DNA of 64,000 nucleotides from Naegleria gruberi (taxonomy: Eukaryota). Positions within the stretch are counted from its first letter, which is position 1, and each line of letters begins with the position of its first letter. The position numbers and the translations under genes were made by a program. Location: the NCBI GenBank assembly GCA_000004985.1, contig GG738891.1; one strand, written 5' to 3'. The notes beneath the pieces are model-generated. The model was given only the letters and a program-made list of their open reading frames with translations. It was not told the DNA's origin and ran no database searches. This document shows positions 1 to 64,000 of the stretch, piece by piece.

Positions 1-10
1 GAATTTAGAA

Positions 11-1570
11 TTGAGTGAATTGAGAACGAATATCAAACAAACTTTTTGGAATTTTGTGCATGATTTTGAAAAGGATGAAGATAAATCCAAACCAAAAAAC
101 AAGCAATCCAACACTGTTAGGAGTAAGGAAGAACTCCTACTACCAGGATTCAGATTGATGGAACCAAGAGGCAAACAATTTGAACTTTTATTGAGAAATG
201 AATTACAAGAAAAGTCAAATACTCAGATTGTTTCAAAATTCGCCTACTTGAAAAGTATTTTAAAGAGAATTAAAAAGAAATCTAATTCTCCAAAGGTTAC
301 TGTCAATGATCCTTGGACCGTTGTTGAGGATTATGATGCCATTGAACATGTTCAATCAAGTTCGAGTACTCATTCTAACAATCCAGCATCTAGTCAAGAG
401 CTTGCTAAATCTGCCCTCAACTCTATCAAAATATTCATGAAGAGTCTTTTCAGGGATAACAGATTACTGACAGATATTCCACGATTGATTCAAAATGAAA
501 GATTCCACGTCTTGTCCTTCTACAAGAAGATTGAACGAATGTATCTCGAGTCAGATGAAATTTTCAGTCCATATGATGATTCATTTGTTTTCATTGAGGA
601 TGAGAGTGAGAAGGAGGATCCAAACAAGAGATTGTGTGGAAGAATATTTGTAATTTACACTGCTGATATGAGCGATTGTATTTCTAAAAACTACAAGAAG
701 GATGAAGAGGAAAGAGACTATGAGGAGGAGTATCTTTTATTCAAAACTAGACACTTGTACAATTTGTATCAATCTAGATTGAGTGCACTTGTGGTGAGTA
801 GTTGCATTCATGATGATCCACAGGATGAGAATGATTCTACCATGAATCAACAAGTTCTCTCTTGGACTATGAGGGACATGGAGAGAATTTCATTTGAGGC
901 CAATCATGGACAAGGCCCAGATTTTCATTTCCCATCCCTCAATGATCAAGTTTCCCAAATGAAAAGAGACATTAGAAGAAGGTTGAAGAGACAGGAGGCC
1001 ATTGATTTGGGCGAATATTATTTGACCAAACATTCAAATCTGAGTTATGCCAATTGCCTATTCCATATGGTTGCACAATTGGATTCCAAAAAGGAGCATA
1101 ATCTCGACGATTACAACAAGATTCTTCAAGCATACTCAAATATTATAGATGAATGTAGAAATATGGGTATTAGAAATTTATCTATTCAATTACCACTCTC
1201 ACTATCTTACAAACATCCTAAAATTGATGGAAATTTACCAAATGGAGATACTATTATATTGCAAATTAGGGATATTATGAAGATTTATTTAAAGAAACAG
1301 AAAGAATATGGATCATGGTTCCTCCCTAATCTATTCTTCTATTGTCCAAAGAATCCAAAACATTCATCAGGAGATTTCCAATGTCAGTGTCACTATTCCA
1401 TTCTCAAAACATCAGATGATATTTTACATGTTTCAGGTAGTGAAAATTCAGACAATCGCTATGAAGAAAGTCACAATGAGAATGATAATCTTCACAAGTA
1501 CATTGTTGAACCATTCTTCAAATCTTATTTGAATTCCAATATTCAATTACCACCTTCATGGATGCAATAA
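11..1570 (+). CDS. hypothetical protein, 519 aa; the frame is open to the window start so it is probably 5'-partial
   Basis: Long ORF from the track. No in-frame stop lies between position 2 and 11. Coding-like composition but no recognisable domain. Confidence 0.4.
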   Translation: MSELRTNIKQTFWNFVHDFEKDEDKSKPKNKQSNTVRSKEELLLPGFRLMEPRGKQFELLLRNELQEKSNTQIVSKFAYLKSILKRIKKKSNSPKVTVNDPWTVVEDYDAIEHVQSSSSTHSNNPASSQELAKSALNSIKIFMKSLFRDNRLLTDIPRLIQNERFHVLSFYKKIERMYLESDEIFSPYDDSFVFIEDESEKEDPNKRLCGRIFVIYTADMSDCISKNYKKDEEERDYEEEYLLFKTRHLYNLYQSRLSALVVSSCIHDDPQDENDSTMNQQVLSWTMRDMERISFEANHGQGPDFHFPSLNDQVSQMKRDIRRRLKRQEAIDLGEYYLTKHSNLSYANCLFHMVAQLDSKKEHNLDDYNKILQAYSNIIDECRNMGIRNLSIQLPLSLSYKHPKIDGNLPNGDTIILQIRDIMKIYLKKQKEYGSWFLPNLFFYCPKNPKHSSGDFQCQCHYSILKTSDDILHVSGSENSDNRYEESHNENDNLHKYIVEPFFKSYLNSNIQLPPSWMQ

Positions 1571-1663
1571 AACTTGAACAACGTTTGTTCTTAAAATATC
1601 TCATTAACTTTTTCATGTTAAATTGAAAAGTGTGTAAATGTACATTGTGAGTTAATATTTATT

Positions 1664-2728
1664 TTACAAATCATCATTAAATCTATCCAATCCAGCATCT
1701 TGATTTGAATGCATTGATGTAAACATGGATCTAATTGACTTTTTAGGTTTTGCTTGTTTAGAATTAGGATATCTCCATTCAGGATTCGGTTGATAAGTTT
1801 CAAAAGTTCTCAATACTTTTACCAAATGTTGAAAACACTCCTCAACATTCTTTCTAGTTTTTGCCGAAACATAATAAATCGGACATGATAATTTCAATTC
1901 ATTCTTGACAATCATTGAAATTGTCTTTTCTGGAATATGACTCATCAAATCACACTTATTTCCAACAATTACACATGGAAAATCCAAATTATCTAGAGTA
2001 GGACATGGCCTATATTTATCATTCTTTATCGATCTAATTTGCTCAATAAATGGTTGAAGTCTACGAAGTGATTCATCTGCTCGAGAAACATCAAAAACTA
2101 GAATAAATCCATAACATGATTGCATGTAGGATTGTCTTAGTGCCTAGTTTCGAATAGTTTCAATTGAAATAGATATGATTATAATCAGTCCATGAAATAT
2201 TATAATAATTGAGTAATACTATTTCAATATATATAGTTACCTTATAATCATCTGCATTACAATAAATTGTAAATAATTAGGATCATTATTATATTCGAAA
2301 GTATACTTACCTTGTCCGGCAGTATCAATAATTTCCATTTCCAAACTCAAATCATCATATTGTCTCTTTACATAAAAACTCGTTTCAATAGTTGGATCAT
2401 ACAACTATTAAATATTTAAATATTATTACAAAAATATTACAAAATATTGTAATTGGTAATATTGTTATATTCGAAAGTGATTATTTGAAAAGAAACCTAC
2501 ATCCTCTCCTTCAAATTTATTTTGTGTATACTGGATAGTCTTTTTTTCCGAAATACGTTTATTTCCACAACTTTCGAATAATTTATTGAACCTACCACCG
2601 ATGTTTTTCCAACTCCACCATCTCCAACCTAATTGTTATTATTATTCAGAATATATTTGATGATGAAAAATTAAAACACGTACGATGGCGACTTGGTAAA
2701 AATTTACATTGTCTTTGGTTTTTGGCAT
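1664..2728 (-). CDS. Ras-family small GTPase of about 233 aa, 6 exons, no C-terminal CAAX motif
   Basis: Exons on the minus strand: 2684..2728 (MPKTKDNVNFYQVAI), 2596..2628 (VGDGGVGKTSV), 2501..2539 (TIQYTQNKFEGED), 2311..2404 (LYDPTIETSF...IIDTAGQ), an 11-nt microexon 2241..2251 (DDYK), and 1664..2143 (ALRQSYMQSCYGFILVF...VGNKCDL...). Donors are GTACGT, GTAGGT, GTAGGT, GTAAGT and GTAACT. The P-loop GxxxxGKT, the Ras signature YDPTIE and the DTAGQ and NKCD motifs are all present. Confidence 0.75.
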
Positions 2729-3669
2729 TTTTTTTATAGTTTGGCAGATGACATGTTAAAAAGGAACGCGATTATGGCAACCAAAATAATCAGAATGGGA
2801 AGGTTCATCATATTGTAGTTAATTTTTCGTGATATTATATTGTACTTGTTTACAATAATACTATTTAATGTTATTGTAAACTATTGAATTGTGCGCGGGA
2901 GATGACCTTTCAATGGAAAGAATCTTATTTTGATTGATTAGAACTTCAATAGTTTTGTAGATCGTACACGTGTCTTGAAGTGAGGAGGTAGGTGTAGAAA
3001 CATTCAAATTGATTAGAAAGATATTCAGCTCAAAAAAAGACTTTGAGTTTCTGAATTGGCTATTTTTGAAAATTAATGAAAAACTGGTCATGTAGCTAAG
3101 GAGGAAAGCTTTAATCTTCAATGGAGCCCTGTTCATCAAGTAATCAAGTCATTTACATACAATGAAACTTCACTTTCTGATAGAAATTCGAAACTAGCTC
3201 AGTGATTGACTCTAGTTGTGTAGTCGTTATATCTCCATCAGTTCCATCAGTTATGGAACTTTTCAAAGCTGTCATTAATAGTACATCTCTTGCAACATGA
3301 ATTACAATGGTTCACTAAAAAGTTGAAATCATTTTACAATGACTATCTTTTGGCTTTTTTCTTTGAACAGTTCAACAATTTACAAACTTTTTCACAACTA
3401 CCAACACAGGTTGCCACATCAATTGATTCGGAATTCCAATTATTATTAATTTCACTACTTTCCAACTAACATTTCGCAATAGCAATAGGGCTAATTACCT
3501 GCGAGCTGTATTAACAAACACATCGTAGAATCGTACTTGATAGAGATTGTCCTCACCACATCGACTCTCACTTGACCACCAGATGAATTTGAATGATGAA
3601 ATGAGCATTGCTGCCTTGCACTTAATATCCATTATCGATAGTTGAAAGTAGTTGAAACGCTGTTGCTTA

Positions 3670-3805
3670 TTCTTCGCGCACTTGGAGCACTTGCGGTATA
3701 GCATCTAAGTGCGCCACTGCTTTCTGCTCAAGAGAGAATCTCCTAGTGCTGCAGCAAGGACGATGTTCGGCAATTTTTTTCCAAACTTAAGTGCGCCAAA
3801 GTCTT
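3670..3805. promoter_or_regulatory. cluster of GC-rich AAGTGCGC(C) motifs in the divergent Ras / ABC-transporter promoter region
   Basis: GCGCACTTGGAGCACTTGCGG, CTAAGTGCGCCACTGC and CTTAAGTGCGCCAAAG lie within 140 bp, 115-250 bp upstream of the ABC start codon. A TATA-like CTATATAAT sits at 3871..3879. Confidence 0.25.
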
Positions 3806-3918
3806 TCTCGAAAATAGATTCAAACAGAAAAAAAAAACAACGCCACATTTGTGTTGATATTATCTCATCTATATAATTGCTACTAGTTATTAGATAACAC
3901 CAAGAATAGAGAGAGAAA

Positions 3919-6059
3919 ATGGCTAGTGAAGTGAATATGTTGAGTGGCACATCGGTCGATTTGAATGATGAAAAGCCTTCGGATCACAAAGTACACGTAG
4001 AACCAGCACCACCACAGGCACAATCCCGAAATCCTTTCAAAAGACTTAAACAACGAAAAGAGAAGGCTAATTTGAAACATAATAGTGAAGAAATACCAGA
4101 TCCTAGGGACCCTAAAATTGGTTTTAAAGACCAAATGGTTCTATTCAAAATGTTTGGAGCAGCAAATTGGTTTTTAATCTTTTTGGGTAGTATTGGTGCT
4201 ATGGGGTAAGTAGTTTATAATGATATGATGATTCTAATGTATTTAGTGCTGGTGTTATTCCATTGACTTTCCAATTTGTTTTGGGAGATTTATTGAATTC
4301 TTTGGCTACTGCTTTTGCAGATCCTAATGCTTTGAGAGATAGTGTTAATACAATTGCTGCTAAATTTGCAGGTATTGCATTGGGTGCTTTGATTGCGAAT
4401 TTCATGATGCAATTCTTTTTGAACTGGGCTTCCGAACGTATTGCTGTTGCTTTAAGAGAAGGATATTTCAATGCTCTTACAGCTCAAGAAATGGCCTTTT
4501 TTGATATTAAGAAAGTTGGTACTCTTACTGTAGCACTCAGTGAGGATGTTGCCAAAATTCAAGATACTTATACTTTAAAGTTTGCCACATTTTTACAACA
4601 AATGACACAATCCGTAGTTGGTATTGTTCTTGCCTTTGTCAGTAGTTGGCAAATGAGTTTAGTCATGATTTCAACTTCACCATTGATGGTTGTGTTTGTT
4701 GGTGGTTTGTCACAAATGATTAAGTGGTTGACCAAAAAAACAAACGATGCCAATGAACACTCTGCTGCCATTGCTACAGAAATTATTTCTTCAATGAGAA
4801 CTGTTAGAAGTATGGCTGGTGAAATTAAAGAACAAAATAGATTTAAGGAAGATTTGAAGAAGGTTGGATTATTCGGTTTTTGGAAAGCAATGTTCCAAGG
4901 TTTAACATTTGGTTCAATTACCTTCATTCTTTGGGGTACTGTTGCTTTGGCATTTTGGGTAAGTAGTAGTATGCATTTATTTAATGATAACTGTTTATTA
5001 TTAGTATGGTGGTGGTTTGACTGTTGATAAAACTATCACTCTTGGTGATATGTTTAAGGTATTCGGTCTTATGCTTATGGGTGTTCTCGGTCTCTCCCAA
5101 GCAGGTACCTTCTTCCCAGATTTGAGTAAGGCAAGAATGAGTCAAGTTACTCTTTTGAAAGTTATTAGAAGAAGTCCAGAAATTCCATTCAAGGGTGGAA
5201 AGACTTTGGAAAATATTTCTGGTAATATTTCTATTAGAAATGTCGATTTTATCTATCCTTCTCGTCCAAATATTACTGTTTTGAAGAACTTCTCCCTTGA
5301 AATTACACCAGGTCAATCCGTAGCTCTTGTTGGTCCTTCAGGTTCTGGTAAATCAACCATTGTTGGTCTTGTTGAAAGATTTTACAATGCAAACTCTGGT
5401 CAAATCTACATTGATGGTGTTGATATTACTGAACTCGATCCAATGTGGCTTCACAGAAAGATTGGTATTGTTACTCAAGAACCAGTGCGTAAGTATCTTT
5501 TGTTTTTATGCAATTAACAATTTGGAAAATAGTTTTTGCTTGTAGTATTAGAGATAACATTGCCTATGCTGTTGGTGCCGAAAATGTTACACAAGAACAA
5601 ATTGAAGATGCTGCTAAAGCTGCCAACTGTCACAATTTCATTGTTGATCTCCCAGAAGGTTATAACACAATGTTAGGTGAAAAGGGTGTTTCATTATCAG
5701 GTGGTCAAAAGCAAAGAATTGCTATTGCTCGTGCCTTGTTGCAAAATCCATCTGTTCTTTTATTGGATGAAGCTACATCTGCATTGGATACTGAATCAGA
5801 AGCTCTCGTTCAAGCTGCTTTGGACCATTTAATGAAAGGACGTACTTCAATTTGTATTGCCCACAGACTTTCAACAGTTAAGAACTCTGACACCATTTGT
5901 GTTTTGGCTAAGGGTGTTTTGGTTGAAAAGGGTAAACATGAAGAATTGTTACAAATTGAAAATGGTGTTTACAAAAAGTTAGCTGAAAAGCAAATGATGT
6001 TTGGTAAATCAGAGAGTAAGATTGATTTGGAAGCAGTTATGGATATTATTGAAGAGTAA
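3919..6059 (+). CDS. ABC transporter B-family half-transporter (TMD-NBD), about 669 aa, 4 exons
   Basis: Exons 3919..4205, 4247..4958, 5005..5488 and 5533..6059, with GTAAGT donors and introns of 41, 46 and 44 nt. The transmembrane domain has 6 helices. The nucleotide-binding domain carries Walker [11 protein letters not shown]-loop QEPVLF, signature LSGGQKQR and Walker [12 protein letters not shown]. Confidence 0.85.
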
Positions 6060-6279
6060 ACAATTTTGATAGAGAACGATTGTAAATAAATATTACGAGT
6101 TATTTAATTCTTTTACAAACTCTGAAAATATTCCCATATTGAATGAACATGCAAATTGTGATTCATTTTATTCCACTGCCGTATTATAATATTGAAGACT
6201 ATTGTAAAAATAGCATTTACAATATACTACGTATTTCAAATACGCATTTGCTGGATTATGAAAATATTATTAAAAAAAA

Positions 6280-7458
6280 ATGTCATCACTCAATCATGAA
6301 CAACGATTTTCCCGAATTGAAAAATTATTCAAAAACTTAGCCTCTACCCACAATCCTTCCGGAGAAGAATCCAATCTCATGCTCGAGATTAAATCCTTTC
6401 TACTCGATCACCAATTGATTGACAATTCAAATAGTTGTCATGATAATTTCCTCCTCTTTGATACTCAAATTGGAATGATATTCAAATGTAGTACTTTCAA
6501 TGATGAGAATCAAAATTTCATTTCGGATGAAAATTCACCATCGATTTGTTTATTTGCTCATCTTGATAGTGATCACATTGAATTGGAACAAGAAAAATTG
6601 AAACAATTAATTTGGAGAAGAGATGAAAATCTTCTTTACTATTCAAATAATGAAGAAATTGTTGAGGTTGGACTTGATGATAAGAGTGGAATTTGTGTCA
6701 TTTTGGAAACCTTGTTGAGATTGAAAGAAATGAAGGGTATTAGAGTGAATGTTTATGTTTGTTTTTCAGTACAGGAAGAAACTGGACAGAAAGGAGTTAT
6801 GAGAATGGATCATTTGATGTTTAAATCAATGGTTGAGGATGGAGGAGTGGGTTGTGGAATTGCTGTTGATAGAATGACATATTATCATCCAGAAAATAAG
6901 AGACATTTAGTGGACGAATATTGCCGAATTCCATTGATACCCAACGATCAAAAAGACTCTTTCATGAATCAATTTAATAAGAGCAGTCAATTGGTGGAGG
7001 GATGCGACATTGATTTCATCCCAAGTGAAAATTGCAGTGATCTATTGGAATATAAAATCAAATTGGATTGTGAAATTATTGCACCAGAAATGTTAGAATC
7101 CTTAAACGCTCACGATGTTAAATTATTCGAAAAACTTTCAACTCTCTTAGAGAAATATGAAAATATCACGAGTGAAATTAAGAAAATTATGAATAACATT
7201 TCAGCAACGAGTAGAGTGAGTGGATTTAAAAGTCATCCAAGATTTACCAGATATCAACTGGCACATCAAATTAATTCATTGATTTACTCTGACAAGGTAT
7301 TGAAATTTTACAATGAAACATCATTGAAAAAGTATTTAAATGTTTCTTTTGTAAATTTGAGTTTGGATTATGATGACAGTTGTGGATTTGTTTCTTTGAA
7401 AGAATTGGATAATACAGCTGAAATTTTATTTGATTTTATTAGAAATTATCACCTTTAA
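6280..7458 (+). CDS. M42-family (TET/FrvX-like) aminopeptidase homolog, 392 aa. This is a prokaryote-type family.
   Basis: Single exon. Motifs AHLDSDH, LDDKSGI and SVQEETGQKGV match the M42 metal-binding motifs AHMDEIG, LDDRAG and VQEEVGxRGA. Confidence 0.5.
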   Translation: MSSLNHEQRFSRIEKLFKNLASTHNPSGEESNLMLEIKSFLLDHQLIDNSNSCHDNFLLFDTQIGMIFKCSTFNDENQNFISDENSPSICLFAHLDSDHIELEQEKLKQLIWRRDENLLYYSNNEEIVEVGLDDKSGICVILETLLRLKEMKGIRVNVYVCFSVQEETGQKGVMRMDHLMFKSMVEDGGVGCGIAVDRMTYYHPENKRHLVDEYCRIPLIPNDQKDSFMNQFNKSSQLVEGCDIDFIPSENCSDLLEYKIKLDCEIIAPEMLESLNAHDVKLFEKLSTLLEKYENITSEIKKIMNNISATSRVSGFKSHPRFTRYQLAHQINSLIYSDKVLKFYNETSLKKYLNVSFVNLSLDYDDSCGFVSLKELDNTAEILFDFIRNYHL

Positions 7459-7662
7459 AATTATTAATAAATTGATAGAATGCAAAACAATCCATTTATC
7501 ATTGTAATTTGAATACTAGTGCCATCTTCCTTGTGTTCATCAGGTATCCTTGATACATGATCTAAGACAATATTCTGAATTCTCAAATTGATAACTTACT
7601 GATCAGCCATCTTCATGATAAAATCTTTATTGATGGTTTTGAAACAACTTATTTTAAATAGC

Positions 7663-9558
7663 TCACTTGTATGAAATTTCTTTCATATCAAAGCTAGTAT
7701 TGATAAAGTCAATGATGTTCTTCTGAGTGTTTGTAATCAAGTGAGATTTACCTTGCATTGTGGTAATTCTAGATCTAAAGTCTCGTTCATCGAGTGATAA
7801 GTTCAGAATGGCATCTAAATTTAACAATAAATCAGAAGTATAGTCTTCCAAACGAGATAGATGGTCATTAAATAAATAACCATAGGTCTCTAACATTAAA
7901 AATTCCTTCTCTGACTTTTTGGTTGTGTTAAATTTGATTTTGAGTGTGTCAAATCCGAAATGAATGTAAGCAAATGCATAACATGAACGTAAGAGTCTTC
8001 TACATCTGTAGATATTTCTGAAAGAGTCGAGAAGGAATTTGAGATCCTTGGTTGGTCTAATATGGAAAAACTTTTCCTTATAATTTGCAATTTCGAGTCG
8101 ATAGTGACCTGTTCGTTTATGTTCCTCCAACCATTGATTGTGTCTTCTGTATAATGAGACGAATCTTCCATAAAGTTCTTCTGCTGCAGAGAATAATTTA
8201 ATATCTTCAGATGTTTTCACTGTCTTTGGAGCACAAACTGTTTCAGCATGAACGTAGGATGTATACTCTGAACCACACTATCGATGAAGAATCAAAACTA
8301 AACTCTCTTTGATGATGATACTTACAATATAACAAAATTCATGTCCACAAACACAATTAATGTGATTACATCCAACATCCTTAAATATAATTCTTTTACA
8401 CTTGTTACATTGTTGACTTGTTCTGTGAATAAACTCTTTCGATGCAAAATCATCCTGAGCAATAGTCAAGAATCTCTTATACACATCACATGAGCATGGG
8501 AAGTGAGGATCCTTATCACATTGGAAGCAACACTCTTCACCACACTTGCATTGAGCAATGTACAAACTTTCATCACATAGTTTCTTGATTGCATAGGGAC
8601 CATCACAGCCTGGATTAGGACACCACTTTAGTCTGTAACTTGAACCCACATATGAATCAATCTTTCTCTGGAAAAACTTTTCAAATAATTCCTTATCTTC
8701 CTTTGGATCCAATTGTGACAACATAAATGTCTCAGTAAGTGTAGTCTTACATGAATAGTCCATACACTTTACAGTATTATCATTCATTGCTGTTTTGACA
8801 TGATTGACAATATATTCCTTCCAACAAGTTCTACAGAAAACATGTCCACACATATCATATGCGTACAATGGAACATCATCTGAATAACAAGCATCACATG
8901 TGCCAATTGTTGAAGATGAACATGATTTTTTGAAATCTGGATTGAGTCCACACTTGGTTAATAAAGCATCCAATCCCAAATCACCATAATCTCTAATTAA
9001 TTTCTCTGTATTCCACTGATATTCCTTCAACATACATTCCACAAATACTTTACTCTTCAATTGAAGAGTTTCAGCTGCTGTCTTTACTTCTGCCTCTTGA
9101 TCTTGCAATAATTCCTTTGTATCAAGTACCTTGTACAATTCTCCTTTTGTTTTAAATTCCCTCGTCTTGACAACTTCTACAAAGGCAGATTCGTCCACTT
9201 GTTCACCAATATCATCATCAAAGTAATGTTCTTCTCCTACTATATCATCTTCATTGTATTCAATTTCCTCCTCCTCTTCATAATTTTCCTCTTCATGATC
9301 ATGATGATCACAACCACATTCCGGCGTCTCGTGCTCTTCTTCCTTCTCTTCATCATCAATTGAAGCTTCCAATAAATCACCATTCTCCTCACACATCTGA
9401 ATGACAGTCTCTATGGCAAGAGCCTCATCTAAATTACAATCCAAAACCACTTGATGGAGTGTTTGGAGGCTAATACTGGGAAAGAGTTCGTTCAATGAGA
9501 GAACGATTGCTTTTATTTTTTCCTTTCGTTTGTCCTTCTCGGATTGTTGTTGACTCAT
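7663..9558 (-). CDS. RBR (RING-IBR-RING) E3 ubiquitin ligase, ariadne-like, about 615 aa, 2 exons
   Basis: Exons 8326..9558 and 7663..8277 with a 48-nt GTAAGT...TAG intron. The splice joins EFCYI to CGSEYTSY. It has an N-terminal UBA/CUE-like helix, an acidic tract, a cysteine-rich RING1-IBR-RING2 region (CGHVFCRTCW...CGHEFCYIC) and a C-terminal ariadne-type domain. Confidence 0.75.
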
Positions 9559-9754
9559 TTTTTTATTTTGTTGATTTCTACGCTGTTTGTTTTCGAAATT
9601 GAAGTTGAGATGCTGAAAGTTCTTTGATAATGAAAAACAAACAAGAGTACTAAGTTACAAAAAAGGAAAACTTAAAAGGAAAGGGGACCAGTGGGAATCG
9701 AACCCACGGCCTCTCGCACCCAAAGCGAGAATCATACCACTAATTTTTATGAAA

Positions 9755-9815
9755 GGGATTTGTGAAGAAGGGATCTGTGAGGAAGGGATCCGTTACAAAA
9801 GGGATTCATTGAGAA
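9755..9815. repeat. Short-tandem-repeat array A, 4 copies of a 15-16 bp GGGATYYRTKNNRRAA unit, at one terminus of the insertion
   Basis: GGGATTTGTGAAGAA GGGATCTGTGAGGAA GGGATCCGTTACAAAA GGGATTCATTGAGAA, read directly from the sequence. Confidence 0.8.
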
Positions 9816-10247
9816 TGTGTTAGTTACTTTCGAATATTTAATTGAAATTTGATCTATATTAAAAAAAATTGCGGAAGGGGTAGTCTCTTTTTTGAAATTA
9901 ATAAAAATATACAATTTTGAAAATTAAAAATCAAGTTTTTTTATTGTTATTTGATGTTTGATTATTTTCTGTAAATTGATTAATTTCACATTTTCTATTA
10001 TGACAATAATGTGAATAATTAACACTTTTTGATGGTTTGTAATTTTGATTCATTTTCTTTTTTAAAATTTAATCTCATTCTAATTTTTAAAAATGTAATT
10101 GTTCATATTATTAAAATGTTATTTTTCTATTTACAATAAATTATTCTATCTCTCTTGAATATTTTTAATAATTGTAAATTTTCTAAAAAAAGGAAATAGA
10201 TAATATTCAATTAAATCCCTTCTAATTTTAAATTTTTTTTTGAGAAA

Positions 10248-10327
10248 GGGATTTGTGAGGAAGGGATTCATTGCAAAAGGGATCCGTTCTGAAAGGGATT
10301 CATTGAAAAATGGATTCATTATGGATG
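10248..10327. repeat. Short-tandem-repeat array B, 5 copies of the same unit, internal to the insertion
   Basis: GGGATTTGTGAGGAA GGGATTCATTGCAAAA GGGATCCGTTCTGAAA GGGATTCATTGAAAAA TGGATTCATTATGGATG. Confidence 0.8.
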
Positions 10328-10406
10328 TGATAGTTTCAAATTTTAATTAATAATATAAAATTAACACAATATTTATTCTATTTATATACATTTCTTTTTT
10401 TGGTAA

Positions 10407-10510
10407 TGGATTTCATTGCAAAAGGGATCCGTTAAAGAAGGGATTCATTACAGAAGGGATCTGTTACAAAAGGGATTCATTGTAAACGTGTTTCATTGAG
10501 AAAGTGTTTC
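10407..10510. repeat. Short-tandem-repeat array C, about 6 copies, at the other terminus of the insertion
   Basis: TGGATTTCATTGCAAAA GGGATCCGTTAAAGAA GGGATTCATTACAGAA GGGATCTGTTACAAAA GGGATTCATTGTAAAC GTGTTTCATTGAGAAA. It ends at the duplication junction. Confidence 0.8.
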
Positions 10511-10787
10511 TACCACTAGACCATGGTCCCTTACGTTTAAAATCCATTATATTTAAAATTGGTGCCTATAATACGGACTACATCTATTTTCCTTGTGTGA
10601 TTCATTACAAAAGGATGGCTATTCAAAACTTTAGAAGGTTACAATTTTAAATGTACTTTGCATGTTACTCACTATTTTTAGTGTCCCAATAGATTTCACT
10701 CACATTCTATTGAAGGTGTTGTGAAAAAAAAAGCACCAACAACCAATACCTTTACTAATCGCTCACTGCCAGCAGTTCATTACCAAC

Positions 10788-11789
10788 ATGTTTACCTTCG
10801 AAGACGAAGAAGCTGAACAAGGTTTTCCATTTGAAAACTCAACCCCAGAGCAAATTATTAACCATCTACAAACTCATGACCATCCTGAAACAATCATCAA
10901 TTCTCAACAAGTGCTTATCATGGCTGTTGAGAATTGTAAAGATTGTTATGAACAGGGAGAAGAGGAAGACTACGTGGAATGGTTCAAATTATGTGAATAT
11001 TTAACATCCAAAAGTGGAGTTAATATTAATGTTTGTAGATGTATTGAAGATGACTATGATTATCCATTATCAATTGCCATTGAATCGTGCGATTTAAAAT
11101 TGATAGAATTGATACTCTCTCATGGAGCTGATCCAAATAATGGAGCTGGTTTCAGATGTAGAAATGTAATGATTAACCTTGCAATTCAAGAAGGATCGAT
11201 GGATATTTTGAAATTATTGCTAAAATATGGAGCTGATGTCAACAAATTCAATACAGTGCATTGTGGAAGATTCTCTCCATGGAATTGTGCCTATTCGAAT
11301 CAAGAGTTTGAAATATTGGATTTTCTCCTAAATCTTCCAAATATTTCTCTAAAGAATTCAAGAATTTTTCATGAAGCTTCTGCGAATGGAGATGTGAAAA
11401 TGGTTGAATTATTAATTAAGAATCATTTTCCAATTTTGGATTTGAATCATGGTAATTATTCAACTCCATTATTTGAAGCATGTAAGGGACAATTCGTTGA
11501 AGTTGTGAAATTACTTGTTCCTCTGCCAGGAATTGACATTAATTTGGGAAGCTATTCTGGAAGAATGGAAACACCTTTACAAAATGCAATTCGAAATTCA
11601 AATATTGAAATTGTCAGTTTGCTAATTTCACACGGAGCCATATTTACAGAATCTGATAGTTTGGAAGCACATAATAATGCAGGTATCAATCTTTATCAAA
11701 TCAAACTTCAAACACAACCAGTTTCGCAACTTCAAAAATTGCTACATTCTAACCTTGCACTTTCTGACACCACATTCGAATATCAATAA
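10788..11789 (+). CDS. ankyrin-repeat protein, 333 aa
   Basis: Single ORF with tandem ankyrin motifs: LHxAxxxGxxxxVxxLLxxGAD occurs several times. Confidence 0.65.
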   Translation: MFTFEDEEAEQGFPFENSTPEQIINHLQTHDHPETIINSQQVLIMAVENCKDCYEQGEEEDYVEWFKLCEYLTSKSGVNINVCRCIEDDYDYPLSIAIESCDLKLIELILSHGADPNNGAGFRCRNVMINLAIQEGSMDILKLLLKYGADVNKFNTVHCGRFSPWNCAYSNQEFEILDFLLNLPNISLKNSRIFHEASANGDVKMVELLIKNHFPILDLNHGNYSTPLFEACKGQFVEVVKLLVPLPGIDINLGSYSGRMETPLQNAIRNSNIEIVSLLISHGAIFTESDSLEAHNNAGINLYQIKLQTQPVSQLQKLLHSNLALSDTTFEYQ

Positions 11790-11835
11790 GAAGCATTCAA
11801 TTTAGTGTAAATATCAATAAATCTTTTTATATAAA

Positions 11836-12624
11836 TCAAACACTAACTTCCTTAATATTTGAATCAATATTTCTCAATCTTACAACACCAGAAACACAAC
11901 AAACAGTACAACAAATAACTCCAATGCATGCAAATATAGAAAATATGATCAAGAATGGAAGAAAGTAACGACCATGTGAATTGGGGATGAAATTATATCC
12001 AGTTGTGAAGAAGGAAACATAAATAAATATAAATTCCCATACGAAAACCAACATTCCCAAACTTAGAAAAACAACATGCAACAATGAAAATCTTGCAGTT
12101 TTGGTTGAATTTTGTTTGGTGGATAAAACTCCAAAAACACCACTCAAAATCAACAAGATTGCATTCAATGCCAACAATGGGAATTTCACAAAACTGACAG
12201 CAGGTGCATTGTGTGGACTTCCATTCGGATAAGTTGATGATGAATAATAAATTGCTCCAGCAATTAAATCTGCAAGAAGAAACATGGTAATAATTGCAGT
12301 TCCAATGAATAAAAGAATGGAGCCAATTGCAATGACTTTGGTTGTCTTGGGATTTTCATCATTTGCATTGTAAGCATGTTGAGGTGGTGAGGAGGAAACA
12401 ATATTCGAATCAATATCCGAATGAATAAGTGATTCTTGTTGATAGAGAAGAGGAGCAGAACTCTTCTCATATGGTTGTTGTGGTTGTTGTTGTTGATAAC
12501 TAACAGTATTACCTTGAAGATGTGGATACATTTTTTTTTTGACTTGATTGACAAGATTTGCTTTTCGTGCAGTTGAATTTATTTCACCTTCTTTATAAAG
12601 AATTAAAAAACGTTCTAAACACAT
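11836..12624 (-). CDS. tetraspan membrane protein with a Gln/Pro-rich N-terminus. The true start is possibly the Met at 12531.
   Basis: ORF with 4 predicted transmembrane helices and a Cys-rich C-terminal helix. No catalytic motif. Confidence 0.45.
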   Translation of the reverse strand: MCLERFLILYKEGEINSTARKANLVNQVKKKMYPHLQGNTVSYQQQQPQQPYEKSSAPLLYQQESLIHSDIDSNIVSSSPPQHAYNANDENPKTTKVIAIGSILLFIGTAIITMFLLADLIAGAIYYSSSTYPNGSPHNAPAVSFVKFPLLALNAILLILSGVFGVLSTKQNSTKTARFSLLHVVFLSLGMLVFVWEFIFIYVSFFTTGYNFIPNSHGRYFLPFLIIFSIFACIGVICCTVCCVSGVVRLRNIDSNIKEVSV

Positions 12625-13712
12625 TCTGTGCTCCTTCTAATGTTCCAGCTAGAAAGTCAAGCAAGTTATTGTAAGTTCGTCCACTACAGCAAAGTTATGA
12701 GAAAAAGGCAATCAATAAAATATTGTGATTTTTGACCAATCAATTTTTGGCTGGATTTTGATCATGATATTAAAGCTGTGCACTACTACATAAAACTGAG
12801 ACCAGGTAGGAGTACACACAATACATCAAATCGTTCTAGATGATCTCTAGAATTTGATTTTTGATAGCGTGAGATTCTAGTAACTATAATTTTGGAATTT
12901 GAATTGTTTTTAAGAAAAAAGAATCATTTTGGCCCAGTTTCTTGCTGAAGGTGAGTTTGGATGAAGAGTTAGAAACACACTTATATACGTAATACTGGTT
13001 TTGTGAAGAGGAGTTTTTCGCTCTTATTGAAATTTTAGAAGATCTTGCAAGAAAATAGAACCACTTTGGAAAGGGCAAGTAAATTTTGAAATAATTGACA
13101 AGAGAACCATGAGAAATCTTCAGACGGTGGTTGAAAAAATTGTTTTCAAATTGAGTTCAAGATCATTAGAAAAAGAATCGAAATTTACCGTGAAGTGGAA
13201 CATTGAAAAGTGTTTTCTCATATCTGATACCCTCCTATTATCACAAGCTTTCTCATCAAGACATAATGCCCTAAATCTTATAAGATTGAAATTCCTCTTC
13301 AAAGTCATCAATCTATTTCAATAAATAACAATAAAAATGGTTAAACTCCAACATCATGGTGATAAAGATAGTGAACTTCCCGATTAATTCAAGTATTAAT
13401 TTAAATCTGCATTTTGTAATTGCACTACTATTCATCCCCTTTGTAAACTCTCAATACCCATCCTTCAACAAATCCCATTGAATTTGAATTTCCAATCAAC
13501 ACCTATTCTTTCAAGATCTCTAAATTGCAATCAGATTCACAAATTCCATGTCACTTCATCATCAACTTCATATGAATGAATTAAATTTTCAATAAATATT
13601 TGAAAATGCACAATTTTAAAATAAAGGCCTCTCCTCAAAAAAATATCTCAACACCTTTAAACGCCACACTCCCTAACCGAGCAATATTAGTAGTCATATA
13701 TAAAACAGCAAG

Positions 13713-14635
13713 ATGAGTTCTCTCCCAACAACTTTCCCTACTGAATTTTTACATTCTCACACTCAAGTTAAGAAGAAGGAAGAGGATGTAACTACAAGTT
13801 TGTTCTCAAAGAAAGCCGAAAAGGAAAAGGAAATTGCTACAGTCCAAAGATTGGTTTCCTATGTTAATAATTTTAAAACTCCATCAAAGCAACCATTTAT
13901 TATTGGTGTTTGTGGTGGTAGTGCTTCTGGTAAAACAACTGTCTGTAGAGAAATTGTCAAGAGTTTGTCCGATAAGAGAGTTGTCGTTGTTTCTCAAGAT
14001 AGTTTCTATAGAAATTTGAATGAAGAAGAACGTGAACTTGCCAGAAATAACGTTTATGATTTTGATCATCCAGGTATGTGCTCTTGATTGTCATCATTTT
14101 GAAAATTAATTTTTCAATAATTAGATGCTTTTGATTATGAAGCCTTTGAGGAAACAACCAGAGAATTGAAGGCTGGTAATCCTGTCGATATACCAGTTTA
14201 TGATTTCAAGACTCACTCTAGAACAACTGAAACTGAACCTGTTGAAGGTGCCGATGTCATCATTATTGAAGGTATTCTCATCTTCTTCACCAAGGAAATG
14301 AGAGAATTGATGGATATGAAGATTTTCGTTGATACCGATGCAGATGTTAGATTGGCCAGAAGAAGTATGTAATAATTAGTAATATTAATAGTAATTATAA
14401 TAATAATATTTAAATAGTTAGAAGAGATACAAAGGAAAGAGGACGTGATCTTGAAGGAGTTTTGCTTCAATATGAAAGATTTGTCAAGCCATCATTTGAT
14501 GATTACATTATGCCTACAAAGAAGTATGCTGATATTATCATTCCAAGAGGTGGTGCTAATACTGTTGCTATTGATTTGCTCACCCAACACATTCATCTCA
14601 AGTTGTTGGTTTTGAGTGATAGTGCTTCTAAATAA
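13713..14635 (+). CDS. uridine-cytidine kinase, about 272 aa, 3 exons
   Basis: Exons 13713..14073, 14125..14364 and 14418..14635 with GTATGT donors. The P-loop is [12 protein letters not shown]. The joins give FDHP to DAFDYEAF and DADVRLARR to [25 protein letters not shown]. It is collinear with UCK/udk proteins. Confidence 0.85.
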
Positions 14636-15216
14636 GTTTACAAAATTCTCATAATTATTTGAGAAAATGGAAAAGAATTCTTGTAAATAATTGTTTTAAT
14701 ATGAAATAAAAAATGACAAATTCAACAACTCCAAAACAACCCTACAGAAGAGGAAGAAATTTTTTCACTAGAGCACTGTTTCATCCGAATACTTATTATC
14801 TGGTGCAATATGGTGGTTTGCTCACAATTTCTTATTTGATTTTAATTAAAACAAATTGGAAAGAAGGAACAATATTTTATGATGTGAGTTTTTGAAGAAT
14901 GAATTAGTGTACAATAATAATATCGGAAATTGGATTTTAATATTCATCATCATCTATTATAATTTATTTAATTGAATGAAAATATTTTGATTGAATTTTT
15001 ATCGGATTTAATTTTGATTGAATGATGTATTTAAATATTTGGAAATATTAATAATATTAATAACAATATTGGAAAAAATATAGTTTAAACAATATTTACA
15101 AGAAAAGAGAAGAAATTTACTTTCAATGAGTGAGGAAGAAATTCAAAAACAAAAGGAACTTCTCAAATTATCCAAAGAATCTAAATAGCCAATTATTATT
15201 AAATTATTTAAATCAA

Positions 15217-16648
15217 TTATTTTACATAAACTCTCTTCAATCTAGGTAATAAAGCAGTTACAACTTCATAGTTAATAGTATTGGACCAGTGTGACACCAT
15301 TTCACATGTCACTTCCTTACCATCTTGTTCACCAATTAAGACTACTTCATCATTGATTTTAACTCTATCTACAACAGTTGGAGAAATTTTAACTACAAAT
15401 TGATCCATGCAAATTCTACCAACTATTGGACACTCTTCACCTCTAATTAATACGTGGGCCTTACCAGTATTAATTCTCTTGTATCCATCTCCATAACCAA
15501 CTGGGACTAATGCAAGGGTTTCGTCATCCTCTGCAACTGTATAGGTATTTCCGTATGAAACTGGTGATCCCTTTGGGAATTTTTGAACTCTTCCAAGGTG
15601 CGAAACAACAGTGAGAGCAGGTTTCAATTTGAATGGAAGTCTTGGATCATCTCTATCATTACTTGGTGAAAGTCCATAAATTGAAATACCTGGTCTAATC
15701 ATATCCATGTGCATTTCTGGGAAGAATAGAGTTCCAGCACTATTGCAACAATGGTAAGTGAGTGGCTTTTCAAAAACTCTTGAAACTTGATGATTTTCAA
15801 TCATTTTCTTCACCTCCATGAATTTATAAAATTGCTCTCTCGTATAGTCTGGGCTCATCTCATCAGCACTTGAAAAGTGTGTAAATACTCCTGTAATTTT
15901 GATTCTATTGTACAATTTCATTGGATTAATAGTGAACCATCTCAAGAAATTTTCCAATTTTTCAGGATGAGCTCCAAATCTTCCCATTCCAGTATCAACC
16001 TTCAAATGTACATTAATGGTTTTATCTTGTTTTTCACATTCTCTAAACAGAGTTTCAACAATTAATCTACTGCCTGAAATAGTTGGAGTTAAATTGTAAG
16101 TGACACATTCCTTCACCTCCTCTGGAATGGCATAACCCAACACTAGAATTTCAATATTTGCATTTTCCTTACTCAAATTACTACGAATTTTAACACCTTC
16201 CTTCACTCTATTTACTGCAAATTGTTTAATTGACAATTCATTGTAAAGTTCCCTGACAACTGGTGTATCTCCGTGTCCTATAATATCATGAAATCATGAA
16301 ATTGGATTCGTCGTATGAGTGAAATTGTCATCACATCCGAAATTAATTTTTTCATCATTAACAAATATACATCATGAGAATATTTTCAACATCATGATTA
16401 AATATATTCCGATCCATAATTTACCTACCATAGGCATTGGCTTTAACCACTGGCATTACGTGAATATCCTGATTGTAGTTTTTAGCAAAATTTACAGTAT
16501 TTTCCACATTTTCAGTGATATTCCTCAAATTCACAATCGCACACGAAGTTGATTGTAGTTTTCGTGGCACATTGGACAAGGTTGTTCCCAAATGTTTTAA
16601 CAAGTTGGATGTTGTTGTTCCTTGTTTCATCATTTTTTTTCTGAGCAA
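15217..16648 (-). CDS. alr: alanine racemase (PLP-dependent, bacterial type), about 426 aa, 2 exons, with an N-terminal extension of about 45 aa
   Basis: Exons 16429..16648 and 15217..16277. The 151-nt intron has a GTAGGT donor and splits the Gly codon of the PLP-binding motif VVKANAYG/HGD. The C-terminal domain has the ICMDQFVV motif typical of Alr. Confidence 0.75.
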
Positions 16649-17282
16649 ATTGTTTGTTTACTTTCTTAAATTTGGACAATTTGTGAAAAGTTACTTATCG
16701 AGAGAAGATGATTGTAATTGCATTAGATTGGCATTGTTAATAGTGTGAATATTAAATGTTTATTTCAATAGATGTATTTATGAAATTGACTAATTCATGT
16801 TCATGTGAAAATTTGTGAATTTTAGTAGAAAATTGACTCAGTCAAGAAGAATTACACTCGTGAGGGTTGCAATCCTCTCAATAATATGGCGAATTTCATT
16901 TCATATTGAACTTTCACAATATGTTCATTGTAATCAAGTAATTTAATATATTTAAAAATCTTAACATTCAATCCTTTCCCATCTCTCAATTTAATCCATC
17001 CTCATGTCCCTTCCAAATTCTCCTATAATTATTCATCTCAATATTCTAAACATTTTCCTCCTCCCTAAACAGCAATTGCTTCTTCCTGAACATTCACCCA
17101 ACAAACCAACAGCAACAACAACCATATGAAAGATCATCATCCTCACCACCACCAACCAAGCAACCTTATCAACAAACCAATCAAGTCATTCACCACCCAC
17201 TCTCTATCCAACCACCAAATATCACTTCTTATCAAAAGACAAAGAAAAACCAATTGCTCTTGAATTTTTAAATAGATAAAAA

Positions 17283-18983
17283 ATGTTGTCATCATCATCG
17301 GGTGCTGATAATAACAACAAAAGCAGTAATAATAATAATAATAATAGAATGGATAATAGTACTAATAGCAATTGTAGCAACAACAACAACAGTAGCAACA
17401 GTAGCAATAATGTTGGTTTGGGAGGTTCTGGTAGTGCTCTGAAGGGATCGGAGGAGAAGAAGAAACAACAGGCTCCTATTAAAATTCTCAAGAAGAATGA
17501 TTTTAGACAGGATAATGATGAAGAGTTTTCAATGAGTCCAAAGTTAGTTACGAGAGGAGTTTTATCAGTTAAAATTCCACCTGCTAATGTTAATAGTAAT
17601 AATGGATCTCCCCTCCCTTCATATAAGAAGAGTTCAGCCTCGCCTTCAGCATCTTCACCACCAGCATCAGAATTATCTAAAGCTTTAGTATCATCGGAAG
17701 ATCATGATGGTCAAAGTCCATCACCAACAACATCTTCTTCTTATGAGGAGCAAGGAATTGCTGAAAATCATTTTATATTTCTTCCGAATCATAATGAATT
17801 GTTTAATCACTTTGCATTAGATATTGGTGGATCACTTGTCAAGATGGTTTACATGTTACCTTTTAGTGATAATGAATTTATTTATCAAACTCAAGATTCT
17901 GAAAGTAATGAACTTGAAGCTTATTATCATCAAGCTGTTAGTAGTGATGATGAAGAGGTTGATGGACAATTATCCATAAAATCACTTCCTCCACAATCAC
18001 CATTAATCATTTCAAAGGATGTTGATCATTTTTATGAATCTGAAAATGGTGTTAAAAAGAGAGGTTCTAAACTTTGTTTTGCTAGATTCCAAACACAAGA
18101 TATTGAACAATGTTTGAGTTTAATTGAAAAGTTACTGAAATTAGATGAATCAATAACTGGTTCATCAGAAGCTCCTTGTATTAAACATATTAATGCTACT
18201 GGTGGAGGTGCATTCAAGTTTTCAGCACTATTGAAAAATAGATTTGGTTTTGAAGTTAACAAGCTAGATGAAATGGAATCATTGATTAAGGGGTTAAACT
18301 TTTTATTGTTAAATATTCCAAATGAATCATTTACATTCACAAAGGAAAAGAAGAGAGAATACCTTTCTTTCCATGACAAGTTACATACAGATATTTTCCC
18401 ATATTTAATTGTAAATATTGGAAGTGGTGTGAGTATTGTTAGAGTTGATGATGTTGGTAAATTTGAAAGAGTTTCGGGAAGCAGTATTGGTGGAGGTACC
18501 TTCTGGGGTTTATCAAAATTATTAACAGGTTGTAATTCATTTGAGGAATTGTTGAAATTAACCAAGACTGGTGACAACAAAAAGGTTGACATGTTAGTTG
18601 GTGATATTTACGGAAGAGATTATGAAAAAATTGGTTTGAATTCTGATATTATTGCTAGTAGTTTCGGTAAAATGATTCAGTACAAAGCTGGAGAAGGTGA
18701 AGAACCAAAAGATGCCGATCTTGCTAAATCTTTATTATTTATGATTTGTAACAATATTGGTCAAATTGCCTATCTTAATGCTCTCAGATTTGGCCTTAAA
18801 AGAATATTTTTTGCTGGTTACTTTATCAGAAATCACGATGTCACAATGCACTACATTTCCTATGCCATCAACTTTTGGTCTAGGGGTGAAATTTCTGCCA
18901 CTTTTTTGAGACATGAAGGTTATTTGGGAGCAATTGGTTCCTTCCTTTCATCTCCTCAAAAAGATTCAGAAAATTCTGAATAA
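17283..18983 (+). CDS. pantothenate kinase (eukaryotic type II PanK), 566 aa, with a poly-Asn/Ser N-terminal tract
   Basis: Single exon. HFALDIGGSLVKMVYM matches the PanK/fumble ATP-binding motif DIGGTLVKLVYF. An acetate/sugar-kinase fold is present throughout. Confidence 0.8.
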   Translation: MLSSSSGADNNNKSSNNNNNNRMDNSTNSNCSNNNNSSNSSNNVGLGGSGSALKGSEEKKKQQAPIKILKKNDFRQDNDEEFSMSPKLVTRGVLSVKIPPANVNSNNGSPLPSYKKSSASPSASSPPASELSKALVSSEDHDGQSPSPTTSSSYEEQGIAENHFIFLPNHNELFNHFALDIGGSLVKMVYMLPFSDNEFIYQTQDSESNELEAYYHQAVSSDDEEVDGQLSIKSLPPQSPLIISKDVDHFYESENGVKKRGSKLCFARFQTQDIEQCLSLIEKLLKLDESITGSSEAPCIKHINATGGGAFKFSALLKNRFGFEVNKLDEMESLIKGLNFLLLNIPNESFTFTKEKKREYLSFHDKLHTDIFPYLIVNIGSGVSIVRVDDVGKFERVSGSSIGGGTFWGLSKLLTGCNSFEELLKLTKTGDNKKVDMLVGDIYGRDYEKIGLNSDIIASSFGKMIQYKAGEGEEPKDADLAKSLLFMICNNIGQIAYLNALRFGLKRIFFAGYFIRNHDVTMHYISYAINFWSRGEISATFLRHEGYLGAIGSFLSSPQKDSENSE

Positions 18984-19038
18984 GCTGTAAATATGTATTG
19001 AATTGTATTAAAAGAAATATATTTATTAAATTTACAAT

Positions 19039-22000
19039 TTAAAAGTTCATTGTCATCTTTTTCTTAGGTTGTTTGGCAGCAACTTTCTTTTCTGTCTTGG
19101 CAACAGCTGCTTGTTGTTGTTGTTTTGCAAAATCTTGAATATCCAGTAAAACTGATGAAGGTAAGAGTTGTGAAGTGATTAAGGATTTGAATTGTTCTGG
19201 AGCAACTTTGGTCAATCTGTCAAAACATTGAACTCCAAGAAGGAAGAGTTTGGAAAGGGCATTATTCTTGGCAAATTTAGTTACTTTCACTAACATTGGT
19301 ACAATCATACTCAAATAGCTTTGAATACCTTGAGAAGGTGTATTCAATTCAGCCAAAAGTGAAAAACCAGCCAACAAAATATTGATTGCTGGAGGAGCAA
19401 TCTTATCTGCACCATTAACAACAAGAAGTCTCGATTCTGATGAAAGACTCAGAACAATTTCTTCAGCAATCTTCATAGAATAGAAAACTGAAAGTTTTGC
19501 AAGACCGTTTCTAGCCAAGAATAGAATACCATTCTGAATACCATAAAGTAAGTTGAAAACATTGTCAACTGATTTGGCTTGTTTGATTTGATCAGTTCCG
19601 TGAAGAATTTCAATGTCAGAAGTAATTGCCTTACGAATAGCTGAGACAACATTTTCATGGATTGAAACATCAGAACATAGAGATGAAGAAAGGAAAATAA
19701 ATAATAATTCAACTTCTGGATTGGTAATTAGCTTTCCAGAGGCAACTCTACCAATAATATTTTCAATAGAGGCACTGATTGCTACTTGCCAAATACTGAA
19801 TTTCTCTTCAGCAGAGATGGATTGATCTTTGGATTCACTTTCATTTCTCAATTTTTCGCTTACCTCAATTATGGCTGTTGTGGTATCTAGACCCATGTTT
19901 GATTTGGTGAATTGAATGACTCTACAGGTTGTGTACAACAAAGTTGGGACTACAGCACCAGTAATTGACAAGCCAAAGACTTTAACAATTGTTTTCAAGG
20001 ATTTCATACTATTAGCAATTAAAAGTTTTTGTTCCTTTTCCAATTCAAAAGATCCTAGTTCAAATTCACTGTCTTGTTTGAAGAGATATGGGAAATGAAG
20101 TCTCAATGGCTTTAAGCAAACTTCAGTACTGGTTGTCACAACTGCTTGAGCATTGACTTGATCACTTGAAACAAAGAGAGAAACATCTACACTACTCAAA
20201 ATCTTTTCCAAAAGTTCAAGGCATGCATTATGAAGTTGGAAATGTCTGACTCCTTGAATTTCAATCAATAGCAAGAATACTTCGAAAACTGCTCCAGGAG
20301 CATGGTGATGTTTTTGGAATTGTTTGGTGGCCATTATTTCACCAATAGCTTTAATACACTTGATAGCCTTATCCACATTTCTCTTGTCAGTTCCATATAA
20401 TCCAGAAATTGCAAGACCAATCAATAGAGAATCATTATAGTCAATATCTTCAGCTACAGCTTCAAGACCAGCCTTCTCCTTTGCAAGCGTAATACCATTC
20501 AAAACACTAGCATAAGCTTGCTTGTAGTAGTAGAGTACATTTCTTTCGGTACCTAAAGCAACATAGTAGAATCTGTTAAGATTTTCTTCAGCTTGTTCAT
20601 AAATTGGAGAATATTGATCAGAACTTGATCTGACCAAGATGTTGTCATCCTCTTCGTCTGTTACCACAATTGTCAAGTTGGCAAAATCTTGCAATAAAGT
20701 ATACCAACTAATAAATATATCCTTCATATTTGGTTTAAGGATTTCAATGAGTTCAGTGTTTTGAGTTTCTTGAGCAGCTACATAAATATCAGCAAGAGCA
20801 GCTAATACAGAAACCTTAATCATACAAGTAGTAACCTCACCGCCTGCATTAATAAATAACTTTTCATCAATAACATAATTTACAAGGTAGGAACACATTA
20901 TGGAAAGTAATTTGTTTTGATTTCTAAGCATCTTAGAAGGAATGATTATTGATGAAAGTTGACATGCAACATATACTAGTAGAGGCGAGTTGATTTGTGT
21001 GATAGTTTCACAAACAGCTGTTGTAAATCTAAGTGAATGTTGTTGAAGTAAAACTTCACATGGACTAACTGGATCAAGTACTTCTCCAAAGACATTGTTA
21101 ATATTAATCATTAACACAAGCCCAGCATGTTGAACTGAAATAGTTCCTTTGTTTGTTGCAATAGAACAAATATTGATTATTTTTTCCAAATGATTAACCA
21201 AACAATCCTTGTCAGTATTCTTTAGAGCAACAGCCGCATCAACATGATGTAACTCATCCTTGAGTGTTTCGATAAGTTGTTGTAAACACTTCATGGAGAA
21301 TACCTTTGTTTGCCAACTGAAGGCAACAACTACTGATTTTCTTTCAACAGGAGTATCATCCTTTTCATCAGTATCACTCAACATTACACTTTGACTCTTT
21401 TCTGCTTCTGCTATCTTAGTTTCTGAAGAAACAACTGTAAAAATCAAATTGACCCAATCCTTTGGTGGTATTAATTTGCTTGAAATTAAAGATAAAACAA
21501 TATTCTTAAAGTGATTTTCTTGGTTATTTCCAGAAACATAGCTATCATTTGAACTTTGCGAAAGTGATTGATAGGTGAGAGCTTGTGAAATACTAAAATC
21601 AATTGAATCAATGATTTGGAACAATTCTTCAGGTGAGAAGTATTTAGAAATAAGTTCTGGCCTTTGGTCACAAATAATCTTGATACATTGACCAATCTCG
21701 TTTTGTATGTTTTCTATGTACAATCTTTCCTTCTTTGTGGAGAGTACTTGCTTCAAATATTGAACAATCATTTCAAAATCAGAAATCATATATGGTGTAA
21801 AAATGATAGCTCTTTGCATCAGTCTAACAAATTCAATTAGTAATCCATCGGTAATATCCAATTCAGAGGTGGTTAAAGTGGCATTCATAATGTCAGTAAT
21901 AAAGTATTGGAAAATCTTATCGAATGGAAGATTTCTGAGTTGCAAAAGCTCTGGGCCCAAACCAATCAATGCTCGCATAATTTTACAAACTCCAGTCATA

Positions 22001-25000
22001 ATAGAGGTTGGAGAGTTTGGATTTTCAAAGAGAAGTAAGAACAAGTGTTGAATGATTGACTCAGTGTGAGGCACGAAGGCAACACCATTAGTCTCAATAG
22101 TCTGGTAAATTGATACGATTGAGCTCTTTTGAACGTCTTCTTCTATAATCTTTGAAAGAGCAAGCAAGAAGCTAACTGTTGATGGTAAGGAAGCTCTACT
22201 CTTAAGAGCACCAATGGCTCTATTGACTGAACCGAGAGCTAAAGCTAAACCAGATTTGAGGGCAATATTAGTAGTGAGGATCTTTTCCTGGCAACGCTTA
22301 ACAAGGTCATTGAGTAAAATATCTCCTATAAGTTTACCAAATGAGTGCATACATTCGGCAGCAGCAGCTCTCACAAATGAATCTGAAAACCCTAAAGCAG
22401 CATTCAGAATGGAATGTACTTGGGTGAAAAATTTGTGTTTCCTGTTTTCTTCAATATTTGTCTCTAAATTTCTGAGAATGCAATAAACAGAAGCAACAAC
22501 GTTACTGAAAATGCACAACCCAACATCGGCTGGTCCTGTTTCTTCATCAAGTCTACTTCTTAAAGGTGTTGATGATGGAGAGATGAAGTTATTGGCAAGA
22601 GCTGTTTTGATTTGTTGTACTAAATGTTCAATAATTTGGGTCTTGGAGTTTGGTTTGTGGTAAATAAATAATTTTCCTAACAATCTGATTGAGGAGTCAA
22701 CTAATCTGACAGCCAGTGATGGTAATTTCAAATAAATACTTTCAGAATAGAATAAATTAGAAATATTATCAAATAAAACACAAGCTGCATCTAAACTATC
22801 AACTGATATTGAGGTTACTTTGCTTTCGATTGCTTCCAATTTGACTTTAAGATCAACCATTGAATCAACAAGAGAAGTTCTAACTGGTACTGAATCTGTT
22901 GATGTAGCATCAGCCTCAGCAAATGCCATCTTGGTAACAAAATTGATGACGTGTCTATGTTGAGGTAATTGCAACTTGCTGTCAACAGATGGTACATATG
23001 CAAGCATTACTTCTGGAAGTTTTCCAATCAAGTTAAATAAATTCATCTTGAGTAATCTTATTGAGTATAACCCTATTGAAGTAGTAGATTTAAAGTTGGT
23101 AGGTAAACTAGAGAGCAACTCAATGGTGGAGGAAATATATCCGAAAATCAAGTTCATCTTTTCTGGTGTGAGTAAAGGAGCACAATTAGTAATAAAAACT
23201 TGCAATGAAAGAAGGCAGCAAGCTCTAGATCTGAGTCTATATGTAATAATTTCCTCCTTAGTTGTATAAGTAATAGGTTCTTCATACTTTCCACTCATTG
23301 TTTCATTCCATAATTCGAGAATCTTCTCTAAATTATTCTTTACCCAGTAATCATTGAGAGAAAGAACTGAACAGATAAGTATCCAACAAGATTCTTGTCT
23401 CTTCATAGATACATAAATATCATCAATATCTCGATGAGCTGCTTTACCAAGCAGACATGCTGTATCTAAAACAGCAGAGCACAAACTATGAGAAATAGTC
23501 AAGCTATGTTTGGCAGATACAGTAATTAACGCAGCCAAGGCACATGAATGTCCATGTAACGAATTAGCATAATTTTTGATATTTTCATCCCTCTTGGAAG
23601 CTGTTGCTAATTCACCATGATCAATTTGTACCATGTTCATCAAAGCACTAATTAGACCTGTTGAGTGTGATGGTAAAGCTTCCATGAGTTGCTTAATTGT
23701 CAATGCTCCAACATATCTCACATTTTCAGATGGATATTTAAGACTACATAAAATAGCATCCAAAATAGAATCTCTTTGTTTAGAAACACATTCTCCTAAA
23801 ACTCTACATAATTTTCCTATACAATATAGCACAGTTGTAAAACAACTCTCATTGGACAAAACTGTATGGCCAACAACTAATTGAACTAAATTTGATAGTA
23901 AAGAAAGTCTTCCTGCTTCTGTTAATCTATCAATAAGACCAATACTAATCATTTTAGTTACATAGGTTTGGGCATATTTCTTGTCATTGTTTGTAATGTT
24001 GTTTGAACTGATCGAGATGAGTCCTGTTAAATTTCTTACAATTGTATCCATATTGTTGATAATGACTTCCTCTGGGCATTTAGAGAAGAAATAAATGATA
24101 CATGATGAAATAGCTGCTCTGAGCTCTTTTGTTTGTCCAATTCTTGTGAAAGGTGCTGTAGCAACCATGATGGCATACAGACAAGTGTATTCTTTAGAAC
24201 GTTTGGCTGTACTTCTTGGAGTTGTTCCACCATCTTCATTACCTACGGAATCATAAACACCTGTGTCACTCATACATGATAGTAATAATTGTGCTGTGCT
24301 ATGACTAAACACTTCTCTAACTTCTTCATCCGTTTCCTCCATAGCTTTCAAAGAAATATTAAGAGAAGTTTCAAAGATTTTTAGATTAACATCCGAAGGT
24401 CTCGCATAATTGATAGCAACAGCAAGCATAAGTTGCCCACAAGCTACTTTCACTTGTTTGTTTGTTTCTTGTGTTCCTTTCATAATTAATTTCAAGTATT
24501 CAGTCCACTCATTCTTCACTCTCTTTTTAGAGTTTGCTACAAACTTTGTACATAATAATAACATTGATTCTTTCATCGGATCATCCTATAATAATCATCA
24601 AATATTAAATCCAAATAACAATAAAGTTATAACAATGTTTAAATAATTAATCAAATAATAAAGTATAATAACAATAAATCTATAATCTAACAATTAAAAA
24701 CAACTTACATTCAACTTCCACAATCGTGTAAAGAGGCCATTCATGATCAAATTAAATAAACTTGGAACAAGATGTGATTGTATCGAATAGGCCTCTCCGA
24801 GTATATCCAATAAACAGGAAATTTCGTTCAACTTTTGTGGATTTCTAGCAAGATTGGAGTGTTGTTCAAGTGATTGAATAATACGACTTGATCCGGATGG
24901 AATCAACGATGTTGGATTTATCCTATAAAATCTATTAAAACATCTACACAAAAGTCGTTTCGTGAGAGAAGGATTGCCAATATTTGTCAGAAAAGACACT

Positions 25001-25176
25001 GACTTTATCAATGTAACTTCAACATTCTTATCCAATTTATCATAACCAGTATTCTCCAAATAACCACACAAATCGGTGAATATCAGATAAATTTGTTGTT
25101 GTTGAGTACTATTTATCTTTTTGTTTTGTGAGGCAAGCGTACAAAACTGTGTTAGCTGAGAGAGACAGGCCTGCAT
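19039..25176 (-). CDS. large HEAT/ARM-repeat protein of about 2004 aa, possibly of the HEATR5/Laa1 class. 2 exons.
   Basis: Exons 24709..25176 and 19039..24585, joined across a 121-nt GTAAGT...TAG intron. The splice joins ...RLWKLN to DDPMKESML. Helical repeat composition throughout. The family assignment is tentative. Confidence 0.6.
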
Positions 25177-25435
25177 TTTTTATGATTTGAAATTGTCGTT
25201 GGATAATTTCCCTCTTCTCTCACCACTTATCACAAACAACAAACATATCATAAAAAAATTATTAAAAAAATATCAAATAATGAAACCTTAATCCCGAATA
25301 ATAATATTATTTCATTGTTTATGATGAAGACTTTGATTACATGACTGGTTTGTTGCAGAGACTGAAATCAAGAAATGAATATATTGCCAAGAAGTAGGAG
25401 GACTAAATTTAGTCATAATCATTCTTGCAATTTGT

Positions 25436-26998
25436 TTAATCAAATTTCCAACCAGAACTGAACATATTCTTGTAATTTCCTTCACTTTGAAAGATGCCAA
25501 AGGCCATATGATAAATACTATCAAGTATTTGAATTCTTTCTTTTCCAAAATCTGAGAATCTTCTTTTAAATTCATTCCATTCTAAATAATTAACCTTATT
25601 ATTGATAGATTTCAATCCAATCTTGAACAGTAAATATCTTGCCAATTTCATCTCTCCAATAATTTTTGTAATTCTGCACGGAATATTTGCTCCTAACTTG
25701 TATTGGAATGTGTTTATGACCTCATCCACTTTTTTACGGTCTTCTTCAGTTATTTGAGCAAATCTTTTTTCAAATTTCTCATCATTGTCATTCAATTCTT
25801 TCAAGTAAGCTCCAAGCTCCTCAGTTGATTTGAAATCATTAATGTCAATAAAAAGGCTTGAAGGAAAACCCCAATCCTTAATATTTTGAGCTCCTCTATA
25901 AATGATTAATAACTTGGCACCATTTTGAAGAGCTTTCACACCCTCAAAGAATTTCTCTGTAACGTAATCCTTTGAAATGGAATTCTCAGCAGCAAAATAG
26001 AATTTGCAATTATTCTCCAATTCAAATTGTTTTCCATCAGGGCCTTCTTGAGCATTTCTTCCACAACGTCCATACTGTCTTATTGGAATAAACTTGGATA
26101 ATGTGGTGAGAGTTTGATATCTTTCTTTTGCATAGGTTCCATCCTTGCAATTCGAAACAAAGGCACAAATTCCAGAATTTCCACTTCTTTTCTTTTTTCC
26201 AAAGAATGCACTCTTTGCCAACTCGATAGGATAATACAAATAATTTACCCAAACAGAGCAAGTTGACAAGTAACAAACGCTAATATCTGCAGTAGATTCA
26301 GAGAATCTCTTCATGGATTCAATATCTGAAACTGTTTGAGTGAGAGGTTGAATATTTTCATGAAGAACTGCCTCACTACACATAAAGATTGATAATCTTC
26401 TCATTCCTCTCCACATATTCTCACCATACAATTCATCAATTTTATGGGAACGAATCAAGCTTTGAGAACTTTCCAATTCTATAACTCTTTGAAATACTTC
26501 AATATTTCTCAATTCTTCCTCTTTTGTGCTGAGGAAGAATGGCTGAGAATATTCACACAACACTAAAACTGCATCCAAATTCAAACCTCTTTCTTTTGAT
26601 ACAATGTCAGCACTCTTATCTCCATATATTTTACTTGAATGTTGTCTAGTACATTTTGATGTATCAAAAGTTCTAAAATAGGAAAACATTGAATCACTTG
26701 TTGTCCAAGTATCTTGAAATCCTAACTTTGCCATGATTGGATCAGAAAATTTAGTATTTCCCAACATGTTATTTTCCAATTGTTTTCGGTACCATCCATA
26801 ACTTCCTTCGCTGTCTTGATATGGATTTGTTAATTGTAGAGCAATTGCTGTGAAAACATCGTGTGAAGGAAGGAAAATATTAGAAAGGAACCAAATTATT
26901 AAAACAGTAAAAATTATTATTCCATAGATCAAATGTTTCTTATTTCCAGTGATCTTTTTTAATAACAATTTAAATTTGTTGGTTTTGGCTTGTTTCAA
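25436..26998 (-). CDS. alpha-1,3-fucosyltransferase (glycosyltransferase family 10), 520 aa, type II membrane topology
   Basis: An N-terminal transmembrane anchor LIYGIIIFTVLIIWFL. The GT10 motif FYFAAENSISKDYVTEKFF matches FYLAFENS...DYVTEKFW. Confidence 0.7.
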   Translation of the reverse strand: MKQAKTNKFKLLLKKITGNKKHLIYGIIIFTVLIIWFLSNIFLPSHDVFTAIALQLTNPYQDSEGSYGWYRKQLENNMLGNTKFSDPIMAKLGFQDTWTTSDSMFSYFRTFDTSKCTRQHSSKIYGDKSADIVSKERGLNLDAVLVLCEYSQPFFLSTKEEELRNIEVFQRVIELESSQSLIRSHKIDELYGENMWRGMRRLSIFMCSEAVLHENIQPLTQTVSDIESMKRFSESTADISVCYLSTCSVWVNYLYYPIELAKSAFFGKKKRSGNSGICAFVSNCKDGTYAKERYQTLTTLSKFIPIRQYGRCGRNAQEGPDGKQFELENNCKFYFAAENSISKDYVTEKFFEGVKALQNGAKLLIIYRGAQNIKDWGFPSSLFIDINDFKSTEELGAYLKELNDNDEKFEKRFAQITEEDRKKVDEVINTFQYKLGANIPCRITKIIGEMKLARYLLFKIGLKSINNKVNYLEWNEFKRRFSDFGKERIQILDSIYHMAFGIFQSEGNYKNMFSSGWKFD

Positions 26999-27208
26999 GT
27001 CATGGAAGGAATGATCAGTACTTGGTTCGTGTGGTCTGCTTCTTCTGGTGAGGTTAGGAATAACACCACGATCTTAGTGAGTAGGAAGGTAACATTTTTT
27101 CACAACCTTTCAACTCTCTTTTGAAGTGTGACGCTGATAAAAGTCAAGACCGACTATTAAAAAGGAAATCGAGTTTAAAGAGCAAAATTCAAAATTAAAA
27201 TTGAGTGT

Positions 27209-29077
27209 TTAGTATTCAAAGCTTTGTACCAGGTTTTCTTCGTAAAGATCTTCCTCTTCTTCGAAACCATCAAACATTCTTCGAGAGTTAGATTCCTCAA
27301 TGTATTCATCCATTCCCACATTTACTGTACAAACTCTGCTGGGTATTGATTGTGAGACACTACTACTCTTATTGACATATTCCTCATCTTCTTCAGTTAA
27401 GCTGGCTAACATTGTGTTTCTTTCAATAAAACTGTCATGCTTTGATCTTTTTGGCTCCATATGGTCTTCATCCAACAGCACAATATCATCATCTTCAAAT
27501 AGTTGAGGATTATATCTCTTTTCTTCCTTAAATTTATAACTATTAATCGTCTTGATGCTCTTTCTTGGTGGGTATTGTAAGGAAAATTCTTCATTTGCAA
27601 TTTCTTCTTCCAGCTCATTGGATCCTTCTTCCTCTTCAATTTCCTCGTCACTAAAGTCTGTTTTTCCAAACAAGTCACTATTTGTATCCTCTTCATCTTC
27701 GTCTTCGTTATCCATTCCTCTAAATAACGTGTTCTTAGATGGTGTTGATCTAGAATCTTGTAACTTTACAGAGGTCAAACTCTTTTCCAGATTTGAGATG
27801 TTGTCATATGATTTTTGAATTGACTTTTTAGAGAAAGCTTCTGGAGGAGGCTGATAAAGAGGAGAATCGTCCAATTCATCGCCAATATCTTCCTCTGAAA
27901 TAATAATCATGTCATCATGAGAAGCAGAAGCTTGATAATGTTCTGGATGGTACTCTTCCTTTGGAGGTTTTTTTAAAATTCTTAATTCCTCTATTGAATA
28001 GTGTTGTGTGTCTTCTTCCAAAATATCGTCTTGTTCCTCTCTGTTTTCATACCTAGATATTTGAGAATCATTTGGGATATTGCTATGAGAAATTAATAGT
28101 ACATGATTTTGTTGCTTATTGGAGCTTCCTAGTTTGGATTGAACTTGACTCTTGTTGTTTTGTTTTGCAGTTTTGGTAATTGGTTTGGCTCCTTGCATGA
28201 CAAGAGCTTTGGAATTGGTTGGACTGGTGGTGTTTGGAGTTGTTATCATTCTTGGTAGAGCTGTTTGTGGTTTAGGTTCAGTTAGGAATGATGATTGGTC
28301 CAGTATCGATTCAGACATGTCAATATTGGTTGTGTTAGGTCTGTTTGAAGTTTTTGCCATTCTCCTTCCGAAGGCAATATGTGGTTTATCTTTTGATGTA
28401 TTCAATGGTTTCTCAATGGCGAGTGGTTTCTTCTTCAGAGCTAACTTTTCTTCTTCTGTCAGATATGAAGATGCATCTATCATGCATACGTTATTATCTC
28501 CCATATGTGTAAATGCCAATTTCTTCGGTATGAGTGCCTCCGTGACAGGATTCTGTCTTAGGGAGTATATTTTCCTTAACGTACAAGCTGGTCCAATACT
28601 AATCCTATCCATGCAATAGTACTCTTCCTTATCATTGAATGACATGGATGTCAGTTCTTGTAAATCAAAACATAAATTCATCCACTCTCCACTTTTTACA
28701 ACATCAGAAATTGGTATTTGCGTATGCAGTTGTGTCTTGGTAACAGTTTTAAAACTACTAGAGAAAATCAATCTCTTTTTGATTTGTTTTTTATCCCGAA
28801 TATGTATTTCTATTTGAAAAACTGATCCGATACAACATTGTAGTACTAAATATCGATGCATAATTTGTAGTGTTGATGTTGTCGATTTCGGAAGCTCAAT
28901 GTTCGTTGTATGAAAGGAACTTCCCTCAATACAAACAACAAACGATTTAACCTCTTTATCAAATTCTTTTTTTACCATCTTTGTATTCTTAATTGCAATA
29001 TTAGCAAGAGCACTCGATCCCTGAGTTGACAGCAATTCAATACTATCACCCGAACTTGAGGCAAGATTTGTCGACAT
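27209..29077 (-). CDS. CFAP20-domain (DUF667) protein with a long acidic/Ser-rich C-terminal extension, CFAP20DC-like, 622 aa
   Basis: The N-terminal 170 aa align with CFAP20/BUG22: FVVCIEGSSFHTTNIELP and YLVLQCCIGSVFQIEIHIRDKKQIKKRLIFSS. Confidence 0.6.
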   Translation of the reverse strand: MSTNLASSSGDSIELLSTQGSSALANIAIKNTKMVKKEFDKEVKSFVVCIEGSSFHTTNIELPKSTTSTLQIMHRYLVLQCCIGSVFQIEIHIRDKKQIKKRLIFSSSFKTVTKTQLHTQIPISDVVKSGEWMNLCFDLQELTSMSFNDKEEYYCMDRISIGPACTLRKIYSLRQNPVTEALIPKKLAFTHMGDNNVCMIDASSYLTEEEKLALKKKPLAIEKPLNTSKDKPHIAFGRRMAKTSNRPNTTNIDMSESILDQSSFLTEPKPQTALPRMITTPNTTSPTNSKALVMQGAKPITKTAKQNNKSQVQSKLGSSNKQQNHVLLISHSNIPNDSQISRYENREEQDDILEEDTQHYSIEELRILKKPPKEEYHPEHYQASASHDDMIIISEEDIGDELDDSPLYQPPPEAFSKKSIQKSYDNISNLEKSLTSVKLQDSRSTPSKNTLFRGMDNEDEDEEDTNSDLFGKTDFSDEEIEEEEGSNELEEEIANEEFSLQYPPRKSIKTINSYKFKEEKRYNPQLFEDDDIVLLDEDHMEPKRSKHDSFIERNTMLASLTEEDEEYVNKSSSVSQSIPSRVCTVNVGMDEYIEESNSRRMFDGFEEEEDLYEENLVQSFEY

Positions 29078-29479
29078 TTTTTATTCTTATTTTTAGATGA
29101 CAAACAGCCTCAATAGCAAACCTAAAAAAAACCGTAAATTCGCTTGATTGCTTGCGATTTTGATCATCATAACCTTCATGAAAAAATATATTAGAAAGTA
29201 AATATGGGAAATGAGAACACTGGAAGTGAAAAAAGCAATAAGGCAATTTTAAATAATAATAATAAATAATATTTAATATTAATGAACAAGTTTTCCCTCC
29301 ATCAAAAAAATGCCAGCAAAGAAAGTGAAGAGTAAAGACTCTACTACAACAACACAGCAACAACAGAGACATCCAAAACTAAGAAGAAGTCATCATCATC
29401 GAGTAGTAGTGCACCGAAAAAGTCTTCATCTTCGGGTAGTAGTGCTGCTACACCAAGTACTCCAACAATAGCATCGAAT

Positions 29480-30757
29480 GTGAATACAACATCAAAATCA
29501 TCATCAAAACAGGCATCAGCAACATCTTCTGTTGATTCTGTTCACAATTTATCATCATCTGTGGCTTCTCCTTCTCCCTCTGTAACAAAACCTAAAAAAA
29601 CAAGTAAGAAAACAAAAACTTCTTCATCTATAACTTCAGGCAGTGCTAGTAATTCTTCTGTTGCTGCTACAAGTGCTCCGATCATTCCACAAGCCTCTAT
29701 TCCTCCTTCCTCACAAATTGCAACCCCTGTAACTATAAATTATGCACAACAGGCAGTACCTCTGGCTTTTCCACCACAGTTTGCCAATAAGAATACCAAT
29801 CCTACACCACCATCAAATGTGGAGGTTCCATACTCGGAGGAAATCAGTAAAATGTTGATGGTATTTTGTTATACGAGCAGAATTGAGCCAAATGGAAATA
29901 GAATTATTGAAAGATATACTAGAAATCATTTAATTCAATTAATTTCAACAGCTTGTGAACAGATACAAAAATCAGCCACACAAACAGATAGTTCAATAAC
30001 TATTTCTCCAGATGACATTCTCTTCTTATTTAAAAATAATAGTCTAAAATTAGCTAGGATTGAAAATTTAATTAAAGTGAAGGAAATGAGGAAAAAGGAT
30101 GAAGAAAGTACATCAGAATCTGATCCAAAGAAGAGAAAACTTACAGCAATCCCATTATTAAAGGAAAAAAAGATTAAATATGATCCAATTTTAGAGATTG
30201 GACATTTTTCTGATGATGAGGATTTGGAAAATGAAAAATCAAGCTACGATCCTTTTGCCACATACATGCACGAAAAACGAAAGGCTGCTGATTTTTTAAC
30301 TAAATGTATGACAACAAATGAATATATGGAATTTACAAAGAATAGAGAGTCTGCAAACATGTTGACTAAGGGAACCAAAAAATTCAGACAATGGCTCGAC
30401 GTGTCGAACGATATCAAGATGAACGACCTTGTTTTAGAAATATTAGCAATGGAAGCTTTCGAAACTATTGGAATACTCTGTCAAGTAGCTCTCATAGTAG
30501 CTATCGATAGTCAAAATAGAAGAATATCACCATTCGAGGATGCTCTTTTCAAGTATGCTGGCTTACTGTCCGAGAGAGCCAGAAGGATGTACTCTCAACA
30601 TCCACAAGACCCGATAGACTTGGCCACTTCGAAACCAGTTCCAACTGTAAATAATAGTTTCCTTACTAATAATCACTTCCTTAGCGCAATCACCTTACTC
30701 CACCCACCAAGTTGCGGAAAACATTATAACCCTCTCAAATTTATTGTGAACATATAA
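29480..30757 (+). CDS. SPT3: SPT3-like SAGA subunit with tandem histone folds and a Ser/Thr-rich N-terminus, 425 aa
   Basis: EISKMLMVFCY...ISPDDILFLFKNNSLKLARIENLIKVK resembles the Spt3 N-terminal TAF13-like histone fold (EIQQMMF...ISPEDLIFLIRHDRAKVNRLRTYL). A second fold lies C-terminally. Confidence 0.5.
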   Translation: MNTTSKSSSKQASATSSVDSVHNLSSSVASPSPSVTKPKKTSKKTKTSSSITSGSASNSSVAATSAPIIPQASIPPSSQIATPVTINYAQQAVPLAFPPQFANKNTNPTPPSNVEVPYSEEISKMLMVFCYTSRIEPNGNRIIERYTRNHLIQLISTACEQIQKSATQTDSSITISPDDILFLFKNNSLKLARIENLIKVKEMRKKDEESTSESDPKKRKLTAIPLLKEKKIKYDPILEIGHFSDDEDLENEKSSYDPFATYMHEKRKAADFLTKCMTTNEYMEFTKNRESANMLTKGTKKFRQWLDVSNDIKMNDLVLEILAMEAFETIGILCQVALIVAIDSQNRRISPFEDALFKYAGLLSERARRMYSQHPQDPIDLATSKPVPTVNNSFLTNNHFLSAITLLHPPSCGKHYNPLKFIVNI

Positions 30758-31292
30758 ACCCATATTCTTTTGAAGCGACATCAACTTTGAGGTATTTCAG
30801 TTTCTAAACAAGTTTTCAATGAAAAATTGCTTATTATACAAAAGAACTTAATCCTTAATGATGCTTAATGATGGAATTTACAGTAAAACAGAAATTTCTT
30901 TCCAAATATATAATAATAGAGTATTGAACCTCTAATGAGCAGATATATATTACATTTAATATTCTTAATAAATAGTTTCATTATTTGTAATTTCTATTTT
31001 TTGTAATATTTTTGGAATATCACAATTATCACCATCATTCAAATAACATTTACTTTTTAATGAATGAATATTATTTGATTGAGGTGTTGTATCAGAAACT
31101 CCACCTATTGTGGATGAAGAGGAGTGACGAATTGTAATCAAATTGTTTGATCAGATTTTAACTGAAAATCATAGTGAAAGTTCGTATGATTGTTGTAATA
31201 ATGAGAGCGGTTACAATTGATCATCCACCAATGGATTGGAAGGAGGGTTTCACCGCAAATTTTGCTAACTCCTAAACTTTGAATGCACATAT

Positions 31293-33254
31293 TTGGAGAG
31301 ATTTTCAGCAAAAGAAAAAATGTTTACAAACGACTTACTGTTTGTTGCATTGTGTCTTGTTTTCGCTCTTTATGTTGGTCAATTTGTCCATGTGACTAAT
31401 GGCCAAAATTGTTCAGCATCAAGTTTAGTTTCGAATTTCGCTATTGATCAAGCTGCCAATGTTCAATGTCAAATTGGCTACGCTCCAGACAAACTTTCAT
31501 TACAATGTAGACCCTATGACACTGTATTCGATGAAAATTATGGTAAACTTTGTAATGTCTCAAGTGATTGTCAATTAAGTTTCGTTTGTAGTGAATTGTC
31601 AAAGATTTGCGTTCCTTCCAAAACCAGAAGATTAGGAGACGCATGTCTTGCAAGAGAAAGTTGTGTAGAGCCATTCAATTGTTTTAACGGAGTTTGTTCC
31701 ATTGTAAAGGAAAGCAGTGATAGAAAATTTGGTGAAAAGTGCAATTTCATTGATTATGCCAATAATACAAAGCACTTATGTAATCCTACCTTTGCATGTC
31801 TAGCTGTTTCTTATCCAATTTATCACTGTTTTGAAAGAATAGAATCTGATATTGGTGGATTTTGTGGTCAGAACTCAACTTCTTTCCAAAGTGGTTCTTG
31901 TAAAGTGGGAATGTGCAATGCCATAACTGAACAATGTGTTCCATATCTTACCAATGCAACAGAAGGTCAAGGTTGTGAAATTATGACACCAAATTCGTAT
32001 ACCACATGTGGTTCAAATTACGAGTGCAGATTAGGAACGTGCTATTTGAAAGTAGATGCAGGACTCGATGAAACATGCTTATATTACAATTCTACTTCAT
32101 ATACATTCGGGGTCTGTAGGGAAAAGCTAACATGTTCAGGTGGAAAGTGTATTGGATTGACAATTTCACCACTTGGTGGATATTGTGGTCAAAACTCAAC
32201 TGGAAGATATAACTGTGGCAATGGATACTGTTTCCTTGAAAAGTGTGTACCTTATGTGAGTTCTCTAATAGGAGGAAAGTGTGATGTAACTGATTCTGAA
32301 GGTTTTTTCACATGTAAGAATGATGGTACCTCACCATATTGTTTCAACAACATATGTAGGACAAGAGGAAAGTTGGGCGAAAGCTGTCAACACAAATCTG
32401 ATTCCTGTACCTCTCAATTAATTTGTAGGTCCATTGGAGGAGCTCCAAAAACATGTGAAAATTATGCACAAAAGAATGAAAACTGCTCATCCACTTCTGA
32501 TTGTGCTACTGGATTATTGTGCCTGTATTCAAAGTGCACTAATTTGAATGGAAAATCAGTGGGAGAGGCATGTTTCTCCAACTCTGAATGTGATTCTGGT
32601 TTGTGTTACAATAGCATTTGCTCACTGAATTACAATACCTCTTCATGCAGTACTGATTCTGATTGTAATATTTATGAAAATTCCAAGTGTTCCTGTGGTT
32701 CTGGAAGATCTTCATCAGATTCCACATTTGGAACTTGTGCTGGTTTGAAGAGATGCAATGTTTACCAACTCATTCTTGAAATCTGTCTTTCCAATTATGG
32801 AAGAGGAGCCTCTGTAACAACTATTTTTGACAGACACAGCTCCATTCACAAAGATTGTGCCAAAGAATTTTCTCAATATTATTCATGTTTGAGAATTGGA
32901 ATTAGTGAAGCAGGTAATGTTCAATCTCTTTCAATTTCTGGTTTAGATGTCAACACTCAAGTTAAAGATCCTGCAGTTGTCAAGATTGCCCAATGTAATG
33001 CCTTTTTAAGTCACCATCTGTCTGTTTGCTCTGGATTTGGTGATTGCATTGCTGATGGTGTTTGTAAATGTTATCCAGGATATACTGGAACTTATTGTCA
33101 AACAATTTACACACCTCAAAAATCATCAATTATTCCACCAACAAATTCAATTGGTGGGGAAAACCGCACTGCCCTACTATCTGAAGGAAAGAAGAATACC
33201 TATTCAAACTTGTTGTGGATTGTCTTAATTTCATTGATTTTTATTCCACATTAA
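31293..33254 (+). CDS. cysteine-rich type-I membrane or secreted protein, 653 aa, with a signal peptide, repeated CxxxC/EGF-like modules and a C-terminal transmembrane helix
   Basis: Hydrophobic N-terminus and many regularly spaced Cys residues. EGF-like CxCxxGxxGxxC lies near the C-terminus, followed by a terminal transmembrane helix LLWIVLISLIFIP. Confidence 0.55.
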   Translation: MERFSAKEKMFTNDLLFVALCLVFALYVGQFVHVTNGQNCSASSLVSNFAIDQAANVQCQIGYAPDKLSLQCRPYDTVFDENYGKLCNVSSDCQLSFVCSELSKICVPSKTRRLGDACLARESCVEPFNCFNGVCSIVKESSDRKFGEKCNFIDYANNTKHLCNPTFACLAVSYPIYHCFERIESDIGGFCGQNSTSFQSGSCKVGMCNAITEQCVPYLTNATEGQGCEIMTPNSYTTCGSNYECRLGTCYLKVDAGLDETCLYYNSTSYTFGVCREKLTCSGGKCIGLTISPLGGYCGQNSTGRYNCGNGYCFLEKCVPYVSSLIGGKCDVTDSEGFFTCKNDGTSPYCFNNICRTRGKLGESCQHKSDSCTSQLICRSIGGAPKTCENYAQKNENCSSTSDCATGLLCLYSKCTNLNGKSVGEACFSNSECDSGLCYNSICSLNYNTSSCSTDSDCNIYENSKCSCGSGRSSSDSTFGTCAGLKRCNVYQLILEICLSNYGRGASVTTIFDRHSSIHKDCAKEFSQYYSCLRIGISEAGNVQSLSISGLDVNTQVKDPAVVKIAQCNAFLSHHLSVCSGFGDCIADGVCKCYPGYTGTYCQTIYTPQKSSIIPPTNSIGGENRTALLSEGKKNTYSNLLWIVLISLIFIPH

Positions 33255-33390
33255 AAATATTCTACATCATCAAAAATTGTTTTCAGGAGTTCAATAATGT
33301 GATAGGTAATGAGGTCTTCAAAAAGCAACTGTCCAATCCGTAATAGAATATCTAAAGGTTGTATTCTACCTTGATGTCTAATAAATCATT

Positions 33391-34635
33391 TTGACGAGTA
33401 GTCTATTCTTGTCACAAAAATATTTACAACAAGAAATCAAAAAAAAAATGTTGATATTACTGATTAGAATTGCTTTGGTGGCACTAGTCTGTTTGTTATG
33501 TTTAAAATTCGGTATTGCTTCACCTTCATACTTGATCGCTCCATCAGTATTTATTATAGCTCTTGATTTGTTCTATCACGTTAATCAAGAAAGAGACGAA
33601 ACAAGACATGATGAAGATGAAATAGAAAATGAATCAGTTGATGATGATAAACTTATTCAACAAGTTATTACACAAGAAGAATCTCATCAACCTGAAACTA
33701 ATGTTGAAAATAGTTTAGACGCCAGTTTACCAACAGAAACTAGTGACCATCCATTGGAGGACTTTGAAGAGCCACCTGTCAATGTGTCAGATACAAATAA
33801 TGAAGATATAAAAGGTAAAGAAGAAATTGTTTCGTCAATTTCGTTGTTGGATCTGCAAGATGAGCCTTTACAGATTGTTGAGCAAATAACAGTCACACCA
33901 TTAAATCATGATGTTTCTTCTGAAGAAGAATCTAAAGAATTGCCATTCACCATTTCAAAGAAACTAAAAACTTCTATTGAATATTTAGAAGAGGAAGAAC
34001 TTCAAAAGATTGAAGCCAATGCTGAACACTTTGAAAAAGTTGACATTCTTTTGAAAACTGATCTGAATTTCATTGAAAGAGCTGTAAATGTTAATTGTAA
34101 TGTTTTAAAGTTGCTGAAGGAAGATGAACTTTTAACTGTTTTAGAAAGATATGAATACTTGTTTGCGCAACTTGACAACATATACCAGAAGAATGTAGAA
34201 TTTGTAAAGAAAGTGCTGGAAAGAAATCGCCAAGTTTACTTGTACTTAACAGATGTTGATACTATTGCACTATTGTTAGAGGAAGAAATTATTTCTGGAA
34301 GATCTTTGGATGATTTTGTCATAAGCTCCAACTTGCTAAAACGTGTCATTCTCAAGTTGACAAAAGATCCAAAATTTTACATTGATCACAGAAATGAAAT
34401 ATTATCTCTACTGGGTGGTGATCCGTGGTTACATAGATGTTTTTTCCCATTCATTAGTGATGATAAGGAAATTGTCATTGAAGCAGTAAGGGAGGATGGT
34501 TTCAATTTACAATATGCTTCTGATCGATTGAGAGGTGACAGAGATGTTATTATAGTAGCACTAAGGAACAATCGTTTAGCAAGAAATTTCATAAGAAGGG
34601 ATTTCTATGAAAAGTATGGAGAACCTTGCTTTTAA
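33391..34635 (+). CDS. membrane-anchored protein with an acidic region and C-terminal DUF4116-type repeats, 414 aa
   Basis: An N-terminal transmembrane helix and a D/E-rich tract. C-terminal repeats such as VREDGFNLQYASDRLRGDRDVIIVALRNN are typical of DUF4116. Confidence 0.45.
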   Translation: MTSSLFLSQKYLQQEIKKKMLILLIRIALVALVCLLCLKFGIASPSYLIAPSVFIIALDLFYHVNQERDETRHDEDEIENESVDDDKLIQQVITQEESHQPETNVENSLDASLPTETSDHPLEDFEEPPVNVSDTNNEDIKGKEEIVSSISLLDLQDEPLQIVEQITVTPLNHDVSSEEESKELPFTISKKLKTSIEYLEEEELQKIEANAEHFEKVDILLKTDLNFIERAVNVNCNVLKLLKEDELLTVLERYEYLFAQLDNIYQKNVEFVKKVLERNRQVYLYLTDVDTIALLLEEEIISGRSLDDFVISSNLLKRVILKLTKDPKFYIDHRNEILSLLGGDPWLHRCFFPFISDDKEIVIEAVREDGFNLQYASDRLRGDRDVIIVALRNNRLARNFIRRDFYEKYGEPCF

Positions 34636-34714
34636 TTGAAAACAAGAATAAATATAGCTAAATCAAACTCCCTTGAGATCCACTTTACACTAATCATAGA
34701 AATTGTGGAGCAAG

Positions 34715-37700
34715 TTAGTTCAGAAAGTAAGGAAGAGCTAACAAATCTGAAGCATTTGGTCGTTGATTTGCATCCTTTTGTAACATTTGTATCACAATTT
34801 CAATTAAATCATTCGAATATTCTCCATTAATTGATTCTTTCATTTGATTTGTTAGAATATTAACGGCACTTCCTGATTGATTTCCCAAGAGTAAATTACT
34901 TATCGAAGTTGAATAATCTCTTGTCATGATTTGGTAAATTGAAACACCCATTGAAAATATGTCAGTGTTAAATGAATAAGAACTTCCAAGAGCAATTTCA
35001 GGACTCATATCTTTACAATCTGGGTGTTAAATAGACCAATTATGTAAAAACTTACACAGTGGAGTTCCAACATAGGATTGACCTTTCATTTCTTGAAACT
35101 TTTTTGCCAATCCAAAATCTGCAATTACAATTTCAATTTTTTCTTTTGATAATTTCTTAATAAATATATTGGTTGGCTTAATATCTCTATAATTAACAAA
35201 AATATATCAAAAATTAAAGAATAATGTCTAACATACCTATGAATAATAGATAAAACATCATGAACATATTTCAGAGCACTCAAAGATTGTTTCAAAATTT
35301 GTTTCACAATTATTTCACTACAATTCTCTTTCAAAAATCTTGTCAAATCACCACATTCATAATAATCCATATCAATACAAAGTAAATTATCACTAGTAAT
35401 AAAGTAATCATTCACTTTGATAATATTTGGATGATTGATATTACTCAATTGAGATGCTTCTTTCATAATACTATTTAAATCTGTGAATGATTCAAATTTA
35501 ACAATTTTAACAGCTTTGATTTGATTTCCTTTCTTGGAATCGTTGGCTTTGAATACACTTCCAAATGCTCCTTGACCAATTCTTGTTATATTACTATATC
35601 TGGAAAACGTATCTTCGGTATCAGAAGTAACTGAACCCATCGATGATGAAATAATTCTTGATGATTCTGTTGGGAAATCTGATAATTCAATAATTTCAGT
35701 ATCTATTTTTGCAATTTCAACATTCTTATTCTTCTTTCTCTTTAACGATAACATGACTATTACAATAATAATTATTACAATAATTGTAATAATCAATAAA
35801 GTACCAACAATTGGTACTACAATAGAAATAATGAGAACAGTGGATGTGTCAACCGATGACGCCTTCTTAATTTGACAAAATTCTCCTTCAAAACCCTCAT
35901 TACATTTACAAGTATTGGTTTGGACACATTGTCCATTTCCATTACAAACATTTGAATTTGAAGAGAGAGTTCCATTACATTGTATAGGTTGACAATTACT
36001 TCCATAAAACCCTTCCAAACATACACAGGTATTATTCCATGAATTAAATGCTGAATTCTCACCACAAACTGGATAAATTTTTCGAATAAGTTTTCTGTTG
36101 TCAAACAAGAAAATTGAACCATCACTTTCCTCATATTCAACACTTGTTAAGAAGGAAACGAATGAAGTATACGTTCCTTTACCATCTCCATTGAATTTTG
36201 GATTTTCAAGTCTAACACCAGCAATATCCACAAGTAAACCTGTTTCTTTCTCATACATTCTAACAAGAGTACTGTCCAAAATAATGATATCACCATTTCT
36301 TTTTTGTTTCATAGCATAAATTTTTTCAAGCAAAGAGATACCAGCAGGCAGATTATTACCTGAATATCCACTATCTGAAGTTCCTGCAATTGTTCGCAAA
36401 TACAATTCATTTTCAGACATTATCTCAATTTTTTTAACACTAGTCGCAGTAGAGAAATAGATAGAACTTCCTTGAATTATAATATTGGTTATTGTACCAG
36501 GTTTTGTTTGATTAGTAATAGGTCCATCAGGTGAATCATTTCCGAATGTGAATTGGGCAACTCTTGTAATCATTTGAGTTGATATTTCATACTTCGCAAT
36601 GATAAAGAGAGTTGCTATAAATAAATCACCATTTGTTTCATTGACAGCTAGATAGGTATTACTTAATGGGAGAGTTGTATCAAGTCCCTTAACATTAAAA
36701 GTGAGAGTACCACATCCTTTTCCAATAATTCTTTCGAATTTCATTGTCTCTGGATCTATCCTTAATACTCTACACGCCTCCTTAACATAGATTTTCCTAT
36801 CAAAATTTGAAAATATCATAGAAGAAGCAACGTAACCTAAAGAGAGGAAATTAGGTTCATAAATATACGTATAAGGTACCATTATAGTACTTGGGCTCAA
36901 TGGGGTAGTAATACCTGTTTTTTCATCATATTTCTTCAATGATTTCGTATCTATAAAGTAAATTACCTTATTTAGCGGATCTCTTGCAAATGATGAAGCT
37001 ATTTGAATTCCAACACTTGGATTTAATCCAGCAATAGTTGAAATATTACCATTGGAAACTTGTGAAATGTAATTTGTACCTGTGAGCAATATTTTGGTTG
37101 GTTCATAACAATCGACTCTCTGAATTTGTCTGTAAAATACACATTTCACTATGTTTGAAGAATTTGTAAAATACTTACAATGCCGACTCCATTACTGGAA
37201 TATCTTCTCCACTATAACCAACAACTTCGAATGACGCATTGGAAATATTAATGCTATCCAAACCTGCAATTCTATTCAATGAAAAATTCTCAATATTCAA
37301 TTCGAATAATTTTGATGTCATTCCAATATAGAATTTACCTTCATAACAAGAAAAAAAAGTATAACCAGGTAAATCTCGACTGTACAATTGAAAAGATTGA
37401 TTACTATAATGAATAATTTCATAAAATGTTATTTGACCGTAGTATCCAAAGATAGAAGTACTGTTTGGATATCTATAATTGGGAATAACACAAAATCCAT
37501 AACTTGAAAAATATGATTTAAAAGGTATAATCGTTTGTTGATAAATCATGTTTTTGTAATAATGAAAATAACCATTAACATCTAATATATAAATTGATGA
37601 ATTAGCAAGAGAATTTCCAATTACAGAAATGGCTTCTCCATAATCTGATAATTGTGAAAAATTTCCATTTTCCATATTTAAATAGTACAGGCCTAAATTT

Positions 37701-39072
37701 GGACTAAGTTGTGATAAAATCAATAATTCACCGCTCTCAAGACAATGTAGTTCCCTTATTTGTTGTAAATAAATTCTTTGAGGAATATTTGAATAAGTTA
37801 AAAGTCTGTCACTTCCAAATACAGTAGTCATTTTTCCATTGGAAACTTTTCTAATAATATTTAATTTTTCAACAAAATAAAATTCATTCTTGTACATAAA
37901 AGGATAATTAACATTGCCAGTTTCATACATTTTCAAAGGTGAAATATTTTCACCATACGGATGATTAACTATTCCACCAGATAGAGTTGAAACCATTCTA
38001 TTTTGTAAATTAATCATTCTAAGACAATTATTCGACTTGTCAGCAATAATAATTGAATTCTGATACAGTAATAATGAAGATGGTTCATAAAATTTAATAT
38101 TCAATGAAGAATATTCTTCCAAATCACCTGAATATCCACTGCTGAATGAAGAACTTCCAATAAAGAGCTTAGTTTCACTTGATTTTGATAATTTCATTTG
38201 TAGAAAGTTGTTAGTTTGTGAGGAGGTGTAAATTTCTCCTTGTTCTGTAACAAATATTCCAAATCTTGACAAATTTAGTACTATTTCATAAAAAAGACTT
38301 ACAAATTAGATTGAGGTGAATTTTGATCAACTATTCTAAACTTTCCATTTTCATCAACTGATCTCACTCTATCAGCATCAGTAAAATAAACAATTTCATT
38401 CTTTCCATTCGAAACAACGTATAAACTCTTTGGTGAATTCAAAATCAATGAAGTTCCGTCCGCTCCGTCAATTTCCTGTTGAATTCCACTCAAATATCCA
38501 CCACCTGCAATGATTGAAAGTTTCTGTGTGGAAATTTCATACTTTTTAATGAGATTATTTCCAGTATCTGCAATGTAAATATTTCCGTTCTTTGTTACAA
38601 ACACTCCTTGTGGTTTGTTGAATGAATATTGAAGAGAAGAAACTAATTTAGTTGAATTCGAAACCATTCGAATCTTGTCATTTAAAGTATCTGCAATATA
38701 CAAGTCACCATTTAATGGATTTTGAGAAATTGAAGTTGGTGTATTAAATAGAGTTTTTAAATTTGAATAACCATCACCATTAAATCCACTCAACCCAAAT
38801 CCTGCATAAATTTCAACAATTGACATGTCGACTATTCTAAAAATCAAATGCCTTCCAACATCTGACACAAAAATATCATTGTTCAAACCAAGGCATAACC
38901 CTGTTGGTAATTGCATGTATGCATCCCGAATAGCAACTTTATCATAATTATTATTCACACCAGCCAATGTTTGAGTTTGAAAATATTCAACTTTTGACAG
39001 ACCATGGCAGCAGGAAGAAATTAATAAACATGTAAAAAAGATAAGAATCTCCTTGGTTGGCAGAGGTACCAT
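34715..39072 (-). CDS. receptor-type Ser/Thr kinase of about 1391 aa, 5 exons: signal peptide, multiple NHL-like beta-propeller repeats, an EGF-like module, one transmembrane helix and a NEK-like kinase domain
   Basis: Exons 38303..39072, 37179..38264, 35237..37129, 35056..35186 and 34715..35010. Introns are 38, 49, 50 and 45 nt with GTAAGT or GTATGT donors. The transmembrane helix is IISIVVPIVGTLLIITIIVIIIIVIV. Kinase motifs are GQGAFGSV, VAVK-like AVKIV, HRDIKPTNIF, DFGLAK and GTPLYMSPE, which is NEK-like. The GTPLY/MSPE join restores the motif. Confidence 0.7.
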
Positions 39073-39497
39073 GAATGTGTGTTGCGATGTTTTTTTGCGG
39101 TGTTATCTATCCACAACCTCCATTCCGGTCATGACCAATATTTACAAATTCAAAAAAAAATTTGATGGAAATAATATGATTGGTTGGTTTGGTCCGGTAC
39201 TGTGAGAACATGAAATAACTGATCAACTTCCATTACATAGGTTTTTGCTCATTCATTAGTTAAAAATCCACGAGTTCCTCTTTCAACTGTAAATTTCATT
39301 CTCTGTGAGCAACTTGCTTTCTTGTTATTGTTGTTCTTGAACGAAAATTCTCACAAATTTCTCGAGCTTTTTTCGGTGGCAAGCCTTTTCATATTTAAAC
39401 TGTTCTCCATCCCAACACAAGGTTCATCAAAATACATTTTTTTTAAATCTCATTTCCTAACTTGAATCAAGTTGACTGGATTTTACAATAAAAAATA

Positions 39498-41060
39498 ATG
39501 ATACCAAACAATCATCATACCCCAACAACAACAGTGAACAAAGATATCTCCTCCTCCGAGCAAGGACTTTATAGTCTTGGACCTAAAACACGATTAAAAG
39601 GTTTTCATAAATCACACTATTCTCCACAATTGTCAACCAGCAGCAAGCCTTCAATTATTCTTCCATCATCATCATCATCATCAGTGCTTATTAATTATGA
39701 TCCACATGATCGGGGAGAAGGCTCATCATCATCAGCACATAATATTACGAATACGAGTAGTAATACTACTCATTCATTGATTAATAATAATAATAATTTA
39801 ATTTTGGGAGATTGTGATGGAGAGGATCAACAGTGTTCAACATTATCAAATCAATCAACAATGATTTCCTCTTCGTTTGGAACTTCGTTTCTACTCTCTA
39901 ATGATTTGTTGAATAGAGTGGATGGATCAAACCGTTCCATTTACGAAATATCGAATCAATCGAGATATAATCCAAGGAATGTGGAAGATTTTGGGAAGAG
40001 TAAGATCTTGTTTCATAGAGCTTGTAAGGAGGGTTCTTTGAGGAAAGTTATTAGAATGTTGGATGACGATAATGGTTTGATAAATTCCAGATATGAGAAT
40101 GTCACTCCACTCTATGCATGTATTGAGGAGAATAGTTATGAGGTATTCAAAGAATTATTAGATAGAAAGGCAATTATTACAGAAGGATTTCTCGAAAAAG
40201 TCATTGAACGAAATGGAGAATCATGCACAAAGATTAGCTGTTTGTATTTGGCTATTCATTTGGGAAAATACACAATAGTGGAGGATTTAATGAGGAAAGC
40301 CAACTTTATGGATATCAATATTGGGAAAGTGGTCAAGAATAGACAATCTACTAAATTTAAGGAAACTCCATTGTTTTTGGCTGTTCGATTAGGAGATATC
40401 AAAATGATCAAGACACTTTTGAGCGACACTCGATTTTGGCCCCATTTCAATCTTGTACATAGTATGGTTTCAAAAAATTATGGAGACAGTATTTCCAATA
40501 CTATATTTCAAGCACTGTTTAGTATTGAGGGAAGGACATTTTTGGAAAGGGAGAGAAGGTCAAGAGATTGCTTTTTGGAAATTAAGAAAATGTACAACTC
40601 TATTGACCCACCAATTGCTTCGATTCAAGAAATTACCTCTGACATTAAGCCATTTTCTCTTTTGCATTTCAGTAGATGCTCCTATAGTGGAACGTCACTA
40701 AAAACCATCCACAGCCCTCTTTATTTGGCCATTATGAATGAAAATGATTACTTGACAAGAGAACTTGTGAGCTGCGTTCCAAACAAGCACTTTGGTGAAT
40801 TTGTTTCCAAGTCGAATGAAACCGAATCTTGCCTGTATTTGGCAATCTACAAACGAAGTATACATGTAATTATATATTTATTAAGAATTAATGCAGATAC
40901 ATTGGAAGATGTAGACAAGTTGCGAGAGTTTGCCAGTGGAGAAGGTATTCATCTTGACCATTACATCAAAGTAGCAAGATACTTTACTAATCGAATGTAT
41001 AATCTAGCTAAGGGGATTGTAGATCATTACTCTGATTTAGAAATAATTACTCAACAATAA
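39498..41060 (+). CDS. ankyrin-repeat protein with a Ser-rich N-terminal region, 520 aa
   Basis: Single ORF. ANK motifs include TPLYACIEE..., LYLAIHLGKYTIVEDLM and TPLFLAVRLGDIKMIKTLL. Confidence 0.6.
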   Translation: MIPNNHHTPTTTVNKDISSSEQGLYSLGPKTRLKGFHKSHYSPQLSTSSKPSIILPSSSSSSVLINYDPHDRGEGSSSSAHNITNTSSNTTHSLINNNNNLILGDCDGEDQQCSTLSNQSTMISSSFGTSFLLSNDLLNRVDGSNRSIYEISNQSRYNPRNVEDFGKSKILFHRACKEGSLRKVIRMLDDDNGLINSRYENVTPLYACIEENSYEVFKELLDRKAIITEGFLEKVIERNGESCTKISCLYLAIHLGKYTIVEDLMRKANFMDINIGKVVKNRQSTKFKETPLFLAVRLGDIKMIKTLLSDTRFWPHFNLVHSMVSKNYGDSISNTIFQALFSIEGRTFLERERRSRDCFLEIKKMYNSIDPPIASIQEITSDIKPFSLLHFSRCSYSGTSLKTIHSPLYLAIMNENDYLTRELVSCVPNKHFGEFVSKSNETESCLYLAIYKRSIHVIIYLLRINADTLEDVDKLREFASGEGIHLDHYIKVARYFTNRMYNLAKGIVDHYSDLEIITQQ

Positions 41061-41069
41061 GAAATCACA

Positions 41070-41354
41070 TTATTTATTTAATTTTACCTTATTCACTTCA
41101 ATTTCAAAGTTAAGAGCTCTTCCGCATCCATTACATTCATCTTCAACAATCAATATGTAAGCTTTATTAGCTTTGTCCTCATATAATAGCCAAGCATTCT
41201 GATTATAACACTCGTCACTACAATAAATCATTTCGTCTGGAAAAATCCAATCTTCTCCACATTTGCAACTCAACTCACCACAATCATCACAAGTGATTCT
41301 GAAAGAAGTTGCAACTGAACAAATTTTATCACAACCAGAACATTTAGGTTTCAT
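41070..41354 (-). CDS. small cysteine-rich protein (putative zinc-binding), 94 aa
   Basis: ORF with 14 Cys in CxxC spacing. No known domain recognised. Confidence 0.3.
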   Translation of the reverse strand: MKPKCSGCDKICSVATSFRITCDDCGELSCKCGEDWIFPDEMIYCSDECYNQNAWLLYEDKANKAYILIVEDECNGCGRALNFEIEVNKVKLNK

Positions 41355-41486
41355 TTTCTTATTTTTTTAGAATAAAGTTGGTGAGAATGATGAAAAGTTT
41401 GAATTGTGCTTGACAAATTAAGCACTTAAAGTGCTATAAGACCCTTTGTAAAATTAAATAAGCAATAACTGAAAATGATAAATAGT

Positions 41487-42620
41487 TTATAATAAATCAA
41501 GAATTTCATCTAAACCCTTAACAACTCTATCGTAATCATCTTCAAAGCCAACAGCCAATCTAATGAGAGTATTTCCATCCTTTTCTGTAGGCCATGGATC
41601 AGTTCTTGATAATTTACTTCCAAATGAAGTCTTGTGTTCAATAATTTTGACACGAGTCAAGACATCTAGAATTTGTGATTTGGTTCCCTTAACTTTGAAT
41701 GTGAAAACACTTGGCACTAAAACTTCATCATCAACTTTAGAGAAATACTTGGCAACTAAAGCATGAGTTGGATGAGTGGAAATAATAGGATGATTAATTT
41801 GCAATACCTTTGGATGTTTGCTCAAGTGTTCTGTGATTATTTTCTTAGTCAACTTGGAAGAGCTTTGAATTCTTGTATCGATATCTGACAAGTGTTGATG
41901 AACTAATTCACAATGGAGAGGAGAAACGTGATTTCCATTTACAATCATCCATTCTGAAATATTCTTCATTGAATTCTTTGATCTAGCCAAAACATATCCT
42001 CCAATACAAGTTCCAGCACTGTAATACTTTGTCATTGATGAAACAACATAATCAACTTGTTTCACACTAAAAGGATTGAAAATAGTTTCTGTCAACCAAG
42101 TATTATCCACAATTGTTGTCAATGACTTGGAAAGAGAACCCAATTTCTGAAGAATTGTAAAGTCAAATATTTTACCATTTGGATTAGAACATGCCTCAAT
42201 AAACAAGACATTCACTTGCTTTAGTAACTTTTCTTGAAATAAGGCAACAATCTTTTGTGGATAGGCCACGTCAACACTCACCAAATTAACATTTGTATAA
42301 TTCTTAGCTAACCAATTGAATAACCTAGGAGAATCACAATATAATTCATTGGAATAAATTAAATTGATTGGACCAAATTTGTTTTGCATCATAATACCAT
42401 GAAGTGTGGCACTAATCGACTGCATACCTGAGGCTGCAAGTTGGCAAGCCTTTGCATGAGGATCATGTCTTTTCATCAATAATTCTTGAAGTTGAATATT
42501 ATCGGGTGAGGATGATCGATTGTAGAAGAATTTCCCTTCCGATACTTCTCCGAGTACTAAATGTTCATCTTCAAATCGTTGATTCATGGCAACAGGTGTT
42601 GTGAGAGGTCTGCTTTGCAT
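41487..42620 (-). CDS. PLP-dependent Cys/Met-metabolism enzyme of the cystathionine gamma-synthase / beta-lyase / gamma-lyase family, 377 aa
   Basis: The Lys motif SSMTKYYSAG is of the SxTKY type. The C-terminal family signature LIRLAVGFEDDYDRVVKGLDEILDLL matches RLSVGIEDxDDL. Confidence 0.65.
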   Translation of the reverse strand: MQSRPLTTPVAMNQRFEDEHLVLGEVSEGKFFYNRSSSPDNIQLQELLMKRHDPHAKACQLAASGMQSISATLHGIMMQNKFGPINLIYSNELYCDSPRLFNWLAKNYTNVNLVSVDVAYPQKIVALFQEKLLKQVNVLFIEACSNPNGKIFDFTILQKLGSLSKSLTTIVDNTWLTETIFNPFSVKQVDYVVSSMTKYYSAGTCIGGYVLARSKNSMKNISEWMIVNGNHVSPLHCELVHQHLSDIDTRIQSSSKLTKKIITEHLSKHPKVLQINHPIISTHPTHALVAKYFSKVDDEVLVPSVFTFKVKGTKSQILDVLTRVKIIEHKTSFGSKLSRTDPWPTEKDGNTLIRLAVGFEDDYDRVVKGLDEILDLL

Positions 42621-42770
42621 TTTGTTTTGGTTATTATTTGGTGATGTGAGTGCAGCTAAATTATTTTTAAATGTTTACAATATTTCTCAAGTTTGAAATT
42701 GAAAGGATAAATGAGAAGAATAAAGGTTGAATATGAAGGATCATGATTGAGGATAATAAATAATTTAATT

Positions 42771-44041
42771 TTACATCATTGAAACGTCTCCATCAGCATC
42801 AGTTTGTAAGGTTTTGGAAATGTAGGATGCTAGGGAAAGTAACTGTAAAAATTCATCAGCTCCATCAATTAAACACTTATCACATTCGGATATTTTCAAT
42901 AGAATCTTACTTCTTTGAATATCATCCATTTTAACACAACAAGCTTCGCTCAATAAATATCGTCCAAGTTGGGTAATTATTTGATAGGCAGCAAAACCTT
43001 GCTTGATAATCTTATTCACACCACTACGTATCACACCTAGGTCAGTTTGTTGGGAAAGGGTTAAAATTTCTTCTATGATTTCATCTGGAACTAGACCAGA
43101 AATTTCAGCTATATGATTTTGTGAAATAGCATTACCAAACATTCTAGAGGCACTTTGTAATGTTGTGATGGCCTTTCTCAAATCTCCTTCAGAGTGACCT
43201 ACAATAGTATCCAAAACTTTTTCATCTTTAAGTGTTATTCCCTCCTGATTAGCAATATATTGTAATCTTTCTTTAAGTAATGAATACTCGAGTGGTTTAA
43301 ATCTGAATTTAGCACATCTTGATGTGATTGGATCAATAATACGACTCACATAGTTACAAATTAAACAGAATCTGGTGACATTAGAATAGGTTTCCATAGT
43401 TCTACGCAATGCAGATTGAGCATCTACAGTCATTGAGTCAGCTTCATCAAGAATAATAATTTTAAAAGGAGGACATGGATACTTTCCCTTTCCTGTTGGA
43501 TTTTCACTCACAGCTGTTTGAGCAAATGTTTTAACTTTAGTTCTAATAACATTGATACCTCTTTCATCACTCGCATTCAATTCCAATACTCTAGTTTTAT
43601 ATAATTCTGGTCCAAATAATTGTTTAGCAATAGCAGTTGCTGTACTTGTTTTACCATTACCAGGAGGTCCCTAAAATTTCATCCATTGTTAAATTTTGTT
43701 GATGATGAACATCTCCTGATACACTATTTACTTACATAGAAAAGCAAGTGAGGAAGATTGCCCACCTCCAAACTCTTCTTCAGAGCACTAACAACCTCTT
43801 CTTGGTGCACAACATCATCCACAGTCTTTGGACGGCTGAATTAATTTAAATTCCAATTTTTGTCGGAATCAATGATCATCACCACAATAAATATTTATCA
43901 TCAAAAACCAACAACACAATATTCACCAACAACACAATCATCATTATCATTTTAGAATCACAATAAGCACTCTCATCACACTAAAAAAAACACTGCTACA
44001 TACTACTTTTCAGTCCATGGTTGTTGTGATTTTTGATTCAT
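42771..44041 (-). CDS. RFC4: replication factor C small subunit, RFC4 ortholog, about 345 aa, 3 exons
   Basis: Exons 44004..44041 ([13 protein letters not shown]), 43736..43835 ([33 protein letters not shown]) and 42771..43670 ([10 protein letters not shown]...DEADSMT...SRC...). Donors are GTATGT and GTAAGT. The sequence is collinear with human RFC4 over PWVEKYRPK...LLFYGPPGTGKTST...[11 protein letters not shown]. Confidence 0.85.
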
Positions 44042-44103
44042 TTTTTTTAAATTTTTGGCGGCAAAACAATTAAACGGAAATTGCTTTTTATCACCCGCAA
44101 AAA
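44042..44103. promoter_or_regulatory. 62-bp divergent intergenic region shared by RFC4 (minus strand) and the LRR gene (plus strand). Putative bidirectional promoter.
   Basis: The start codons at 44041 (minus) and 44104 (plus) are separated by only 62 bp of A/T-rich sequence. Confidence 0.3.
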
Positions 44104-45903
44104 ATGAAAAGACATTCAAATGGCAATTCTGTTGGTTCTTCTACAACAGCAGAAGCCGAGGATAGCAGCATCATGATGCTTCGGGTTGATAATGATAATG
44201 ATGGAGAATCAATCAACAACACTGATGATCACTCTCATGGAGGACCAAAGTTGAAAAAGGTCAAATTGAATCGTGATGATTCTTTTGCAAATTTGAGTGT
44301 AAATATTATTGGTCGTATTATGGAGTATTATTCGTATTTTATGGAACATACATTTATTTTGAGAGATGCCAATAGTAGATTACTGTTAGATATTTATGCA
44401 ATCAAAAAATTGAACGATCAAAGACATGTCTTTCTTCTATTTCCAAGTATTGAATTGGAAATTTATGAATTTAGTTTTAATTTTGATTATTCATTTCCTA
44501 TGGATGTCAAACATCTAAAATTAATTGACAGAAGGCCATTATCACAGATAGAACACAAACCACAGGCTGCACTTTATCCAATTCACAAAATGCAACACTT
44601 GGAGACATTAGAAATATTTAGTAATATTCTACATGAAGGATTTATTCCTACCCTATCAACAGCCAAACATTTAAAATCCCTTTCACTTAAAAGTGTGTGT
44701 GAAATAACTTTGGATGGTCTCAGAACCATCTTGAAATCATGCCCTTCTCTACAGTGTCTTAGATTGGGAAACAAGGGTTTCGAGCTTGTAGATGACCATT
44801 TTTGCGAGGATATTATTGAACATCCAAATTTAAAGGAGTTACACTTGCCTTACCATAATATTTCAAGCAAGGGACTGGAGGATTTGATCAGTAATAGCAA
44901 AATTCACATACTTAACTTATCTGAAAATCAAGAAATTGAGGAAGCCGACATGTCCTGTCTTTCAAAGAGTGACAAGTTGACAGATTTGAATCTTTCTTAC
45001 AACAAACTAGGAGGAAAACAGATTAAGCAAATAGCCAAACATGGCAAGAGTGTAAAATATTTAAATTTATCAACTTTGAAAACAGAAATCAATCCTAAAT
45101 ATATTGGAAAATTATTACAGATGAATTTAGTTAATCTTTCGATTAGACATTTAAAACCAGTAATAATAGACTCGGCGATATTTGATATCAAGAGTAATTT
45201 ATCCAAGTTGGACATTTCTTTAACATGCGGAGACGAAAATACATCAGGAGATGATATTGCTATCAAAATTTCACAGAATTTCAGCAACTTGAATTTTTTA
45301 TCCATGAGAAGATGTTATCTGTCAGATAAATCAGCAATGGAGCTTGTTAAGATGCCATCTCTAAAACACCTAAATCTAAGCTTTAACAAGATTACAGATG
45401 ATACTATCAGACAATTCGTTAATCTAAACTCCTCTATTGAGACTTTCTATATCAATAATAACAGTCAATTAACAGCTAGTGGCTATAAATTGTTGGCTTA
45501 CCATCCTAATTTGAGCTGTCTCAGAATATCTGGAAAAATTGGAAATGACAGTATTATTCACTTACTGACTAATTCACATCAACTCAAGTTTTTACAAATT
45601 GAAGACTACAAAAGACTTTCCAATTTACCTTTCGAATTTTTGGAAAAGTGTCCTACTTTGGAACAATTATATATTTCAGGATGTTATGTATCAGATGAAG
45701 CTGCAGCCAATATTGCCATGAGCAGTGTTTATGATTTAGCAATAATTAATCCAAAACGAGGATATATTTCAAATTCTCTTCTCAAAATTCTTGCACAATC
45801 CAAAACTCTTCAAACAATTAGGTTAGCCTACGATAACGTACATGAATTGACAGAGGGCGTGAAAGATCTCAAATGTGGTGGAAAACAAGTTGTTTGGCAA
45901 TAA
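44104..45903 (+). CDS. leucine-rich-repeat protein (RNI/F-box-LRR-like), 599 aa
   Basis: Single ORF with about 15 LxxLxLxxN/C repeats. An N-terminal region resembles an F-box. Confidence 0.6.
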   Translation: MKRHSNGNSVGSSTTAEAEDSSIMMLRVDNDNDGESINNTDDHSHGGPKLKKVKLNRDDSFANLSVNIIGRIMEYYSYFMEHTFILRDANSRLLLDIYAIKKLNDQRHVFLLFPSIELEIYEFSFNFDYSFPMDVKHLKLIDRRPLSQIEHKPQAALYPIHKMQHLETLEIFSNILHEGFIPTLSTAKHLKSLSLKSVCEITLDGLRTILKSCPSLQCLRLGNKGFELVDDHFCEDIIEHPNLKELHLPYHNISSKGLEDLISNSKIHILNLSENQEIEEADMSCLSKSDKLTDLNLSYNKLGGKQIKQIAKHGKSVKYLNLSTLKTEINPKYIGKLLQMNLVNLSIRHLKPVIIDSAIFDIKSNLSKLDISLTCGDENTSGDDIAIKISQNFSNLNFLSMRRCYLSDKSAMELVKMPSLKHLNLSFNKITDDTIRQFVNLNSSIETFYINNNSQLTASGYKLLAYHPNLSCLRISGKIGNDSIIHLLTNSHQLKFLQIEDYKRLSNLPFEFLEKCPTLEQLYISGCYVSDEAAANIAMSSVYDLAIINPKRGYISNSLLKILAQSKTLQTIRLAYDNVHELTEGVKDLKCGGKQVVWQ

Positions 45904-45909
45904 ATATAT

Positions 45910-48627
45910 TTATTTCTTCTTTTCTGACTTTTCCTCAGAACCAGGAACAAGCTTGTAGGTATGGAGCTTGTCAAAAACGAGAGCAACTCTCTTTTTCAAC
46001 CTTGTTGTATCTGTTATCATTTCAATTTCTTGTTGAAGAGTTTTATCCTTAGGGTTCTTGGTTAAAACAGTGCTCAGCAATTGACCTAATCCGAAATCAA
46101 CTAACTCTTCCCAACCTGGTGATTCATCGTGCACATCAGAAACCCAGTGATTTTGTAAAACTTCCATTTCTTTGTCTTCCAAAGAAAGATTCAACTTCAT
46201 TAATAAATGCATTAATAAAGTTGCACAAGAAAGGTTTTGAGAAAGTTCTTTCAGATTGGTTTGAGTCTTTTCAATCTTCTTTGTTAGAGTCAGAATGTCA
46301 TCATAAGTCTTTTCAAACAAAATGTCCAAGCTATTGATTGAGGTTGGATTCTTATCCTTGTATCTGACCATTAAACGCCTTTGTATTGTTCTGAATTGAG
46401 CTGCCAGTTTGTCCAATTGCTCGTAATAAATTTGCAAACCAAGACGGTTCTTAAAGTGTTCGTCTATAATATCAAAGTATGGGTAGAATGGAAGATTTTC
46501 TGTACTTTCAATCTTAATTGGAGATTTATCATCTGACTGCAGGGCAACATTACAGGCCTTCAATCTTCTTGTTGTTTCTTTGGCGAGTAAATACATAGTT
46601 TCAAAATTGGCAGATTGAATTCTATATCTTCCTGCATTCTTTGATACTAAGAGAGTTGCATCTTTTCCATTAGCATATTGGAATGTTAAGATGTTTTCAC
46701 TCACTAAATTTTCAGTTTCAGTATCTCCCTGTGGTATCAAATCTTCAAACAATGTAGCAATTGGTATTGGGGATTTGTTAGTTTCTAAAGTGATTTTGTG
46801 AGTTGTAACTTTCTTAGCAGGAACAATATCTCCACACAATCCGAAAGGAAGCAAAAAGCTGCAGTTAGATACACGAGGCTGACCTGTTAAAGGATCATGG
46901 TAAATTGCACTAACAGAAGCCTCAAGAGTCTTTGGAGTGCATTCATTACCACCAAATACAGTTATTGGGAGAACATATGGTGTTCTTTGAGACCCAGCAT
47001 CTTGAAAGAGTAAGTTGCCTAATAATTTGAAAATACTTACTAAGGACACTAATGTAAGTGGTTGGTGCTATCACATAAAATGGTTTTTCCACACTCATAT
47101 TAATTGTAATATTTTCTAATTGGCATTCATCACCTGTAAAACCTATGTACAACTTGATGGTCACTCTCTTATTTTCAGTTCCAGTACTGAATGACTCAGG
47201 GTCAACACTAGTTGGTATTTGAGCTCTTATTACTAAACTTTCATTTGCTTCATCCTTTTGATTTCTCTTTGTTTTTCTTATGATTTGTTGAAGACGCTTG
47301 GTTTCTTCTTCCAAACGCTCATAATCAATATCTTTGTTTTCAAGAGTTGGAACAGAGTTCGAAATGGCTCCAGTACCAAGATAATTTAAAGCAAGGTTTC
47401 CTTCTTCATCCAAAGAAACAACCATACCCTTGATTCCATTAAAATTAGCAACTCTAATACTCACAGGGGAAGAATTGCACCCAGCTGCCCAAGCAAGCTT
47501 AGGATCAGAATAGATCATTATTGTCTTGTTGTGAGTTCCCAAAATCAAATTTTGTCTTTCAGCTTTGGATATAATTTAGATTTAATACCTATATGGTCAG
47601 TACTTACTAGGATCTGAGCTTGGTTTGTAGAGATCTACTGCACTAGGGAAATAGTCAAATCTCATTTGTGTCATTAATTCTCCATTTTCCTTGATACTGA
47701 ATAATGTTCGTTCTCCTATAACTAGAATTTCAGATTGACCTGCTGATAAATATTGACTATATCTTCCAACAAGAATGTCATAGACTTCTTCTCCAACATT
47801 TACAGTCCAATTTGCTTTTACCTTTTTTCCGTTTGTATTTTCTTTTTGATTCGATCCGGATGAGGCTGCCAACATTTGATATCTTTCAACATTAGACCAA
47901 TAATAAAACAGCCCTACTTACTTGTAAGCTTCAACTTCCATCGATGAATTAAATGTAACAAAACTGTCCATAGATTTGCTGTATGTTAATGGTCCAGGAA
48001 CTAAACTTGTTGACAAGAATCTTTGGAAAGTAAAGTGGTCTTGCTCAAAGAATGATAATTGGCCATCAAAAGATTGAATACAAATATAATCCTTTCCGAA
48101 AGCACCTCCAAAAGGGCCATAACAAAAGTTGTAAGATAATCTTTGAAGAGCATGTTCATAATACAAATGAAGTGTATAACCTTCCATAGAATTTGGATCT
48201 TGATCATTGCTTGAAACAAAAGACTCGGAGGCTTGTTTTACAATAGTATACACTGCAAACTTTTTAGGCATCAAAACACCAAGAGCATTATCCCTTGAAT
48301 TACTAGAATAAAATTCAAAGCTCAATCCTTGCCTCAACAACTCACAAAAACTTACGGAATAAATTTACCAATTTCAACTTGCAAAATTGGTGCTTCTAAT
48401 TGTTTTTCCAACAATAAATCAGTTGGATAAAAAGTGTTTTTCTGAGGTTTATAAATTCTGAGCATTCCAGATAAACTTCCTACAACAATTTTATCCAAAT
48501 AATTATCTTGACTAGAATTTGGGGGTCTCTCATTGTCTACATTTCCTATACAAAGAGAACCCTTATCAAATTCTTCATTCACTCCGCATTTAGTCGACCA
48601 CCATTCTCGAAGTTTAAAAAGGGACAT
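45910..48627 (-). CDS. BBS9: BBS9/PTHB1, BBSome subunit, about 846 aa, 5 exons
   Basis: Exons 48356..48627, 47922..48302, 47608..47882, 47041..47562 and 45910..47000. The first two use track coordinates, because the printed text is off by one base there. Introns are 53, 39, 45 and 40 nt. The N-terminus MSLFKLREWWST... matches human BBS9 MSLFKARDWWST. Collinear matches include VEIGKF, SFDGQLSFFEQDHFTFQRF, GERTLFSIKENGEL, RYRIQSANFE and FRTIQRRLMVRYKDK. Confidence 0.85.
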
Positions 48628-48821
48628 TTTTTTGTACTTGTATTGAGATTGTATATTTGAAAAAATTGGCGGGAAATTTTGTCTTTATGCCTCAAACCAA
48701 CCTTTTGAAAAGCTTGAAATTTTCATCATCCACAAAATTAATTACAATTCAATCATGTATTCATCATTGCAATTCTTCAATTATATGATAATGATAATTT
48801 ATTGTACAATAGTCACAAAAT

Positions 48822-51800
48822 TTAGTGGGTTTCCTCAGTTTGAGCAGTGGCAGCGCCAGGTTGTGTGGTTGGTTGTTGTGGTTCGACATATTCTTCGAAT
48901 TGGTGAGGTTCGAATGTCTTGACATAGGTAGTACGGATGAGTGGGTAAGGTAAAATTTCTTCAAAGAAACTGATATCCAAATGTTTGGATGTCTTGACAG
49001 TTCTATCAAGGAAAATGCAACAAGTATCGTATTGCTTTTCATAACCCTTAGTACCATTCATGTGGAGAAGAATCATGGCAGCAAACTCGGCGAATCTCTT
49101 GTAATCCTTTTCAAGTTCAGCAATCTTATTGGACTTGACACTGTGAACAGCTTGAATCAATCTGTGGAATGCAGTAATTGACAAGTGGGTATTGTTATAC
49201 CAACCTTCAAGATTGACATCATAGACGCTGTCCTTTTCTTTCCAAGTGGTATTGAGAATAGTGAGAGCAGCAAAGGCCAATGGTAAGACTTCCCAAACTT
49301 GAGATCTATCAACGAGTGGAGACAACTTCAATCTGAGAGGGTGATCAACATCAGAGAAACCACAATCAGTAGCCAAAGCGTCAATTGGAAGGAACTTGCC
49401 ATCACCATAATAATTTCTGGAATATTGTTCGTAAGCACTGTCAATGACATCATAAATAGCTGGGGCATTTCTTCTAACTGAAGATTGAAGAGCAGATTGT
49501 AAACATTGTCTGAATTCCAAAATACCACCAAGTTGAATGAGGAGTGGCATGAGTGTTTCGAGAGGAACAAGAGTTTGTCTGACCTTCTTATCCAAAACAA
49601 ACTTTTCATCATAGAGTTTGCTTTCAATATCCTTGAGGGCATTGTTGGCTTGGGACAAAACTTCTCTGATCTTTTCACTTCTTACATAAATTTCATCCAA
49701 CAAGGATTGATTCAAAGCTCTGAAACCATACGGACCAGTCAAGGTGATGAATGCCTTCAATTCATTGTAATCCAAGTAATTTTCAACATTGTAACTTTGA
49801 ATTGGAGTATTGGCAGTTGAGATGAAGGTTTGTCTGTTTGGATGGAAGAGAGTCTTATACTTTTGTGGATCTGAAACCAAATCAGTGAACCATTGTGAGT
49901 AGATTGAAATCAAGTTGGCTGGTTCTGTTGTTTGAACAACACCGAATGGTGAATCAACATAATTCAAATGCACAAAGTTATCCAAGAATGAGTTCAGAAC
50001 CAATTCTTCAGTATTGATATTGACACATTGTTCAATAATCTTTAAGGATGACATGAAAGAGTGTAATTCACTCAACAATTCTGATGGAGAAATGAACTTT
50101 GGAGTAAGAGCGTCATTCTTCATTTCCTTAGCTGTCAAATCAATAGTAGTGGCAATTCTCTTGATATACTCGGCAATGTATTCTTCGAGAACAGTTCTTA
50201 AGTATTCAACAGGGTAGAAAACATTGTCATACACAACGATTTCGTCGTATCTAGATAATGAGTACAACAATTGAGTGACATTTCTTTCCAAATCACGCAT
50301 ATCATTGATAGAATTATTTTCAAAGTGACTTTCGACACCTGGAACTGCTGGTTCTTCGATATATTGCTTGTTCTTACCATATCTACGGAGGATAGTTTGG
50401 GCAGCAACATCACCACCGATTTGATGAGTTAACATTCTGTAACCATGAGAACTGTTCAACAAATCAAGACCCTTTCTAATTCTGTCGACTAATTGTCCGA
50501 GCATTTGTTCAGCAAATTGAACTGATTGTTGACCAATTCTGTTTCTGAGGGATGGATTAAGTTGAGGGTGAATATTATCAGCATATGTGTTAAGAATTCT
50601 GATAAAAGCAGTCGAATACAAAGGTTGACTCTTTGAACCAATAAGACCTTCAGAGAAAATCTTATCAACATCAGCTCTGTAGAAGTACAATTGCTTGAGG
50701 GATCCCTTTTCGACCAATTCATCATATAAACCATCGACGTGCTTTGAGAATACAACAATCTTGGTCATGGTATTAAACAAGAGTGTCATTTCAGGCAATG
50801 TTTGTTTGAATTGATAACCGGACAGGAATGATTCAACTCTCTTCCAATTCAAACGCATGGCTTCAAAATCTTCACTATTTTGAATATCTGACATGATTGA
50901 TTCCATAATACCAGTAACTTTGGCAAGTTCAAGCTTGGCTTTATGTTCTTCGATCAATTGCCTGGCCTTATTATAATACAATCCACGAATAATCTTGAGA
51001 GAGTATTTTCTAATAACATCTCTGTGTTGCACACAAACGTACATCATTTCATCCATGAGGTAGATCATTTCACTAATCAAAGTTTCCTTAACTTCCTTGA
51101 ACTTCTTTTGAGCAGACTTTGGAACGTATCCATTGTGATGGAAATACCACATGATTTCATTTCTGGCCATTGAAATAGCAGCCAAAACCAAGTTGAATTT
51201 TGGTCCAAGCAAACCAGGTTGATCCTTCATCATGTTGAGCAAGGACTTTAATTGCAATCTGAGATAATTTCTCAATTCCTTGTGATAGTCATGACATTTT
51301 TCAGCAGCAATTTCTGCAAGTTCCTTCAATGATTTCTTTTCCTTTTTCAAATCTCCAAACTTTTTAATCATGACATATTCTTTGAAAGGATCGTGAATGT
51401 TGTAAACTTCATCACCGTAGAGTGGAATGACCAAGTTATTGGCCAAAACTCTTTGTAAGAGAATTTCATAACAACGAAGAGGAGCATCCTTGTCCTTCTT
51501 CTTGCTGACTACAACTGGTGTCATTCTTATTTGTTTTTCTGGGGCACGAGCAAGTGCATCAGGACAACAAGCATAAATAATAGCAACCCATTCTACGATA
51601 TCTTGATAACAATTCAAATACAAGTATGTTTCATCAACAGCAGGGAATGGAATTCTATCTGGTTCAGACAACATTTCCAAAGGTCTTTTAACATTCAAAC
51701 CACCAAAAGTACCTCTTTCAAATGCTGGAATGAGAGCAATGAGTGCTTTACCAATTTGATCTTGAATTGTGAACCATTTTTCTTGGAAACGAGGAATTGG

Positions 51801-52622
51801 ATCAGCAAAATCTTTAAACAATTGCCAAACTCGTTGAATGTTTGGTTCTGCTTGACCGTTCAATTTCAAATAACTCAAGTTTAACAAACAAACAATAAGT
51901 TCCTTGTCCTTAATTCTATTCAGCAACAAGATCAATTTCACATATCCAACCAACATTTGCAAATAATCATAACATGTTAAAAAGTTGACATCTTGTAAAA
52001 AATCAATATTGGCATTTGTAGACATTTCTAATATTGTTTGTTGAGCATGTTCTGTCCATTGTAACAATTCTTTAAATGTTAAATAAATTGGATGTACTTG
52101 ATTAAACAGTGTTGTCATGTTATTCAATGCCCAATCAAAGCCTTGAACCTTTTCCAATTCATCAATGGCAATATGTGGAGCATCTTTTAATAATTTAGCG
52201 AACATTTTCTTCATATCCACAGGAAGTGTGGACTTCATAATATCAGGTTTTAAATCATTATCACCAAGTTCATTCTTTATCGTATATAAACGTTGGAGGA
52301 GAGCCTCAGAATGTTGTTTTAAAACAAAAAGCTAAAATAGTTTTGTTTCGAATATATTTTGCATCAAGTAGTAGTGCAGGATAGCGTTTGATAAATAAAA
52401 ATTGAAGAGAGGAGGGATCATAGTTAGTATAAATTATTATGAATCAGAGAGTGATAAATCCATTCAATCCACACAGTGAAAAATAATTTTCATCATCATC
52501 ATTAGAATAATTAAAACGATTGTCGTTTAATACGAAATAAATTGTTGATCAACAATAGAATAATAATGTTAAAGAGGAGATGATGTGTTTGCTCTGCTTA
52601 CCTTCTCTGCTACCTTTGCCAT
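48822..52622 (-). CDS. NCKAP1: NCKAP1/NAP1/Hem, SCAR-WAVE complex subunit, about 1176 aa, 2 exons. The first exon is absent from the ORF track.
   Basis: A 21-nt exon 1 at 52602..52622 (MAKVAEK, GTAAGC donor), then a 270-nt intron 52332..52601, then exon 2 at 48822..52331. The join reads MAKVAEK LFVLKQHSEALLQRLYTIKNELG, against human [25 protein letters not shown]. Internal [30 protein letters not shown] matches human [30 protein letters not shown]. Confidence 0.85.
52432..52512 (-). ncRNA. candidate intronic box C/D snoRNA inside NCKAP1 intron 1
   Basis: On the minus strand: AATTATT cta ATGATGATGATGA (C box) ... TTTATCACTCT CTGA (D box) ttcat AATAATT. A 7-bp terminal stem flanks a 5' C box and a 3' D box about 60 nt apart. 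The host intron is about 5 times longer than typical introns here. Confidence 0.35.
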
Positions 52623-52815
52623 GGTGTGATTTACAGTGGTGTGTTGGAAATTTTTTTAGATAGAGAAGAAGGATTGACAAGTGATTGAATTGATTGGTCT
52701 GTTTCTGCTACGCGAAGATAAGCAAAACAGAGCACAGTAAAAACATGGCAAAAACTACAGTGAAGAGATCTAGACCTCAATTACTTATTAGCATGGTTGT
52801 TAAGGAATACACATT

Positions 52816-52821
52816 GAAAAA
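52816..52821 (-). terminator. Pol III terminator T-run immediately downstream of the 5S gene
   Basis: TTTTTT on the minus strand directly after ...CTGTAGTC. Confidence 0.5.
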
Positions 52822-52940
52822 AGACTACAGCACCACAGGTTCCCAAGTTGTCTCCAACCTCAGTACTGATGTGGCTCGACGATGCTTAACTTCTCAAATC
52901 GGACGGGATGAGGTGCATGAATCGTGATATGGCCGTAGCC
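52822..52940 (-). rRNA. 5S ribosomal RNA gene, about 119 nt, a single dispersed copy
   Basis: The reverse complement reads GGCTACGGCCATATCACGATTCATGCACCTCATCCCGTCCGATTTGAGAAGTTAAGCATCGTCGAGCCACATCAGTACTGAGGTTGGAGACAACTTGGGAACCTGTGGTGCTGTAGTC. It is collinear with vertebrate 5S, GTCTACGGCCATACC...GGGAGACCGCCTGGGAATACCGGGTGCTGTAGGC. The 5' and 3' ends pair and a T6 run follows. Confidence 0.9.
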
Positions 52941-53096
52941 AACAATTTGTTTGAATTTATAATTATTAAGGGCAAATTCACCAGTCAATATTGATAGAGA
53001 ATTATAAATAATACCACTCTAATTTTCAAAAACAAGAATGAACCTGTAATATTGCTATTATTTTGTAATAAGCTTATTTTTTAATAGATTTAAAAA

Positions 53097-53494
53097 ATGG
53101 ATCAAAGTGATGAGTAAGTAATTGATGAAAAATATTCTTGTTTAACTGATCATTTGGAATCAAATTATACACCAATTAATATTCTAATTATAATAATATT
53201 AAATATTGATTTATTTTGTATAGTTATTGTAATTTAGTAAATGCTATTCAATTATTGGAAAGACAAAAGGCTCAAGTGGAAAAGGATGTAAAGGAATTAC
53301 AGGAGAGACTCGCTCAGGAAAAGAAGGGAATGACCCTCTCCGAGCAATTACTAGTCTCGGAACAAGTTGTACAACAAGTTCCTAAAATTGATTTTGCTCT
53401 CTATCTTCAATTTTGCAAGGAACACAATGTGCACTTGGCAAAAGATGTTCAACAAGCTCTCGAAGCCTACATAAAGGAGGCCAAGAAGAAATAA
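53097..53494 (+). CDS. small coiled-coil protein of about 95 aa, 2 exons
   Basis: Exon 1 at 53097..53113 (MDQSD-, GTAAGT donor), a 110-nt intron, exon 2 at 53224..53494. The heptad pattern is coiled-coil-like. Function unknown. Confidence 0.3.
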
Positions 53495-53646
53495 TTATTT
53501 ATGATGTAAAACTGAGGAGAAAACAAATGATTACGAGGAGTGAGACAGTTCTTATTCATCAATTACTTAGTACGAAAGTGGAGCTGAATAAACACTCAAG
53601 CTCACATAATTTACAAAATTCACATATAGGTTTATTATTGAATTTA

Positions 53647-54411
53647 TTATTGGATAAGATTAAACTGTTTGAAAAGTTCAATGTATTCACCACCCAAATG
53701 ATTTGCCATATCAACAGCATTGGATTTGGATTCAGACTCAACTGAATTAGAATAGGCATCACAAACAATTCTATCATTCACACCATTTCCACATCCATAT
53801 TCCAAAAGTAATTTAACAGCTTCCAAATCCTCATTTTCTAAAGCTGCACAGATTGGTGATGTTGAAACGTTGGTAACATCTCTAGGCATATCACTTGAAT
53901 CATAATAGGTGCATGTGTAGCTTCTATTAATTTTAGGATCAGCACCTCTTTCCAAGAGAATTTTCATTGCTGTGTGATCCTTCTTTGTAACAGCTCCATA
54001 CAGACAAGTGGAAGAATCATTGCCATATCTTACAGTGGATGTATCATTCCTGGTGGCGTTAGGATTTACCTTAATTTCATCAAGCAAATATTTCATCACG
54101 TTATGATGACCTTTATCGAGTGCTCTACATAAGGCATCACCAGTGAAGCTATACTTATAGTAGGTATAGTATTTTTGTGTGGTAGGGTTATGATGCTCCT
54201 CACAGAGTTGTTTAGCTTTCACCGAGTCCAATTTTGAGAGAAGGGCTTTAAGGTTCTTCAGACAGGTAGTTTCATCGTCTGTCTTGTTGATGGTTTCATG
54301 TACGTTCTCAACAGTTACTTTCATTGTTTTTTTTAAGTTTTCTTCTACTAACCGTGGATGAGTAGATGAACTTGTTGCATCTCTCACTGAAATGGAATTA
54401 TTGAGGACCAA
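53647..54411 (-). CDS. ankyrin-repeat protein, 254 aa
   Basis: ANK motifs include ALDKGHHNVMKYLLDE, LYGAVTKKDHTAMKILLERGADP and ICAALENEDLEAVKLLLEYG. Confidence 0.55.
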   Translation of the reverse strand: MVLNNSISVRDATSSSTHPRLVEENLKKTMKVTVENVHETINKTDDETTCLKNLKALLSKLDSVKAKQLCEEHHNPTTQKYYTYYKYSFTGDALCRALDKGHHNVMKYLLDEIKVNPNATRNDTSTVRYGNDSSTCLYGAVTKKDHTAMKILLERGADPKINRSYTCTYYDSSDMPRDVTNVSTSPICAALENEDLEAVKLLLEYGCGNGVNDRIVCDAYSNSVESESKSNAVDMANHLGGEYIELFKQFNLIQ

Positions 54412-54425
54412 TTTTATAAAGTTTC

Positions 54426-55776
54426 TTAAGGTTGTTTATTAATACCCAATCGCTCTTCATTAGCTGGTAGAGATAGCATGCCAGCAGAAGGTGAAAGAGC
54501 AAACTTGTAAAATTTATACCCATACGAATTGTGTACCCAAAATGATTCGAAATGCTCATCCACATTAATGGATTGAACATTCTTATATTCTGAAATTCCT
54601 CTCATTGCATGCACACCAAGCGCATCTTGTTTATGAGTAGAAACTAATGGATACAGGTAGCTCAAAACATAATCCTTTTCTGAATAATAGTGATATACAT
54701 TTGATTTAGCCAGACCTTCAGTAAGAATATCTCTAGACTCTTCTTCTGAGATGGCAGGAGCACACAAATGTACTTCATCAGGTCTGTATTCATATGGCAG
54801 TAACTTTAGAGCCTCTACAAGCCAAGTTATTATCAAAAATAGAGATGCAACATACCTATCAAATGTTTGGCACCAAGTGAATGGGCTACTATTCTCAATT
54901 TACCATGTTTCATTCTGAGTAAGTGTAGTTCCTTACTGAGCACTAGTGCAAACTCTTTTGCATTCTGGTTAGCTTTCATGAATTCATAGTAGACCAAAGC
55001 TAGAGTTAATGAGACATCTGTCAATAAAATACCTGGCAAAGTATACAGAGATGCAGCTGAGAAAAGCAGCCTACTCTTTCTCAATGCATTAATCACGTTA
55101 ACTCCAGCGTAGGCCAATGTGGTGAATGGAATTGGAACGAATGAGAGTGGGTTGAATGTTTTCTTTTCAGATTCTTGCAATGATTGAAAATCTATTTGGT
55201 GGGGCAAGCGGCCGCTCTCCCATTGCCAAGCCATTGCGTGTGAACCCCAATTGTGTGACTATAAATTGAGATATTCCAAATAAATATAATAATATAAATG
55301 GAAAGTATGTTATTTTAGGTAATATAAATTATTAGAAATGTACTATAAAAACATACTTCTCTCAATGATAAAACCTCATGTGAATTTTTCCAAGATTGGA
55401 AATGAGAAACATCATTAGAAAGTGAAAAATCTCCATCAGCACTTTTAAATTGCTTAATTAAATGTGATGTCGAAGTGTGAGATCCTAAAAATCCTTTCAC
55501 ATAGACTGTCATTTCATAATCCGTATCATTTCTATCCAACAATGTAGGATTTTCCACAGAAAGTGGAAGTAACAAGGCTGTTGGTTGTTTGAATTCCTTA
55601 TCTTTAGTTTCCAATTTTCTCACCCATTCGGAAATTTGTTTTTCCAAAGAATTTTCCACTTGGTTCCAATTAAAAAAACTTCTTTGTTGACATCCATTCA
55701 TCAATAACTTGGCATGATTCCGATGTTGCCTCATTTTCAGAAGGGTTGAAAAACTCACTCTACCAAGTTGATGCAT
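54426..55776 (-). CDS. DUF726 / TMCO4-like alpha/beta-hydrolase-fold protein, about 403 aa, 3 exons
   Basis: Exons 55357..55776, 54856..55258 and 54426..54814, with introns of 98 and 41 nt and GTATGT donors. The nucleophile-elbow motif is AHSLGAKHLIG. A hydrophobic membrane segment lies in exon 2. Confidence 0.65.
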
Positions 55777-55824
55777 TTTTTTTAATTTTTAATTTAGTTT
55801 TTGATTGACTTTACAAAAATATTT

Positions 55825-57059
55825 TTACAGATTTTCTTCATTAATTAAATGATCCTTGAGTTGCTTATCAGATGGCAACTTTTTGTTCTTAGTAGTAGTG
55901 AATATGTAAATACCTCCACCAATAATAATGGCAATGATGAGAACGAGAGCTAATCCGAAAACAACTCCGACAACAATAAGCATGGTATTATCAGATGGTA
56001 TTTCTCTAAAGGTTGGAAGACTGAGTTCTGGATTATTAGAATCACACAAATCCAAAATTTGAGATGGACAATCAATAAATTTCAAATCCTTATCCAAACA
56101 GAATTTAACTTCCAACAAGACAGTTCCATTGAAACAATTAATACCTGGTCTTCCATATCCTGATGCCTTGAATGCATCTTTCACATAATCCATCTTGTAA
56201 GTTTTACTCTTTGAAGCATAAATAGCATTATTTTCCAAATTATCATAAATACTCTTCATTCTCTTTCTTAATGAAAGTGTTTGATAGAAATAATCATAAA
56301 CTGGACGAGAACTGAATTGAGGGAGTTGATAAGCGCATGTTCCATGTTTAGTATATTCATATCTCCAAAATAAGAATGTTTCATTCTTGTAATCTTTAAT
56401 TCATTAATTTCTTTCTATTTGATTTAATAATTCACTTACCATGCCAATAAACTTGCAATTCACTCTTCAATTCATCAATGAGAGAATAATCGAATTTAGG
56501 TGCCTGACATTCAGCTGGTCCAAATGTATCAACCAAATTTCTATTCACATAAATTTCACAACAATTTGAAAATTACTTACGTTGGCCACAAACCATGAAT
56601 TCTAAAATTGTTTCACAATTATTTCATTATACACCTCAATAATCGTATTCATAGAGTTTCCATTTGAAAACTTACGTAAAATCATTAACATATTCAGGAA
56701 TGTAGCATGGTTGAATTTTTTGACAAATACTTCCAGGCCATGAAAGTGCAAAAACCTTGAAAATTTTTAAAGCAGTCCAGAGAAAGCAGTTCATTTAAGT
56801 TGTGTGAAATATTCTAAAAACCTACAAATATATCAAAGGTTTCATTGGCATTAACTTGAATGGAGCGATGTTCGGGAATGGCCATTTCTTTCATTTGCAG
56901 AGTTACGGAACATTCAACATGGTAACCATTACTATTCCATTGTTGTGTGAAGAAAAGCAGAGAACAAAAAACGACAACCACTATAAATGATGATGGAAGA
57001 TGTCTGATGATTGTTGCAGAGCTGTTTGGTTGCATTTTTTTTGTGTTGGAATGGTTCAT
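55825..57059 (-). CDS. RNase T2-family ribonuclease with a signal peptide and a C-terminal transmembrane anchor, about 334 aa, 5 exons
   Basis: Exons 56826..57059, 56676..56755, 56581..56602, 56440..56540 and 55825..56393. CAS I is FTIHGLWP and CAS II is LFWRYEYTKHGTC. The N-terminal motif is FALSWPGSIC. The transmembrane helix is LIVVGVVFGLALVLIIAIIIGG. The printed sequence gives a 1-nt phase conflict at the junction of exons 3 and 4. Confidence 0.65.
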
Positions 57060-57210
57060 AATGGTACCTTCCCTTTGCGGATTTGTTTACCAGTTTGTGA
57101 AAGGTTGTTTGTTGAGTGCGAAGAGGAAGGTTATTGTAACATGACTCATTTGTACAATGGAATGGTGATGGATATTTATTTACACATAATTAGGATACAA
57201 TGAATGATTA

Positions 57211-58152
57211 TTATTTAGTCTTCTTATTGGCAGGTTGATTTGGTGGAGAAGCTTCTGGATTTGCTGGTCTTTTGAATGCTTGATTTGGTGAAGGTCTTTG
57301 GAAAACTGGTGGTGTCTGATTCTGAGAAGGATTAGAAGGTCTCTGGAAAACTGGTGTTTGATTTGTGGCAGATGTTGTAGTTTCTGGTTGGGGTGATTCT
57401 GGAATGGCAGATCCATCTAAATCTAGATCATCATCAATATTCAAACTTGATTCATTTTCTTCCTTGACATGAGTTGATCCAACTGTTTGACTATAATCAG
57501 CTGATGCAATAGATTCTAAATGTTGTTGAGTTGTATTAATAACAGGAAGAGAAGAGGAAGGAGATTGAGTTCCAAATGATTGTGAAAAATAAGGATTAGT
57601 TGGCTTTGGTTGATTTGTAGCTTGTCCAGGTTTCTTTAAAGTTGGCTTAGTGATTTGTTTGAGATGATCTCTATCATAAATTGTTAAACCTAGTGCATTA
57701 CCAAAATTTCTCAAAGCTCTCTTTAAACCATCACTAACTGCTGTCTTTTTTGCTTGTTCTATTGCAGCACCTCTTTGTTTTTGATTATCACTAGTACCAT
57801 ATCCGATATCTTCATGGAAAGATCCATCTTTCAAACTGACACGAATGATTGCAGAAACTCCACAATTAAATTTTCCTTGTTGTGTTTGTTCAACAAAATC
57901 GTTGGAAATTTCCATGATACTAGATGACCATCCATTAAATCCGAATGTTAAATTGGCCAATTCAATAGCTTTCCATGTTTCAATGTAGTGTACATTTTGA
58001 CCATTTGGTCCAGGACGTTTGGAAATTGCATCCGAATCTAACTTTTTTAATAATTCTCTCTGGAGAAAATCTCTTTCATTTATATCATAGTGAGTATTAC
58101 CAAACACACCAGTGTTGACTGTGGATTTTTCCTTCTTATCAGATTCCGACAT
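57211..58152 (-). CDS. RAD52: RAD52 homolog (DNA repair, single-strand annealing), 313 aa
   Basis: The N-terminal domain is collinear with human RAD52. VHYIETWKAIELANLTFGFNGWSSSI, GVSAIIRVSLKDGSFHEDIGYG and AVSDGLKRALRNFGNALG align with [47 protein letters not shown] and AVTDGLKRALRSFGNALG. Confidence 0.85.
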   Translation of the reverse strand: MSESDKKEKSTVNTGVFGNTHYDINERDFLQRELLKKLDSDAISKRPGPNGQNVHYIETWKAIELANLTFGFNGWSSSIMEISNDFVEQTQQGKFNCGVSAIIRVSLKDGSFHEDIGYGTSDNQKQRGAAIEQAKKTAVSDGLKRALRNFGNALGLTIYDRDHLKQITKPTLKKPGQATNQPKPTNPYFSQSFGTQSPSSSLPVINTTQQHLESIASADYSQTVGSTHVKEENESSLNIDDDLDLDGSAIPESPQPETTTSATNQTPVFQRPSNPSQNQTPPVFQRPSPNQAFKRPANPEASPPNQPANKKTK

Positions 58153-58354
58153 TGATGTTTTTTTAGTGGTGAGAGGAAAAGGCTTTGTTTTGTTTTTTTT
58201 TGATCCTAAAATTTTCTTCTTTTTTATGGATTCTTGTGCCAGCTCGAACTCGTTTTATTCCAGATAGAAGAAGAAAAAATTATTATATCCTATAATTATT
58301 ATTGATTTTTAATAACAACTGAGGTATTTTGTGGAATATCATATTTGAGATGGT

Positions 58355-59572
58355 TTATTTTGATTTTCTAGCATTCAATTTTTCTACAGCTGTTGAGAAA
58401 ACCTCATCCTTCTTCTTGTCATATTCTTCAAGAGTTGAGTCAATGGATTCAATTTCCTCACTTGTTAAATTACAATCTCTAGCTTTAAGCATTGCTGTAT
58501 AATTAGTTGCACAATGCTTAAACAGAGCATCTCTGATACTATTATTCTTTGTTGAATCAAAAACTGGTAAATCATCCACAACTTCCATCAATTTGTTTAA
58601 ATATCTACACATTACACTCCAATTTTGACCATTTTTCACTTCTGTTGTCTTTTCTGTCACACTCTTTTTGAATGAAGTCAACGTTGGTTTAACCCTCTTG
58701 AAGGCATAGTCGTCACGGTTAGTTCCATATTTTGCTCTTGGGAATGCTTTTTCAACATTTCTTCTTAATTGTTCCAAATCTTGAATAGCTCCATCCACAT
58801 CAGCATCAGGACATATAGTTAGAATATCTTGTTGAAGAGTATCATATTTTGAAGGGAATTTCTCTGGAAGTGTAGTAATTAATTGAATAAGCTCATCCTT
58901 TTCCAAAGATTTGAGCTTTTTACTCAAATCAACTTTAGGCTTTTTTGTGGCTGATGAAGGCTTGCTTGGTGTTTTCCTCTTCTTTGGTGTTTTTTCTTCT
59001 GCAGTCTCCGTCACTATCACAGATGAGCTAGTATTCGTAACAGTAAGTGGTTGTTGTTGCATTGGTTGTTGGTTAGAAGATGACAAATTATTGTTTTGTG
59101 CTTGCATGGAAGCTGTATTATTATTATTGGTATTATTATAGTTTGGTAATTGTATTGTTTGTGGAGTGAGTTGCTGATGTTGTGGAGTAGTAGTATTATT
59201 ATTCATGATATTATTATTGGGAAGAGATTTCTGAAGTCCTGCAAGATGTTGTTGCTGTTGTTGAAGCATTATATATTGATATTGATTCAATAACGCTTGC
59301 ACATTATTATTATTATTATTATTTGATAACAGGCTATTCAATAAATGTTGCTGAGCAGCACCAGCAGCAGAAGGATTGACCATGCCAAACAAATTACTTA
59401 AGGCTGCCGATGACGGAGTGGAGGGTGATTGTACATTAGAAGGGAGTGTTGCATTAGAAGAAGACGAAGGGTTCTTTTGATTGGAATTTCCGTTACTATT
59501 ATTCGTTGTTGTTGCTTGTTGAATGTAAGTTGGTGGTGAGGCGTTAACGAAAACAAAATTGTTGTTGGACAT
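58355..59572 (-). CDS. Asn/Gln-rich protein with a structured C-terminal domain, 405 aa. Function unknown.
   Basis: Long ORF with poly-N and poly-Q tracts and a basic KKRK stretch. It may be a nuclear regulator. Confidence 0.4.
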   Translation of the reverse strand: MSNNNFVFVNASPPTYIQQATTTNNSNGNSNQKNPSSSSNATLPSNVQSPSTPSSAALSNLFGMVNPSAAGAAQQHLLNSLLSNNNNNNNVQALLNQYQYIMLQQQQQHLAGLQKSLPNNNIMNNNTTTPQHQQLTPQTIQLPNYNNTNNNNTASMQAQNNNLSSSNQQPMQQQPLTVTNTSSSVIVTETAEEKTPKKRKTPSKPSSATKKPKVDLSKKLKSLEKDELIQLITTLPEKFPSKYDTLQQDILTICPDADVDGAIQDLEQLRRNVEKAFPRAKYGTNRDDYAFKRVKPTLTSFKKSVTEKTTEVKNGQNWSVMCRYLNKLMEVVDDLPVFDSTKNNSIRDALFKHCATNYTAMLKARDCNLTSEEIESIDSTLEEYDKKKDEVFSTAVEKLNARKSK

Positions 59573-59635
59573 TTTTTAATTACTTTGTTGGTGGTGAGTG
59601 GAAGATTGAAATGATATCATTTTCAAAGGGAATGT

Positions 59636-60306
59636 TTATTGTTGAATAACAACTACTGAAGAAGGATAGGAAGGTTGCTGTTGTGGAGTTGGTTTTGGCT
59701 TGGTTATCACTTGATAGTACATGAAGCCACTTATTGAACTAACTATTGCCAAGATGGCAATAAAGACTGACAAAATCAAGGCGAGAGTTGTGTGAGCATA
59801 GTTCAAACCAGGAGTAATTGCCCTGAACATGGTTAATCTAGAAGTATTATTAATAACAGAGTATCCATATTCTAATTGAAAATCAAATTATAAAATTAAT
59901 ATTACTACTTAATAATTGTCAATCATAGGAACCACCTACCTGTTAAAGCAATGAAGAAGAAACAAATACTAAGGAATGGTAATCCTATCATACATCCACA
60001 TACATTATACTGTAACAAGGCCTTTCTATTGCTATCATCCACAGTCTGATGAACTACACCAACAATTCCTGTAACTCCATAAGATAGTGTCAGGAAATTT
60101 AATCCAAACATTAGAACATCAGACATTCCATAACCAACCATTAAGTTTGAAAACCAAATAACACCCACGGTGAAATGGTAGAAAAACAAGAATAGTGAAA
60201 ATGCTGAAATAATTATGCTCGTCACCAGGTGGAATATCTTCTTGTGTTTATCTGTTATTTTGTCATTGATTGATGAGAGAGTGGCGAGAGGGTTCGTACT
60301 GCTCAT
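59636..60306 (-). CDS. small polytopic membrane protein (MS4A/CD20-like topology), 2 exons
   Basis: Exon 1 runs 59923..60306. After a GTAGGT donor, exon 2 ends at 59636. There are 4-5 predicted transmembrane helices. It is paralogous to the neighbouring gene at 60579..61452. Confidence 0.4.
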
Positions 60307-60578
60307 TGTTTTTCTTGTTGGTTGTTGTTTACAGTAAGTTGAGGCGCTTTGTGAATTGCTTGCACAAGTGATAATAGTATATGTGGCAATTCTTTCTTTT
60401 TATGACCAATTTTAGATTGATGCATTACTGTTACACAATTTTACCTTATAAATTTATTAAGGGAGCTTGTGCTGTGAGAGTGTGCTTGATTGTTTTCATT
60501 CACACAACACAAAAAACAAGAATCTTCATTCTTCTGAGCACAAAATCCCAAAAACTGTCACAACAAAAAACAACGAGA

Positions 60579-61452
60579 ATGCAAGCAGACGAACCTGTAC
60601 AACCAACAAATGTAGTTGTTGAAATACCAACAAATAACACGCCTCCATTTGTAATCACACCAACACCAACACCTTTTTACATTACCAATGAGCCTATGGT
60701 TGCTTCTGCTTCATTTTCCACACCAACAATTCCAACTAGCTTTCCAACACCAACACCTTATTACATTAACAATGCTTCTGCTTCATATGTCACTCCAACT
60801 GTAGCAACAACAACAGTTATCGTGGTTGAGCAAAAACCACCATCATCTCACTCACAATGGAAAATAGCTCACACTGTTCTCACCTCCATTCACCTAGTGT
60901 GGGTTATTGTTCAGGTTTTCTATCACTTTATTATGATGATTTCATTCTTCACAAGTGGAATTGCTGGATATGCTATCGCTGATTTGATCTTATTGTTGAT
61001 AAGCTTGTTTTATCTTGTTGTGGGAATAATTGGACTTGTTGTCATGTGGTTGCCATCAACAGCAATATCACCACTGGCTGCATTAAGATTATTGAAATTT
61101 AGCACCATGGCCAACGTGATGGGAACTCATTACATGACGTTCCTGTATTTGCTAATGTGGGTTACTGGTAAGTATTGAGCCTTGTTTTATTTTGACTATA
61201 ATGGAAAAACCAGAGTTTGCACATTCCCCAATTCTATTCTATGTCTTTACGGATATAATCTTTTCCAAAATTGATCCAAGAAGCGAATTGGGGTTACTTC
61301 ACCCTGGTATTTCAATAATTCCATTTGCTATCCATCTAGTGATAGCTGTTCTTATTAGTGTCACCTCAATCAATTTTTATCAAGTAATGGAACCAATTTA
61401 TAATGAAATGATTATCGTTAAGGGGAAACATGAGAAGAATATTCAACAATAA
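60579..61452 (+). CDS. small polytopic membrane protein, a paralog of the 59636..60306 gene, 2 exons, with a Pro/Thr-rich N-terminus
   Basis: Exons 60579..61167 and 61214..61452, with a GTAAGT donor and a 46-nt intron. The shared FYHF...GY(A/G)...(L/V)VG(I/V)(I/V)G(L/V)VV transmembrane core shows it is paralogous to the minus-strand neighbour. Confidence 0.4.
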
Positions 61453-61923
61453 ACTTAATTTTCAATAAACATGAAATTAATTGAATGGAAATTTAATAGA
61501 ATGTTTTATTTAAATTCAACAGTGGTGTAACAAATGATCATTGAAGCAGCATACGGCCTCTATTTATTAGAGAATGCTTGTACTCAAATAATTACCAGTG
61601 GTTCTTGTTGGTGATTCCCCCTCACAACAACATTCCTTATTGTTTTCTTGACTAATTCAGAGCTATAACGGATTGATTAATGGTATCTATGGGAGAACGA
61701 CAATATAACAATGAGGAAAATGTTGAAATAATAATTACTGTTATTTATAATAAATTATTAGTGGGGAGTAAGGTTTTTCAACGACTATTCAGTCATTACA
61801 TTATGAACCTTATTTTGTTTTGTTTTTCTTCAATTATTGTATTAATATTAACAATTGAATATCTCGCAGGGTATGTACATGTTAAATAGCTCTTTCGAGA
61901 TTAAATTTGTAAAAGGAATTTGT

Positions 61924-62331
61924 TTAAGGAACATCTCTCCTTCTGTGTGGATGATGCTGTGCAGAAGGAGGCCTTAGCAGGGAATCAAGAGAGGAATATG
62001 ATGGATTAGAACGTGTCTCTTTTAACGACTGTAGAGAACCCCTGAAGTATCTGGAATCAATTTCATTCGGTTTAAATCGTGATGGAGCAACATCCACCAC
62101 AATGCTTGGTATTGAAGTGCTCTTGACCATTGATGGTCTTCTCATCACCTTGCTACTCTTGGAAAATAAGCTTGATGATGATGAATTGAGGGATACTATT
62201 GATGTTCGTTTTCTAGAGCCAGCTTCATAGGTTTTAGCTCTATCACCAAACACTATCTGGTTTTGATTTTCAACATGATCTTGTTTCTCGTTCTCAATAA
62301 TGTGAAGACAAGTGCTTCCACAAAGGCCCAT
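61924..62331 (-). CDS. small protein with an N-terminal MGLCGS motif (predicted N-myristoylation/palmitoylation). Ser-rich.
   Basis: An ORF in the track. The internal Met at 62331 gives MGLCGSTC. No other domain recognised. Confidence 0.3.
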   Translation of the reverse strand: MGLCGSTCLHIIENEKQDHVENQNQIVFGDRAKTYEAGSRKRTSIVSLNSSSSSLFSKSSKVMRRPSMVKSTSIPSIVVDVAPSRFKPNEIDSRYFRGSLQSLKETRSNPSYSSLDSLLRPPSAQHHPHRRRDVP

Positions 62332-63176
62332 CTTGATGTTTTTTTGATTGTTGTTGAGGAAATGTTGTGCACACATCCTGATGTAGTTAAAACATTAGAT
62401 CATCTAAGAGAGGGACTTCCTCACCCCATCGTATTTTGCTTGCGCCAAATGAAGACTAAATAAGGACGAATTCAACTTACCACATCCAAAAGCGTGTCAA
62501 GTCTTGGAATGGTTAGAAAATTACATGAAATGGCAACCACAGCGTAGCACATCTAATCCTGTTTAAGACCATTGCCCCTATTGATGTATCCTTAAATTGT
62601 TACCGTTAACACTTGCCTTAATGAATCATATTCTGTAATCAACCAGTAAATGAAAATCAATGTATCAACATTAAAAGAAATCTAAAAATCTCAAGTGAAA
62701 GGAATTTCTCTCCTTCCAGATTCCAATTCCTTTGTTTTCCAAATTACATCACAACAATGCCAATAACGTTTATTCACCGTAATCCTAAGAATCATTATCA
62801 AATATCGGCAAAACAAACGAATAAAGAAAATCTACAACCTTAAGAATCCAAATTTTCGAGGTTTGTTTTAACTGTACCTTATTACTTAATTATTGAAAGT
62901 TCATTCGTTGATAACAAACACTTTCACTGGCGCTACTCACTACACCTTTGTTAATTGAATAACATGCTATATATAATCAATAGAACAACTTTTGATTTTA
63001 GTTGAAAACTGATTCTATGAAATCCTTGTCTTCCTTAATTTCACTATTTTTTTTGTTAAAATTTGTACTGGTTGAAATATTGTTGTAACAAGATTGGCGC
63101 CAAAAAATCAAGATATTATCACCTCAAAAGTGTTCGTTAGAGATCCTCTCTCAATTTCCTTTCAATTTTAAAAAAA

Positions 63177-64000
63177 ATGAACGAACTGGTTGGGGCAACC
63201 GCTGCGTTACTCTATCCGATAACCCCAACAACAACGTCATCGGCCGGCAATGTTGCCCTGGATGATGATCATTATAATTTATTTTCGGAGAGTGTTAATT
63301 TTGTATTGATGAATATTTCAAATAATTCAACAAATGGAACAGTAACAGAAACACAACCAATCGATTTATTCTTTTCTTTGAGTTTGGGATTAACAGTTGT
63401 TTGTGGATTGTTGTTTTCTTATCTTATTTTGAGACATTATACAAAGCATTCACCATTATCTTGGTTTTTATACATCCCTCTCGTACTTACATTCTCTCTC
63501 CTTTTCACATCAGTTTGCATGGTCTGTATTGATTTGGCTGCTGCTAGGTCTGTTGATATGTCATCGGCTAAAACCGATGCCAATAGAGCACTAGAAATTG
63601 CTTGGCGTGTTATTTATTGGACCTGTTTCGTTTTGGCTCAGGTTTTACTCCCACTTTTCAAGGGATACCAATTTACAGGTGAATTTAAGGGCATCTTTAA
63701 ACTCTTGAAATCAATTGTTATGAATTTATTGACCATTTCTGTAATGTTAGGCATTGGTGTTGCTGGTTTAGCAGGATTTTTGATTTATATTGCGGTAGTG
63801 GATGATATCAAAAATGTGACATTTAACATGCTTCTTGGTTTGGCTCTTTCATTGTCCAACCTTGTAGGTCTGTCTCTATTGATTACTTTACTCGGATATG
63901 GTATTGTTGTGTTACCAAGAACATTGTGGGAAATCTCTAACGATCAAAGACAACTCAGAATGTATGAATTCAAAACTGTTGGACTCTTGGAAAACCTCAA
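63177..64000 (+). CDS. LMBR1-domain (LMBR1/LIMR-like) polytopic membrane protein. 3'-partial, it runs off the window end.
   Basis: ATG at 63177 (MNELVGATAALLYPI...). The reading frame is open to position 64000. There are multiple transmembrane helices, and ...LLPLFKGYQF... is typical of LMBR1-like proteins. Confidence 0.5.
   Translation, partial: MNELVGATAALLYPITPTTTSSAGNVALDDDHYNLFSESVNFVLMNISNNSTNGTVTETQPIDLFFSLSLGLTVVCGLLFSYLILRHYTKHSPLSWFLYIPLVLTFSLLFTSVCMVCIDLAAARSVDMSSAKTDANRALEIAWRVIYWTCFVLAQVLLPLFKGYQFTGEFKGIFKLLKSIVMNLLTISVMLGIGVAGLAGFLIYIAVVDDIKNVTFNMLLGLALSLSNLVGLSLLITLLGYGIVVLPRTLWEISNDQRQLRMYEFKTVGLLENL

Follow-up and report, generated by a model that had tools for sequence, protein, structure and literature searches.

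The split tRNA-Pro(UGG) gene and its duplicated octamer

The window analysed here, a stretch of 64,000 nucleotides from contig GG738891.1 of Naegleria gruberi NEG-M, carries on its minus strand a tRNA-Pro(UGG) gene in two separate parts. Bases 1-20 are found at 10530..10511 and bases 21-72 at 9734..9683, with a 768-bp insert (9743..10510) and a second copy of the octamer TAGTGGTA lying between them. The 5' part (10511..10530, minus strand; GGGACCATGGTCTAGTGGTA) comprises the 5' strand of the acceptor stem, the 5' strand of the D-stem and the D-loop, and its last 8 nt represent the first copy of the octamer. The 3' part (9683..9734, minus strand), as delimited by ARAGORN on the reconstructed gene, contributes the 3' strand of the D-stem, the anticodon arm with TGG, the variable loop, the T arm with the B box GGTTCGATTCC, the 3' strand of the acceptor stem and the discriminator C. 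No other B-box match occurs within the window. Neighbouring genes at this locus encode an IBR-domain protein and an Ank protein (P0020).

ARAGORN calls no tRNA on the uncut window, and the Rfam tRNA model matches the 3' part alone (9689-9749) with 28.4 bits, slightly below the threshold of 29 bits. Joining 10530..10511 to 9734..9683 in silico yields a 72-nt tRNA-Pro(tgg) with a perfect cloverleaf according to ARAGORN: the acceptor stem has 7 perfect base pairs, the other arms are normal, and the 5' and 3' parts pair perfectly. This is in full agreement with the original prediction that both halves reconstitute a tRNA once the insert and one octamer are removed.

The octamer, TACCACTA on the plus strand and TAGTGGTA in tRNA sense, is located at 9735-9742 and at 10511-10518, and a third copy is absent from positions 9000-11000. 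Copy 1 (10511..10518, minus strand) covers tRNA standard positions 13-21, i.e., the 3' half of the A box and the D-loop, and copy 2 (9735..9742, minus strand) is equally exact, such that the insert lies between standard positions 21 and 22. Since the two copies are preceded by unlike bases (C and T) and followed by unlike bases (G and T), the duplication is exactly 8 bp long, just as had been proposed from the first reading of the sequence. We thus confirm an insertion with a target-site duplication, on the single copy examined. Neither the octamers nor the two tRNA parts carry any mutation, and for this reason the insertion is probably recent in evolutionary terms.

The distance from A box to B box now amounts to about 820 bp instead of about 44. 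The sense strand of the insert contains 14 runs of at least four T, the first of which, a T4 run, is located 60 nt from +1. Because of the widely spaced boxes, this early terminator and the 13 further T-runs, the split gene copy is most likely dead, its function presumably being covered by other tRNA-Pro copies. Could the gene nevertheless be functional, with the insert as a non-canonical D-loop intron that is removed post-transcriptionally? Both tRNA parts are unmutated, and with long introns permitted ARAGORN places a gene at exactly 9683-10530, although under the wrong label of tRNA-Glu(ctc) and with an intron of 757 nt placed at position 35. Introns of eukaryotic nuclear tRNAs, however, are short and sit at position 37/38, whereas the insert measures 768 nt and interrupts the D-loop. 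Duplicated octamers at the boundaries are not an intron feature either, and the insert has a modular repeat architecture of its own. Together with the terminators and the separated promoter boxes, these points make an intron extremely improbable, and the earlier view of the locus as an insertion scar stands.

An assembly artefact, or filler DNA caught at a repaired double-strand break, would be conceivable insofar as no more than one copy is known, in what is an older Sanger draft assembly. Sample ERR1078381, from a strain that is 98.3% identical at the DNA level, contains a 99% relative of the neighbouring IBR-domain protein. The contigs of this sample stop at window position 9684 (L003) and 28 nt within the tRNA (L004); they thus break at or in the tRNA, and the filled state is known from one assembly. 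On the other side, tRNA parts that join seamlessly around an exact 8-bp duplication bear the signature of a staggered enzymatic cut, and the insert termini coincide with boundaries of its own modules (see below), which random filler or a chimeric join would not yield. We therefore consider this explanation very improbable. More distant relatives (L005, L009) have no tRNA nearby. The sequence GGGACCATGGTCTAGTGGTA was found at three loci in metagenome contigs (L006-L008), all of them uninterrupted tRNA-Pro(UGG) genes; as their anticodon stem differs and they belong to other organisms, they are uninformative on Naegleria. Implementing all these observations, a mobile-element insertion with target-site duplication has very probably inactivated one chromosomal copy of the tRNA-Pro(UGG) gene.

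Composition and modular structure of the insert

The insert (minus strand; GAAACAC...CATAAAAAT in tRNA sense) is foreign in composition, with a G+C content of 23.7% versus about 33% in the window. Its longest stop-free stretch covers 66 codons. A phmmer search with this 66-aa stretch returned no relatives among 1.84 billion representative proteins, and an exact look-up of nine insert ORFs found none of them in the collection. The insert is non-coding and, therefore, non-autonomous. In tRNA sense it ends in ATAAAAAT, with CATAAAAAT placed directly before the 3' duplication; this tail is short and impure. Terminal inverted repeats were not detected at any offset within +/-8 nt, the best alignment reaching 11/20 matches. 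Two inverted 6-mers, ATGAAA (at 15 nt from one end and 7 nt from the other) and TTACAA (at 26 and 51 nt), are the only ones common to both 80-nt ends, and a subterminal inverted-repeat motif that recurs in the tRNA flanks was sought without a match. An Rfam scan of 9400-10800 by E-value gave nothing credible within the insert, in particular no tRNA-, 5S- or 7SL-like head. The description of the insert as AT-rich and non-autonomous, without an open reading frame or visible terminal inverted repeats and with an A-rich end in tRNA orientation, agrees with these results in every point.

Equally well supported is the earlier observation of three direct arrays of a short unit. We find 14 ATCC(C/A)TT cores spaced 15-17 nt, in arrays of 15-17-bp units that all point in one direction; the unit core reads ATCCCTT, and AATGAATCCCTT and AACGGATCCCTT alternate. 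The word AAGGGATYCRTT occurs eight times, every time within the insert, where 0.08 occurrences would be expected. These are the sole tandem arrays with a 15-16-nt period in the 64 kb, the other tandem repeat being a 33-nt one at 29383-29445.

The arrays are part of three modules of about 100 bp, one at each end of the insert and one internal, all on the minus strand. Module A (10391..10510) forms the 5' terminus; it starts with GAAACAC, contains about five units of 16 nt of the AATGAATCCCTTTTGT / AACGGATCCCTTCTGT type, and ends in CCAAAAAAAG. The internal module B (10226..10340) starts with GAAACTATCAC, has five units and ends in CTCAAAAAAAAAT. Module C (9743..9835) makes up the 3' terminus, extends from GAAAGTAAC to CACATTCTC with four units, and ends in CCCTTTCATAAAAAT, which abuts duplication copy 2. 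The modules align with each other, module B sharing about 79-82% identity with modules A and C, and an A-run closes each of them (A7G, A9 and A5T). The 5' terminus of the insert is at the same time that of module A, and its 3' terminus is that of module C. Between modules B and C stretches a long spacer (9836..10225, minus strand) of about 17% G+C, which is unique and shows low-complexity matches only, with no detectable homology.

Module B is bordered on both sides by TTAAAATT. This pair may possibly represent a separate 8-bp duplication, for which the evidence is weak; if real, it would argue against strict specificity for the tRNA. The terminal modules A and C were also considered as LTR- or TRIM-like terminal direct repeats. 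This class was dropped, as the similarity among the modules is only about 80% despite the recent insertion, and TG..CA ends and a primer-binding site are missing.

A stretch resembling two units, TTTTGAATAGCCATCCTTTTGTAATGAATC (10599..10628, minus strand), lies 69-98 nt upstream of the tRNA and has the same direction as the arrays. It contains the single 16-mer match outside the insert and has a local score of 29. Elsewhere in the window, about 0.3% of 250-nt segments score 29 or more, the empirical tail amounting to about 0.3-0.5%, and chance also produces similar 14-mer matches. A relic of an older insertion is suggestive at most; the stretch may as well be there by chance.

Further copies were searched for in several ways. 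In the window, blastn returned the insert itself and intra-insert matches, without a second copy. The unit-pair pattern AATGAATCCCTT-N8-GATCCCTT has four matches in the insert and none in viral, JGI metagenome and GTDB genome contigs, and blastn of the insert against phage records gave one AT-rich, low-complexity match only. In the literature, the unit sequences are met only in unrelated primers and the like, and no link between Naegleria and tRNA-inserting elements or Dada transposons was found. As one copy has been seen, it is from the duplication alone that we infer mobility of the insert as a family. Most repeats of N. gruberi are still unclassified (PMC12344493).

Candidate mechanisms of insertion

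An insertion by a DNA transposase without terminal inverted repeats, by target-primed retroposition, or by a tyrosine recombinase is possible in each case. We slightly prefer a DNA transposase, Dada-like or otherwise unclassified, over retroposition. A trans-acting enzyme would cut the tRNA gene with an 8-bp stagger, the ends of the element would be joined to the cut gene, and gap repair would result in the 8-bp duplication, while the unit arrays may serve as putative binding sites for this enzyme. For the complete reading, a non-autonomous 768-bp element inserted in the D-loop/A-box of tRNA-Pro(UGG), the transposase mechanism included, we judge the chances to be evenly balanced.

Some observations do not fit easily with a transposase. 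DDE enzymes normally need inverted ends; here none are terminal, no subterminal ones are convincing, and all units are co-directional. Within the window there is no transposase gene, and a Dada profile, used in a word-limited search, recovers no protein of Naegleria. The A-run at the end of each module and the AAAAAT end of the insert fit retroposition about equally well.

The retroposition alternative assumes a SINE-like retroposon that arose by target-primed reverse transcription, the modules of about 100 bp being retroposed units with A-rich tails. The insert would then derive from a composite or read-through transcript that spans modules A to C, the tail of the latter included, and was copied into a nick of the tRNA gene, with staggered nicks giving rise to the 8-bp duplication. 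In its asymmetry, in modules and units of a single polarity, in the absence of inverted ends and in the A-rich 3' end beside the duplication, the insert resembles SINEs and other non-LTR retroposons, among them Alu and other composite or dimeric types; monomers that end in A-runs (here A7G, A9 and A5T) and a duplication length in the usual range are likewise shared. Moreover, module B is flanked by AAAATTT/TTAAAATT at a site similar to TT/AAAA, the classic nick site of L1-type elements. In contrast to SINEs, the tail is very short and impure: it consists of just five A's and a T, which counts against retroposition because the pristine duplication implies a recent insertion. The target in the tRNA, GGTC/TAGTGGTA, is not T/A-rich; neither a Pol III-type (tRNA-, 5S- or 7SL-like) head nor any other Rfam match is present in the insert, and Pol III transcription of the sense strand would be terminated by its 14 T-runs. 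SINEs do not usually contain arrays of 16-bp units, both candidate duplications have a length of 8 bp, which is more transposase-like, and a reverse-transcriptase partner was not identified. In sum, we regard retroposition as the less probable explanation, though one to be taken seriously.

A tyrosine recombinase of the Crypton or integrase type could have integrated a small circular element. The octamer TAGTGGTA would then be a shared crossover core rather than a repair duplication, with the unit arrays acting as arm-type binding sites on either side of this core in the circular element. Tyrosine recombinases typically have overlap regions of 8 bp, and tRNA genes are the classic targets of integrases. 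The insert has in common with Cryptons and prokaryotic integrative elements that inverted repeats are missing, that short direct repeats mark the junctions in a tRNA target, and that arrays of potential accessory sites lie near the core; asymmetric ends with co-directional arrays on both sides are as in attL/attR. In addition, degenerate tyrosine-recombinase (DIRS-like) retroelement sequences have been reported in N. gruberi, which could not be confirmed as DIRS1-like (PMC3266345). Nevertheless, a Pfam scan of the window ORFs revealed neither a transposase nor a tyrosine-recombinase gene, and the element itself carries none. Furthermore, the tRNA is not restored by the integration, unlike in prokaryotic islands, and integration took place at the D-loop rather than in the 3' part of the gene. 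Among eukaryotes, no non-coding 768-bp element of such a kind is known, and none of our tests supports this mechanism specifically, which leaves it improbable.

If the insertion is the only one, the locus is a clean natural case of a tRNA gene copy that was knocked out by an unclassified non-autonomous element in a compact host genome. It would matter more if copies throughout the genome shared the same D-loop site. DNA insertions that enter multicopy RNA genes in a sequence-specific manner are rare, with Dada as essentially the only known example, and they are of additional interest as a safe-harbour strategy of integration. A more far-reaching interpretation is an undescribed family of Heterolobosea that lacks terminal inverted repeats, carries direct arrays of 16-bp units, homes to the A-box/D-loop positions 13-21 of tRNA-Pro and creates 8-bp duplications, either as a deeply divergent Dada-like lineage in Discoba or as a new target-specific class with same-direction ends. 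We consider this unlikely at present; if true, both the mechanistic and the phylogenetic range of such insertions would be extended by a discoban element with 16-bp units and co-directional ends.

Comparison with known mobile elements

Small non-coding hAT elements (MITE-like) were suggested before on account of the 8-bp duplication, and this shared feature is real, as are the small size, the high A+T content and the short subterminal repeats, which bind the transposase in hAT elements. The assignment to hAT itself fails since terminal inverted repeats are missing. hAT elements possess such repeats, together with subterminal motifs that are inverted between both ends, whereas all 14 units of the insert are co-directional. 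Their target preference is nTnnnnAn, which the octamer TAGTGGTA does not match. A Helitron was likewise discarded, as a duplication is present and TC..CTRR ends are absent.

TRE5 and TRE3 of Dictyostelium and Ty1 and Ty3 of yeast use tRNA genes as landmarks, too, a safe-haven strategy in compact genomes. These are long coding elements or their derivatives, whose integration is directed by Pol III factors to sites at some distance from the gene, upstream or downstream of it, and never to a fixed intragenic site, in contrast to the intragenic insertion seen here.

The earlier statement that elements associated with tRNA genes normally insert beside and not within them is contradicted by the Dada DNA transposons (Kojima & Jurka 2013, PMC3706591; Kojima 2022, PMC8869645). 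They insert at fixed sites within tRNA, snRNA and 5S genes, the A box included, with every copy of a given family at one site of one gene type, lack terminal inverted repeats and create short target-site duplications of 6-7 bp; non-autonomous deletion derivatives exist, and Perkinsus is a protist host (PMC3706591, PMC8869645). A narrower version of the transposase model is a non-autonomous derivative of the Dada superfamily that recognises the A-box/D-loop of tRNA-Pro ('Dada-tP'). An insertion in the A box of a tRNA gene, with a short duplication and without terminal inverted repeats, displays signature traits of Dada. The known tRNA sites of Dada, however, are positions 8-13 or the anticodon arm (PMC3706591, PMC8869645), not positions 13-21, and its duplications are shorter than the exact 8 bp found here. 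In Dada-U1 and Dada-tIA, apparent 8-bp duplications were reinterpreted as 6 bp, and the one of Dada-tIA in Perkinsus, TAGCTCAG, starts with TAG (PMC3706591, PMC8869645). A corresponding reading as TAGTGG plus TA may apply to our octamer, too. Dada elements also have subterminal inverted repeats of 7-9 bp, with one arm repeated in the target (PMC3706591, PMC8869645); the insert has ATGAAA only, at unequal distances, and no such repeat in common with its target.

For a search at the protein level, six Dada transposase cores were rebuilt from Dataset S1 of PMC3706591; transposases of this type combine zinc fingers with a DDE core that has DxxH. By tblastn, the six transposases gave nothing below E = 0.6 in the window, which thus contains no Dada-like coding sequence. 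The word-limited search with their profile returned six proteins, exclusively from Perkinsus, fish and one Cetobacterium-labelled (bacterial MAG) entry. Direct arrays of 16-bp units have not been described for Dada, nor is there a literature report of Dada from Naegleria or for tRNA-Pro. A genuine Dada derivative is, therefore, a rather doubtful candidate. Reported Dada targets do not include tRNA-Pro, and no heterolobosean has been reported as a host. The insert shares with Dada its position inside a multicopy small-RNA gene (one instance here), the A-box region as the site of insertion, the lack of terminal inverted repeats and a short target-site duplication.

The split tRNA-Pro gene

The tRNA-Pro(UGG) gene is located on the minus strand in two parts, a 5' part at 10530..10511 (GGGACCATGGTCTAGTGGTA) and a 3' part at 9734..9683 (TGATTCTCGCTTTGGGTGCGAGAGGCCGTGGGTTCGATTCCCACTGGTCCCC), the latter preceded by the second copy of the octamer at 9742..9735 (TAGTGGTA). 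The insert occupies the 768 bp (10510..9743, length determined by script) between the octamer copies, which are the only two octamer sites within 9000-11000. Since the bases adjoining the two octamers differ on either side, the repeat is exactly 8 bp long. Both by reading the sequence and by script, the original prediction of a split tRNA-Pro with perfect 8-bp duplications and a 768-bp insert holds in every detail. In standard numbering the octamer represents tRNA positions 13-21; it takes up the entire D-loop together with the final base of the 5' strand of the D-stem, and includes half of the A box, on its 3' side.

A perfect tRNA had been expected after removal of the insert and one octamer, and ARAGORN indeed folds the 72 nt obtained by joining 10530..10511 and 9734..9683 as tRNA-Pro(tgg), with a perfect acceptor stem of 7 bp and normal anticodon and T arms. 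On the uncut 64-kb window, it reports zero tRNAs. The Rfam tRNA model, run with relaxed thresholds, matches the 3' part alone (28.4 bits versus a threshold of 29), and the one B-box match in the 64 kb lies in this part as well. With very long introns allowed, ARAGORN calls a "tRNA-Glu(ctc), intron 757" at 9683-10530 (minus strand), an artefact of the intron option, and a "tRNA-Val(gac), intron 299" at 43042-43421 (plus strand) inside the RFC-subunit ORF, likewise an artefact.

The interruption was said to be an insertion scar rather than a tRNA intron, and we come to the same view. The boundary octamer is duplicated, the interruption sits at position 21/22 and not at 37/38, it is 768 nt long, its sense strand carries 14 runs of at least four Ts, and the distance between A box and B box is now ~820 bp, formerly ~44 bp. 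T-runs of such length stop Pol III transcription, and the first one starts 60 nt after position +1. Because the T-runs would stop Pol III and the A box lies ~820 bp from the B box, this gene copy is almost certainly dead. The event is probably recent, as neither octamer and neither tRNA part shows a substitution.

Modular anatomy and mode of insertion

The insert has a G+C content of 23.7% (window: approximately 33%), dropping to ~17% in its long internal spacer. Its longest stop-free stretch comprises 66 codons and has no relatives among 1.84 billion representative proteins. This is in good agreement with its earlier description as AT-rich, free of ORFs and, lacking coding capacity, non-autonomous. 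No inverted repeats are found around the junctions at any offset up to +/-8 nt, as had been noted by eye; the sole inverted 6-mers common to both 80-nt ends differ in how far they are from the termini.

The direct arrays of short units seen earlier consist of 14 units that share the core ATCC[C/A]TT, spaced by 15-17 nt and all in tRNA sense. Units of the types AATGAATCCCTT and AACGGATCCCTT follow each other in turn, giving a super-period of 32 nt, and are grouped in three modules of ~100 bp that can be aligned with each other at ~80% identity: module A (10510..10391), module B (10340..10226) and module C (9835..9743), all on the minus strand. Every module starts with GAAAC or GAAAG and is closed by an A-run (CCAAAAAAAG, CTCAAAAAAAAAT and CATAAAAAT, respectively). 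At its 5' terminus the insert opens directly with module A, and at its 3' terminus it closes with module C. On the insert strand, the 7-mer core occurs 12 times in the insert and three times in the remaining window. Directly after module B (10215-10265, minus strand) we observe the sole inverted copy of the core, AGAAGGGATTT, which forms an imperfect hairpin of ~11 bp with the last unit of this module (AAATCCCTTTCT) around an A9/T-rich loop. Apart from the insert arrays, the 64-kb window holds one tandem array, a 33-nt repeat (29383-29445; 1.9 copies, 86% matches) directly upstream of the ORF 29480-30757, which encodes a TFIID 18-kDa domain.

Since an exact target duplication flanks non-coding, structured DNA of foreign composition, and since the ends of the insert coincide with its own module boundaries, the locus bears the mark of a mobile element that entered through staggered target cleavage. 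The element is non-autonomous and unclassified.

Three mechanisms fit this anatomy. A DNA transposase would make staggered cuts of 8 bp in the tRNA-Pro gene; the exact 8-bp duplication and the subterminal arrays of short units speak for it. In many DNA transposons such subterminal units bind the transposase. The DNA-transposon superfamily Dada, moreover, provides a precedent for insertion inside tRNA genes without terminal inverted repeats. Against a transposase stands the complete lack of inverted symmetry, with all units pointing in the same direction at both ends. This single polarity agrees with target-primed retroposition, as do the A-runs that end each module and the insert itself, and what may be a second, separate duplication (TTAAAATT or AAAATTT) around the internal module B, where the site is of the TT|AAAA type. 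However, the tail is very short and impure, the target is GC-rich and non-consensus, T-runs are many, and Rfam detects no Pol III-type head in the insert. We see the DNA transposase slightly ahead of retroposition. Integration of a small circle by a tyrosine recombinase, with the octamer as crossover core and the arrays as arm sites, is allowed by the asymmetry of the insert, but draws no specific support from the tests made.

When read TGAAAC...AAAAAT, module B is bracketed on both sides by TTAAAATT (flanks at ~10341-10348 and ~10219-10226); it ends with AAAAAT, as does the whole insert. The chance of such a bracket in the AT-rich spacer is roughly estimated at 0.5-5%. It may represent an independent duplication of 8 bp, nested in the insert and made in AT-rich DNA outside any tRNA; were this so, the mobile unit would be the ~100-bp module itself, and it would not be tRNA-specific. 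A two-unit-like stretch, TTTTGAATAGCCATCCTTTTGTAATGAATC, is located at 10599-10628 (minus strand), 69-98 nt upstream of the tRNA and in array direction. The empirical tail probability of this stretch amounts to ~0.3-0.5% per 250-nt chunk, and chance also yields 14-mer matches of similar quality; the stretch is suggestive of a relic of an older tRNA-linked insertion while lying within the tail of chance matches. Both are weak hints, and they point in opposite directions with regard to the proposed element family that would target the tRNA D-loop.

Genomic neighbourhood and search for further copies

Five ORFs of the window are identical to N. gruberi EFC40657.1, EFC40595.1, EFC40659.1, EFC40599.1 and EFC40593.1, all from the same 339,217-bp scaffold. 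Genes are densely packed in the window, among them long ORFs without introns that encode ordinary cellular proteins, e.g., Nckap1, HEATR5, alanine racemase, an RFC subunit and pantothenate kinase (the last according to the source annotation); no transposase-like ORFs were seen in it. The split tRNA sits between divergently transcribed genes for an IBR-domain protein (8278-9558, minus strand) and an ankyrin-repeat protein (10788-11789, plus strand). This intergenic region now measures 1,229 bp, and 453 bp without the insert and one octamer. In a genome as compact as this one, a multicopy tRNA gene may simply be one of the few sites that tolerate an insertion. The only Rfam match at gathering threshold in the whole window is a single dispersed 5S rRNA gene among protein-coding genes (52822-52940, minus strand; RF00001, 100.3 bits), found at the same place in a 98.6% identical contig (L001) of sample ERR1078381.

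There are no other copies of the insert within the 64-kb window, and scanning viral, JGI-metagenome and prokaryotic genome collections for the unit-pair pattern yields no match. Three metagenome contigs with the same tRNA 5' sequence carry uninterrupted tRNA-Pro genes of other organisms. On two of these unrelated contigs, tRNA-Pro(UGG) shows partial tandem duplications: in L006 (159-318) a copy without T arm lies directly upstream of the full gene, and in L008 (3050-3210) the 3' end is duplicated together with a trailer.

The metagenome sample ERR1078381 contains a N. gruberi-like strain with ~98.3% DNA identity to the window (~1.7% diverged), in which the 28 terminal bases of the tRNA at this locus are unchanged. 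The k127 assembly contig L003 of this strain (1-130) corresponds to 9684..9555 and stops exactly at the tRNA 3' end, while the Logan contig L004 (1-160) corresponds to 9710..9551 and stops 28 nt inside it. These breaks tell us that the strain carries this tRNA sequence more than once in its genome, and nothing more.

Comparison with known elements

The 8-bp duplication had suggested a hAT origin, which fails on the missing inverted repeats. Targeting of the TRE/Ty3 type was rejected, the insertion being intragenic. The statement that tRNA-associated elements do not land inside tRNA genes is outdated, as Dada does so, with fixed insertion sites inside tRNA, U1, U6 and 5S genes (PMC3706591, PMC8869645). 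Its tRNA sites cluster at positions 8-13 (A box) or in the anticodon arm, terminal inverted repeats are lacking, and duplications measure 6-7 bp, although some appear to be 8 bp, e.g., TAGCTCAG in Perkinsus (PMC3706591, PMC8869645). The N. gruberi insert resembles Dada in its intragenic position at the A box, its short duplication and its lack of inverted repeats. It differs in its site (positions 13-21) and in lacking a subterminal inverted repeat with a counterpart in the target; its duplication, at 8 bp, may also depart from Dada.

No Dada-like coding sequence is present in the 64-kb window. A profile of six Dada transposases, in a word-limited search, matched proteins from Perkinsus and fish and one Cetobacterium-labelled protein (bacterial MAG) only, and there is no report of Dada from Naegleria or at tRNA-Pro. 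As the other defining Dada features are missing or doubtful, we withhold membership and describe the insert as one that would work like a Dada insertion. The element itself is apparently new and undescribed, and of a kind already known, namely mobile-element insertions into small-RNA genes.

Follow-up and report, generated by a model that had tools for sequence, protein, structure and literature searches.

A 768-bp insertion with direct iteron-like modules splits a Naegleria gruberi tRNA-Pro(UGG) gene

In a 64-kb stretch of Naegleria gruberi DNA (the whole of the sequence analysed, referred to as the window) we identified a 768-bp DNA insertion that inactivates a tRNA-Pro(UGG) gene. The insert is bounded by a duplication of 8 bp of its target and contains three copies of one repeated module, all in the same orientation. 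Our preferred explanation, held at somewhat less than even confidence, is that a mobile element of the DNA type, non-autonomous and without terminal inverted repeats, inserted here recently; its iterons would be recognised by a mobilising protein.

Results

The split tRNA-Pro(UGG) gene

ARAGORN did not detect any tRNA in the 64-kb window as it stands. After deletion of positions 9743–10518, i.e. of the insert together with one of the duplicates, the program called a perfect 72-nt tRNA-Pro(UGG), in line with the first-pass annotation of this DNA, which had described a tRNA as disrupted. The restored gene is canonical, has intact A and B boxes and no defects, and is the sole tRNA-like sequence in the window. 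Both of its parts are encoded on the minus strand. The 3' part (tRNA nucleotides 13–72, positions 9683–9742) comprises the anticodon arm, the B box (nucleotides 51–61) and the 3' strand of the acceptor, while the 5' part (nucleotides 1–20, positions 10511–10530) comprises the 5' strand of the acceptor and the A box. The insertion site is thus located in the D-loop and the A box, at tRNA nucleotides 13–20. The gene itself lies between NAEGRDRAFT_71554 and NAEGRDRAFT_71555.

These nucleotides form the target-site duplication. Its left copy (9735–9742) and its right copy (10511–10518) both read TACCACTA, corresponding to TAGTGGTA in the sense of the tRNA, and match exactly over 8 bp. The octamer has only these two plus-strand sites in the 64-kb window, and the bases just outside of it differ on both sides. 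The exact duplication and the perfect tRNA obtained after removal establish that the arrays lie within a genuine insertion, as had been proposed. An interpretation as a tRNA intron was rejected in view of the duplication and of 14 runs of at least four T on the tRNA sense strand. With the N. gruberi genome taken to be about 41 Mb in size, which is our assumption, the bodies of 924 tRNA genes make up only about 0.16% of the genome. This number of genes has been reported for the species (PMC2888827).

The insertion is recent. The restored tRNA is free of defects, and the last 28 nucleotides of its 3' part are identical to those of the copy in a contig of a related strain (L002), where the adjoining spacer is only 84% identical. 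Both contigs of this strain (L001 and L002) end at or inside the tRNA, before the insert site could be read. No tRNA was found on the more distant homologous contigs L003, L017 and L018. The modules differ from each other by about 20–30%, so the modular structure predates the insertion and was already present in the donor.

Overall architecture of the insert

The insert occupies positions 9743–10510 of the plus strand. It has a GC content of 24% and contains no open reading frame longer than 57 amino acids. The first-pass annotation had placed repeat arrays at both termini and once internally, all in one orientation. The single orientation of all units, at both ends and at the internal site, was confirmed. 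One correction concerns the left end: the insert begins at 9743, and the left array, which is preceded by a T-run plus GA (9743–9752), starts 10 nucleotides inside the end.

Array 1 (9753–9829, plus strand) consists of four good units with an AAGGGAT core (9753–9813), followed by one degenerate unit of the GTGTT type. It is separated from array 2 by a long AT-rich spacer (9830–10235), which has an AT content of 83% when delimited as 9816–10241 (426 bp) and holds one small GC-rich island, GCGGAAGGGGTAGTCTC, at about 9872–9888. Array 2 (10246–10335, plus strand) contains five good units (10246–10322) and one degenerate GTGAT-type unit ending with TTTC. The short AT-rich spacer that follows (10336–10404) has an AT content of 86% when delimited as 10326–10403 (78 bp); the two measured values are close to the figure of about 80% given previously. 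Array 3 (10405–10510, plus strand) comprises five good units and two degenerate units of the GTGTTTC type and terminates precisely at the right boundary of the insert, position 10510. The three arrays are copies of one module, in which a short T-run is followed by 4–7 iterons of 15–17 bp with an invariant AAGGGAT core and then by one or two degenerate GTGTT..TTTC units. The short spacer did not prove to be a shortened version of the long one. When aligned without the arrays, the two matched no better than shuffled sequences or other AT-rich DNA (P = 0.19), and earlier BLAST alignments were driven by the arrays.

On the plus strand the insert starts with 5' ATTTTTATGA-AAGGGAT... and ends with ...GTGTTTC 3'. 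There are no terminal inverted repeats: the two 90-nucleotide ends have no inverted k-mer of at least 7 in common, their terminal 20 nucleotides agree at 1 of 20 positions in an inverted-repeat comparison, and none of the inverted repeats detected in the DNA is a terminal pair. The only 7-mers common to the insert ends and the flanks are GAAAGGG (direct) and ACGTTTA (inverted), both isolated.

In a permissive Rfam scan no family came near its threshold within the insert, and there was no match to tRNA, 5S or 7SL RNA. The same holds for the hammerhead and other ribozymes, the best of which was GIR1 with 16 bits compared to a gathering score of 100. The insert contains no B box at up to one mismatch and no Pol III promoter boxes, and it carries no poly(A) tail. 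Insert-like matches elsewhere in the window, at about 14.9–15.2 kb and at 53.0–53.2 kb (beside a 5S gene), turned out to be merely AT-rich introns or intergenic DNA.

The iteron motif

Across the 64-kb window the motif AAGGGATYYRT is matched exactly 12 times, compared to 0.33 expected and a maximum of two in shuffled sequences. All 12 are located on the plus strand and span positions 9753–10480, so the three arrays reported between 9755 and 10510 are real. A weight matrix derived from the array units gave 13 strong matches in the window, every one of them within the insert; outside the insert, matches were at the background level (7 observed, 6.5 expected). A lone unit-like 16-mer at 10599–10614 is not significant window-wide (0.59 expected, at least one in 32% of the shuffles). 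Tandem Repeats Finder reported periods of 15–16 bp and a higher-order period of 32 bp with 76–86% matches.

Units in the three arrays are 15–17 bp long. Their conserved core can be written as AAGGGAT-YYR-T-K, with 12 conserved core positions. There is practically no variation at positions 1–7 and 11, and the linker (positions 13–16; 3–5 bp) is variable. Unit types include AAGGGATCCGTT and AAGGGATTCATT, and the first unit of arrays 1 and 2 is of the GGGATTTGTG type rather than GGGATYCRTT. Variation within the core is confined to transitions, and positions 9–10 are only CG, TG or CA. Decay of the repeat by deamination would yield such a transition-only pattern as readily as functional constraint. 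A protein-binding role of the units, suggested in the first-pass annotation, is plausible as judged from the sequence, since the 12-bp core is conserved while the linker of 3–5 bp varies.

Searches for relatives and partners

No transposase, recombinase or reverse transcriptase was found among the open reading frames of at least 150 amino acids in the 64-kb window. A scan of JGI metagenome, GTDB genome and IMG/VR viral contigs with a three-unit pattern did not yield a related array or element; the repeats that matched bore no relation to the insert, and most of them were perfect tandem arrays, located in bacterial or other contigs. Contig L012 is eukaryotic but likewise unrelated, and it breaks off after 2.6 units. 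A looser two-unit scan of viral contigs gave a coding repeat of a phage (MKKGS...), and the GC-rich island GCGGAAGGGGTAGTCTC had no match in the viral scan. An exhaustive HMMER search with the spurious 57-residue open reading frame over array 2 resulted in one match, an unrelated serine protease, and an exact look-up of the 57- and 55-residue reading frames of the insert among predicted proteins returned nothing. We also considered an E. coli insertion sequence acquired as a cloning artefact, or a plasmid or phage origin, and found no meaningful match of the insert in E. coli genomes, plasmids or phages. In the literature we found no description of this element or of any tRNA-inserting element from Naegleria. 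Repeats of N. gruberi are mostly unclassified (PMC12344493).

Discussion

Proposed mechanism

Based on the anatomy of the insert and of its target we propose the following course of events. An AT-rich, non-coding element of 768 bp with modules at both ends and internally entered the D-loop and A box of the tRNA-Pro(UGG) gene. Through a staggered cut at the target, the 8 bp corresponding to tRNA nucleotides 13–20 were duplicated, and the gene was killed by the insertion. The iterons are putative binding sites, and a protein encoded elsewhere, either a transposase or a recombinase, would recognise both ends. The element may be mobile as a family; it would probably move as DNA, and its iterons would be the sites to which the mobilising protein binds. 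Duplications in the group of hAT, P, MuDR and Dada transposons are 4–10 bp long (PMC3706591), a range that includes the 8 bp observed here. With Dada there is a documented case of DNA transposons that lack terminal inverted repeats and have their insertion sites within tRNA genes (PMC3706591, PMC8869645). The lack of a poly(A) tail, of Pol III promoter boxes and of a ribozyme is likewise consistent with a DNA transposon.

Several observations count against this explanation. Only one copy was seen, and the window is devoid of a transposase, recombinase or reverse transcriptase. The contig scans and the protein searches described above gave no relative, and the transition-only variation of the core may equally reflect decay. 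In addition, the same module is present in direct orientation at both ends with no inverted symmetry, which is unusual for cut-and-paste transposition. A more specific version of the proposal, namely an undescribed family of DNA elements of Heterolobosea (Discoba), is distinctly unlikely in our estimate. Such a family would lack terminal inverted repeats, would be specific for tRNA genes, where it would target the A box and the D-loop, and would have direct arrays of AAGGGAT-core iterons as its ends. It could represent a lineage of Dada that has diverged very far, or else a new superfamily, which might move via a circular intermediate.

Alternative explanations

Instead of a DNA element, the insert could be a non-autonomous, RNA-derived retroposon, comparable to composite retroposons of the SVA type and integrated by target-primed reverse transcription. 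The 16-bp units would then represent a tandem-repeat 3' tail together with variable-number repeats in the interior, and staggered nicking by the endonuclease of a LINE would account for the 8-bp duplication. Duplications of LINE-mediated insertions are variable in length, and in some clades of LINEs the terminus is formed by short tandem repeats instead of poly(A), both of which would fit. The absence of inverted repeats, the asymmetric ends, the coincidence of the right end with the end of a repeat array and a weakly A-rich 3' end of the minus strand (...CATAAAAAT) are also compatible with a retroposon. We still regard it as unlikely, because poly(A), a tRNA-, 5S- or 7SL-like head and an A or B box are all absent from the insert, neither 3' end shows microhomology with the target, arrays are found at the 5' end and internally as well, and no reverse transcriptase is present in the 64-kb window. 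Similarly improbable is a capture of repeat-rich, AT-rich DNA other than a transposon during the repair of a staggered double-strand break within the tRNA gene. Mitochondrial DNA, the non-ribosomal region of the multicopy rDNA plasmid or a DNA circle released from a minisatellite may be considered as donors. In Naegleria a circular rDNA plasmid is present at about 4000 copies (PMC13398248), and that of N. fowleri is reported to consist to 46% of repeat elements (PMC11075319). The GC content of 24% resembles that of organellar DNA, only a single copy was seen, and the insert has neither coding capacity nor recognisable transposon ends. A clean duplication with no deletion or filler at the junctions, however, is typical of transposition and not of capture by end joining. 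Here the 8-bp duplication is clean, both junctions are free of deletions and filler, and the boundaries of the insert are module boundaries, with the right end located at the module-closing ...GTTTC.

The direct orientation of the modules at both ends and the missing inverted repeats would be explained by a circular element of the Crypton or integrase type that was integrated by site-specific recombination. The 8 bp would be a crossover core common to the element and the tRNA, and in the circle the arrays of the two ends would be joined into a single cluster of binding sites for the recombinase. Overlap regions of tyrosine recombinases are 6–8 bp long and tRNA genes are classic targets of integrases, mainly in prokaryotes, in agreement with the length of the duplication and the nature of the target. 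Even so, we consider this route highly improbable: no inverted core-type sites surround the 8-mer, be it in the target or at the junction of the reconstructed circle (a Crypton-like element was rejected on this ground), the identity halts sharply at 8 bp, the window contains no recombinase gene, and the tRNA is not restored by the insert, unlike the typical targets of integrases. Among other element types, Helitrons were dismissed because they leave no duplication, and foldback elements because they need inverted arrays and the arrays of the insert are all direct. LTR retrotransposons and TRIMs have terminal direct repeats of the form TG...CA, duplications of 4–6 bp and a primer-binding site. 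The insert does have direct modules at its termini, but its ends are AT...TC, its duplication is 8 bp long, and the complement of the 3' end of this tRNA-Pro (the one tRNA compared) is absent. Penelope-like elements and retrozymes would be expected to carry a hammerhead ribozyme, which is absent from the repeated ends.

In the first-pass annotation the arrays were read as transposase-binding sites of a hAT or Mutator miniature element with terminal or sub-terminal tandem repeats. Of this reading, the 8-bp duplication is retained as a fit to hAT. AACGG in the sub-terminal units (CCGTT units read on the reverse strand) also resembles the sub-terminal AAACGG repeats to which the Ac transposase binds. 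Otherwise membership in either group finds no support in the structure, and we assign this reading a very slight probability. Terminal inverted repeats of any length are absent, as judged by the 1/20 terminal match and the missing common inverted 7-mer, and every array is direct, including the modules at both ends. Ends of hAT elements begin with YARNG and their duplications follow the pattern nTnnnnAn; neither the ends of the insert nor the octamer TACCACTA conforms to these. Mutator duplications usually measure 9–11 bp, compared to 8 bp here, and the long terminal inverted repeats of that group are missing. No hAT transposase was detected near the insert among the open reading frames of at least 150 amino acids in the 64-kb window.

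Membership in the Dada superfamily, as a non-autonomous element targeting multicopy small-RNA genes with no terminal inverted repeats, appears quite improbable to us in spite of several similarities. The insert is located inside a tRNA gene, within its A box, and has no terminal inverted repeats. Its apparent duplication, as read from a single copy, is 8 bp long compared to 6–7 bp for Dada. Some apparent 8-bp duplications of Dada have been reinterpreted as 6 bp plus two matching bases (PMC3706591), an example being TAGCTCAG, taken as TAGCTC + AG. Targets of Dada often start with TAG, and the superfamily has a protist host in Perkinsus marinus (PMC3706591, PMC8869645). On the other hand, the duplication covers tRNA nucleotides 13–20 and not the recurrent Dada sites at nucleotides 8–13 or in the anticodon stem (PMC8869645). 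Sub-terminal inverted repeats of at least 7 bp are absent, as are any that would be mirrored in the target. N. gruberi is not listed in the host table (Table 1) of PMC3706591, where 'Naegleria' has 0 occurrences, and the only non-autonomous Dada in that paper, Dada-U6N1_DR, is an internally deleted element of about 1.8 kb rather than an iteron-built one of 0.8 kb. A Dada DDE transposase with its CCCC zinc finger, DDE and DxxH motifs was not found in the 64-kb window. All copies of a Dada family are found at the same site of the same type of RNA gene; the present case comprises one copy, in tRNA-Pro(UGG).

Significance

If other copies of the proposed mobile element shared the same position in tRNA genes, a deep-branching eukaryotic lineage would join Dada, so far the only known case, as an example of DNA elements that lack inverted ends and target small-RNA genes. 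The end module with its compact 12-bp core iteron would then be suited for seeking the binding protein. As tools for safe-harbour integration, elements that enter a single multicopy site without doing harm are also of interest in practice. If the insert is a one-off, its value lies in annotation: one of the roughly 924 tRNA genes of N. gruberi is a recently split pseudogene that is missed by tRNA finders. Either way it represents a clean case of a recent insertion in this species.

Comparison with known systems

With the iteron-type oriV of plasmids the insert has clustered direct repeats of 15–22 bp with a conserved core beside strongly AT-rich DNA in common. This likeness concerns the architecture only and is formal, as there is no initiator gene and the context is chromosomal. 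Entamoeba has short tandem repeats in the spacers between intact, tandemly arrayed tRNA genes, as far as the work is cited in PMC2888827 (Clark 2006, Tawari 2008). At that level of description, both cases involve short tandem repeats physically tied to a tRNA gene in the AT-rich genome of an amoeboid protist. The resemblance to these arrays drawn in the first-pass annotation does not hold, since a single tRNA gene is split here by a duplication-bounded insert, in contrast to tRNA genes separated by repeats, and the host is a heterolobosean and not an amoebozoan. The same annotation had considered an Entamoeba origin unlikely, rightly so, as the DNA is that of Naegleria gruberi NEG-M.

Retroposons of the SVA type and LINEs or SINEs with tandem tails are likewise asymmetric, are without inverted repeats, create duplications of variable length and contain arrays of short units. 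They differ from the insert, in which poly(A), a LINE-derived tail, a Pol III promoter and a head derived from an RNA gene are all missing, with no reverse transcriptase in view. Elements of the hAT type (Ac/Ds) are similar in their 8-bp duplications and in short, sub-terminally reiterated motifs, which are known binding sites of the hAT transposase. In the insert, by contrast, the motifs point in one direction at either end. The non-TIR MULEs of plants transpose without long terminal inverted repeats and still duplicate their target, typically by 9–10 bp. Compared on duplication length and inverted repeats, the insert differs from them by its duplication of 8 bp; we know of no iteron arrays described for this plant lineage.

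Of the known systems, Dada comes closest (Kojima & Jurka 2013, PMC3706591; Kojima 2022, PMC8869645), although several of its defining features were not seen here. The insert has a size of 0.8 kb and consists of direct iteron arrays and AT-rich spacers, in contrast to a deletion derivative of an element of 5–11 kb. Naegleria also differs from the hosts of Dada in that no Dada transposase is known from it. Common to both is the insertion into a multicopy small-RNA gene, for Dada often into the A box. Because its target is highly multicopy, a Dada host can lose a single copy of the gene without harm, and the same applies to the tRNA-Pro(UGG) gene split here.

Insertion site and target-site duplication

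A 768-bp stretch of non-coding DNA (9743–10510, + strand coordinates; 24% GC) splits a gene for tRNA-Pro(UGG). The octamer TACCACTA occurs at only two sites on the + strand of the window, 9735–9742 and 10511–10518, immediately flanking the insert. The bases directly outside the octamer differ on both sides, and the duplication is therefore exactly 8 bp long. Apart from this duplication the junctions are clean, with neither loss of sequence nor filler on either side.

No tRNA was detected by ARAGORN in the intact window. Deletion of 9743–10518 restored a canonical 72-nt tRNA-Pro(UGG) on the minus strand, which confirms the disrupted tRNA proposed in the first-pass annotation. In tRNA numbering the duplication reads TAGTGGTA and corresponds to nucleotides 13–20, in the D-loop and inside the A box; the B box comprises nucleotides 51–61. 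The distance between the two boxes is increased by 776 bp. On the tRNA sense strand the insert contains 14 runs of at least four T, the first at insert nucleotide 40. The parted promoter boxes and the T-runs together mean that the tRNA gene is inactivated, and a tRNA intron is ruled out by the T-runs and the 8-bp duplication. No other tRNA-like sequence occurs in the window.

A 16-nt tandem pair, TCCCTTACGTTTAAAA / TCCATTATATTTAAAA (81% identical), is located at 10527–10558 (+). It begins in the first bases of the tRNA and extends into the 5' flank. On the tRNA strand, this puts AATGGA and AAGGGA motifs together with TATA-like A/T tracts immediately 5' of the gene. The pair could serve as an upstream element for Pol III or be coincidental.

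Repeat units and modular structure of the insert

Inspection of the region 9300–11000 revealed three clusters of a 15–17 bp unit with the core AAGGGAT. Array 1 (9753–9813, +) consists of four good units and one degenerate unit, array 2 (10246–10322, +) of five and one, and array 3 (10405–10510, +) of five and two. In the 64-kb window the motif AAGGGATYYRT is matched exactly 12 times, always on the + strand and within 9753–10480; dinucleotide-preserving shuffles of the window gave an expectation of 0.33 and a maximum of 2. All 13 strong matches to a weight matrix of the unit fall in the array region, and the rest of the window is at background level (7 observed, 6.5 expected). Tandem Repeats Finder reported periods of 15–16 bp and a 32-bp higher-order period (76–86% matches), the latter period because units with ATCCGTT and ATTCATT alternate. 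The two spacers, of 426 and 78 bp, are 83% and 86% AT. The three direct arrays of a 15–16 bp unit and the spacers of about 80% AT described earlier were thus recovered, with units of up to 17 bp.

Within the unit, positions 1–7 (AAGGGAT) and the T at position 11 are essentially invariant. Positions 8–10 vary by transitions only; the dinucleotide at positions 9–10 is CA in six cases, TG in four and CG in three, and TA is never seen. Position 12 is T or G, and the linker of 3–5 bp is variable. Such a profile, in which the core is kept and the linker is unconstrained, would fit a candidate protein-binding iteron. It would fit equally well an ancestral AAGGGATCCGTT unit decaying by cytosine deamination; cytosine methylation in N. 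gruberi occurs in all sequence contexts, with a preference for repeats (PMC12344493).

A solo 16-mer resembling the unit, GATTCATTACAAAAGG, was observed at 10599–10614 (+). It shares 15 of 16 positions with array 16-mers and has their orientation, and it lies outside the duplication-bounded insert, approximately 70 bp upstream of the tRNA 5' end. Across the window such a match is not significant (0.59 expected; at least one in 32% of shuffles). Its proximity to the insert is the sole suggestive point; the 16-mer may have been left by an older insertion or may match by chance.

One module recurs in direct orientation at the two ends of the insert and at an internal position, in agreement with the earlier description of arrays at both termini and one in between. 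Each module opens with a T-run plus GA or GG, continues with the iterons and closes with degenerate GTGTT/GTGAT units, one or two in number, whose last bases are TTTC. The GTTTC that closes module 3 is also the right end of the insert; at the left end, 10 nt precede the first iteron. The modules differ pairwise by about 20–30%. With the arrays left out, the short and the long spacer aligned no better than shuffled sequence (P = 0.19) and are not demonstrably related by this comparison.

The two 90-nt ends have no inverted k-mer of 7 or more in common, and they share 6-mers no more often than expected by chance (P = 0.11). The terminal 20 nt match in inverted orientation at 1 of 20 positions, and the inverted repeats listed for the insert include no terminal pair. 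The longest ORF is 57 aa, and no Rfam family, including hammerhead and other ribozymes, came near threshold in the insert. The insertion and this anatomy are solid.

Genomic context and search for relatives

The first-pass annotation had considered an Entamoeba origin unlikely, and the neighboring genes are indeed those of N. gruberi NEG-M. The ankyrin gene to the right (10788–11789) is 100% identical over its full length to XP_002673337.1 (NAEGRDRAFT_71555). On the left, the RBR E3 ligase gene falls in a cluster with NAEGRDRAFT_71554, and the NCKAP1 gene of the window does so with NAEGRDRAFT_59016; all three loci are on the same 339,217-bp scaffold. NCKAP1 shows 83% identity with N. fowleri and 71% with Willaertia magna. 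Among the 37 window ORFs of at least 150 aa, a Pfam scan found no transposase, recombinase or reverse transcriptase, and those with matches carry ordinary host domains.

Several further features of the window were recorded. The 426-aa ORF at 8278–9558 (-) represents only the first exon(s) of the annotated 615-aa RBR E3 ligase (NAEGRDRAFT_71554, P0020). The divergent promoter region common to NAEGRDRAFT_71554 and NAEGRDRAFT_71555 spans about 1230 bp with the insert, compared with about 450 bp before it. A complete 5S rRNA gene (52822–52940, -; Rfam, 100 bits, E = 1e-20) is isolated amid protein-coding genes, and no other Rfam family attained its gathering score in the window; matches between the AT-rich DNA upstream of it and the insert spacer are weak and compositional only. 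An intron-free ORF at 15217–16236 (-) contains full-length N- and C-terminal domains of alanine racemase (E about 1e-40 for each domain). Because members of this family are typically bacterial, Naegleria may have acquired the gene by lateral transfer. At 4263–7458 (+), fragments of an ABC transporter lie in three adjacent frames, which suggests that the gene contains introns or changes frame. The ORF that comes next carries a partial M42 glutamyl aminopeptidase domain, and the gene order is the same on contig L001 of a related Naegleria strain.

A three-unit pattern retrieved only unrelated tandem repeats from JGI metagenomes, GTDB genomes and IMG/VR, and looser patterns in viral contigs matched a phage coding repeat. 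With the longest spurious ORF as query, an exhaustive search of proteins yielded one unrelated protease; exact look-up of the spurious ORFs gave no match. No tRNA was found on other homologue contigs. The only phage match of the insert is to a Mycoplasma phage (155 bp, 69% identity), within the AT-rich spacer. E. coli genomes and plasmids gave no match, and the insert is therefore not an insertion sequence picked up from the host during cloning.

Age of the insertion

A closely related strain (protein identity 99–100%) is represented in the metagenome run ERR1078381. Its contigs L001 and L002 derive from ENA ERZ929261 and Logan ERR1078381 (project PRJEB11402, sample labelled metagenome); the strain is very close to NEG-M, with NCKAP1 100% and the RBR protein 99% identical. 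Its contigs end at or inside the tRNA. The tRNA-Pro adjoins the same gene, and L002 starts inside the T-arm. All 28 tRNA bases on L002 are identical to the window; the spacer between tRNA and gene is only 84% identical. At this level we calculate a chance of ~0.008 (0.84 to the power 28) for an unconstrained 28-mer to stay identical. This identity, the flawless restored tRNA and the perfect duplication indicate that the disruption is much younger than the strain split. Since the modules have diverged by about 20–30%, the modular structure is older than the insertion and was brought in by the donor. Non-coding DNA with pre-existing modular repeats has thus recently entered the A box and D-loop of the tRNA gene.

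Proposed mechanism and alternatives

Based on these observations we propose that the insert is a non-autonomous mobile DNA element, with the iterons as putative recognition sites of the mobilizing protein. A staggered cut followed by gap repair, as in transposition, leaves a clean 8-bp duplication as its signature. The duplication looks fixed in length and lies within the range of 4–10 bp of the hAT/P/MuDR/Dada group (PMC3706591), and the units show iteron-like conservation. DNA transposons that have no terminal inverted repeats and integrate within tRNA genes also provide a precedent (PMC3706591, PMC8869645). A weakness of the proposal is that same-orientation modules at both ends are atypical of cut-and-paste elements.

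Such ends would be natural for a retroposon, but the insert has no poly(A), no Pol III promoter boxes and no RNA-gene-derived head, which likewise favors a mobile DNA element. They would also be natural for a circular element integrated by a recombinase; the 8 bp would then be the crossover core, and the terminal arrays would be neighbors in the circle. A further alternative is captured repeat-rich DNA of non-transposon origin, e.g. from a multicopy rDNA plasmid (PMC11075319).

Comparison with known elements

The insert has unusual ends, with iteron arrays in direct orientation on both sides and no inverted repeats, and with an 8-bp duplication inside a tRNA gene. Of the features compared, it shares none with SINEs and LINEs (tail, promoter, RNA-derived head) or with Penelope-like elements and retrozymes (ribozyme). 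Its terminal direct modules recall LTR/TRIM elements, but its ends and duplication length differ from theirs and a primer-binding site complementary to the 3' end of this tRNA-Pro is missing. The suggested resemblance to Entamoeba tRNA arrays did not hold up, with a single split tRNA in a Naegleria host instead of a tandem array. As for the proposed hAT or Mutator miniature element, the 8-bp duplication agrees with hAT, whereas terminal inverted repeats are missing; insert ends and duplication do not fit the hAT consensus patterns. For Mutator, neither duplication length nor inverted repeats correspond.

The closest parallel is Dada, a group of DNA transposons without terminal inverted repeats that insert into small-RNA genes including tRNA genes (PMC3706591, PMC8869645). 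The insert resembles them in its in-gene position at the A-box region and its ends without terminal inverted repeats, and its short duplication may be comparable. It differs in its site (tRNA nucleotides 13–20, compared with 8–13 or the anticodon stem in Dada) and in lacking sub-terminal inverted repeats mirrored in the target. The Dada hosts reported so far do not include N. gruberi (PMC3706591), and we therefore place the insert in no named family. The genome of N. gruberi offers roughly 924 tRNA genes (PMC2888827) and its repeats are mostly unclassified (PMC12344493). We consider it unlikely that the insert belongs to a tRNA-gene-targeting element family without inverted ends in Discoba. 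Known from one copy, it remains an unclassified insertion, probably of the non-autonomous mobile kind.

Follow-up and report, generated by a model that had tools for sequence, protein, structure and literature searches.

Among eukaryotes, the alanine racemase (Alr) of Schizosaccharomyces pombe is a characterised enzyme that has been called a “well known HGT event”, separate from the horizontal gene transfer (HGT) into Naegleria (PMC5169069), and the Alr-family genes of trypanosomatids (K4DT16_TRYCR, A4HD32_LEIBR) are further separate HGT events (PMC5169069). A first reading of the present locus from its letters alone (the sequence-only reading) held that Alr occurs in few eukaryotes and that the reported cases are interpreted as horizontal acquisitions; the rarity was overstated, as the same survey reports many transfers (PMC5169069). 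The Naegleria gruberi protein itself (D2VRE6_NAEGR) is already tabulated as a Bacteria-to-Naegleria transfer (Naranjo-Ortiz et al. 2016, PMC5169069, Suppl. Table 2), with the comment “Low similarity. May be ancient.” In free-living euglenozoans, Alr has been assigned a catabolic D-alanine role, and N. gruberi has been reported to carry a murein-degrading N-acetylmuramate-6-phosphate etherase (Butenko et al. 2020, PMC7052976).

Here we analysed a window of 64,000 nucleotides of the N. gruberi genome (the whole stretch of DNA under study) that carries this gene. Very probably, it is a nuclear gene for a PLP-dependent (fold-type III) alanine racemase, transferred from bacteria and domesticated, with a likely role in D-to-L salvage. 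It makes a clean textbook case of how a protist domesticates a prokaryotic gene. The gene model (GenBank/UniProt) and the bacterial origin (published in 2016) are already known; the small new point is that the intron sites differ among lineages.

Gene model and residence in the amoeba genome

The alr gene lies on the minus strand and comprises two exons and one intron (Table 1), yielding a spliced product of 421 aa. In a homology search, this product matched XP_002673400.1 (UniProt D2VRE6) with 100% identity over 100% of its length; the GenBank name of this entry is “tentative alanine racemase [Naegleria gruberi]”. An in-frame TAA is located 9 codons upstream of the ATG at 16633. Position 16648, taken by the sequence-only reading as the gene boundary, is merely the first TTG of the mechanically called open reading frame (ORF), and the true start is this ATG. 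The intergenic region shared with the divergent pantothenate kinase gene presumably contains the promoter and the 5' UTR of alr. We also considered a missing upstream exon in the same region (16634..17282) and discarded it: the longer N-termini of the N. fowleri and N. lovaniensis models have no homologous sequence there, and stops interrupt every minus-strand frame.

Table 1. Features of the alr locus in positions of the window.
Feature	Position	Strand	Description
alr exon 1	16429..16633	-	205 nt; ATG 16633; residues 1-68 and first base of Gly69
N-terminal extension coding region, residues 1-30, MMKQGTTTSNLLKHLGTTLSNVPRKLQSTS	16544..16633	-	candidate mitochondrial presequence
PLP-lysine codon K64 (AAA)	16444-16442	-	within exon 1
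alr intron	16278..16428	-	151 nt, GTAGGT...TATAG, phase 1 in Gly69 codon
alr exon 2	15217..16277	-	residues 69-421 and TAA stop 15219-15217
Catalytic Tyr310 codon TAC	15555-15553	-	in exon 2; motif VSYGNTY
Intergenic region shared with divergent pantothenate kinase gene	16634..17282	.	649 bp
Pantothenate kinase gene, Fumble domain	17283-18983	+	eukaryotic neighbour, divergent from alr
Small conserved gene, convergent with alr	14713..15189	+	synteny anchor, separate from alr; stop codons 27 nt apart

Removing the intron restores VVKANAYGHG, whereas reading through it gives KANAYGR followed by a stop, and its GC content is 26% compared with 35-36% in the exons. As judged from the sequence, this is a real spliceosomal intron. 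The sequence-only reading had described a 151-nt GTAGGT...TAG intron inside KANAYG/HG (slashes mark intron sites throughout); the element and its location in the PLP-lysine motif held up, but the junction is in phase 1 within the Gly69 codon (KANAY-G/GA-HG) and not cleanly after the G. An alternative donor, GTAAAT, located 4 bases downstream of GTAGGT, was checked by hand and rejected, as its use shifts the reading frame of exon 2 and leads to a stop. We looked for a second copy of the 151-nt intron, as a repeated “introner” origin would leave, and found none within the 64-kb window. An intron-hosted snoRNA or other structured RNA was likewise rejected (no Rfam match at E-values up to 1; fold z=+0.62); by eye, the intron has C-box-like UGAUGA strings and no CUGA D box. 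A motif count found TCATGAT four times in the intron, which may have a bearing on how it arose.

To one side alr is flanked by the pantothenate kinase gene and to the other by the small conserved gene and a uridine kinase gene; no tRNA genes were found in the window. The host-like codon usage claimed by the sequence-only reading was borne out by a relative synonymous codon usage (RSCU) correlation of 0.932 with the 26 long ORFs of the window, compared with a mean of 0.898 for each ORF against the rest, and the GC3 of alr is 0.270 compared with 0.261 for the window ORFs. In N. fowleri and N. lovaniensis the full order of neighbours is kept, and in Willaertia magna alr is still accompanied by the small gene and the PRK gene but not by the pantothenate kinase gene. 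The small gene is called (89-92 aa) at the same position and in the same orientation in all three species. Since the orthologues in N. fowleri, N. lovaniensis and W. magna are syntenic, alr was present in the common ancestor of these vahlkampfiids. One environmental contig (L004) was also considered for synteny and set aside, as its 3' ORF is unrelated to the small gene of Naegleria.

Bacterial contamination or an assembly artefact has nothing in its favour beyond the bacterial affinity of the protein, and its probability is negligible. It is refuted by the spliceosomal intron, by a GC3 and codon usage indistinguishable from those of the neighbours, by the eukaryotic genes on either flank of alr in the 64-kb window, and by the same gene order in three independently sequenced genomes.

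Enzyme identity and bacterial origin

The spliced product matches Pfam Ala_racemase_N (E=3.7e-53; residues 34-273, profile positions 1-220 of 220) and Ala_racemase_C (E=1.6e-40; residues 290-419, profile positions 2-127 of 127), and it scores 324.7 bits against the TIGR00492 “alr” equivalog model, for which the curated cut-off is 168. Its best matches among solved structures are all bacterial Alr, with K64 aligning to K39 and Y310 to Y268 of C. difficile Alr. Over an alignment of 50 sequences, 52 columns were invariant, including K64, Y68, K161, R168, H202, R263, Y310, M359, D360 and Y405. The AlphaFold monomer model has a pLDDT of 87.7 and a pTM of 0.88, and its top Foldseek matches are Alr structures with TM-scores of 0.84-0.88. 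The product is thus predicted to be a complete and intact two-domain alanine racemase. These domain matches and the presence of both K64 and Y310 confirm the bacterial-type alanine racemase proposed by the sequence-only reading, which had named the loss of the catalytic Tyr of the C-terminal domain as a point that would count against it; this Tyr is present in VSYGNTY and invariant.

We considered whether the protein could be an Alr-fold racemase with another or a broad substrate (serine as in VanT, lysine, histidine, or as in Bsr). The VanT-G catalytic-subunit model does score 291.9 bits, and structures of VanTg, Bar and BsrV also match well. All models of this kind nevertheless remain under their own cut-offs (VanT-G 460, VanT 900, DadX 600, Orr 480), with none of the VanT thresholds reached (vanT-G-Cterm 291.9/460, vanT-CELN 167.1/900, vanT-L-cat 146.5/750), as against TIGR00492, which is well exceeded, and alanine racemases make up all of the best matches by sequence and by structure. 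Y405, the tyrosine of TINYE and the putative counterpart of the Alr residue that limits the active site to alanine and differs in VanT, is invariant. The protein has only the two Alr domains and an extension of 22-30 aa, and lacks the membrane domain present at the N-terminus of full-length VanT. A different substrate is therefore improbable, and we retain alanine racemase as the assignment.

To place the protein among its relatives, searches were evaluated over the best 120 matches, with word pre-filters. A profile built from the heterolobosean clade gave 600-757 bits for its members, followed by bacterial sequences at 464 bits or less, of which all those with names belong to Anaerolineae or Chloroflexota (best 120 matches). 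With the protein itself as query, the next-best of the best 120 matches after the clade are bacterial, at 40-47% identity. In an unrooted neighbour-joining (NJ) tree, for which the S. pombe, trypanosomatid and oomycete Alr were left out, bootstraps were 200/200 for Naegleria, 199/200 with Willaertia added and 196/200 with three environmental sequences added; the sister of this heterolobosean clade in the full tree was an Anaerolineae-like group, in about one third (~33%) of bootstraps. By sequence comparison, the closest relatives of the clade are bacterial, with Anaerolineae/Chloroflexota as a weakly supported specific sister.

An old eukaryotic gene inherited vertically and lost in most lineages, with no HGT, would agree with an alr older than the Naegleria-Willaertia split, with the three environmental sequences that widen the clade, and with the published comment on a possibly ancient event. 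We consider this very unlikely. No other named eukaryote occurs in the best 120 clade-profile matches, so that the broad, vertically inherited eukaryotic clade that the sequence-only reading had held against its own view was not found; the identity to Anaerolineae-type Alr (~44-47%) is no lower than that to the most distant members of the clade; and no intron site is common between lineages, which fits an intronless ancestor. Horizontal acquisition followed by domestication in a eukaryotic nuclear genome, as the sequence-only reading had it, is upheld by the intron, the host codon usage, the eukaryotic neighbours and the bacterial nearest relatives. An intronless bacterial alr would have been transferred into an ancestral heterolobosean, its composition would have drifted toward that of the host, introns would then have been gained independently in each lineage, and a short basic leader, possibly a mitochondrial targeting signal, would have been added at the N-terminus.

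Intron sites, leader and proposed metabolic role

The intron in KANAY/GHG was found only in N. gruberi, the same site being intronless in N. fowleri, N. lovaniensis and W. magna. For the alr of N. fowleri and N. lovaniensis, a one-intron model failed and a two-intron search yielded one unique solution each, with both introns common to the two species (after EMHLDM/ and in VVG/RVCMDQ). The W. magna gene contains an unannotated in-frame GTAAGT...AG element of 51 nt in YP/EMH. This element is probably an intron, which would occupy a fourth site, a genuine insertion of 17 aa being the alternative. Altogether there are four distinct sites, mutually exclusive between lineages, with none common across lineages. 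Such differences in position between lineages imply that intron gain followed the transfer. The differing sites in close relatives give a modest handle on the speed at which transferred genes gain introns in Heterolobosea.

The sequence-only reading had also noted an N-terminal extension of about 45 aa. The extension exists, but its length is about 22-30 aa, roughly half of that claimed: the Pfam domain starts at residue 34, and structure alignments to bacterial Alr start at query positions 28-32 and chain positions 6-10. In the AlphaFold model, pLDDT falls below 50 only at residues 1-21. Scored by composition and hydrophobic moment only, residues 1-30 are basic (4 K+R, 0 D+E, 33% S+T) and include a stretch of 11 residues with a high hydrophobic moment. 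The leaders of the orthologues are also basic and measure 37-116 aa. On this pattern, the short basic leader is a candidate signal for import into mitochondria.

The enzyme is predicted to interconvert D- and L-alanine by the two-base Lys/Tyr mechanism, as a head-to-tail homodimer with two shared active sites, to each of which the catalytic tyrosine would come from the partner subunit. For an amoeba that eats bacteria, the net flux would most likely run from D to L, with D-alanine from the peptidoglycan and teichoic acids of prey being converted to L-alanine and then to pyruvate. From this line of argument, the most likely role is converting the D-alanine of eaten bacteria to L-alanine, possibly in mitochondria. 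Such a role would agree with the view that protists feeding on bacteria retain enzymes of bacterial origin to digest the cell walls of their prey. Our literature search found no report of assays on Naegleria Alr, and nothing relevant for Naegleria on Ddl, D-amino-acid oxidase or the use of D-alanine; PMC4431377 and PMC9512073 name Naegleria in unrelated contexts only.

Alternatively, the enzyme could work in the biosynthetic direction, with the amoeba itself using the D-alanine, for instance in the cyst wall, as an osmolyte like that of certain aquatic invertebrates, or for signalling or defence. The Alr reaction is freely reversible by established enzymology, and alr has been kept in both Naegleria and Willaertia with its catalytic residues intact, so selection maintains the gene for some purpose. 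Set against this, neither the flanking genes nor ten long ORFs (positions 1 to 30754) include a D-Ala-using gene, the literature searched mentions neither Ddl nor structures containing D-Ala in Naegleria, and bacterial prey supply D-Ala in bulk. We regard biosynthesis as unlikely, though less so than the alternatives on substrate and descent weighed above, and favour the salvage of prey D-alanine. The suggestion of a drug target in the sequence-only reading found no support; as for the N. fowleri orthologue, an amoeba that feeds on brain tissue is unlikely to be vulnerable to a drug against an enzyme for digesting prey.

Taken further, we give about even chances to the view that the alr locus records a natural series, small but datable, of spliceosomal introns gained de novo after HGT, together with a possible mitochondrial import that would feed prey-derived D-alanine to pyruvate metabolism.

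Comparison with known alanine racemases

Compared with bacterial Alr (for example C. difficile 4LUY/4LUS and Geobacillus stearothermophilus 1SFT), the N. gruberi protein has the same TIM-barrel N-domain and beta-strand C-domain, shares the KANAYGHG PLP-lysine, SYG tyrosine, DTGMGR, THF and CMDQ motifs, and shows 31-34% identity in Foldseek structural alignments with TM-scores in the range given above. Unlike these enzymes, it is encoded by a nuclear gene with an intron and AT-rich host codons and carries the basic leader of 22-30 aa; its eukaryotic host is not known to have a peptidoglycan pathway for Alr to feed.

The closest non-eukaryotic sequences among the matches listed are Alr from Anaerolineae/Chloroflexota metagenome-assembled genomes (MAGs; for example P0007, P0012, P0017 and P0310), with 44-47% identity over ~93% of the length. 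They lack the N-terminal leader as well as the small heterolobosean insertions, for example after THFSxADE and in the “SPSNxxxDxRLPF” loop.

S. pombe Alr1/Alr2 are likewise bacterial-type Alr in a eukaryote, and S. pombe Alr is absent from the best 120 matches of both the Naegleria protein and the clade profile. In work by Uo and colleagues in 2001, the yeast enzyme is reported to be catabolic and to let the yeast use D-alanine. The Alr of free-living Euglenozoa (PMC7052976) comes from the same supergroup, Discoba, and shares with that of N. gruberi the bacterivory of its hosts and the proposed role in using prey D-alanine; none of the best 120 clade-profile matches is euglenozoan.

Structure and identity of the alanine racemase gene

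The alanine racemase gene (alr) of N. gruberi lies on the minus strand in two exons. Its phase 1 intron splits the Gly69 codon and has 26% GC, against 35-36% in the exons. Removing it joins ...VVKANAY-G to GA-HGDT... and makes the motif KANAYGHG whole, whereas unspliced read-through gives KANAYGR and then a stop. The intron of 151 nt that the sequence-only reading had placed within this PLP-lysine motif is thus borne out; the start it gave, 16648, is the TTG of a mechanical ORF and is corrected to the ATG at 16633. An in-frame TAA precedes this ATG by 9 codons. Related gene models have longer N-termini, but no upstream exon resembling these was found in the 649-bp intergenic region.

Coordinates of alr, its neighbours and its counterparts in relatives
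Feature	Sequence and position	Strand	Remarks
alr exon 1	window, 16633-16429	minus	205 nt, begins with ATG
alr intron	window, 16428-16278	minus	151 nt, GTAGGT start, TATAG end
alr exon 2	window, 16277-15217	minus	TAA stop at 15219-15217
Small conserved gene	window, 14713-15189	plus	contains an intron; flanks alr, convergent, stop codons 27 nt apart
Uridine kinase/PRK gene	window, beyond the small gene		flanking alr
Pantothenate kinase (Fumble domain)	window, 17283-18983	plus	flanks alr, divergent
Ten more long ORFs	window, all within 1-30754		products include ABC transporter, IBR domain, ankyrin repeats, HEATR5, fucosyltransferase, CFA20, TFIID subunit
N. fowleri alr introns	L001, 5057-5113 and 5398-5478		57 nt, 81 nt
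N. lovaniensis alr introns	L002, 4994-5058 and 5343-5404		65 nt, 62 nt
W. magna in-frame element	L003 (JBEGDK010000054.1), 4773-4823		51 nt, GTAAGT...AAAG
N. fowleri leader (model)	L001, 4001-4340		approximate
N. lovaniensis leader (model)	L002, 4001-4290		approximate

The spliced 421-aa product is 100% identical over its full length to EFC40656.1 / XP_002673400.1 / UniProt D2VRE6_NAEGR (“tentative alanine racemase [Naegleria gruberi strain NEG-M]”), so the window is N. gruberi nuclear DNA and the gene model proposed from sequence is the public one. Both Pfam domains are complete (Ala_racemase_N, residues 34-273, E=3.7e-53; Ala_racemase_C, residues 290-419, E=1.6e-40), and with 324.7 bits the protein exceeds the cut-off (168) of the NCBIfam equivalog TIGR00492 “alr”; the models for DadX, the MurF-Alr fusion and the racemases of serine (VanT) and ornithine all score under their own cut-offs. 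An AlphaFold2 model (mean pLDDT 87.7, pTM 0.88; pLDDT <50 at residues 1-21 and 331-333 only) was compared with the PDB using Foldseek, yielding alanine racemases at target-normalised TM 0.84-0.88; the best relatives among solved structures are bacterial alanine racemases. In an alignment with C. difficile Alr, whose numbering is confirmed by K271T in the 4LUY mutant, K64 corresponds to the PLP lysine K39 and Y310 to Y268; the catalytic tyrosine, whose lack would have counted against the sequence-only reading, is therefore in place. K64, Y68, K161, R168, H202, R263, Y310, M359, D360 and Y405 are invariant in a 50-sequence alignment. Domains, equivalog and structure matches together support a bacterial-type alanine racemase.

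Bacterial relatives and residence in the host genome

Alr matched best with orthologues from three heteroloboseans (identities of 64%, 63% and 47%) and with two environmental clusters; past these, all best matches were bacterial (40-47% identity), the named ones being Anaerolineae or Chloroflexota. We built a neighbour-joining tree (169 sequences, 371 columns, 200 bootstraps), distance-based, unrooted and leaving out Alr of other eukaryotes (S. pombe, trypanosomatids, oomycetes), in which the three Naegleria species grouped in 200/200 replicates, Naegleria and Willaertia in 199/200, and these together with the environmental proteins P0121, P0006 and P0152 in 196/200. An Anaerolineae-like group is sister in the full tree, yet in only about one third of replicates. 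A profile of this seven-member clade gave 600-757 bits for the sequences within it and 464 bits or less for bacterial ones, and its best 120 matches, from sources including EukProt, held no further named eukaryote. The scenario that would have refuted the sequence-only reading, vertical inheritance within a broad eukaryotic clade, is unsupported given this drop and the lack of further named eukaryotes, and the proposed acquisition from bacteria agrees with both profile and tree.

Two environmental contigs (L004, JGI 3300026396; L005, JGI 3300057139) and P0152 (Logan) code for Alr proteins that fall in one group with those of Naegleria and Willaertia (196/200) and probably come from unsampled heteroloboseans or related protists. 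Environmental contigs with Alr of this clade measure 1.4-1.8 kb at 38-44% GC; their ORFs as called are shortened, in-frame upstream Met codons giving leaders such as MRKTILKQFHFDRCTQHKHRPTT. The representative search also returned P0153 (environmental, 763 aa), unrelated to the window, with two tandem Alr-like modules in both of which the CMDQ motif is replaced by ADH or SYY.

The gene and its reading as a horizontal transfer are already published. In their survey of eukaryotic enzymes of D-amino-acid metabolism, Naranjo-Ortiz et al. 2016 (PMC5169069) found Alr transfers into eukaryotes to be widespread, and listed D2VRE6_NAEGR under Ala_racemase_N (Suppl. Table 2; donor Bacteria, acceptor Naegleria gruberi; “Low similarity. 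May be ancient.”). The transfers into S. pombe, oomycetes, diatoms and trypanosomatids have entries of their own there.

Codon usage is host-like, as had been claimed: the RSCU correlation of alr with 26 other long window ORFs is 0.932 (ORF-versus-rest range 0.806-0.975), and its GC3 is 0.270 (mean 0.261). The ten more long ORFs encode typical eukaryotic proteins. Both N. fowleri (L001) and its relative N. lovaniensis (L002) keep the genes in the order Fumble - Alr - small gene - PRK, and Willaertia magna (L003) keeps Alr - small gene - PRK, so alr is older than the Naegleria-Willaertia split. Bacterial contamination is excluded, codon usage, eukaryotic flanking genes and synteny in relatives all being against it.

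The small gene, which matches no Pfam family, is conserved beside alr in each of the four heterolobosean genomes; a GTGAGT intron comes after its exon 1, which encodes MTNSTTPKQPYRRGRNFFTRALFHP...EGTIFYDV. The pantothenate kinase opens with a long Asn/Ser-rich low-complexity stretch (17283-17500, plus strand), whose opposite strand reads as poly-Leu ORFs; such low-complexity coding is typical in the N. gruberi genome.

Introns across lineages

The KANAYGHG intron is missing in N. fowleri and N. lovaniensis, which share a phase 0 intron after ...YPEMHLDM and a phase 2 intron in ...CPVVG|RVCMDQ; N. gruberi alr is uninterrupted at both sites. The W. magna model, intronless as annotated, has a 17-aa insertion, GKLLFVKDYNNNLCHNK, carried by no other aligned Alr and coded by the in-frame element (24% GC); dropping its 51 nt gives TLFYPEMHMDLVR exactly as in all others. 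This element is probably an intron missed by the annotation; its site, a fourth one, differs from those of the Naegleria introns. The most parsimonious reading of these unshared positions is that the ancestral gene had no intron, as a bacterial gene would not, and that introns were later gained independently. These lineage-specific gains are the leftover interest of the locus and a modestly new point.

The N. gruberi intron has no second copy in the 64-kb window, no Rfam match and no unusual or stable fold. It holds CATGAT (as TCATGAT) four times against 0.08 expected, a count reached by 4 of 12,770 sliding 151-nt windows over the 64 kb, and several UGAUGA strings with no D box.

N-terminal extension and function

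An N-terminal extension exists; its length, put at about 45 aa from sequence, is about 22-30 aa, since bacterial Alr aligns from query residue 28-32 (its own chain residue 6-10) onwards and the Pfam match starts at residue 34. Residues 1-30 include four K/R, no D/E and 33% S/T, and basic leaders with few acidic residues also occur in the orthologue models (W. magna 37 aa, N. lovaniensis 96, N. fowleri 116). This composition is consistent with a mitochondrial presequence. The N. fowleri and N. lovaniensis models begin 96-116 codons before the racemase fold with His-, Arg- and Ser-rich leaders; either leaders evolve very fast, or these two models start too far upstream, as their internal Met codons would allow.

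Alanine racemases interconvert L- and D-alanine reversibly as homodimers by a Lys/Tyr two-base mechanism, and from family membership N. gruberi Alr would do the same. The main rival for its role is D-alanine biosynthesis; the literature yielded nothing on structures containing D-alanine, on Ddl or on D-amino-acid oxidase for Naegleria, and no related genes appeared in the ORFs scanned, those flanking alr and ten long ones within 1-30754. Naegleria is a bacterivore, and we favour salvage of prey D-alanine, which Alr would convert to L-alanine, to be passed on to pyruvate, possibly in mitochondria. Salvage also fits with Butenko et al. 2020 (PMC7052976), who propose that Alr of free-living euglenozoans metabolises D-alanine from prey cell walls and who point out that N. 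gruberi possesses the murein-degrading N-acetylmuramate-6-phosphate etherase.

Follow-up and report, generated by a model that had tools for sequence, protein, structure and literature searches.

Gene structure of the locus

The window analysed is a stretch of 64,000 nucleotides from Naegleria gruberi (contig GG738891.1). Its minus strand carries, at 34715..39072, the coding region of NAEGRDRAFT_71566, a gene of five exons and 1391 codons whose product is 99% identical to the public protein model P0001 (XP_002673404.1). When the five exons (39072-38303, 38264-37179, 37129-35237, 35186-35056 and 35010-34715) were joined and translated, they gave a single open frame of 1391 aa with one terminal stop (34715-34717) and neither internal stops nor frameshifts. 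An in-frame TAA is found ten codons 5' of the ATG at 39072. Exon 1 (aa 1-257) encodes a putative signal peptide and most of the first of three propeller modules, and is followed by exon 2 (aa 258-619). Exon 3 (aa 620-1250) runs from the end of the middle domain through propeller 3, the EGF-like region, the transmembrane segment and the juxtamembrane segment to kinase subdomains I-VIa. The catalytic loop, the DFG motif and the activation segment are in exon 4 (aa 1250-1294), and kinase subdomains VIII-XI are in exon 5 (aa 1294-1391 and the stop).

All four introns start with GTAAGT or GTATGT and end with AG. Intron 1 (38265..38302, 38 nt, GTAAGT...AAG) and intron 3 (35187..35236, 50 nt, GTATGT...TAG), which interrupts the catalytic loop between HR and D, have junctions in common with P0001. 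Intron 2 (37130..37178, 49 nt, GTAAGT...CAG) was placed by exon joining and translation; an acceptor at 37149 breaks the frame, and the alternative acceptors tried for the gene resulted in 86-122 stops. Intron 4 (35011..35055, 45 nt, GTAAGT...AAG) is not in the public model. Paralogs P0002, P0317 and P0320 continue across its position as GTPL(Y/F)MSPE(I/V)ALGSSYSFNTDIF. Paralog ORF fragments from other assemblies are exon-shaped: they have the same exon 2 boundary (...GENIP..SAL), which is where fragments P0171, P0172 and P0188 end, and they read through the same last intron. The five-exon model aligns collinearly, Met1 to C-terminus, with P0317 (1380 aa, 47% identity) and with P0320. The support for the splice junctions thus consists of frame, consensus and homology. 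The first-pass annotation had proposed one 5-exon gene of about 1391 aa whose junctions restore frame and conserved motifs. Both proposals hold, the junctions restoring HR/DIKPTN and GTPL/YMSPE, and on these grounds the locus is confirmed as one real five-exon gene, predicted to encode a receptor kinase.

The public model is shorter, at 1204 aa. It uses introns 1-3, has no signal peptide and, missing intron 4, reads through to ...GTPLCKFLHNWSI and a stop. It also excises 16 residues of the membrane helix by treating as an intron an in-frame segment of 48 nt, GTACTT...ATAG, in the transmembrane coding region (35758..35805, minus strand). The equivalent segments of the paralogs are open, hydrophobic and in frame, and the GTACTT donor is unlike the GTAAGT/GTATGT of the four introns. 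The segment is therefore probably coding rather than an intron. A smaller chance has to be allowed for the excision being real splicing that shortens the hydrophobic stretch, which at about 33 aa is unusually long if the segment is retained. Paralog NAEGRDRAFT_81100 (P0320), annotated independently at full length (1394 aa, 54% identity), is collinear with the five-exon model from end to end. Judged from these comparisons, the five-exon model improves on the public one.

Ectodomain, membrane segment and topology

The signal peptide and the topology were predicted from hydrophobicity. Only two hydrophobic segments are present, a signal-like one at residues 8-26 and a membrane helix at about 1048-1080. 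The first is the hydrophobic peak of a predicted signal peptide (aa 1-24, MVPLPTKEILIFFTCLLISSCCHG; 39001..39072), and a hydrophobic N-terminus is also found in paralogs P0320, P0317 and P0322. Between the two segments lies an ectodomain of about 950 aa with three beta-propeller modules: a canonical NHL propeller, a highly divergent middle module and an NHL-like third.

Propeller 1 (aa ~25-355; 37970..39000, a span that includes intron 1) has six canonical NHL blades, with blade HMM matches at 54, 109, 151, 211, 259 and 319 that cover residues 54-350. Pfam NHL matches at 57.2 bits (cut-off 20) and Pfam TEN_NHL at 29.0 bits (cut-off 27.1). The AF2 model of this propeller has a pLDDT above 90, and its Foldseek matches include Pizza6 (TM 0.88, rmsd 3.0) and the SOQ1 NHL domain (TM 0.74). 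The Pizza designer propellers are presumably derived from the PknD sensor. Taken together, the Foldseek matches of the propeller models are Pizza6, SOQ1, teneurin, BT4663 and LRP. By its blade matches and model, propeller 1 is predicted to be a six-bladed NHL propeller fold.

The middle domain (aa ~356-700; 36886..37969, including intron 2) is all-beta and very divergent, and sequence searches with it matched Naegleria paralogs only. Modelled by AF2 with a paralog alignment, it shows four-strand runs at moderate confidence (pLDDT 73, pTM 0.70), and Foldseek returned only generic propellers at TM 0.44 or lower, with no specific propeller family. We describe it as propeller-like, a putative divergent propeller. 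Propeller 3 (aa ~701-972; 36070..36885) is NHL-like by exhaustive HMMER and by AF2 (pLDDT about 77-90); in the HMMER search residues ~725-975 matched multi-NHL proteins of bacteria (about 26% identity, E-values down to 1e-31).

A Cys-rich stalk follows (aa 973-1040; 35866..36069), made of a four-Cys half EGF and then a complete six-Cys EGF-like module. The cysteines of the latter (C1003, C1014, C1020, C1026, C1028 and C1037) have the CxC...G..G..C spacing. The Pfam EGF_2 match at residues 1010-1037 is marginal (24.4 bits, cut-off 22.1), EGF_TEN and EGF_Teneurin match as well, and the AF2 confidence of the region is low. The stalk is kept in paralogs P0317, P0320, P0169 and P0170.

The transmembrane segment (aa ~1046-1080; 35746..35850) has a Kyte-Doolittle peak of 3.62 at 1063-1081, and P0320, P0169 and P0170 have a hydrophobic stretch of the same length. 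Directly after it, on the cytoplasmic side, comes the stop-transfer sequence LKRKKNK. The juxtamembrane segment (aa 1081-1129; 35599..35745) contains a conserved Ser-rich motif, ELSDFP...IISSS.GS, and is 50-63% identical to that of the paralogs. There are no more than two hydrophobic segments; 15 N-x-S/T sequons and the EGF cysteines fall on the predicted outer side and LKRKKNK on the inner side. A topology with the N-terminus outside is favoured, and the protein is most likely a type I single-pass receptor Ser/Thr kinase.

The kinase domain and its class

The protein kinase domain (aa 1130-1389; 34724..35598, including introns 3 and 4) is at the extreme C-terminus, a few residues from the end of the protein. 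Pfam Pkinase (PF00069) matches it at 182.2 bits (cut-off 31.7) over the whole profile (positions 1-263 of 263). No catalytic residue is missing: the domain has the G-loop GQGAFG (1137-1142), K1160, E1176, HRDIKPTN (1249-1256, with HRD at 1249-1251 and N1256), DFG (1273-1275) and SPE (1296-1298). The DxKxxN motif is a signature of Ser/Thr-type kinases. Going by these residues, the domain is a Hanks-type RD Ser/Thr kinase with an intact catalytic set and is predicted to be competent.

Its family is less sharply defined. Among solved structures the single sequence matched NEK1 (102.4 bits), ULK3 (101.9), STK25 (101.8), STK24 (100.4) and CDPKs (about 98), with NEK7 (88) below the CDPKs. With a profile of the Naegleria clade the order was STK24/MST3 (129.9 bits), NEK1 (127.9) and ULK1 (124.6), the last of these above NEK2. 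Two genuine NEKs were run as controls, and with both every NEK led the first non-NEK by some 40 bits or more. With nimA as query, NEK2 (240), NEK7 (168) and NEK1 (167) stood against 125 for the first non-NEK; with the NEK1-like P0131 the values were 223, 197 and 162 against 123. The N. gruberi kinase has no such margin, NEK1 being tied with ULK3 and STK25. Outside Naegleria the best-scoring proteins were a ULK3/MARK-like kinase (130 bits) and a NEK1-like kinase (125 bits), and the protein of highest identity (37-42%) was P0131, a clear NEK1-like kinase. Pairwise identity was 30-42% to NEKs and 28-40% to ULK-like proteins, and the named matches include Nek2-like and nimA proteins.

The domain has the motifs HRDIKPTNIF and GTPLYMSPE, which fit HRDIKxxNIF and GTPxYxSPE of the NEKs. 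They are not diagnostic, since eIF2-alpha kinases carry similar ones. NEKs are soluble proteins in which the kinase is N-terminal and a regulatory region C-terminal. This layout is not found here; the kinase comes last, after signal peptide, ectodomain and membrane helix. On this evidence the kinase is best placed in a lineage-specific clade near NEK/ULK/GCK-III sequence space and is not a demonstrable NEK. The order of domains read at first pass, from signal peptide through NHL propellers, EGF-like module and a single membrane helix to the C-terminal kinase, agrees with both Pfam and hydropathy. The label "NEK-like" given with it is apt for the motifs and for the nominal top match, but NEK membership is not established, given the tie with ULK3, STK25 and STK24.

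A paralog family in Naegleria

The first-pass annotation had also suggested a survey for paralogs of the same architecture. Among the protein models on deposit, which include several fragments, the full architecture was found in at least four members of the N. gruberi family and the same kinase clade at ten or more N. gruberi loci. Paralogs P0317, P0320, P0169 and P0170 have the same Pfam domain set. P0319 and P0322 are deposited as ectodomain-only pieces, P0322 apparently lacking a kinase, and P0121, P0122 and P0123 are kinase-only models of about 280 aa. The first residue of the kinase-only models is a Met inside the conserved juxtamembrane motif (SSMIISSS in P0320), as expected of truncated predictions.

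Identity between paralogs is 72-75% in the kinase and 33-60% in the ectodomain. The kinase is thus the most conserved part, which argues for selection on catalysis. Among the eukaryotes searched the layout was seen only in Naegleria. Members of the family are already deposited as 'predicted proteins', and a literature search on the gene and the family found none. By homology, the gene belongs to an undescribed, Naegleria-specific multigene family.

Proposed function and alternative readings

Our main reading, to which we give a probability of roughly three in four, is that the locus is a single N. gruberi gene encoding a type I receptor Ser/Thr kinase with a propeller ectodomain. In such a receptor the propellers would bind an extracellular ligand, candidates being molecules on the surface of prey bacteria, other cells or the substrate. 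Ligand binding would alter how the receptor oligomerises. The cytoplasmic RD kinases would then trans-phosphorylate one another, in the activation loop (QEMKGQSYVGTP) as well as in the Ser-rich juxtamembrane segment, and the signal would pass on to downstream substrates.

The kinase could instead be a genuine NEK captured by a receptor ectodomain, which would link an extracellular signal to cell-cycle or ciliary outputs of the NEK type. The resemblance of its motifs to those of NEK1/NEK2, the top position of NEK1 for the single sequence, the identity to P0131 and the named Nek2-like and nimA matches all favour this. However, NEK1 leads without the margin that real NEKs show, the clade profile places STK24 above NEK1 and ULK1 above NEK2, the best-scoring outside match is ULK3/MARK-like, and the kinase ends the protein with no C-terminal regulatory or coiled-coil region. 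We therefore regard capture of a true NEK as unlikely. Less probable again is a teneurin-type adhesion or recognition molecule whose kinase domain is a scaffold or a pseudokinase. By sequence and by fold the ectodomain does match teneurin-like proteins best, and Pfam TEN_NHL and EGF_TEN hit it too; Naegleria has kinase-less NHL-EGF-TM proteins (P0004), and P0322 is apparently without a kinase. Against this, every catalytic element from the G-loop to SPE is in place, the kinase is what the paralogs conserve most, and the teneurin hallmarks of type II orientation and YD shell are absent.

The kinase-only and ectodomain-only models of N. gruberi relatives might also be taken to mean that the locus is an artefact of gene modelling, either separate NHL and kinase genes or a decaying pseudogene. 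To this we assign very little weight. Propeller 3, the EGF-like module, the membrane helix, the juxtamembrane segment and the first half of the kinase are in one uninterrupted exon (ORF 35125-37149), the 1391 codons are intact, the full-length architecture was annotated independently in P0320 and P0317, and the kinase-only models start where truncated predictions would.

A wider proposal can be made, which we hold only tentatively. A family of propeller receptor Ser/Thr kinases may have been invented independently in N. gruberi by fusion of a teneurin/PknD-like NHL-EGF surface module to a cytosolic kinase of NEK/ULK-like ancestry, convergent with bacterial PknD and animal Sevenless/ROS1, and the rapidly diverging propellers may form a sensor repertoire for prey bacteria, conspecifics or substrate. 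If true, Discoba would have receptor kinase signalling without a counterpart in animals or plants.

Comparison with known systems

Teneurins, like the N. gruberi protein, carry an NHL propeller and EGF-like modules at the cell surface, and a teneurin or teneurin-like protein is both the best solved-structure sequence match (9ifo, 67.7 bits) and the best Foldseek match of the ectodomain. They differ in being type II proteins with a YD-repeat shell, a toxin-like C-terminus (Tox-GHH/ABD) and no kinase. In the N. gruberi protein the ectodomain directly follows the hydrophobic N-terminus, and Pfam gives no YD, RHS or toxin domain, which places it outside the teneurin family.

Sevenless/ROS1 and the LRP receptors are also single-pass proteins with several six-bladed propellers and EGF-like modules, and LRP2, LRP4, LRP6 and the Sevenless ectodomain are among the fold matches of the N. 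gruberi ectodomain. Their blades are of the YWTD/LDL-receptor class B, whereas those of N. gruberi are NHL; Sevenless/ROS1 has FN3 domains and a tyrosine kinase, LRPs have no kinase, and no sequence relationship to the N. gruberi protein was detected for either. NEKs share the HRDIKxxNIF and GTPxYMSPE motifs with the N. gruberi kinase, but the latter is C-terminal in a membrane-anchored protein and scores equally to ULK and GCK-III/STE20 kinases.

The TMKs of Entamoeba are lineage-specific protist transmembrane kinases. Such protist kinases are single-pass kinases of Ser/Thr/Tyr type with lineage-specific sensors, and differ from the N. gruberi protein in ectodomain type and kinase clade. A survey of such proteins describes transmembrane kinases in amoeba and oomycete clades that arose by lineage-specific recombination, their sensor domains being joined to a kinase domain that is better conserved, which is a general precedent for the N. 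gruberi receptor; it makes no mention of Naegleria, nor of NHL, propeller or EGF domains (PMC10463195).

PknD of M. tuberculosis (sensor PDB 1rwi/1rwl) combines the same elements, an extracellular six-bladed NHL propeller, one membrane helix and a Hanks-type Ser/Thr kinase. Its sensor is a direct sequence match of the Naegleria ectodomain (33.5 bits), and a bacterial PknD-like protein, P0009 (kinase at 9-212), is among the sequence matches. PknD and P0009 have an N-terminal kinase and a C-terminal propeller; the Naegleria gene has the reverse order (NHL 54-350, kinase 1130-1389) and so falls outside the PknD-type class of N-terminal kinase, membrane helix and C-terminal NHL sensor. PknD has one propeller and no EGF, in contrast to three propellers and an EGF module, and the Naegleria kinase is of eukaryote type and encoded by a gene with introns. 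No specific kinship between the two kinases was detected.

Similar layouts are found in other Naegleria species. N. fowleri FDP41_001048 (P0025) and N. lovaniensis C9374_001816 (P0026) have a signal peptide, NHL repeats, EGF modules, a long membrane segment and a C-terminal kinase, as here. All of their NHL repeats are canonical, and EGF modules are far more numerous in them than in the N. gruberi protein. Their kinases are only 20-28% identical to that of N. gruberi and are TKL-like, with CTR1, ITK/LCK and TAK1 as best matches, so the kinases joined to NHL-EGF ectodomains belong to different classes. The architecture had at first been called unusual and a lineage-specific innovation; it is lineage-specific among the eukaryotes searched, but "unusual" overstates the case for a layout that recurs in a multigene family, has relatives with TKL-like kinases in other Naegleria and finds analogues in PknD and in Sevenless/LRP.

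Gene structure and the public gene model

The receptor-kinase gene lies on the minus strand of an AT-rich window (GC 0.30–0.36), where three large open reading frames (38299–39072, 37175–38272 and 35125–37149) and a short one (34715–35008) are found at the locus. Candidate junctions were located on this strand and combinations of acceptor sites were then translated. Only one exon combination yielded a single frame of 1391 codons with one stop, while the other acceptor combinations contained 86–122 stops. The five exons, supported by frame and splice consensus, are 39072–38303, 38264–37179, 37129–35237, 35186–35056 and 35010–34715. The introns between them are 38, 49, 50 and 45 nt long, with GTAAGT (three) or GTATGT (one) donors and AG acceptors, and an in-frame TAA is found ten codons 5' of the ATG at 39072. 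The first-pass annotation had proposed one gene of 1391 amino acids at 34715–39072, and the joined exons, forming a single frame with one terminal stop, bear this out. They also restore, as had been claimed, the motifs HR/DIKPTN and GTPL/YMSPE (slashes mark junctions).

The product is 99% identical to an N. gruberi "predicted protein", the 1204-amino acid public model P0001 (XP_002673404.1, EFC40660.1, UniProt D2VRF4; NAEGRDRAFT_71566, 339-kb scaffold), which also uses introns 1–3. P0001 starts at Met83 and consequently has no signal peptide, and it cuts 16 residues (GTLLIITIIVIIIIVI) out of the membrane segment. Because it misses intron 4, it terminates at GTPLCKFLHNWSI followed by a stop and loses kinase subdomains VIII–XI, the last third of the domain, after GTPL. 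At the position of this intron the paralogs P0002, P0317 and P0320 all read on as GTPL(Y/F)MSPE(I/V)ALGSSYSFNTDIF. Over its whole length the 1391-amino acid model can be aligned to P0320 (54% identity), from the hydrophobic N-terminus through the membrane segment to the C-terminal LL.L.YF. Among paralog fragments from other assemblies, P0171, P0172 and P0188 end exactly at the exon-2 boundary (GENIP..SAL), and in P0126, P0169 and P0170 the reading frame passes into the last intron at an identical codon, which shows that the family has kept its intron positions. Judged by reading frame and homology, the five-exon model is correct and better than the public annotation.

The residues absent from the membrane segment of P0001 are encoded by a stop-free, in-frame stretch of 48 nt (35805–35758, minus strand) running from GTACTT to ATAG, which the public model removes as an intron. 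Such an intron appears unlikely, since its donor (GTACTT) is unlike those of the four real introns and since P0320 and the fragments P0169 and P0170 retain an open hydrophobic stretch of 33–36 amino acids beginning with the same IV(V/I)P(I/V)V. Hydrophobic anchors of ~30 residues are also present in unrelated Naegleria NHL-EGF proteins (the kinase-less P0004, and P0025 and P0026), which likewise favours an unspliced membrane segment. A single membrane helix followed by LKRKKNK is plausible with or without the 48 nt.

The transmembrane region is spliced out in the paralog models P0002 and P0317 as well, in P0002 together with the second EGF. As several paralog models are damaged like P0001, censuses of the N. 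gruberi kinome or surfaceome made from deposited proteins will count too few receptor kinases and wrongly list fragments as soluble kinases.

Ectodomain and membrane topology

The NHL, EGF and kinase domains named in the first-pass annotation were all matched by Pfam in the 1391-amino acid protein: Pkinase over its whole profile (residues 1130–1389, 182 bits), NHL (57 bits), TEN_NHL (29 bits) and EGF_2 (residues 1010–1037, 24.4 bits; cut-off 22.1). Cysteines at 1003–1037 follow the six-cysteine EGF spacing and are preceded by a four-cysteine half module. The hydropathy profile includes only two hydrophobic segments, 8–26 and ~1048–1080 (peak 3.62), and the ectodomain contains 15 N-x-S/T sequons; a type I topology is predicted.

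A blade HMM derived from canonical NHL repeats of Naegleria identified six blades within residues 54–350 and had no significant match beyond them; for the two remaining modules the number of blades cannot be read from sequence alone. AlphaFold2 was run on the whole ectodomain with a mixed bacterial and Naegleria alignment (mean pLDDT 68). The confidence was above 90 for residues ~50–355, 77–90 for ~720–950 and 28–70 for ~360–715; all segments were modelled as beta strands grouped by four, with ~17 blades in total. Foldseek matched the ectodomain to a teneurin-like protein, the two-propeller sensor BT4663, LRP2/4/6 and Sevenless, and propeller 1 to Pizza6 (TM 0.88, rmsd 3.0) and the NHL domain of SOQ1 (TM 0.74). 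Propeller 3 matches bacterial multi-NHL proteins at ~26% identity, with E values down to 1e-31 in exhaustive HMMER searches.

The middle module (~356–700) had no sequence match outside the Naegleria paralogs in either word-indexed or exhaustive HMMER searches. A word-indexed search with residues 355–976 returned only two weak NHL matches, unlike exhaustive HMMER, which recovered the paralog fragments. When remodelled with a paralog alignment in AlphaFold2, this module formed four-strand blades (pLDDT 73, pTM 0.70), and Foldseek matched it to generic propellers only (TM 0.44 or lower). The blade HMM, the AlphaFold2 models and the Foldseek and HMMER matches together point to an ectodomain of three propeller modules: a canonical NHL propeller, then one that cannot be classified, then one that is NHL-like.

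The kinase domain

All catalytic elements are present: GQGAFG (1137–1142), K1160, E1176, HRDIKPTN (1249–1256), DFG (1273–1275) and SPE (1296–1298). By these motifs the domain is an RD-type kinase with the DxKxxN signature of Ser/Thr kinases. Its assignment to a family was examined by score-margin controls. Searched as a single sequence against all solved structures, the domain scored almost equally with NEK1 (102.4 bits), ULK3 (101.9), STK25 (101.8) and STK24 (100.4), followed by CDPKs (~98) and NEK7 (88). A profile built from eight clade members gave STK24 129.9, NEK1 127.9, STK25 127.4, ULK1 124.6, NEK2 121.2 and NEK7 116 bits. The control kinases behaved differently: a fungal nimA orthologue scored 240 with NEK2, 168 with NEK7 and 167 with NEK1, with the first non-NEK at 125, and the environmental NEK1-like protein P0131 scored 223, 197 and 162, then 123. 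True NEKs are thus separated by a family margin of ~40 bits and the receptor-kinase domain by none.

In a search of 5.8 billion proteins, all matches above 49% identity were N. gruberi proteins or environmental (ENA) fragments, and the next matches outside the clade were a ULK3/MARK-like protein (P0129, 130 bits) and the NEK1-like P0131 (125 bits). Pairwise kinase identity is 68–85% for subclade A, 48–65% for subclade B and 42% or less for any outside kinase. The kinase had been described as NEK-like; this holds for its motifs, but membership of the NEK family does not follow, as the ~40-bit margin over non-NEK kinases is lacking. On these scores and identities, the domain belongs to a lineage-specific clade close to the NEK, ULK and GCK-III kinases.

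A family of receptor kinases in Naegleria

Exhaustive HMMER searches and cluster look-ups identified four N. gruberi paralogs: NAEGRDRAFT_81100 (P0320, 1394 amino acids), NAEGRDRAFT_71976 (P0317, 1380), NAEGRDRAFT_74149 (P0002, 1223) and NAEGRDRAFT_82237 (P0322, 1010). Members of the kinase clade (P0001, P0002, P0317, P0320, P0121, P0122, P0123, P0125, P0127 and P0128) are found on nine different scaffolds, P0317 and P0320 sharing one. A survey for paralogs of the same architecture had been suggested, and the searches of deposited proteins did find them: P0317 and P0320 carry the full Pfam set of NHL/TEN_NHL, EGF_2 and Pkinase, as do the fragments P0169 and P0170. Kinase-only models of ~280 amino acids are probably truncated predictions, because they begin at a methionine that lies inside the conserved juxtamembrane motif (in P0320, SSMIISSS). 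P0322 has all three ectodomain modules and ends in a hydrophobic stretch, but lacks both the EGF module and the kinase; it may be a receptor-like protein that has no kinase (decoy or co-receptor), or one more truncated gene model.

Identity to the paralogs is 72–75% in the kinase, 48–60% in propeller 1, 33–41% in the middle module and 34–47% in propeller 3. A conserved kinase with a divergent ectodomain is the pattern expected of receptors whose output is conserved while their sensors diversify.

Exon-shaped family fragments (P0169–P0173, P0179, P0188, P0124 and P0126) were found in 0.8–4 kb ENA/Logan contigs, which are public metagenome or run assemblies. P0170, P0172 and P0188 share clusters of at least 90% identity with P0317, P0320 and P0322, respectively, and these contigs therefore represent Naegleria DNA in the samples or other Naegleria assemblies.

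The same overall NHL-EGF-TM-kinase layout is found in N. fowleri FDP41_001048 (P0025) and N. lovaniensis C9374_001816 (P0026). Both carry a TKL-like kinase (CTR1 at 102 bits, followed by ITK/LCK/TAK1) that is only 20–28% identical to the receptor-kinase domain; no member of the receptor-kinase clade from either species was found among the search matches. Such TKL-like proteins occur in the pathogenic N. fowleri (P0025/P0328) and in its relative N. lovaniensis (P0026). Among the 330 proteins gathered, NHL repeats and a kinase were combined only in Naegleria, with a C-terminal kinase, and in a single PknD-like protein of bacterial origin, with an N-terminal one. The architecture, initially taken as an unusual lineage-specific innovation, is indeed Naegleria-specific among the eukaryotic proteins searched but not unique, being a family trait with clear analogues elsewhere.

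Genomic neighbourhood

No receptor-kinase cluster was seen within the window, where the surrounding genes are ordinary conserved eukaryotic ones. Searching for a second copy with tblastn found none; a weak EGF match at 32991–33101 belongs to a neighbouring Cys-rich protein. This 653-amino acid open reading frame (31293–33254, plus strand) has a hydrophobic N-terminus, many CxxxC-type repeats and EGF_2 at residues 578–602. It ends in a short hydrophobic tail (NLLWIVLISLIFIPH before the stop) resembling a signal for GPI anchoring or a short anchor, and the protein, whose gene adjoins that of the receptor, is apparently secreted and a putative surface protein. An open reading frame containing DUF4116 (33391–34635, plus strand) is convergent with the receptor gene; their stops (34715 for the receptor) are only ~80 nt apart, a very tight space in which to fit two 3' UTRs and terminators.

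Typical eukaryotic genes in the window include a fucosyltransferase and several single long open reading frames. These encode NCKAP1/Nap1 of the SCAR/WAVE complex (48822–52238, minus strand, 1055 bits), a HEATR5/Laa1 protein (19039–24576, minus strand), a CFA20-domain ciliary protein (27209–29077, minus strand) and a Fumble-type pantothenate kinase (17283–18983, plus strand).

Proposed function

Surface signalling is largely uncharted in Naegleria, a free-living and deep-branching amoeboflagellate (Heterolobosea). From its predicted domains, the gene product is a Naegleria-specific receptor-type kinase with an NHL/EGF ectodomain. By analogy to RD kinases and single-pass receptor kinases, a ligand bound by the propellers would alter receptor oligomerisation, after which the kinases would trans-phosphorylate the activation loop (QEMKGQSYVGTP) and probably also the juxtamembrane segment, which is Ser-rich and conserved (ELSDFP..SS.IISSS.GS). 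The signal may then be relayed to downstream substrates. N. gruberi is a bacterivorous soil amoeba, and a surface component of prey bacteria, other amoebae or the substrate is a candidate ligand, guessed from this lifestyle.

If this function is true, the family would represent one more independent way to couple an extracellular sensor to a protein kinase. Tandem NHL propellers as a kinase-coupled sensor are otherwise known mainly from bacteria. The finding is only moderately surprising, because in protist transmembrane kinases lineage-specific recombination of sensors and kinases is already regarded as the rule (PMC10463195).

Comparison with known systems

Proteins of this family are already deposited and are uncharacterised; a search of the accessible literature, covering Naegleria NHL proteins and receptor kinases, the kinome, locus tags and accessions, found nothing on them. 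A 2023 survey describes protist transmembrane kinases as lineage-specific recombinations of sensor and kinase domains, and makes no mention of Naegleria, NHL or propellers (PMC10463195).

Bacterial PknD, which couples an NHL propeller sensor to a Ser/Thr kinase, comes closest in function and is a direct match of the ectodomain. It differs from the Naegleria receptor in its reversed orientation, in having only one propeller and in lacking an EGF module. The nearest named relatives of the ectodomain are teneurin-type NHL/EGF modules, although the teneurin YD shell is absent from the Naegleria protein. Sevenless/ROS1 and LRP receptors are structural analogues whose blades are of the YWTD and not the NHL type.

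Follow-up and report, generated by a model that had tools for sequence, protein, structure and literature searches.

The region analysed here, part of a 64,000-nucleotide stretch of Naegleria gruberi NEG-M DNA that we call the window, is the 5' end of the gene NAEGRDRAFT_59016 and is composed of a 7-codon exon, a 270-nt phase-0 GT-AG intron and a large second exon. This exon/intron structure matches the GenBank model exactly and is therefore already public; it is an ordinary gene structure, not a new one. The first intron harbours an element that resembles a box C/D snoRNA and that is probably a fortuitous look-alike. The element is most likely no rRNA-methylation guide, and at best it is an unproven orphan candidate. 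The features of the gene are the following:

52602..52622, minus strand: coding part of exon 1, read directly as ATG GCA AAG GTA GCA GAG AAG (MAKVAEK); the spliced coding sequence corresponds to XP_002673408.1 and the orthologues have a 7-codon exon
52332..52601, minus strand: intron 1, 270 nt, phase 0, GTAAGC...TTTTAG, with borders read in the sequence, a conserved position and an interior without AG
52596..52601, minus strand: 5' splice site GTAAGC, beginning at 52601; the orthologues have GTAAGT or GTATGT at the matching place
52332..52337, minus strand: 3' splice site TTTTAG, ending at 52332; its AG is the first one downstream of intron position 9
52423..52429, minus strand: TACTAAC, candidate branch site, with the 3' splice site 92 nt further downstream
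48822..52331, minus strand: exon 2, remainder of NCKAP1/Nap1 (NAEGRDRAFT_59016), a single open frame of 1169 codons plus stop that matches Pfam PF09735

The conserved residues LFVLKQHSEALLQRLYTIKNEL are located upstream of the first in-frame methionine, and the triplet immediately 5' of exon 2 is TAG; these residues can consequently be translated only via splicing. The joining of 52622..52602 to 52331..48822 (minus strand) results in a 1176-residue protein that is 100% identical over 1176 residues to XP_002673408.1 (NAEGRDRAFT_59016; EFC40664.1; UniProt D2VRF9), and the coding structure of the GenBank/JGI model does not differ in any way from our spliced model. The original prediction had announced a missed 21-nt exon: the exon does exist at 52622..52602, but it is lacking only from the plain ORF track and is present in GenBank. 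The GTAAGC donor, the TTTTAG acceptor and the 270-nt intron were all found exactly where that prediction had placed them. The public name of NAEGRDRAFT_59016 is merely "predicted protein", whereas Pfam names it here as Nckap1 (PF09735, 1107.8 bits against a cut-off of 27), the alignment running from residue 2 to residue 1148 and from position 3 to position 1118 of the 1119 of the profile. The likeness to the NCKAP1 family thus lies in a full-length profile match and in the N-terminal signature AEKL..L......LL.RLY.IK recreated by the splice. The claim that the join restores the N-terminus of the NAP1/Hem proteins is borne out by the matching starts of the orthologues and by the profile alignment from residue 2. 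The Naegleria protein is about 24% identical to the animal members, and its function in Naegleria is predicted from sequence. NCKAP1/Nap1/Hem (GEX-3) is a subunit of the SCAR/WAVE actin-nucleation regulatory complex.

The best protein matches are the NCKAP1 proteins of Naegleria and Willaertia, with 83% identity in N. fowleri and 72% in W. magna. The annotated proteins of N. fowleri, N. lovaniensis and W. magna begin with MSKIAEK/MSKVAEK/MAKVAEK followed by L(Y/F)(V/I)L(R/K)QHS, and the PTHB1/BBS9 neighbour found downstream of NCKAP1 is kept in the heterolobosean orthologues. Taken together, the identity, the N-termini and the neighbourhood indicate orthology with the annotated heterolobosean NCKAP1 genes. 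The 7-codon exon and the phase-0 intron are shared by N. fowleri, N. lovaniensis, a metagenomic Naegleria and Willaertia magna, and the position of intron 1 is shared with five other loci. By its borders, by the frame that its removal restores and by its conserved position and phase, intron 1 is a GT-AG spliceosomal intron. A Logan contig (L045) considered as transcript evidence was rejected, as it proved to be adapter-led genomic DNA and not cDNA. That the gene has this structure, matches the public model and is conserved was observed directly.

The unusual length attributed to this intron holds locally, the short introns of the window measuring about 38-53 nt in a heuristic scan, but not at the scale of the genome: the mean intron length of N. 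gruberi is 203 bp (PMC8296547), and a 270-nt intron is therefore no outlier. The orthologous introns measure 383 nt in N. fowleri, 513 nt in N. lovaniensis, 96 nt in Naegleria sp. L005 and 63 nt in W. magna. The argument from a long intron to a hosted snoRNA is weak in view of this mean and of the 383- and 513-nt orthologous introns, in which no credible C/D unit was found. TACTAAC is the sole TAAC-type motif in the 3' half of intron 1, the stretch from this motif to the acceptor is free of AG, and CTAAT, ATAAC or TTAAC occurs near the 3' ends of the short introns of the window; TACTAAC would thus be the branch site.

The snoRNA-like string is present in the intron exactly as quoted in the original prediction and reads AATTATT-cta-ATGATGATGATGA...TTTATCACTCT-CTGA-ttcat-AATAATT from 52512 to 52432 on the minus strand. 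Its parts are the following:

52432..52512, minus strand: candidate box C/D snoRNA-like element, 81 nt, designated on its motifs and their rarity
52506..52512, minus strand: 5' arm, AATTATT, of an inverted repeat of 7 bp composed of A and T only, with 3 nt between it and the first C-box match
52490..52502, minus strand: (ATG)4A run, which a sequence scan reads as three overlapping AUGAUGA C-box matches
52444..52447, minus strand: CTGA, D-box match found by sequence scan, the sole CTGA of intron 1
52432..52438, minus strand: 3' arm of the same repeat, AATAATT, with 5 nt between it and the D box

The element follows the order of box C/D RNAs, with RUGAUGA towards its 5' end and CUGA towards its 3' end at a spacing within 50-120 nt, the distance from perfect C box to perfect D box being 52-59 nt. 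When the third AUGAUGA is taken as the C box, the layout becomes compact (13 nt, CUGU, 6 nt, UGAAUGG, 12 nt, CUGA) and an inner 4-bp stem, ATGA/TCAT, adjoins the boxes at 2 and 1 nt. In box C/D snoRNAs, the terminal stem measures 4-6 bp and borders both boxes directly, which allows a kink-turn to form. The internal D' and C' candidates (CUGU, with a 13-nt spacer, and UGAAUGG, with a 12-nt one) are only degenerate forms; D' and C' boxes are often degenerate in eukaryotes. Over both strands of the 64-kb window (128 kb scanned), this is the single locus in which RTGATGA is followed after 47-127 nt by CTGA and the two are flanked by a stem of 5 bp or more; for a 7-bp stem, order-2 Markov simulations predict 0.05 loci of this kind per window. 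Dinucleotide shuffling of the intron produced the arrangement in 0.17% of the copies for stems of 5 bp or more and in 0.005% for stems of 7 bp or more. RTGATGA by itself is found at 91 sites in the window, where order-2 Markov simulations give 31, about a three-fold over-representation, and 82% of the dinucleotide-shuffled copies of the N. gruberi intron contain at least one CTGA. The folding energy is not unusual (z-scores of -0.33 for the intron and -0.85 for the element), and the terminal stem is absent from the minimum-energy structure. A mobile or repeated element was also considered and rejected, no second copy being found in the window or in the related loci.

RTGATGA recurs in intron 1 of all four Naegleria species, with a joint dinucleotide-shuffle probability of about 1e-4. 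Its conservation as a C box was nevertheless rejected: the probability becomes about 0.01 after the three-fold excess across the window is taken into account, and CTGA is not co-conserved. The latter is absent from the orthologous intron of N. fowleri, although 94% of the shuffles of that intron contain one, and from intron 1 of L005. Both boxes are present in the intron of N. lovaniensis, without the stem and without alignable similarity. The introns of N. fowleri and N. lovaniensis could not be aligned, and the pairwise cross-species alignments made in search of a conserved snoRNA revealed a merely marginal similarity (p about 0.01-0.015).

The composition of the intron is favourable to a motif of this kind. 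The interior of intron 1 contains no AG where 7.2 are expected, and the sum over the four species is 0 against 34 expected, while TG and GA are enriched. As the introns are AG-free, their G occurs mainly as TG and GA, thereby enriching TGA and TGATGA strings. Selection presumably keeps the whole intron free of AG, which would avoid premature 3' splice sites, and the resulting composition would favour C-box-like TGATGA. The look-alike would be made up of the (ATG)4 run, in which three overlapping C boxes can be read, of one CTGA and of the 7-bp inverted repeat that contains only A and T.

A second N. gruberi-type sequence, the metagenomic N. gruberi-like contig L044, is 100% identical to NEG-M in the body of the element from C to D. 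Its 3' arm is altered by a 3-nt insertion, and a T-to-A change at 52442 breaks the inner stem; a shifted 7-bp pairing, TAATTAT/ATAATTA, can still be formed, so that the 7-bp flanking pairing survives the two mutations in another register. The identity of the body belongs to a larger feature:

52443..52722, minus strand: 280-nt invariant block, zero differences between NEG-M and L044

This block starts at about -100, takes in promoter, 5'UTR and exon 1, and extends to intron position 159. In the non-coding DNA on its flanks, about 17 events were counted over 485 nt and 5 over 111 nt; this flanking DNA differs at about 3-4% of positions, and the Poisson probability of zero differences in the block ranges from 2e-5 to 0.03 according to the neutral rate assumed.

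The affiliation of the element to known snoRNAs was examined by family and by target. At the Rfam gathering thresholds, 5S rRNA alone was matched over the window. A permissive search of the intron returned about a dozen generic C/D families at 9.6-19.5 bits, against thresholds of 40-60. Neither a match to a curated family nor the conservation of both boxes across the related species was observed. For the targets, 37 heterolobosean rDNA contigs were recovered from metagenomes with a Naegleria ITS primer, the contigs of Naegleria proper were picked by means of the reverse primer and the GIR1 ribozyme, and the bounds of 18S, 5.8S and 28S were set by Rfam on contig L021. Complementarity was tested both unconstrained and anchored to the boxes, with shuffled controls. 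The best duplex of the whole element with Naegleria rRNA scored 29, a value reached by 42% of the shuffles. Against the Naegleria 18S, 5.8S and 28S rRNAs, neither D nor D' was preceded, at a distance of 1-2 nt, by an antisense stretch of 10 nt or longer. A positive-control hunt for snoRNAs by rRNA complementarity next to D-like boxes, covering the window and the N. fowleri, N. lovaniensis, W. magna and L005 loci, gave 10 matches against 8.9 expected, and these were in apparent coding sequence. Our literature search found no survey or catalogue of Naegleria snoRNAs and no earlier description of a heterolobosean snoRNA. The negative outcomes of the target, family and conservation tests are direct observations. 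The motif of the original prediction is thus real and its boxes and stem are statistically unusual, but the putative box C/D snoRNA function is unsupported by the rRNA target, Rfam and congener D-box tests.

The element could be read as a canonical rRNA 2'-O-methylation guide that would use TTTATCACTCT upstream of the D box, the complementarity of which had been put forward for verification. The best match of this D guide is an 8-bp pairing adjoining the D box; its partner is GGAGUGAU in 18S, located around 1464-1471 of the L021 SSU. The alternative D' guide pairs over 9 bp, including one G-U, next to the putative D' box with 28S UGAAAAGUA (LSU 373-381). Of the heterolobosean rDNA contigs that include this LSU site, most conserve it. 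The guide pairings of snoRNAs usually measure 10-21 bp, more than either match, and among the shuffled guides anchored against 18S, 5.8S and 28S, 74% (D) and 80% (D') equal or surpass them, so that neither guide rises above chance. On the plasmid-sized Naegleria contigs L006 and L030, spacers included, the D guide pairs over a maximum of 9 contiguous bases, short of the 10 sought across the Naegleria rDNA contigs; pairings of 10-12 bases by the D' guide are confined to A/T-rich, non-conserved parts of some contigs. This function is accordingly very improbable. A better, though still doubtful, proposal is an orphan box C/D snoRNA specific to the N. gruberi lineage and produced from the first intron of a SCAR/WAVE-complex gene, NCKAP1. 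The spliced intron would be debranched and trimmed by exonucleases, the C/D kink-turn, the core proteins and the stem would protect the element, and its target would be an snRNA, a tRNA or an mRNA rather than a mature rRNA, or there would be none. The boxes, their spacing, the stem and the intronic location on the sense strand are as expected of such an RNA, the arrangement is rare by chance, and the sub-threshold Rfam C/D matches all lie on the sense strand, at the element. The body is invariant in the two N. gruberi-type strains, with a stem potential kept after two mutations, and the absence of the element from annotation is uninformative since no Naegleria snoRNA catalogue was found in the literature. 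On the other hand, the rRNA target is not above chance, N. fowleri and L005 lack the D box, the terminal stem lies 3 and 5 nt away from the boxes when the first C box is used, and the inner stem is the one broken in L044. Furthermore, the internal D' lacks GA and the C' is poor, the invariant block runs 190 nt past the element, which makes the invariance not specific to it, and a gap of 2 nt separates the end of the element from the likely branch site downstream, a position that would be awkward for snoRNP assembly.

The invariant block suggests yet another explanation, in which the first 160 nt of the intron, with the element and two upstream palindromes, would constitute a cis-acting element of NCKAP1 and the snoRNA likeness would be incidental. 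It would act either as promoter-proximal regulatory DNA or as an RNA structure that shortens the distance between the 5' splice site and the branch site. Besides the zero differences over the 280-nt block, a perfect 14-nt palindrome, TTGTTGATCAACAA, and a hairpin, AAACGA-CAA-TCGTTT, upstream of the snoRNA-like element are consistent with it, as are GACAAWCGTTT followed by TGATGA, common to N. gruberi and N. fowleri, and the complementary GAUGAU/AUCAUC pairs found in every Naegleria intron 1. It is opposed by the unremarkable folding z-scores of the three long introns (-0.33, +0.93 and -1.49), which also led us to reject a structured "zipper" intron, by the comparison being one of two close strains with a block that takes in the promoter and exon 1 as well, and by the lack of alignable conservation across species; we consider it unlikely. 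With a fortuitous resemblance as the preferred reading, we infer that no stable snoRNP is formed from the element. The rarity of the arrangement, the sense-strand intronic site, the typical snoRNA length, the compact layout, the L044 identity with its surviving 7-bp pairing and the recurrence of RTGATGA in the four Naegleria species all count against this reading, as does the target test having been run without a verified Naegleria snoRNA as positive control. Orphan C/D snoRNAs without rRNA targets are also well known in other eukaryotes, which weighs in the same direction.

The element resembles the intron-encoded C/D snoRNAs of animals, plants and yeast (U14, U18, U24, snR38-type) by its sense-strand location in a spliceosomal intron, by the placement of RUGAUGA and CUGA towards its 5' and 3' ends, by its complementary arms and by a length close to their 60-80 nt. 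Unlike them, it has no above-chance rRNA antisense, no Rfam family and no congener D box, and its stem is not contiguous with the boxes. Its host is a regulator of the cytoskeleton and it abuts the putative branch site, whereas vertebrate intronic snoRNAs have translation-related hosts and lie about 50 nt upstream of the branch site. The orphan C/D snoRNAs, such as the vertebrate SNORD115/116, have C/D boxes and a terminal stem and no rRNA/snRNA complementarity; the element recalls them by its box matches, its putative terminal stem and the lack of above-chance rRNA complementarity. Those RNAs are defined by demonstrated expression and snoRNP association, whereas the present element is a candidate designated on its sequence.

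In conclusion, the gene was merely truncated by a prokaryote-style ORF track, and the exon/intron call adds nothing to the public record. If the element were expressed, it would be the first documented intronic C/D snoRNA in a heterolobosean and would modestly extend snoRNA phylogeny. The absence of AG throughout four otherwise unalignable Naegleria introns, for its part, hints at a long-range choice of the first AG as the 3' splice site in this lineage.

The proposed structure of the NCKAP1 gene is right; it is an ordinary one, which the public annotation already contains. Its parts are as follows.

52622..52602, minus strand: coding part of exon 1, read directly as ATG GCA AAG GTA GCA GAG AAG
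52601..52332, minus strand: intron 1, 270 nt, starting with GTAAGC and ending with TTTTAG
52331..48822, minus strand: exon 2, one frame of 1169 codons to the stop

The original prediction of the 21-nt exon, the GTAAGC donor, the TTTTAG acceptor and the 270-nt intron was exact to the base. Exon 2 is directly preceded by a TAG triplet and its first in-frame Met comes only 31 codons in, so that the conserved residues LFVLKQHSEALLQRLYTIKNEL need a spliced upstream exon. The spliced translation is the same at every residue as the 1176-aa XP_002673408.1 (EFC40664.1, NAEGRDRAFT_59016), and this N. gruberi protein was also found by look-up in the 90% cluster of the window's NCKAP1 ORF. The window accordingly belongs to N. 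gruberi NEG-M. The Pfam Nckap1 profile covers residues 2-1148 at profile positions 3-1118 of 1119 (1107.8 bits) and, since position 3 aligns at residue 2, exon 1 completes the N-terminus of the family. The exon claimed to be missed is thus real, but only a prokaryote-style ORF track had missed it.

Searched against proteins, the spliced product matched NCKAP1 of N. fowleri (83% identity), of a metagenomic (ENA) Naegleria (80%) and of Willaertia magna (72%), followed by more distant heterolobosean and animal NCKAP1/GEX-3 proteins. The annotated N-termini read MSKIAEK-LYVLRQHS in N. fowleri, MSKVAEK-LYVLRQHS in N. lovaniensis and MAKVAEK-LFILKQHS in W. magna, and heterolobosean transcript-like sequences begin MAKFAEK-LFILKEHS. 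A phase-0 intron follows codon 7 in the genomic DNA of every species compared, with these lengths.

N. fowleri (L001/L002): 383 nt
N. lovaniensis (L043): 513 nt
Naegleria sp., metagenomic (L005): 96 nt
W. magna (L003/L004): 63 nt
N. gruberi-like metagenomic strain (L044): 280 nt

The orthologous intron is long in three species without a common sequence, and its length alone is no argument for a hosted RNA. The intron had been described as long against others in the window; this holds against the roughly 13 convincing short introns of 38-53 nt that a heuristic scan finds there, by which local standard 270 nt is long. Set beside the published NEG-M mean of 203 bp (PMC8296547, Table 1), it is no outlier.

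Downstream, PTHB1/BBS9, a multi-exon gene for a BBSome subunit (45910-48700, minus strand), comes after NCKAP1 in all four genomes (N. gruberi, N. fowleri, N. lovaniensis and W. magna). Two contigs per assembly carry the locus in N. fowleri (GCA_008403515.1; L001, L002) and W. magna (GCA_041937235.1; L003, L004), their introns differing by 1 and 2 nt respectively; they are probably haplotigs or assembly duplicates. Upstream, a 5S rRNA gene (52822-52940, minus strand; Rfam 100.3 bits, T-run terminator) has the same orientation as NCKAP1 and lies about 200 nt from the start codon of the latter. The 5S copy in L044 has three substitutions, one in a helix as paired by reading the sequence, and W. 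magna has a tRNA-Gly(GCC) in this place (L004 2666-2736, minus strand). The A-rich TATA-like run tctaaaaaaattt (52648-52660, minus strand), 26-38 nt upstream of the ATG, is probably the NCKAP1 core promoter; if so, the 5'UTR would be very short. NCKAP1 of N. fowleri (L002, about 2870-2900) and of N. lovaniensis (L043, about 2850-2880) is preceded by a comparable motif, TGTCA...TTC...TTTAAAAAA.

The stem arms, C box and D box described in intron 1 are indeed there, in an unusual arrangement.

52512..52432, minus strand: snoRNA-like element, 81 nt, AATTATT cta ATGATGATGATGA AAATTATTTTTCA CTGT GTGGAT TGAATGG ATTTATCACTCT CTGA ttcat AATAATT

Nowhere else on either strand of the window does an RTGATGA precede a CTGA by 47-127 nt within a flanking stem of 5 bp or more; for such a layout with a 7-bp stem, 0.05 loci per window are expected from order-2 Markov simulations. 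Dinucleotide-preserving shuffles of the intron reproduce the arrangement in 0.17% of cases when a stem of 5 bp suffices and in 0.005% when 7 bp are required. Such a motif would thus not easily come about by chance, even if its post-hoc selection is taken into account. If the third AUGAUGA serves as C box, the boxes are adjoined by an inner stem of 4 bp, ATGA/TCAT, and the spacers measure 13 and 12 nt. The 5' part of the intron also contains a perfect 14-nt palindrome, TTGTTGATCAACAA, and the hairpin AAACGA-CAA-TCGTTT (52541-52556 and about 52514-52528, minus strand), and GACAAWCGTTT followed by TGATGA is common to the N. gruberi and N. fowleri introns.

A Naegleria ITS primer, checked in the literature, retrieved 37 rDNA contigs from metagenomes, among which Naegleria proper was picked by the reverse primer and by spacing; SSU, 5.8S and LSU were bounded by Rfam on L021. 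One of these contigs, L030, carries a GIR1 branching ribozyme (14046-14242, minus strand; 202.7 bits), which is typical of Naegleria and belongs to the twin-ribozyme group I intron of its SSU rDNA; L006, L019 and L030 are each about 14 kb, presumably close to the size of the Naegleria rDNA plasmid. Against the rRNA, the best ungapped duplex of the whole element scores 29, a value reached by 42% of shuffled elements. The D guide ATTTATCACTCT, proposed as the rRNA antisense stretch, pairs when box-anchored over at most 8 bp, with 18S GGAGUGAU (74% of shuffled guides do as well), and, on the plasmid-sized L006 and L030 with their spacers, over at most 9 contiguous bases. For the D' guide, the best box-anchored pairing is 9 bp, one of them G-U, with LSU UGAAAAGUA (80% of shuffled guides do as well), and it reaches 10-12 bases solely in non-conserved A/T-rich stretches of some rDNA contigs. 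Positive-control scans for real guides in the window and related loci gave chance-level matches and a literature search found no survey of Naegleria snoRNAs, so that this test rests on general knowledge of guide length. At gathering thresholds only the 5S rRNA passes Rfam in the whole window, and in intron 1 about 12 generic C/D families score 9.6-19.5 bits, under thresholds of 40-60. Folding z-scores are unremarkable (intron -0.33, element -0.85), the terminal stem is missing from the minimum-energy fold, and neither the window nor the related loci hold a second copy.

CTGA is lacking from intron 1 of L005 and from that of N. fowleri, although 94% of the dinucleotide shuffles of the latter contain it; in N. 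lovaniensis a GTGATGA and a CTGA are separated by about 105 nt, without a stem. No alignment is obtained between the introns of N. fowleri and N. lovaniensis, and alignments of the N. gruberi intron are marginal (p about 0.015 with L005, about 0.01 with N. fowleri). RTGATGA is present in all four Naegleria introns, with shuffle probabilities of 0.09, 0.06, 0.20 and 0.14; their product, about 1e-4, becomes about 0.01 after correction for the three-fold excess of this string in the window (91 real against 31 simulated under the order-2 Markov model). A conserved C box is not needed to explain this recurrence, for which intron composition and the (ATG)n-type excess account.

Between L044 and NEG-M, the 3510 nt of exon 2 show 10 changes, all synonymous and at third positions; the non-coding DNA shows about 17 events over 485 nt upstream, and the final 111 nt of intron 1 show 5. 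Between 52722 and 52443 (L044 about 405-684) there is no difference over 280 nt, against about 3-4% in the flanking non-coding DNA. This block runs from the promoter through the 5'UTR and exon 1 to nucleotide 159 of the intron, ending one base past the D box; as it also holds 90 nt of intronic sequence 5' of the element, its invariance is not specific to the latter, and it may represent a constrained promoter-proximal region. The first two changes, at 52442 (T-to-A) and 52438 (insertion of 3 nt), strike the 3' flank of the element and disrupt the inner ATGA/TCAT stem; the outer stem shifts to another 7-bp register, TAATTAT/ATAATTA, a retention that is weak evidence, given the A/T-only sequence.

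An rRNA methylation guide is very improbable, the antisense-target test having failed. That the element is an expressed orphan C/D RNA we regard as possible but rather doubtful: the motif is real and statistically unusual, but it matches no family, its D box is not kept in congeners and its box-stem geometry is imperfect. The claim that intron 1 hosts a snoRNA is thus not borne out, and we lean towards a fortuitous look-alike, possibly lying within a constrained promoter-proximal region.

The composition of the intron indicates how such a look-alike could arise. From the 5' splice-site region to the acceptor, AG is absent from intron 1 of the four Naegleria species (window 52332-52601, minus strand; L002 3022-3404; L043 3022-3534; L005 2812-2907), with observed/expected values of 0/7.2, 0/2.6, 0/11.0 and 0/13.5, that is, 0 against about 34 in sum. 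The other dinucleotides are near expectation, with TG and GA enriched 1.3- to 2.2-fold, and internal AG does occur in other putative introns of the window. In other respects the four introns cannot be aligned. Without AG, most G are part of TGA, so that TGATGA and CTGA strings are favoured, and the C box is itself an (ATG)4 run, of a string class three-fold over-represented in the window; AG-free composition and this run together could have produced the resemblance to a snoRNA. The AG counts suggest selection against premature 3' splice sites along the whole of NCKAP1 intron 1, behind which there would perhaps be a distant branch point and scanning for the first AG.
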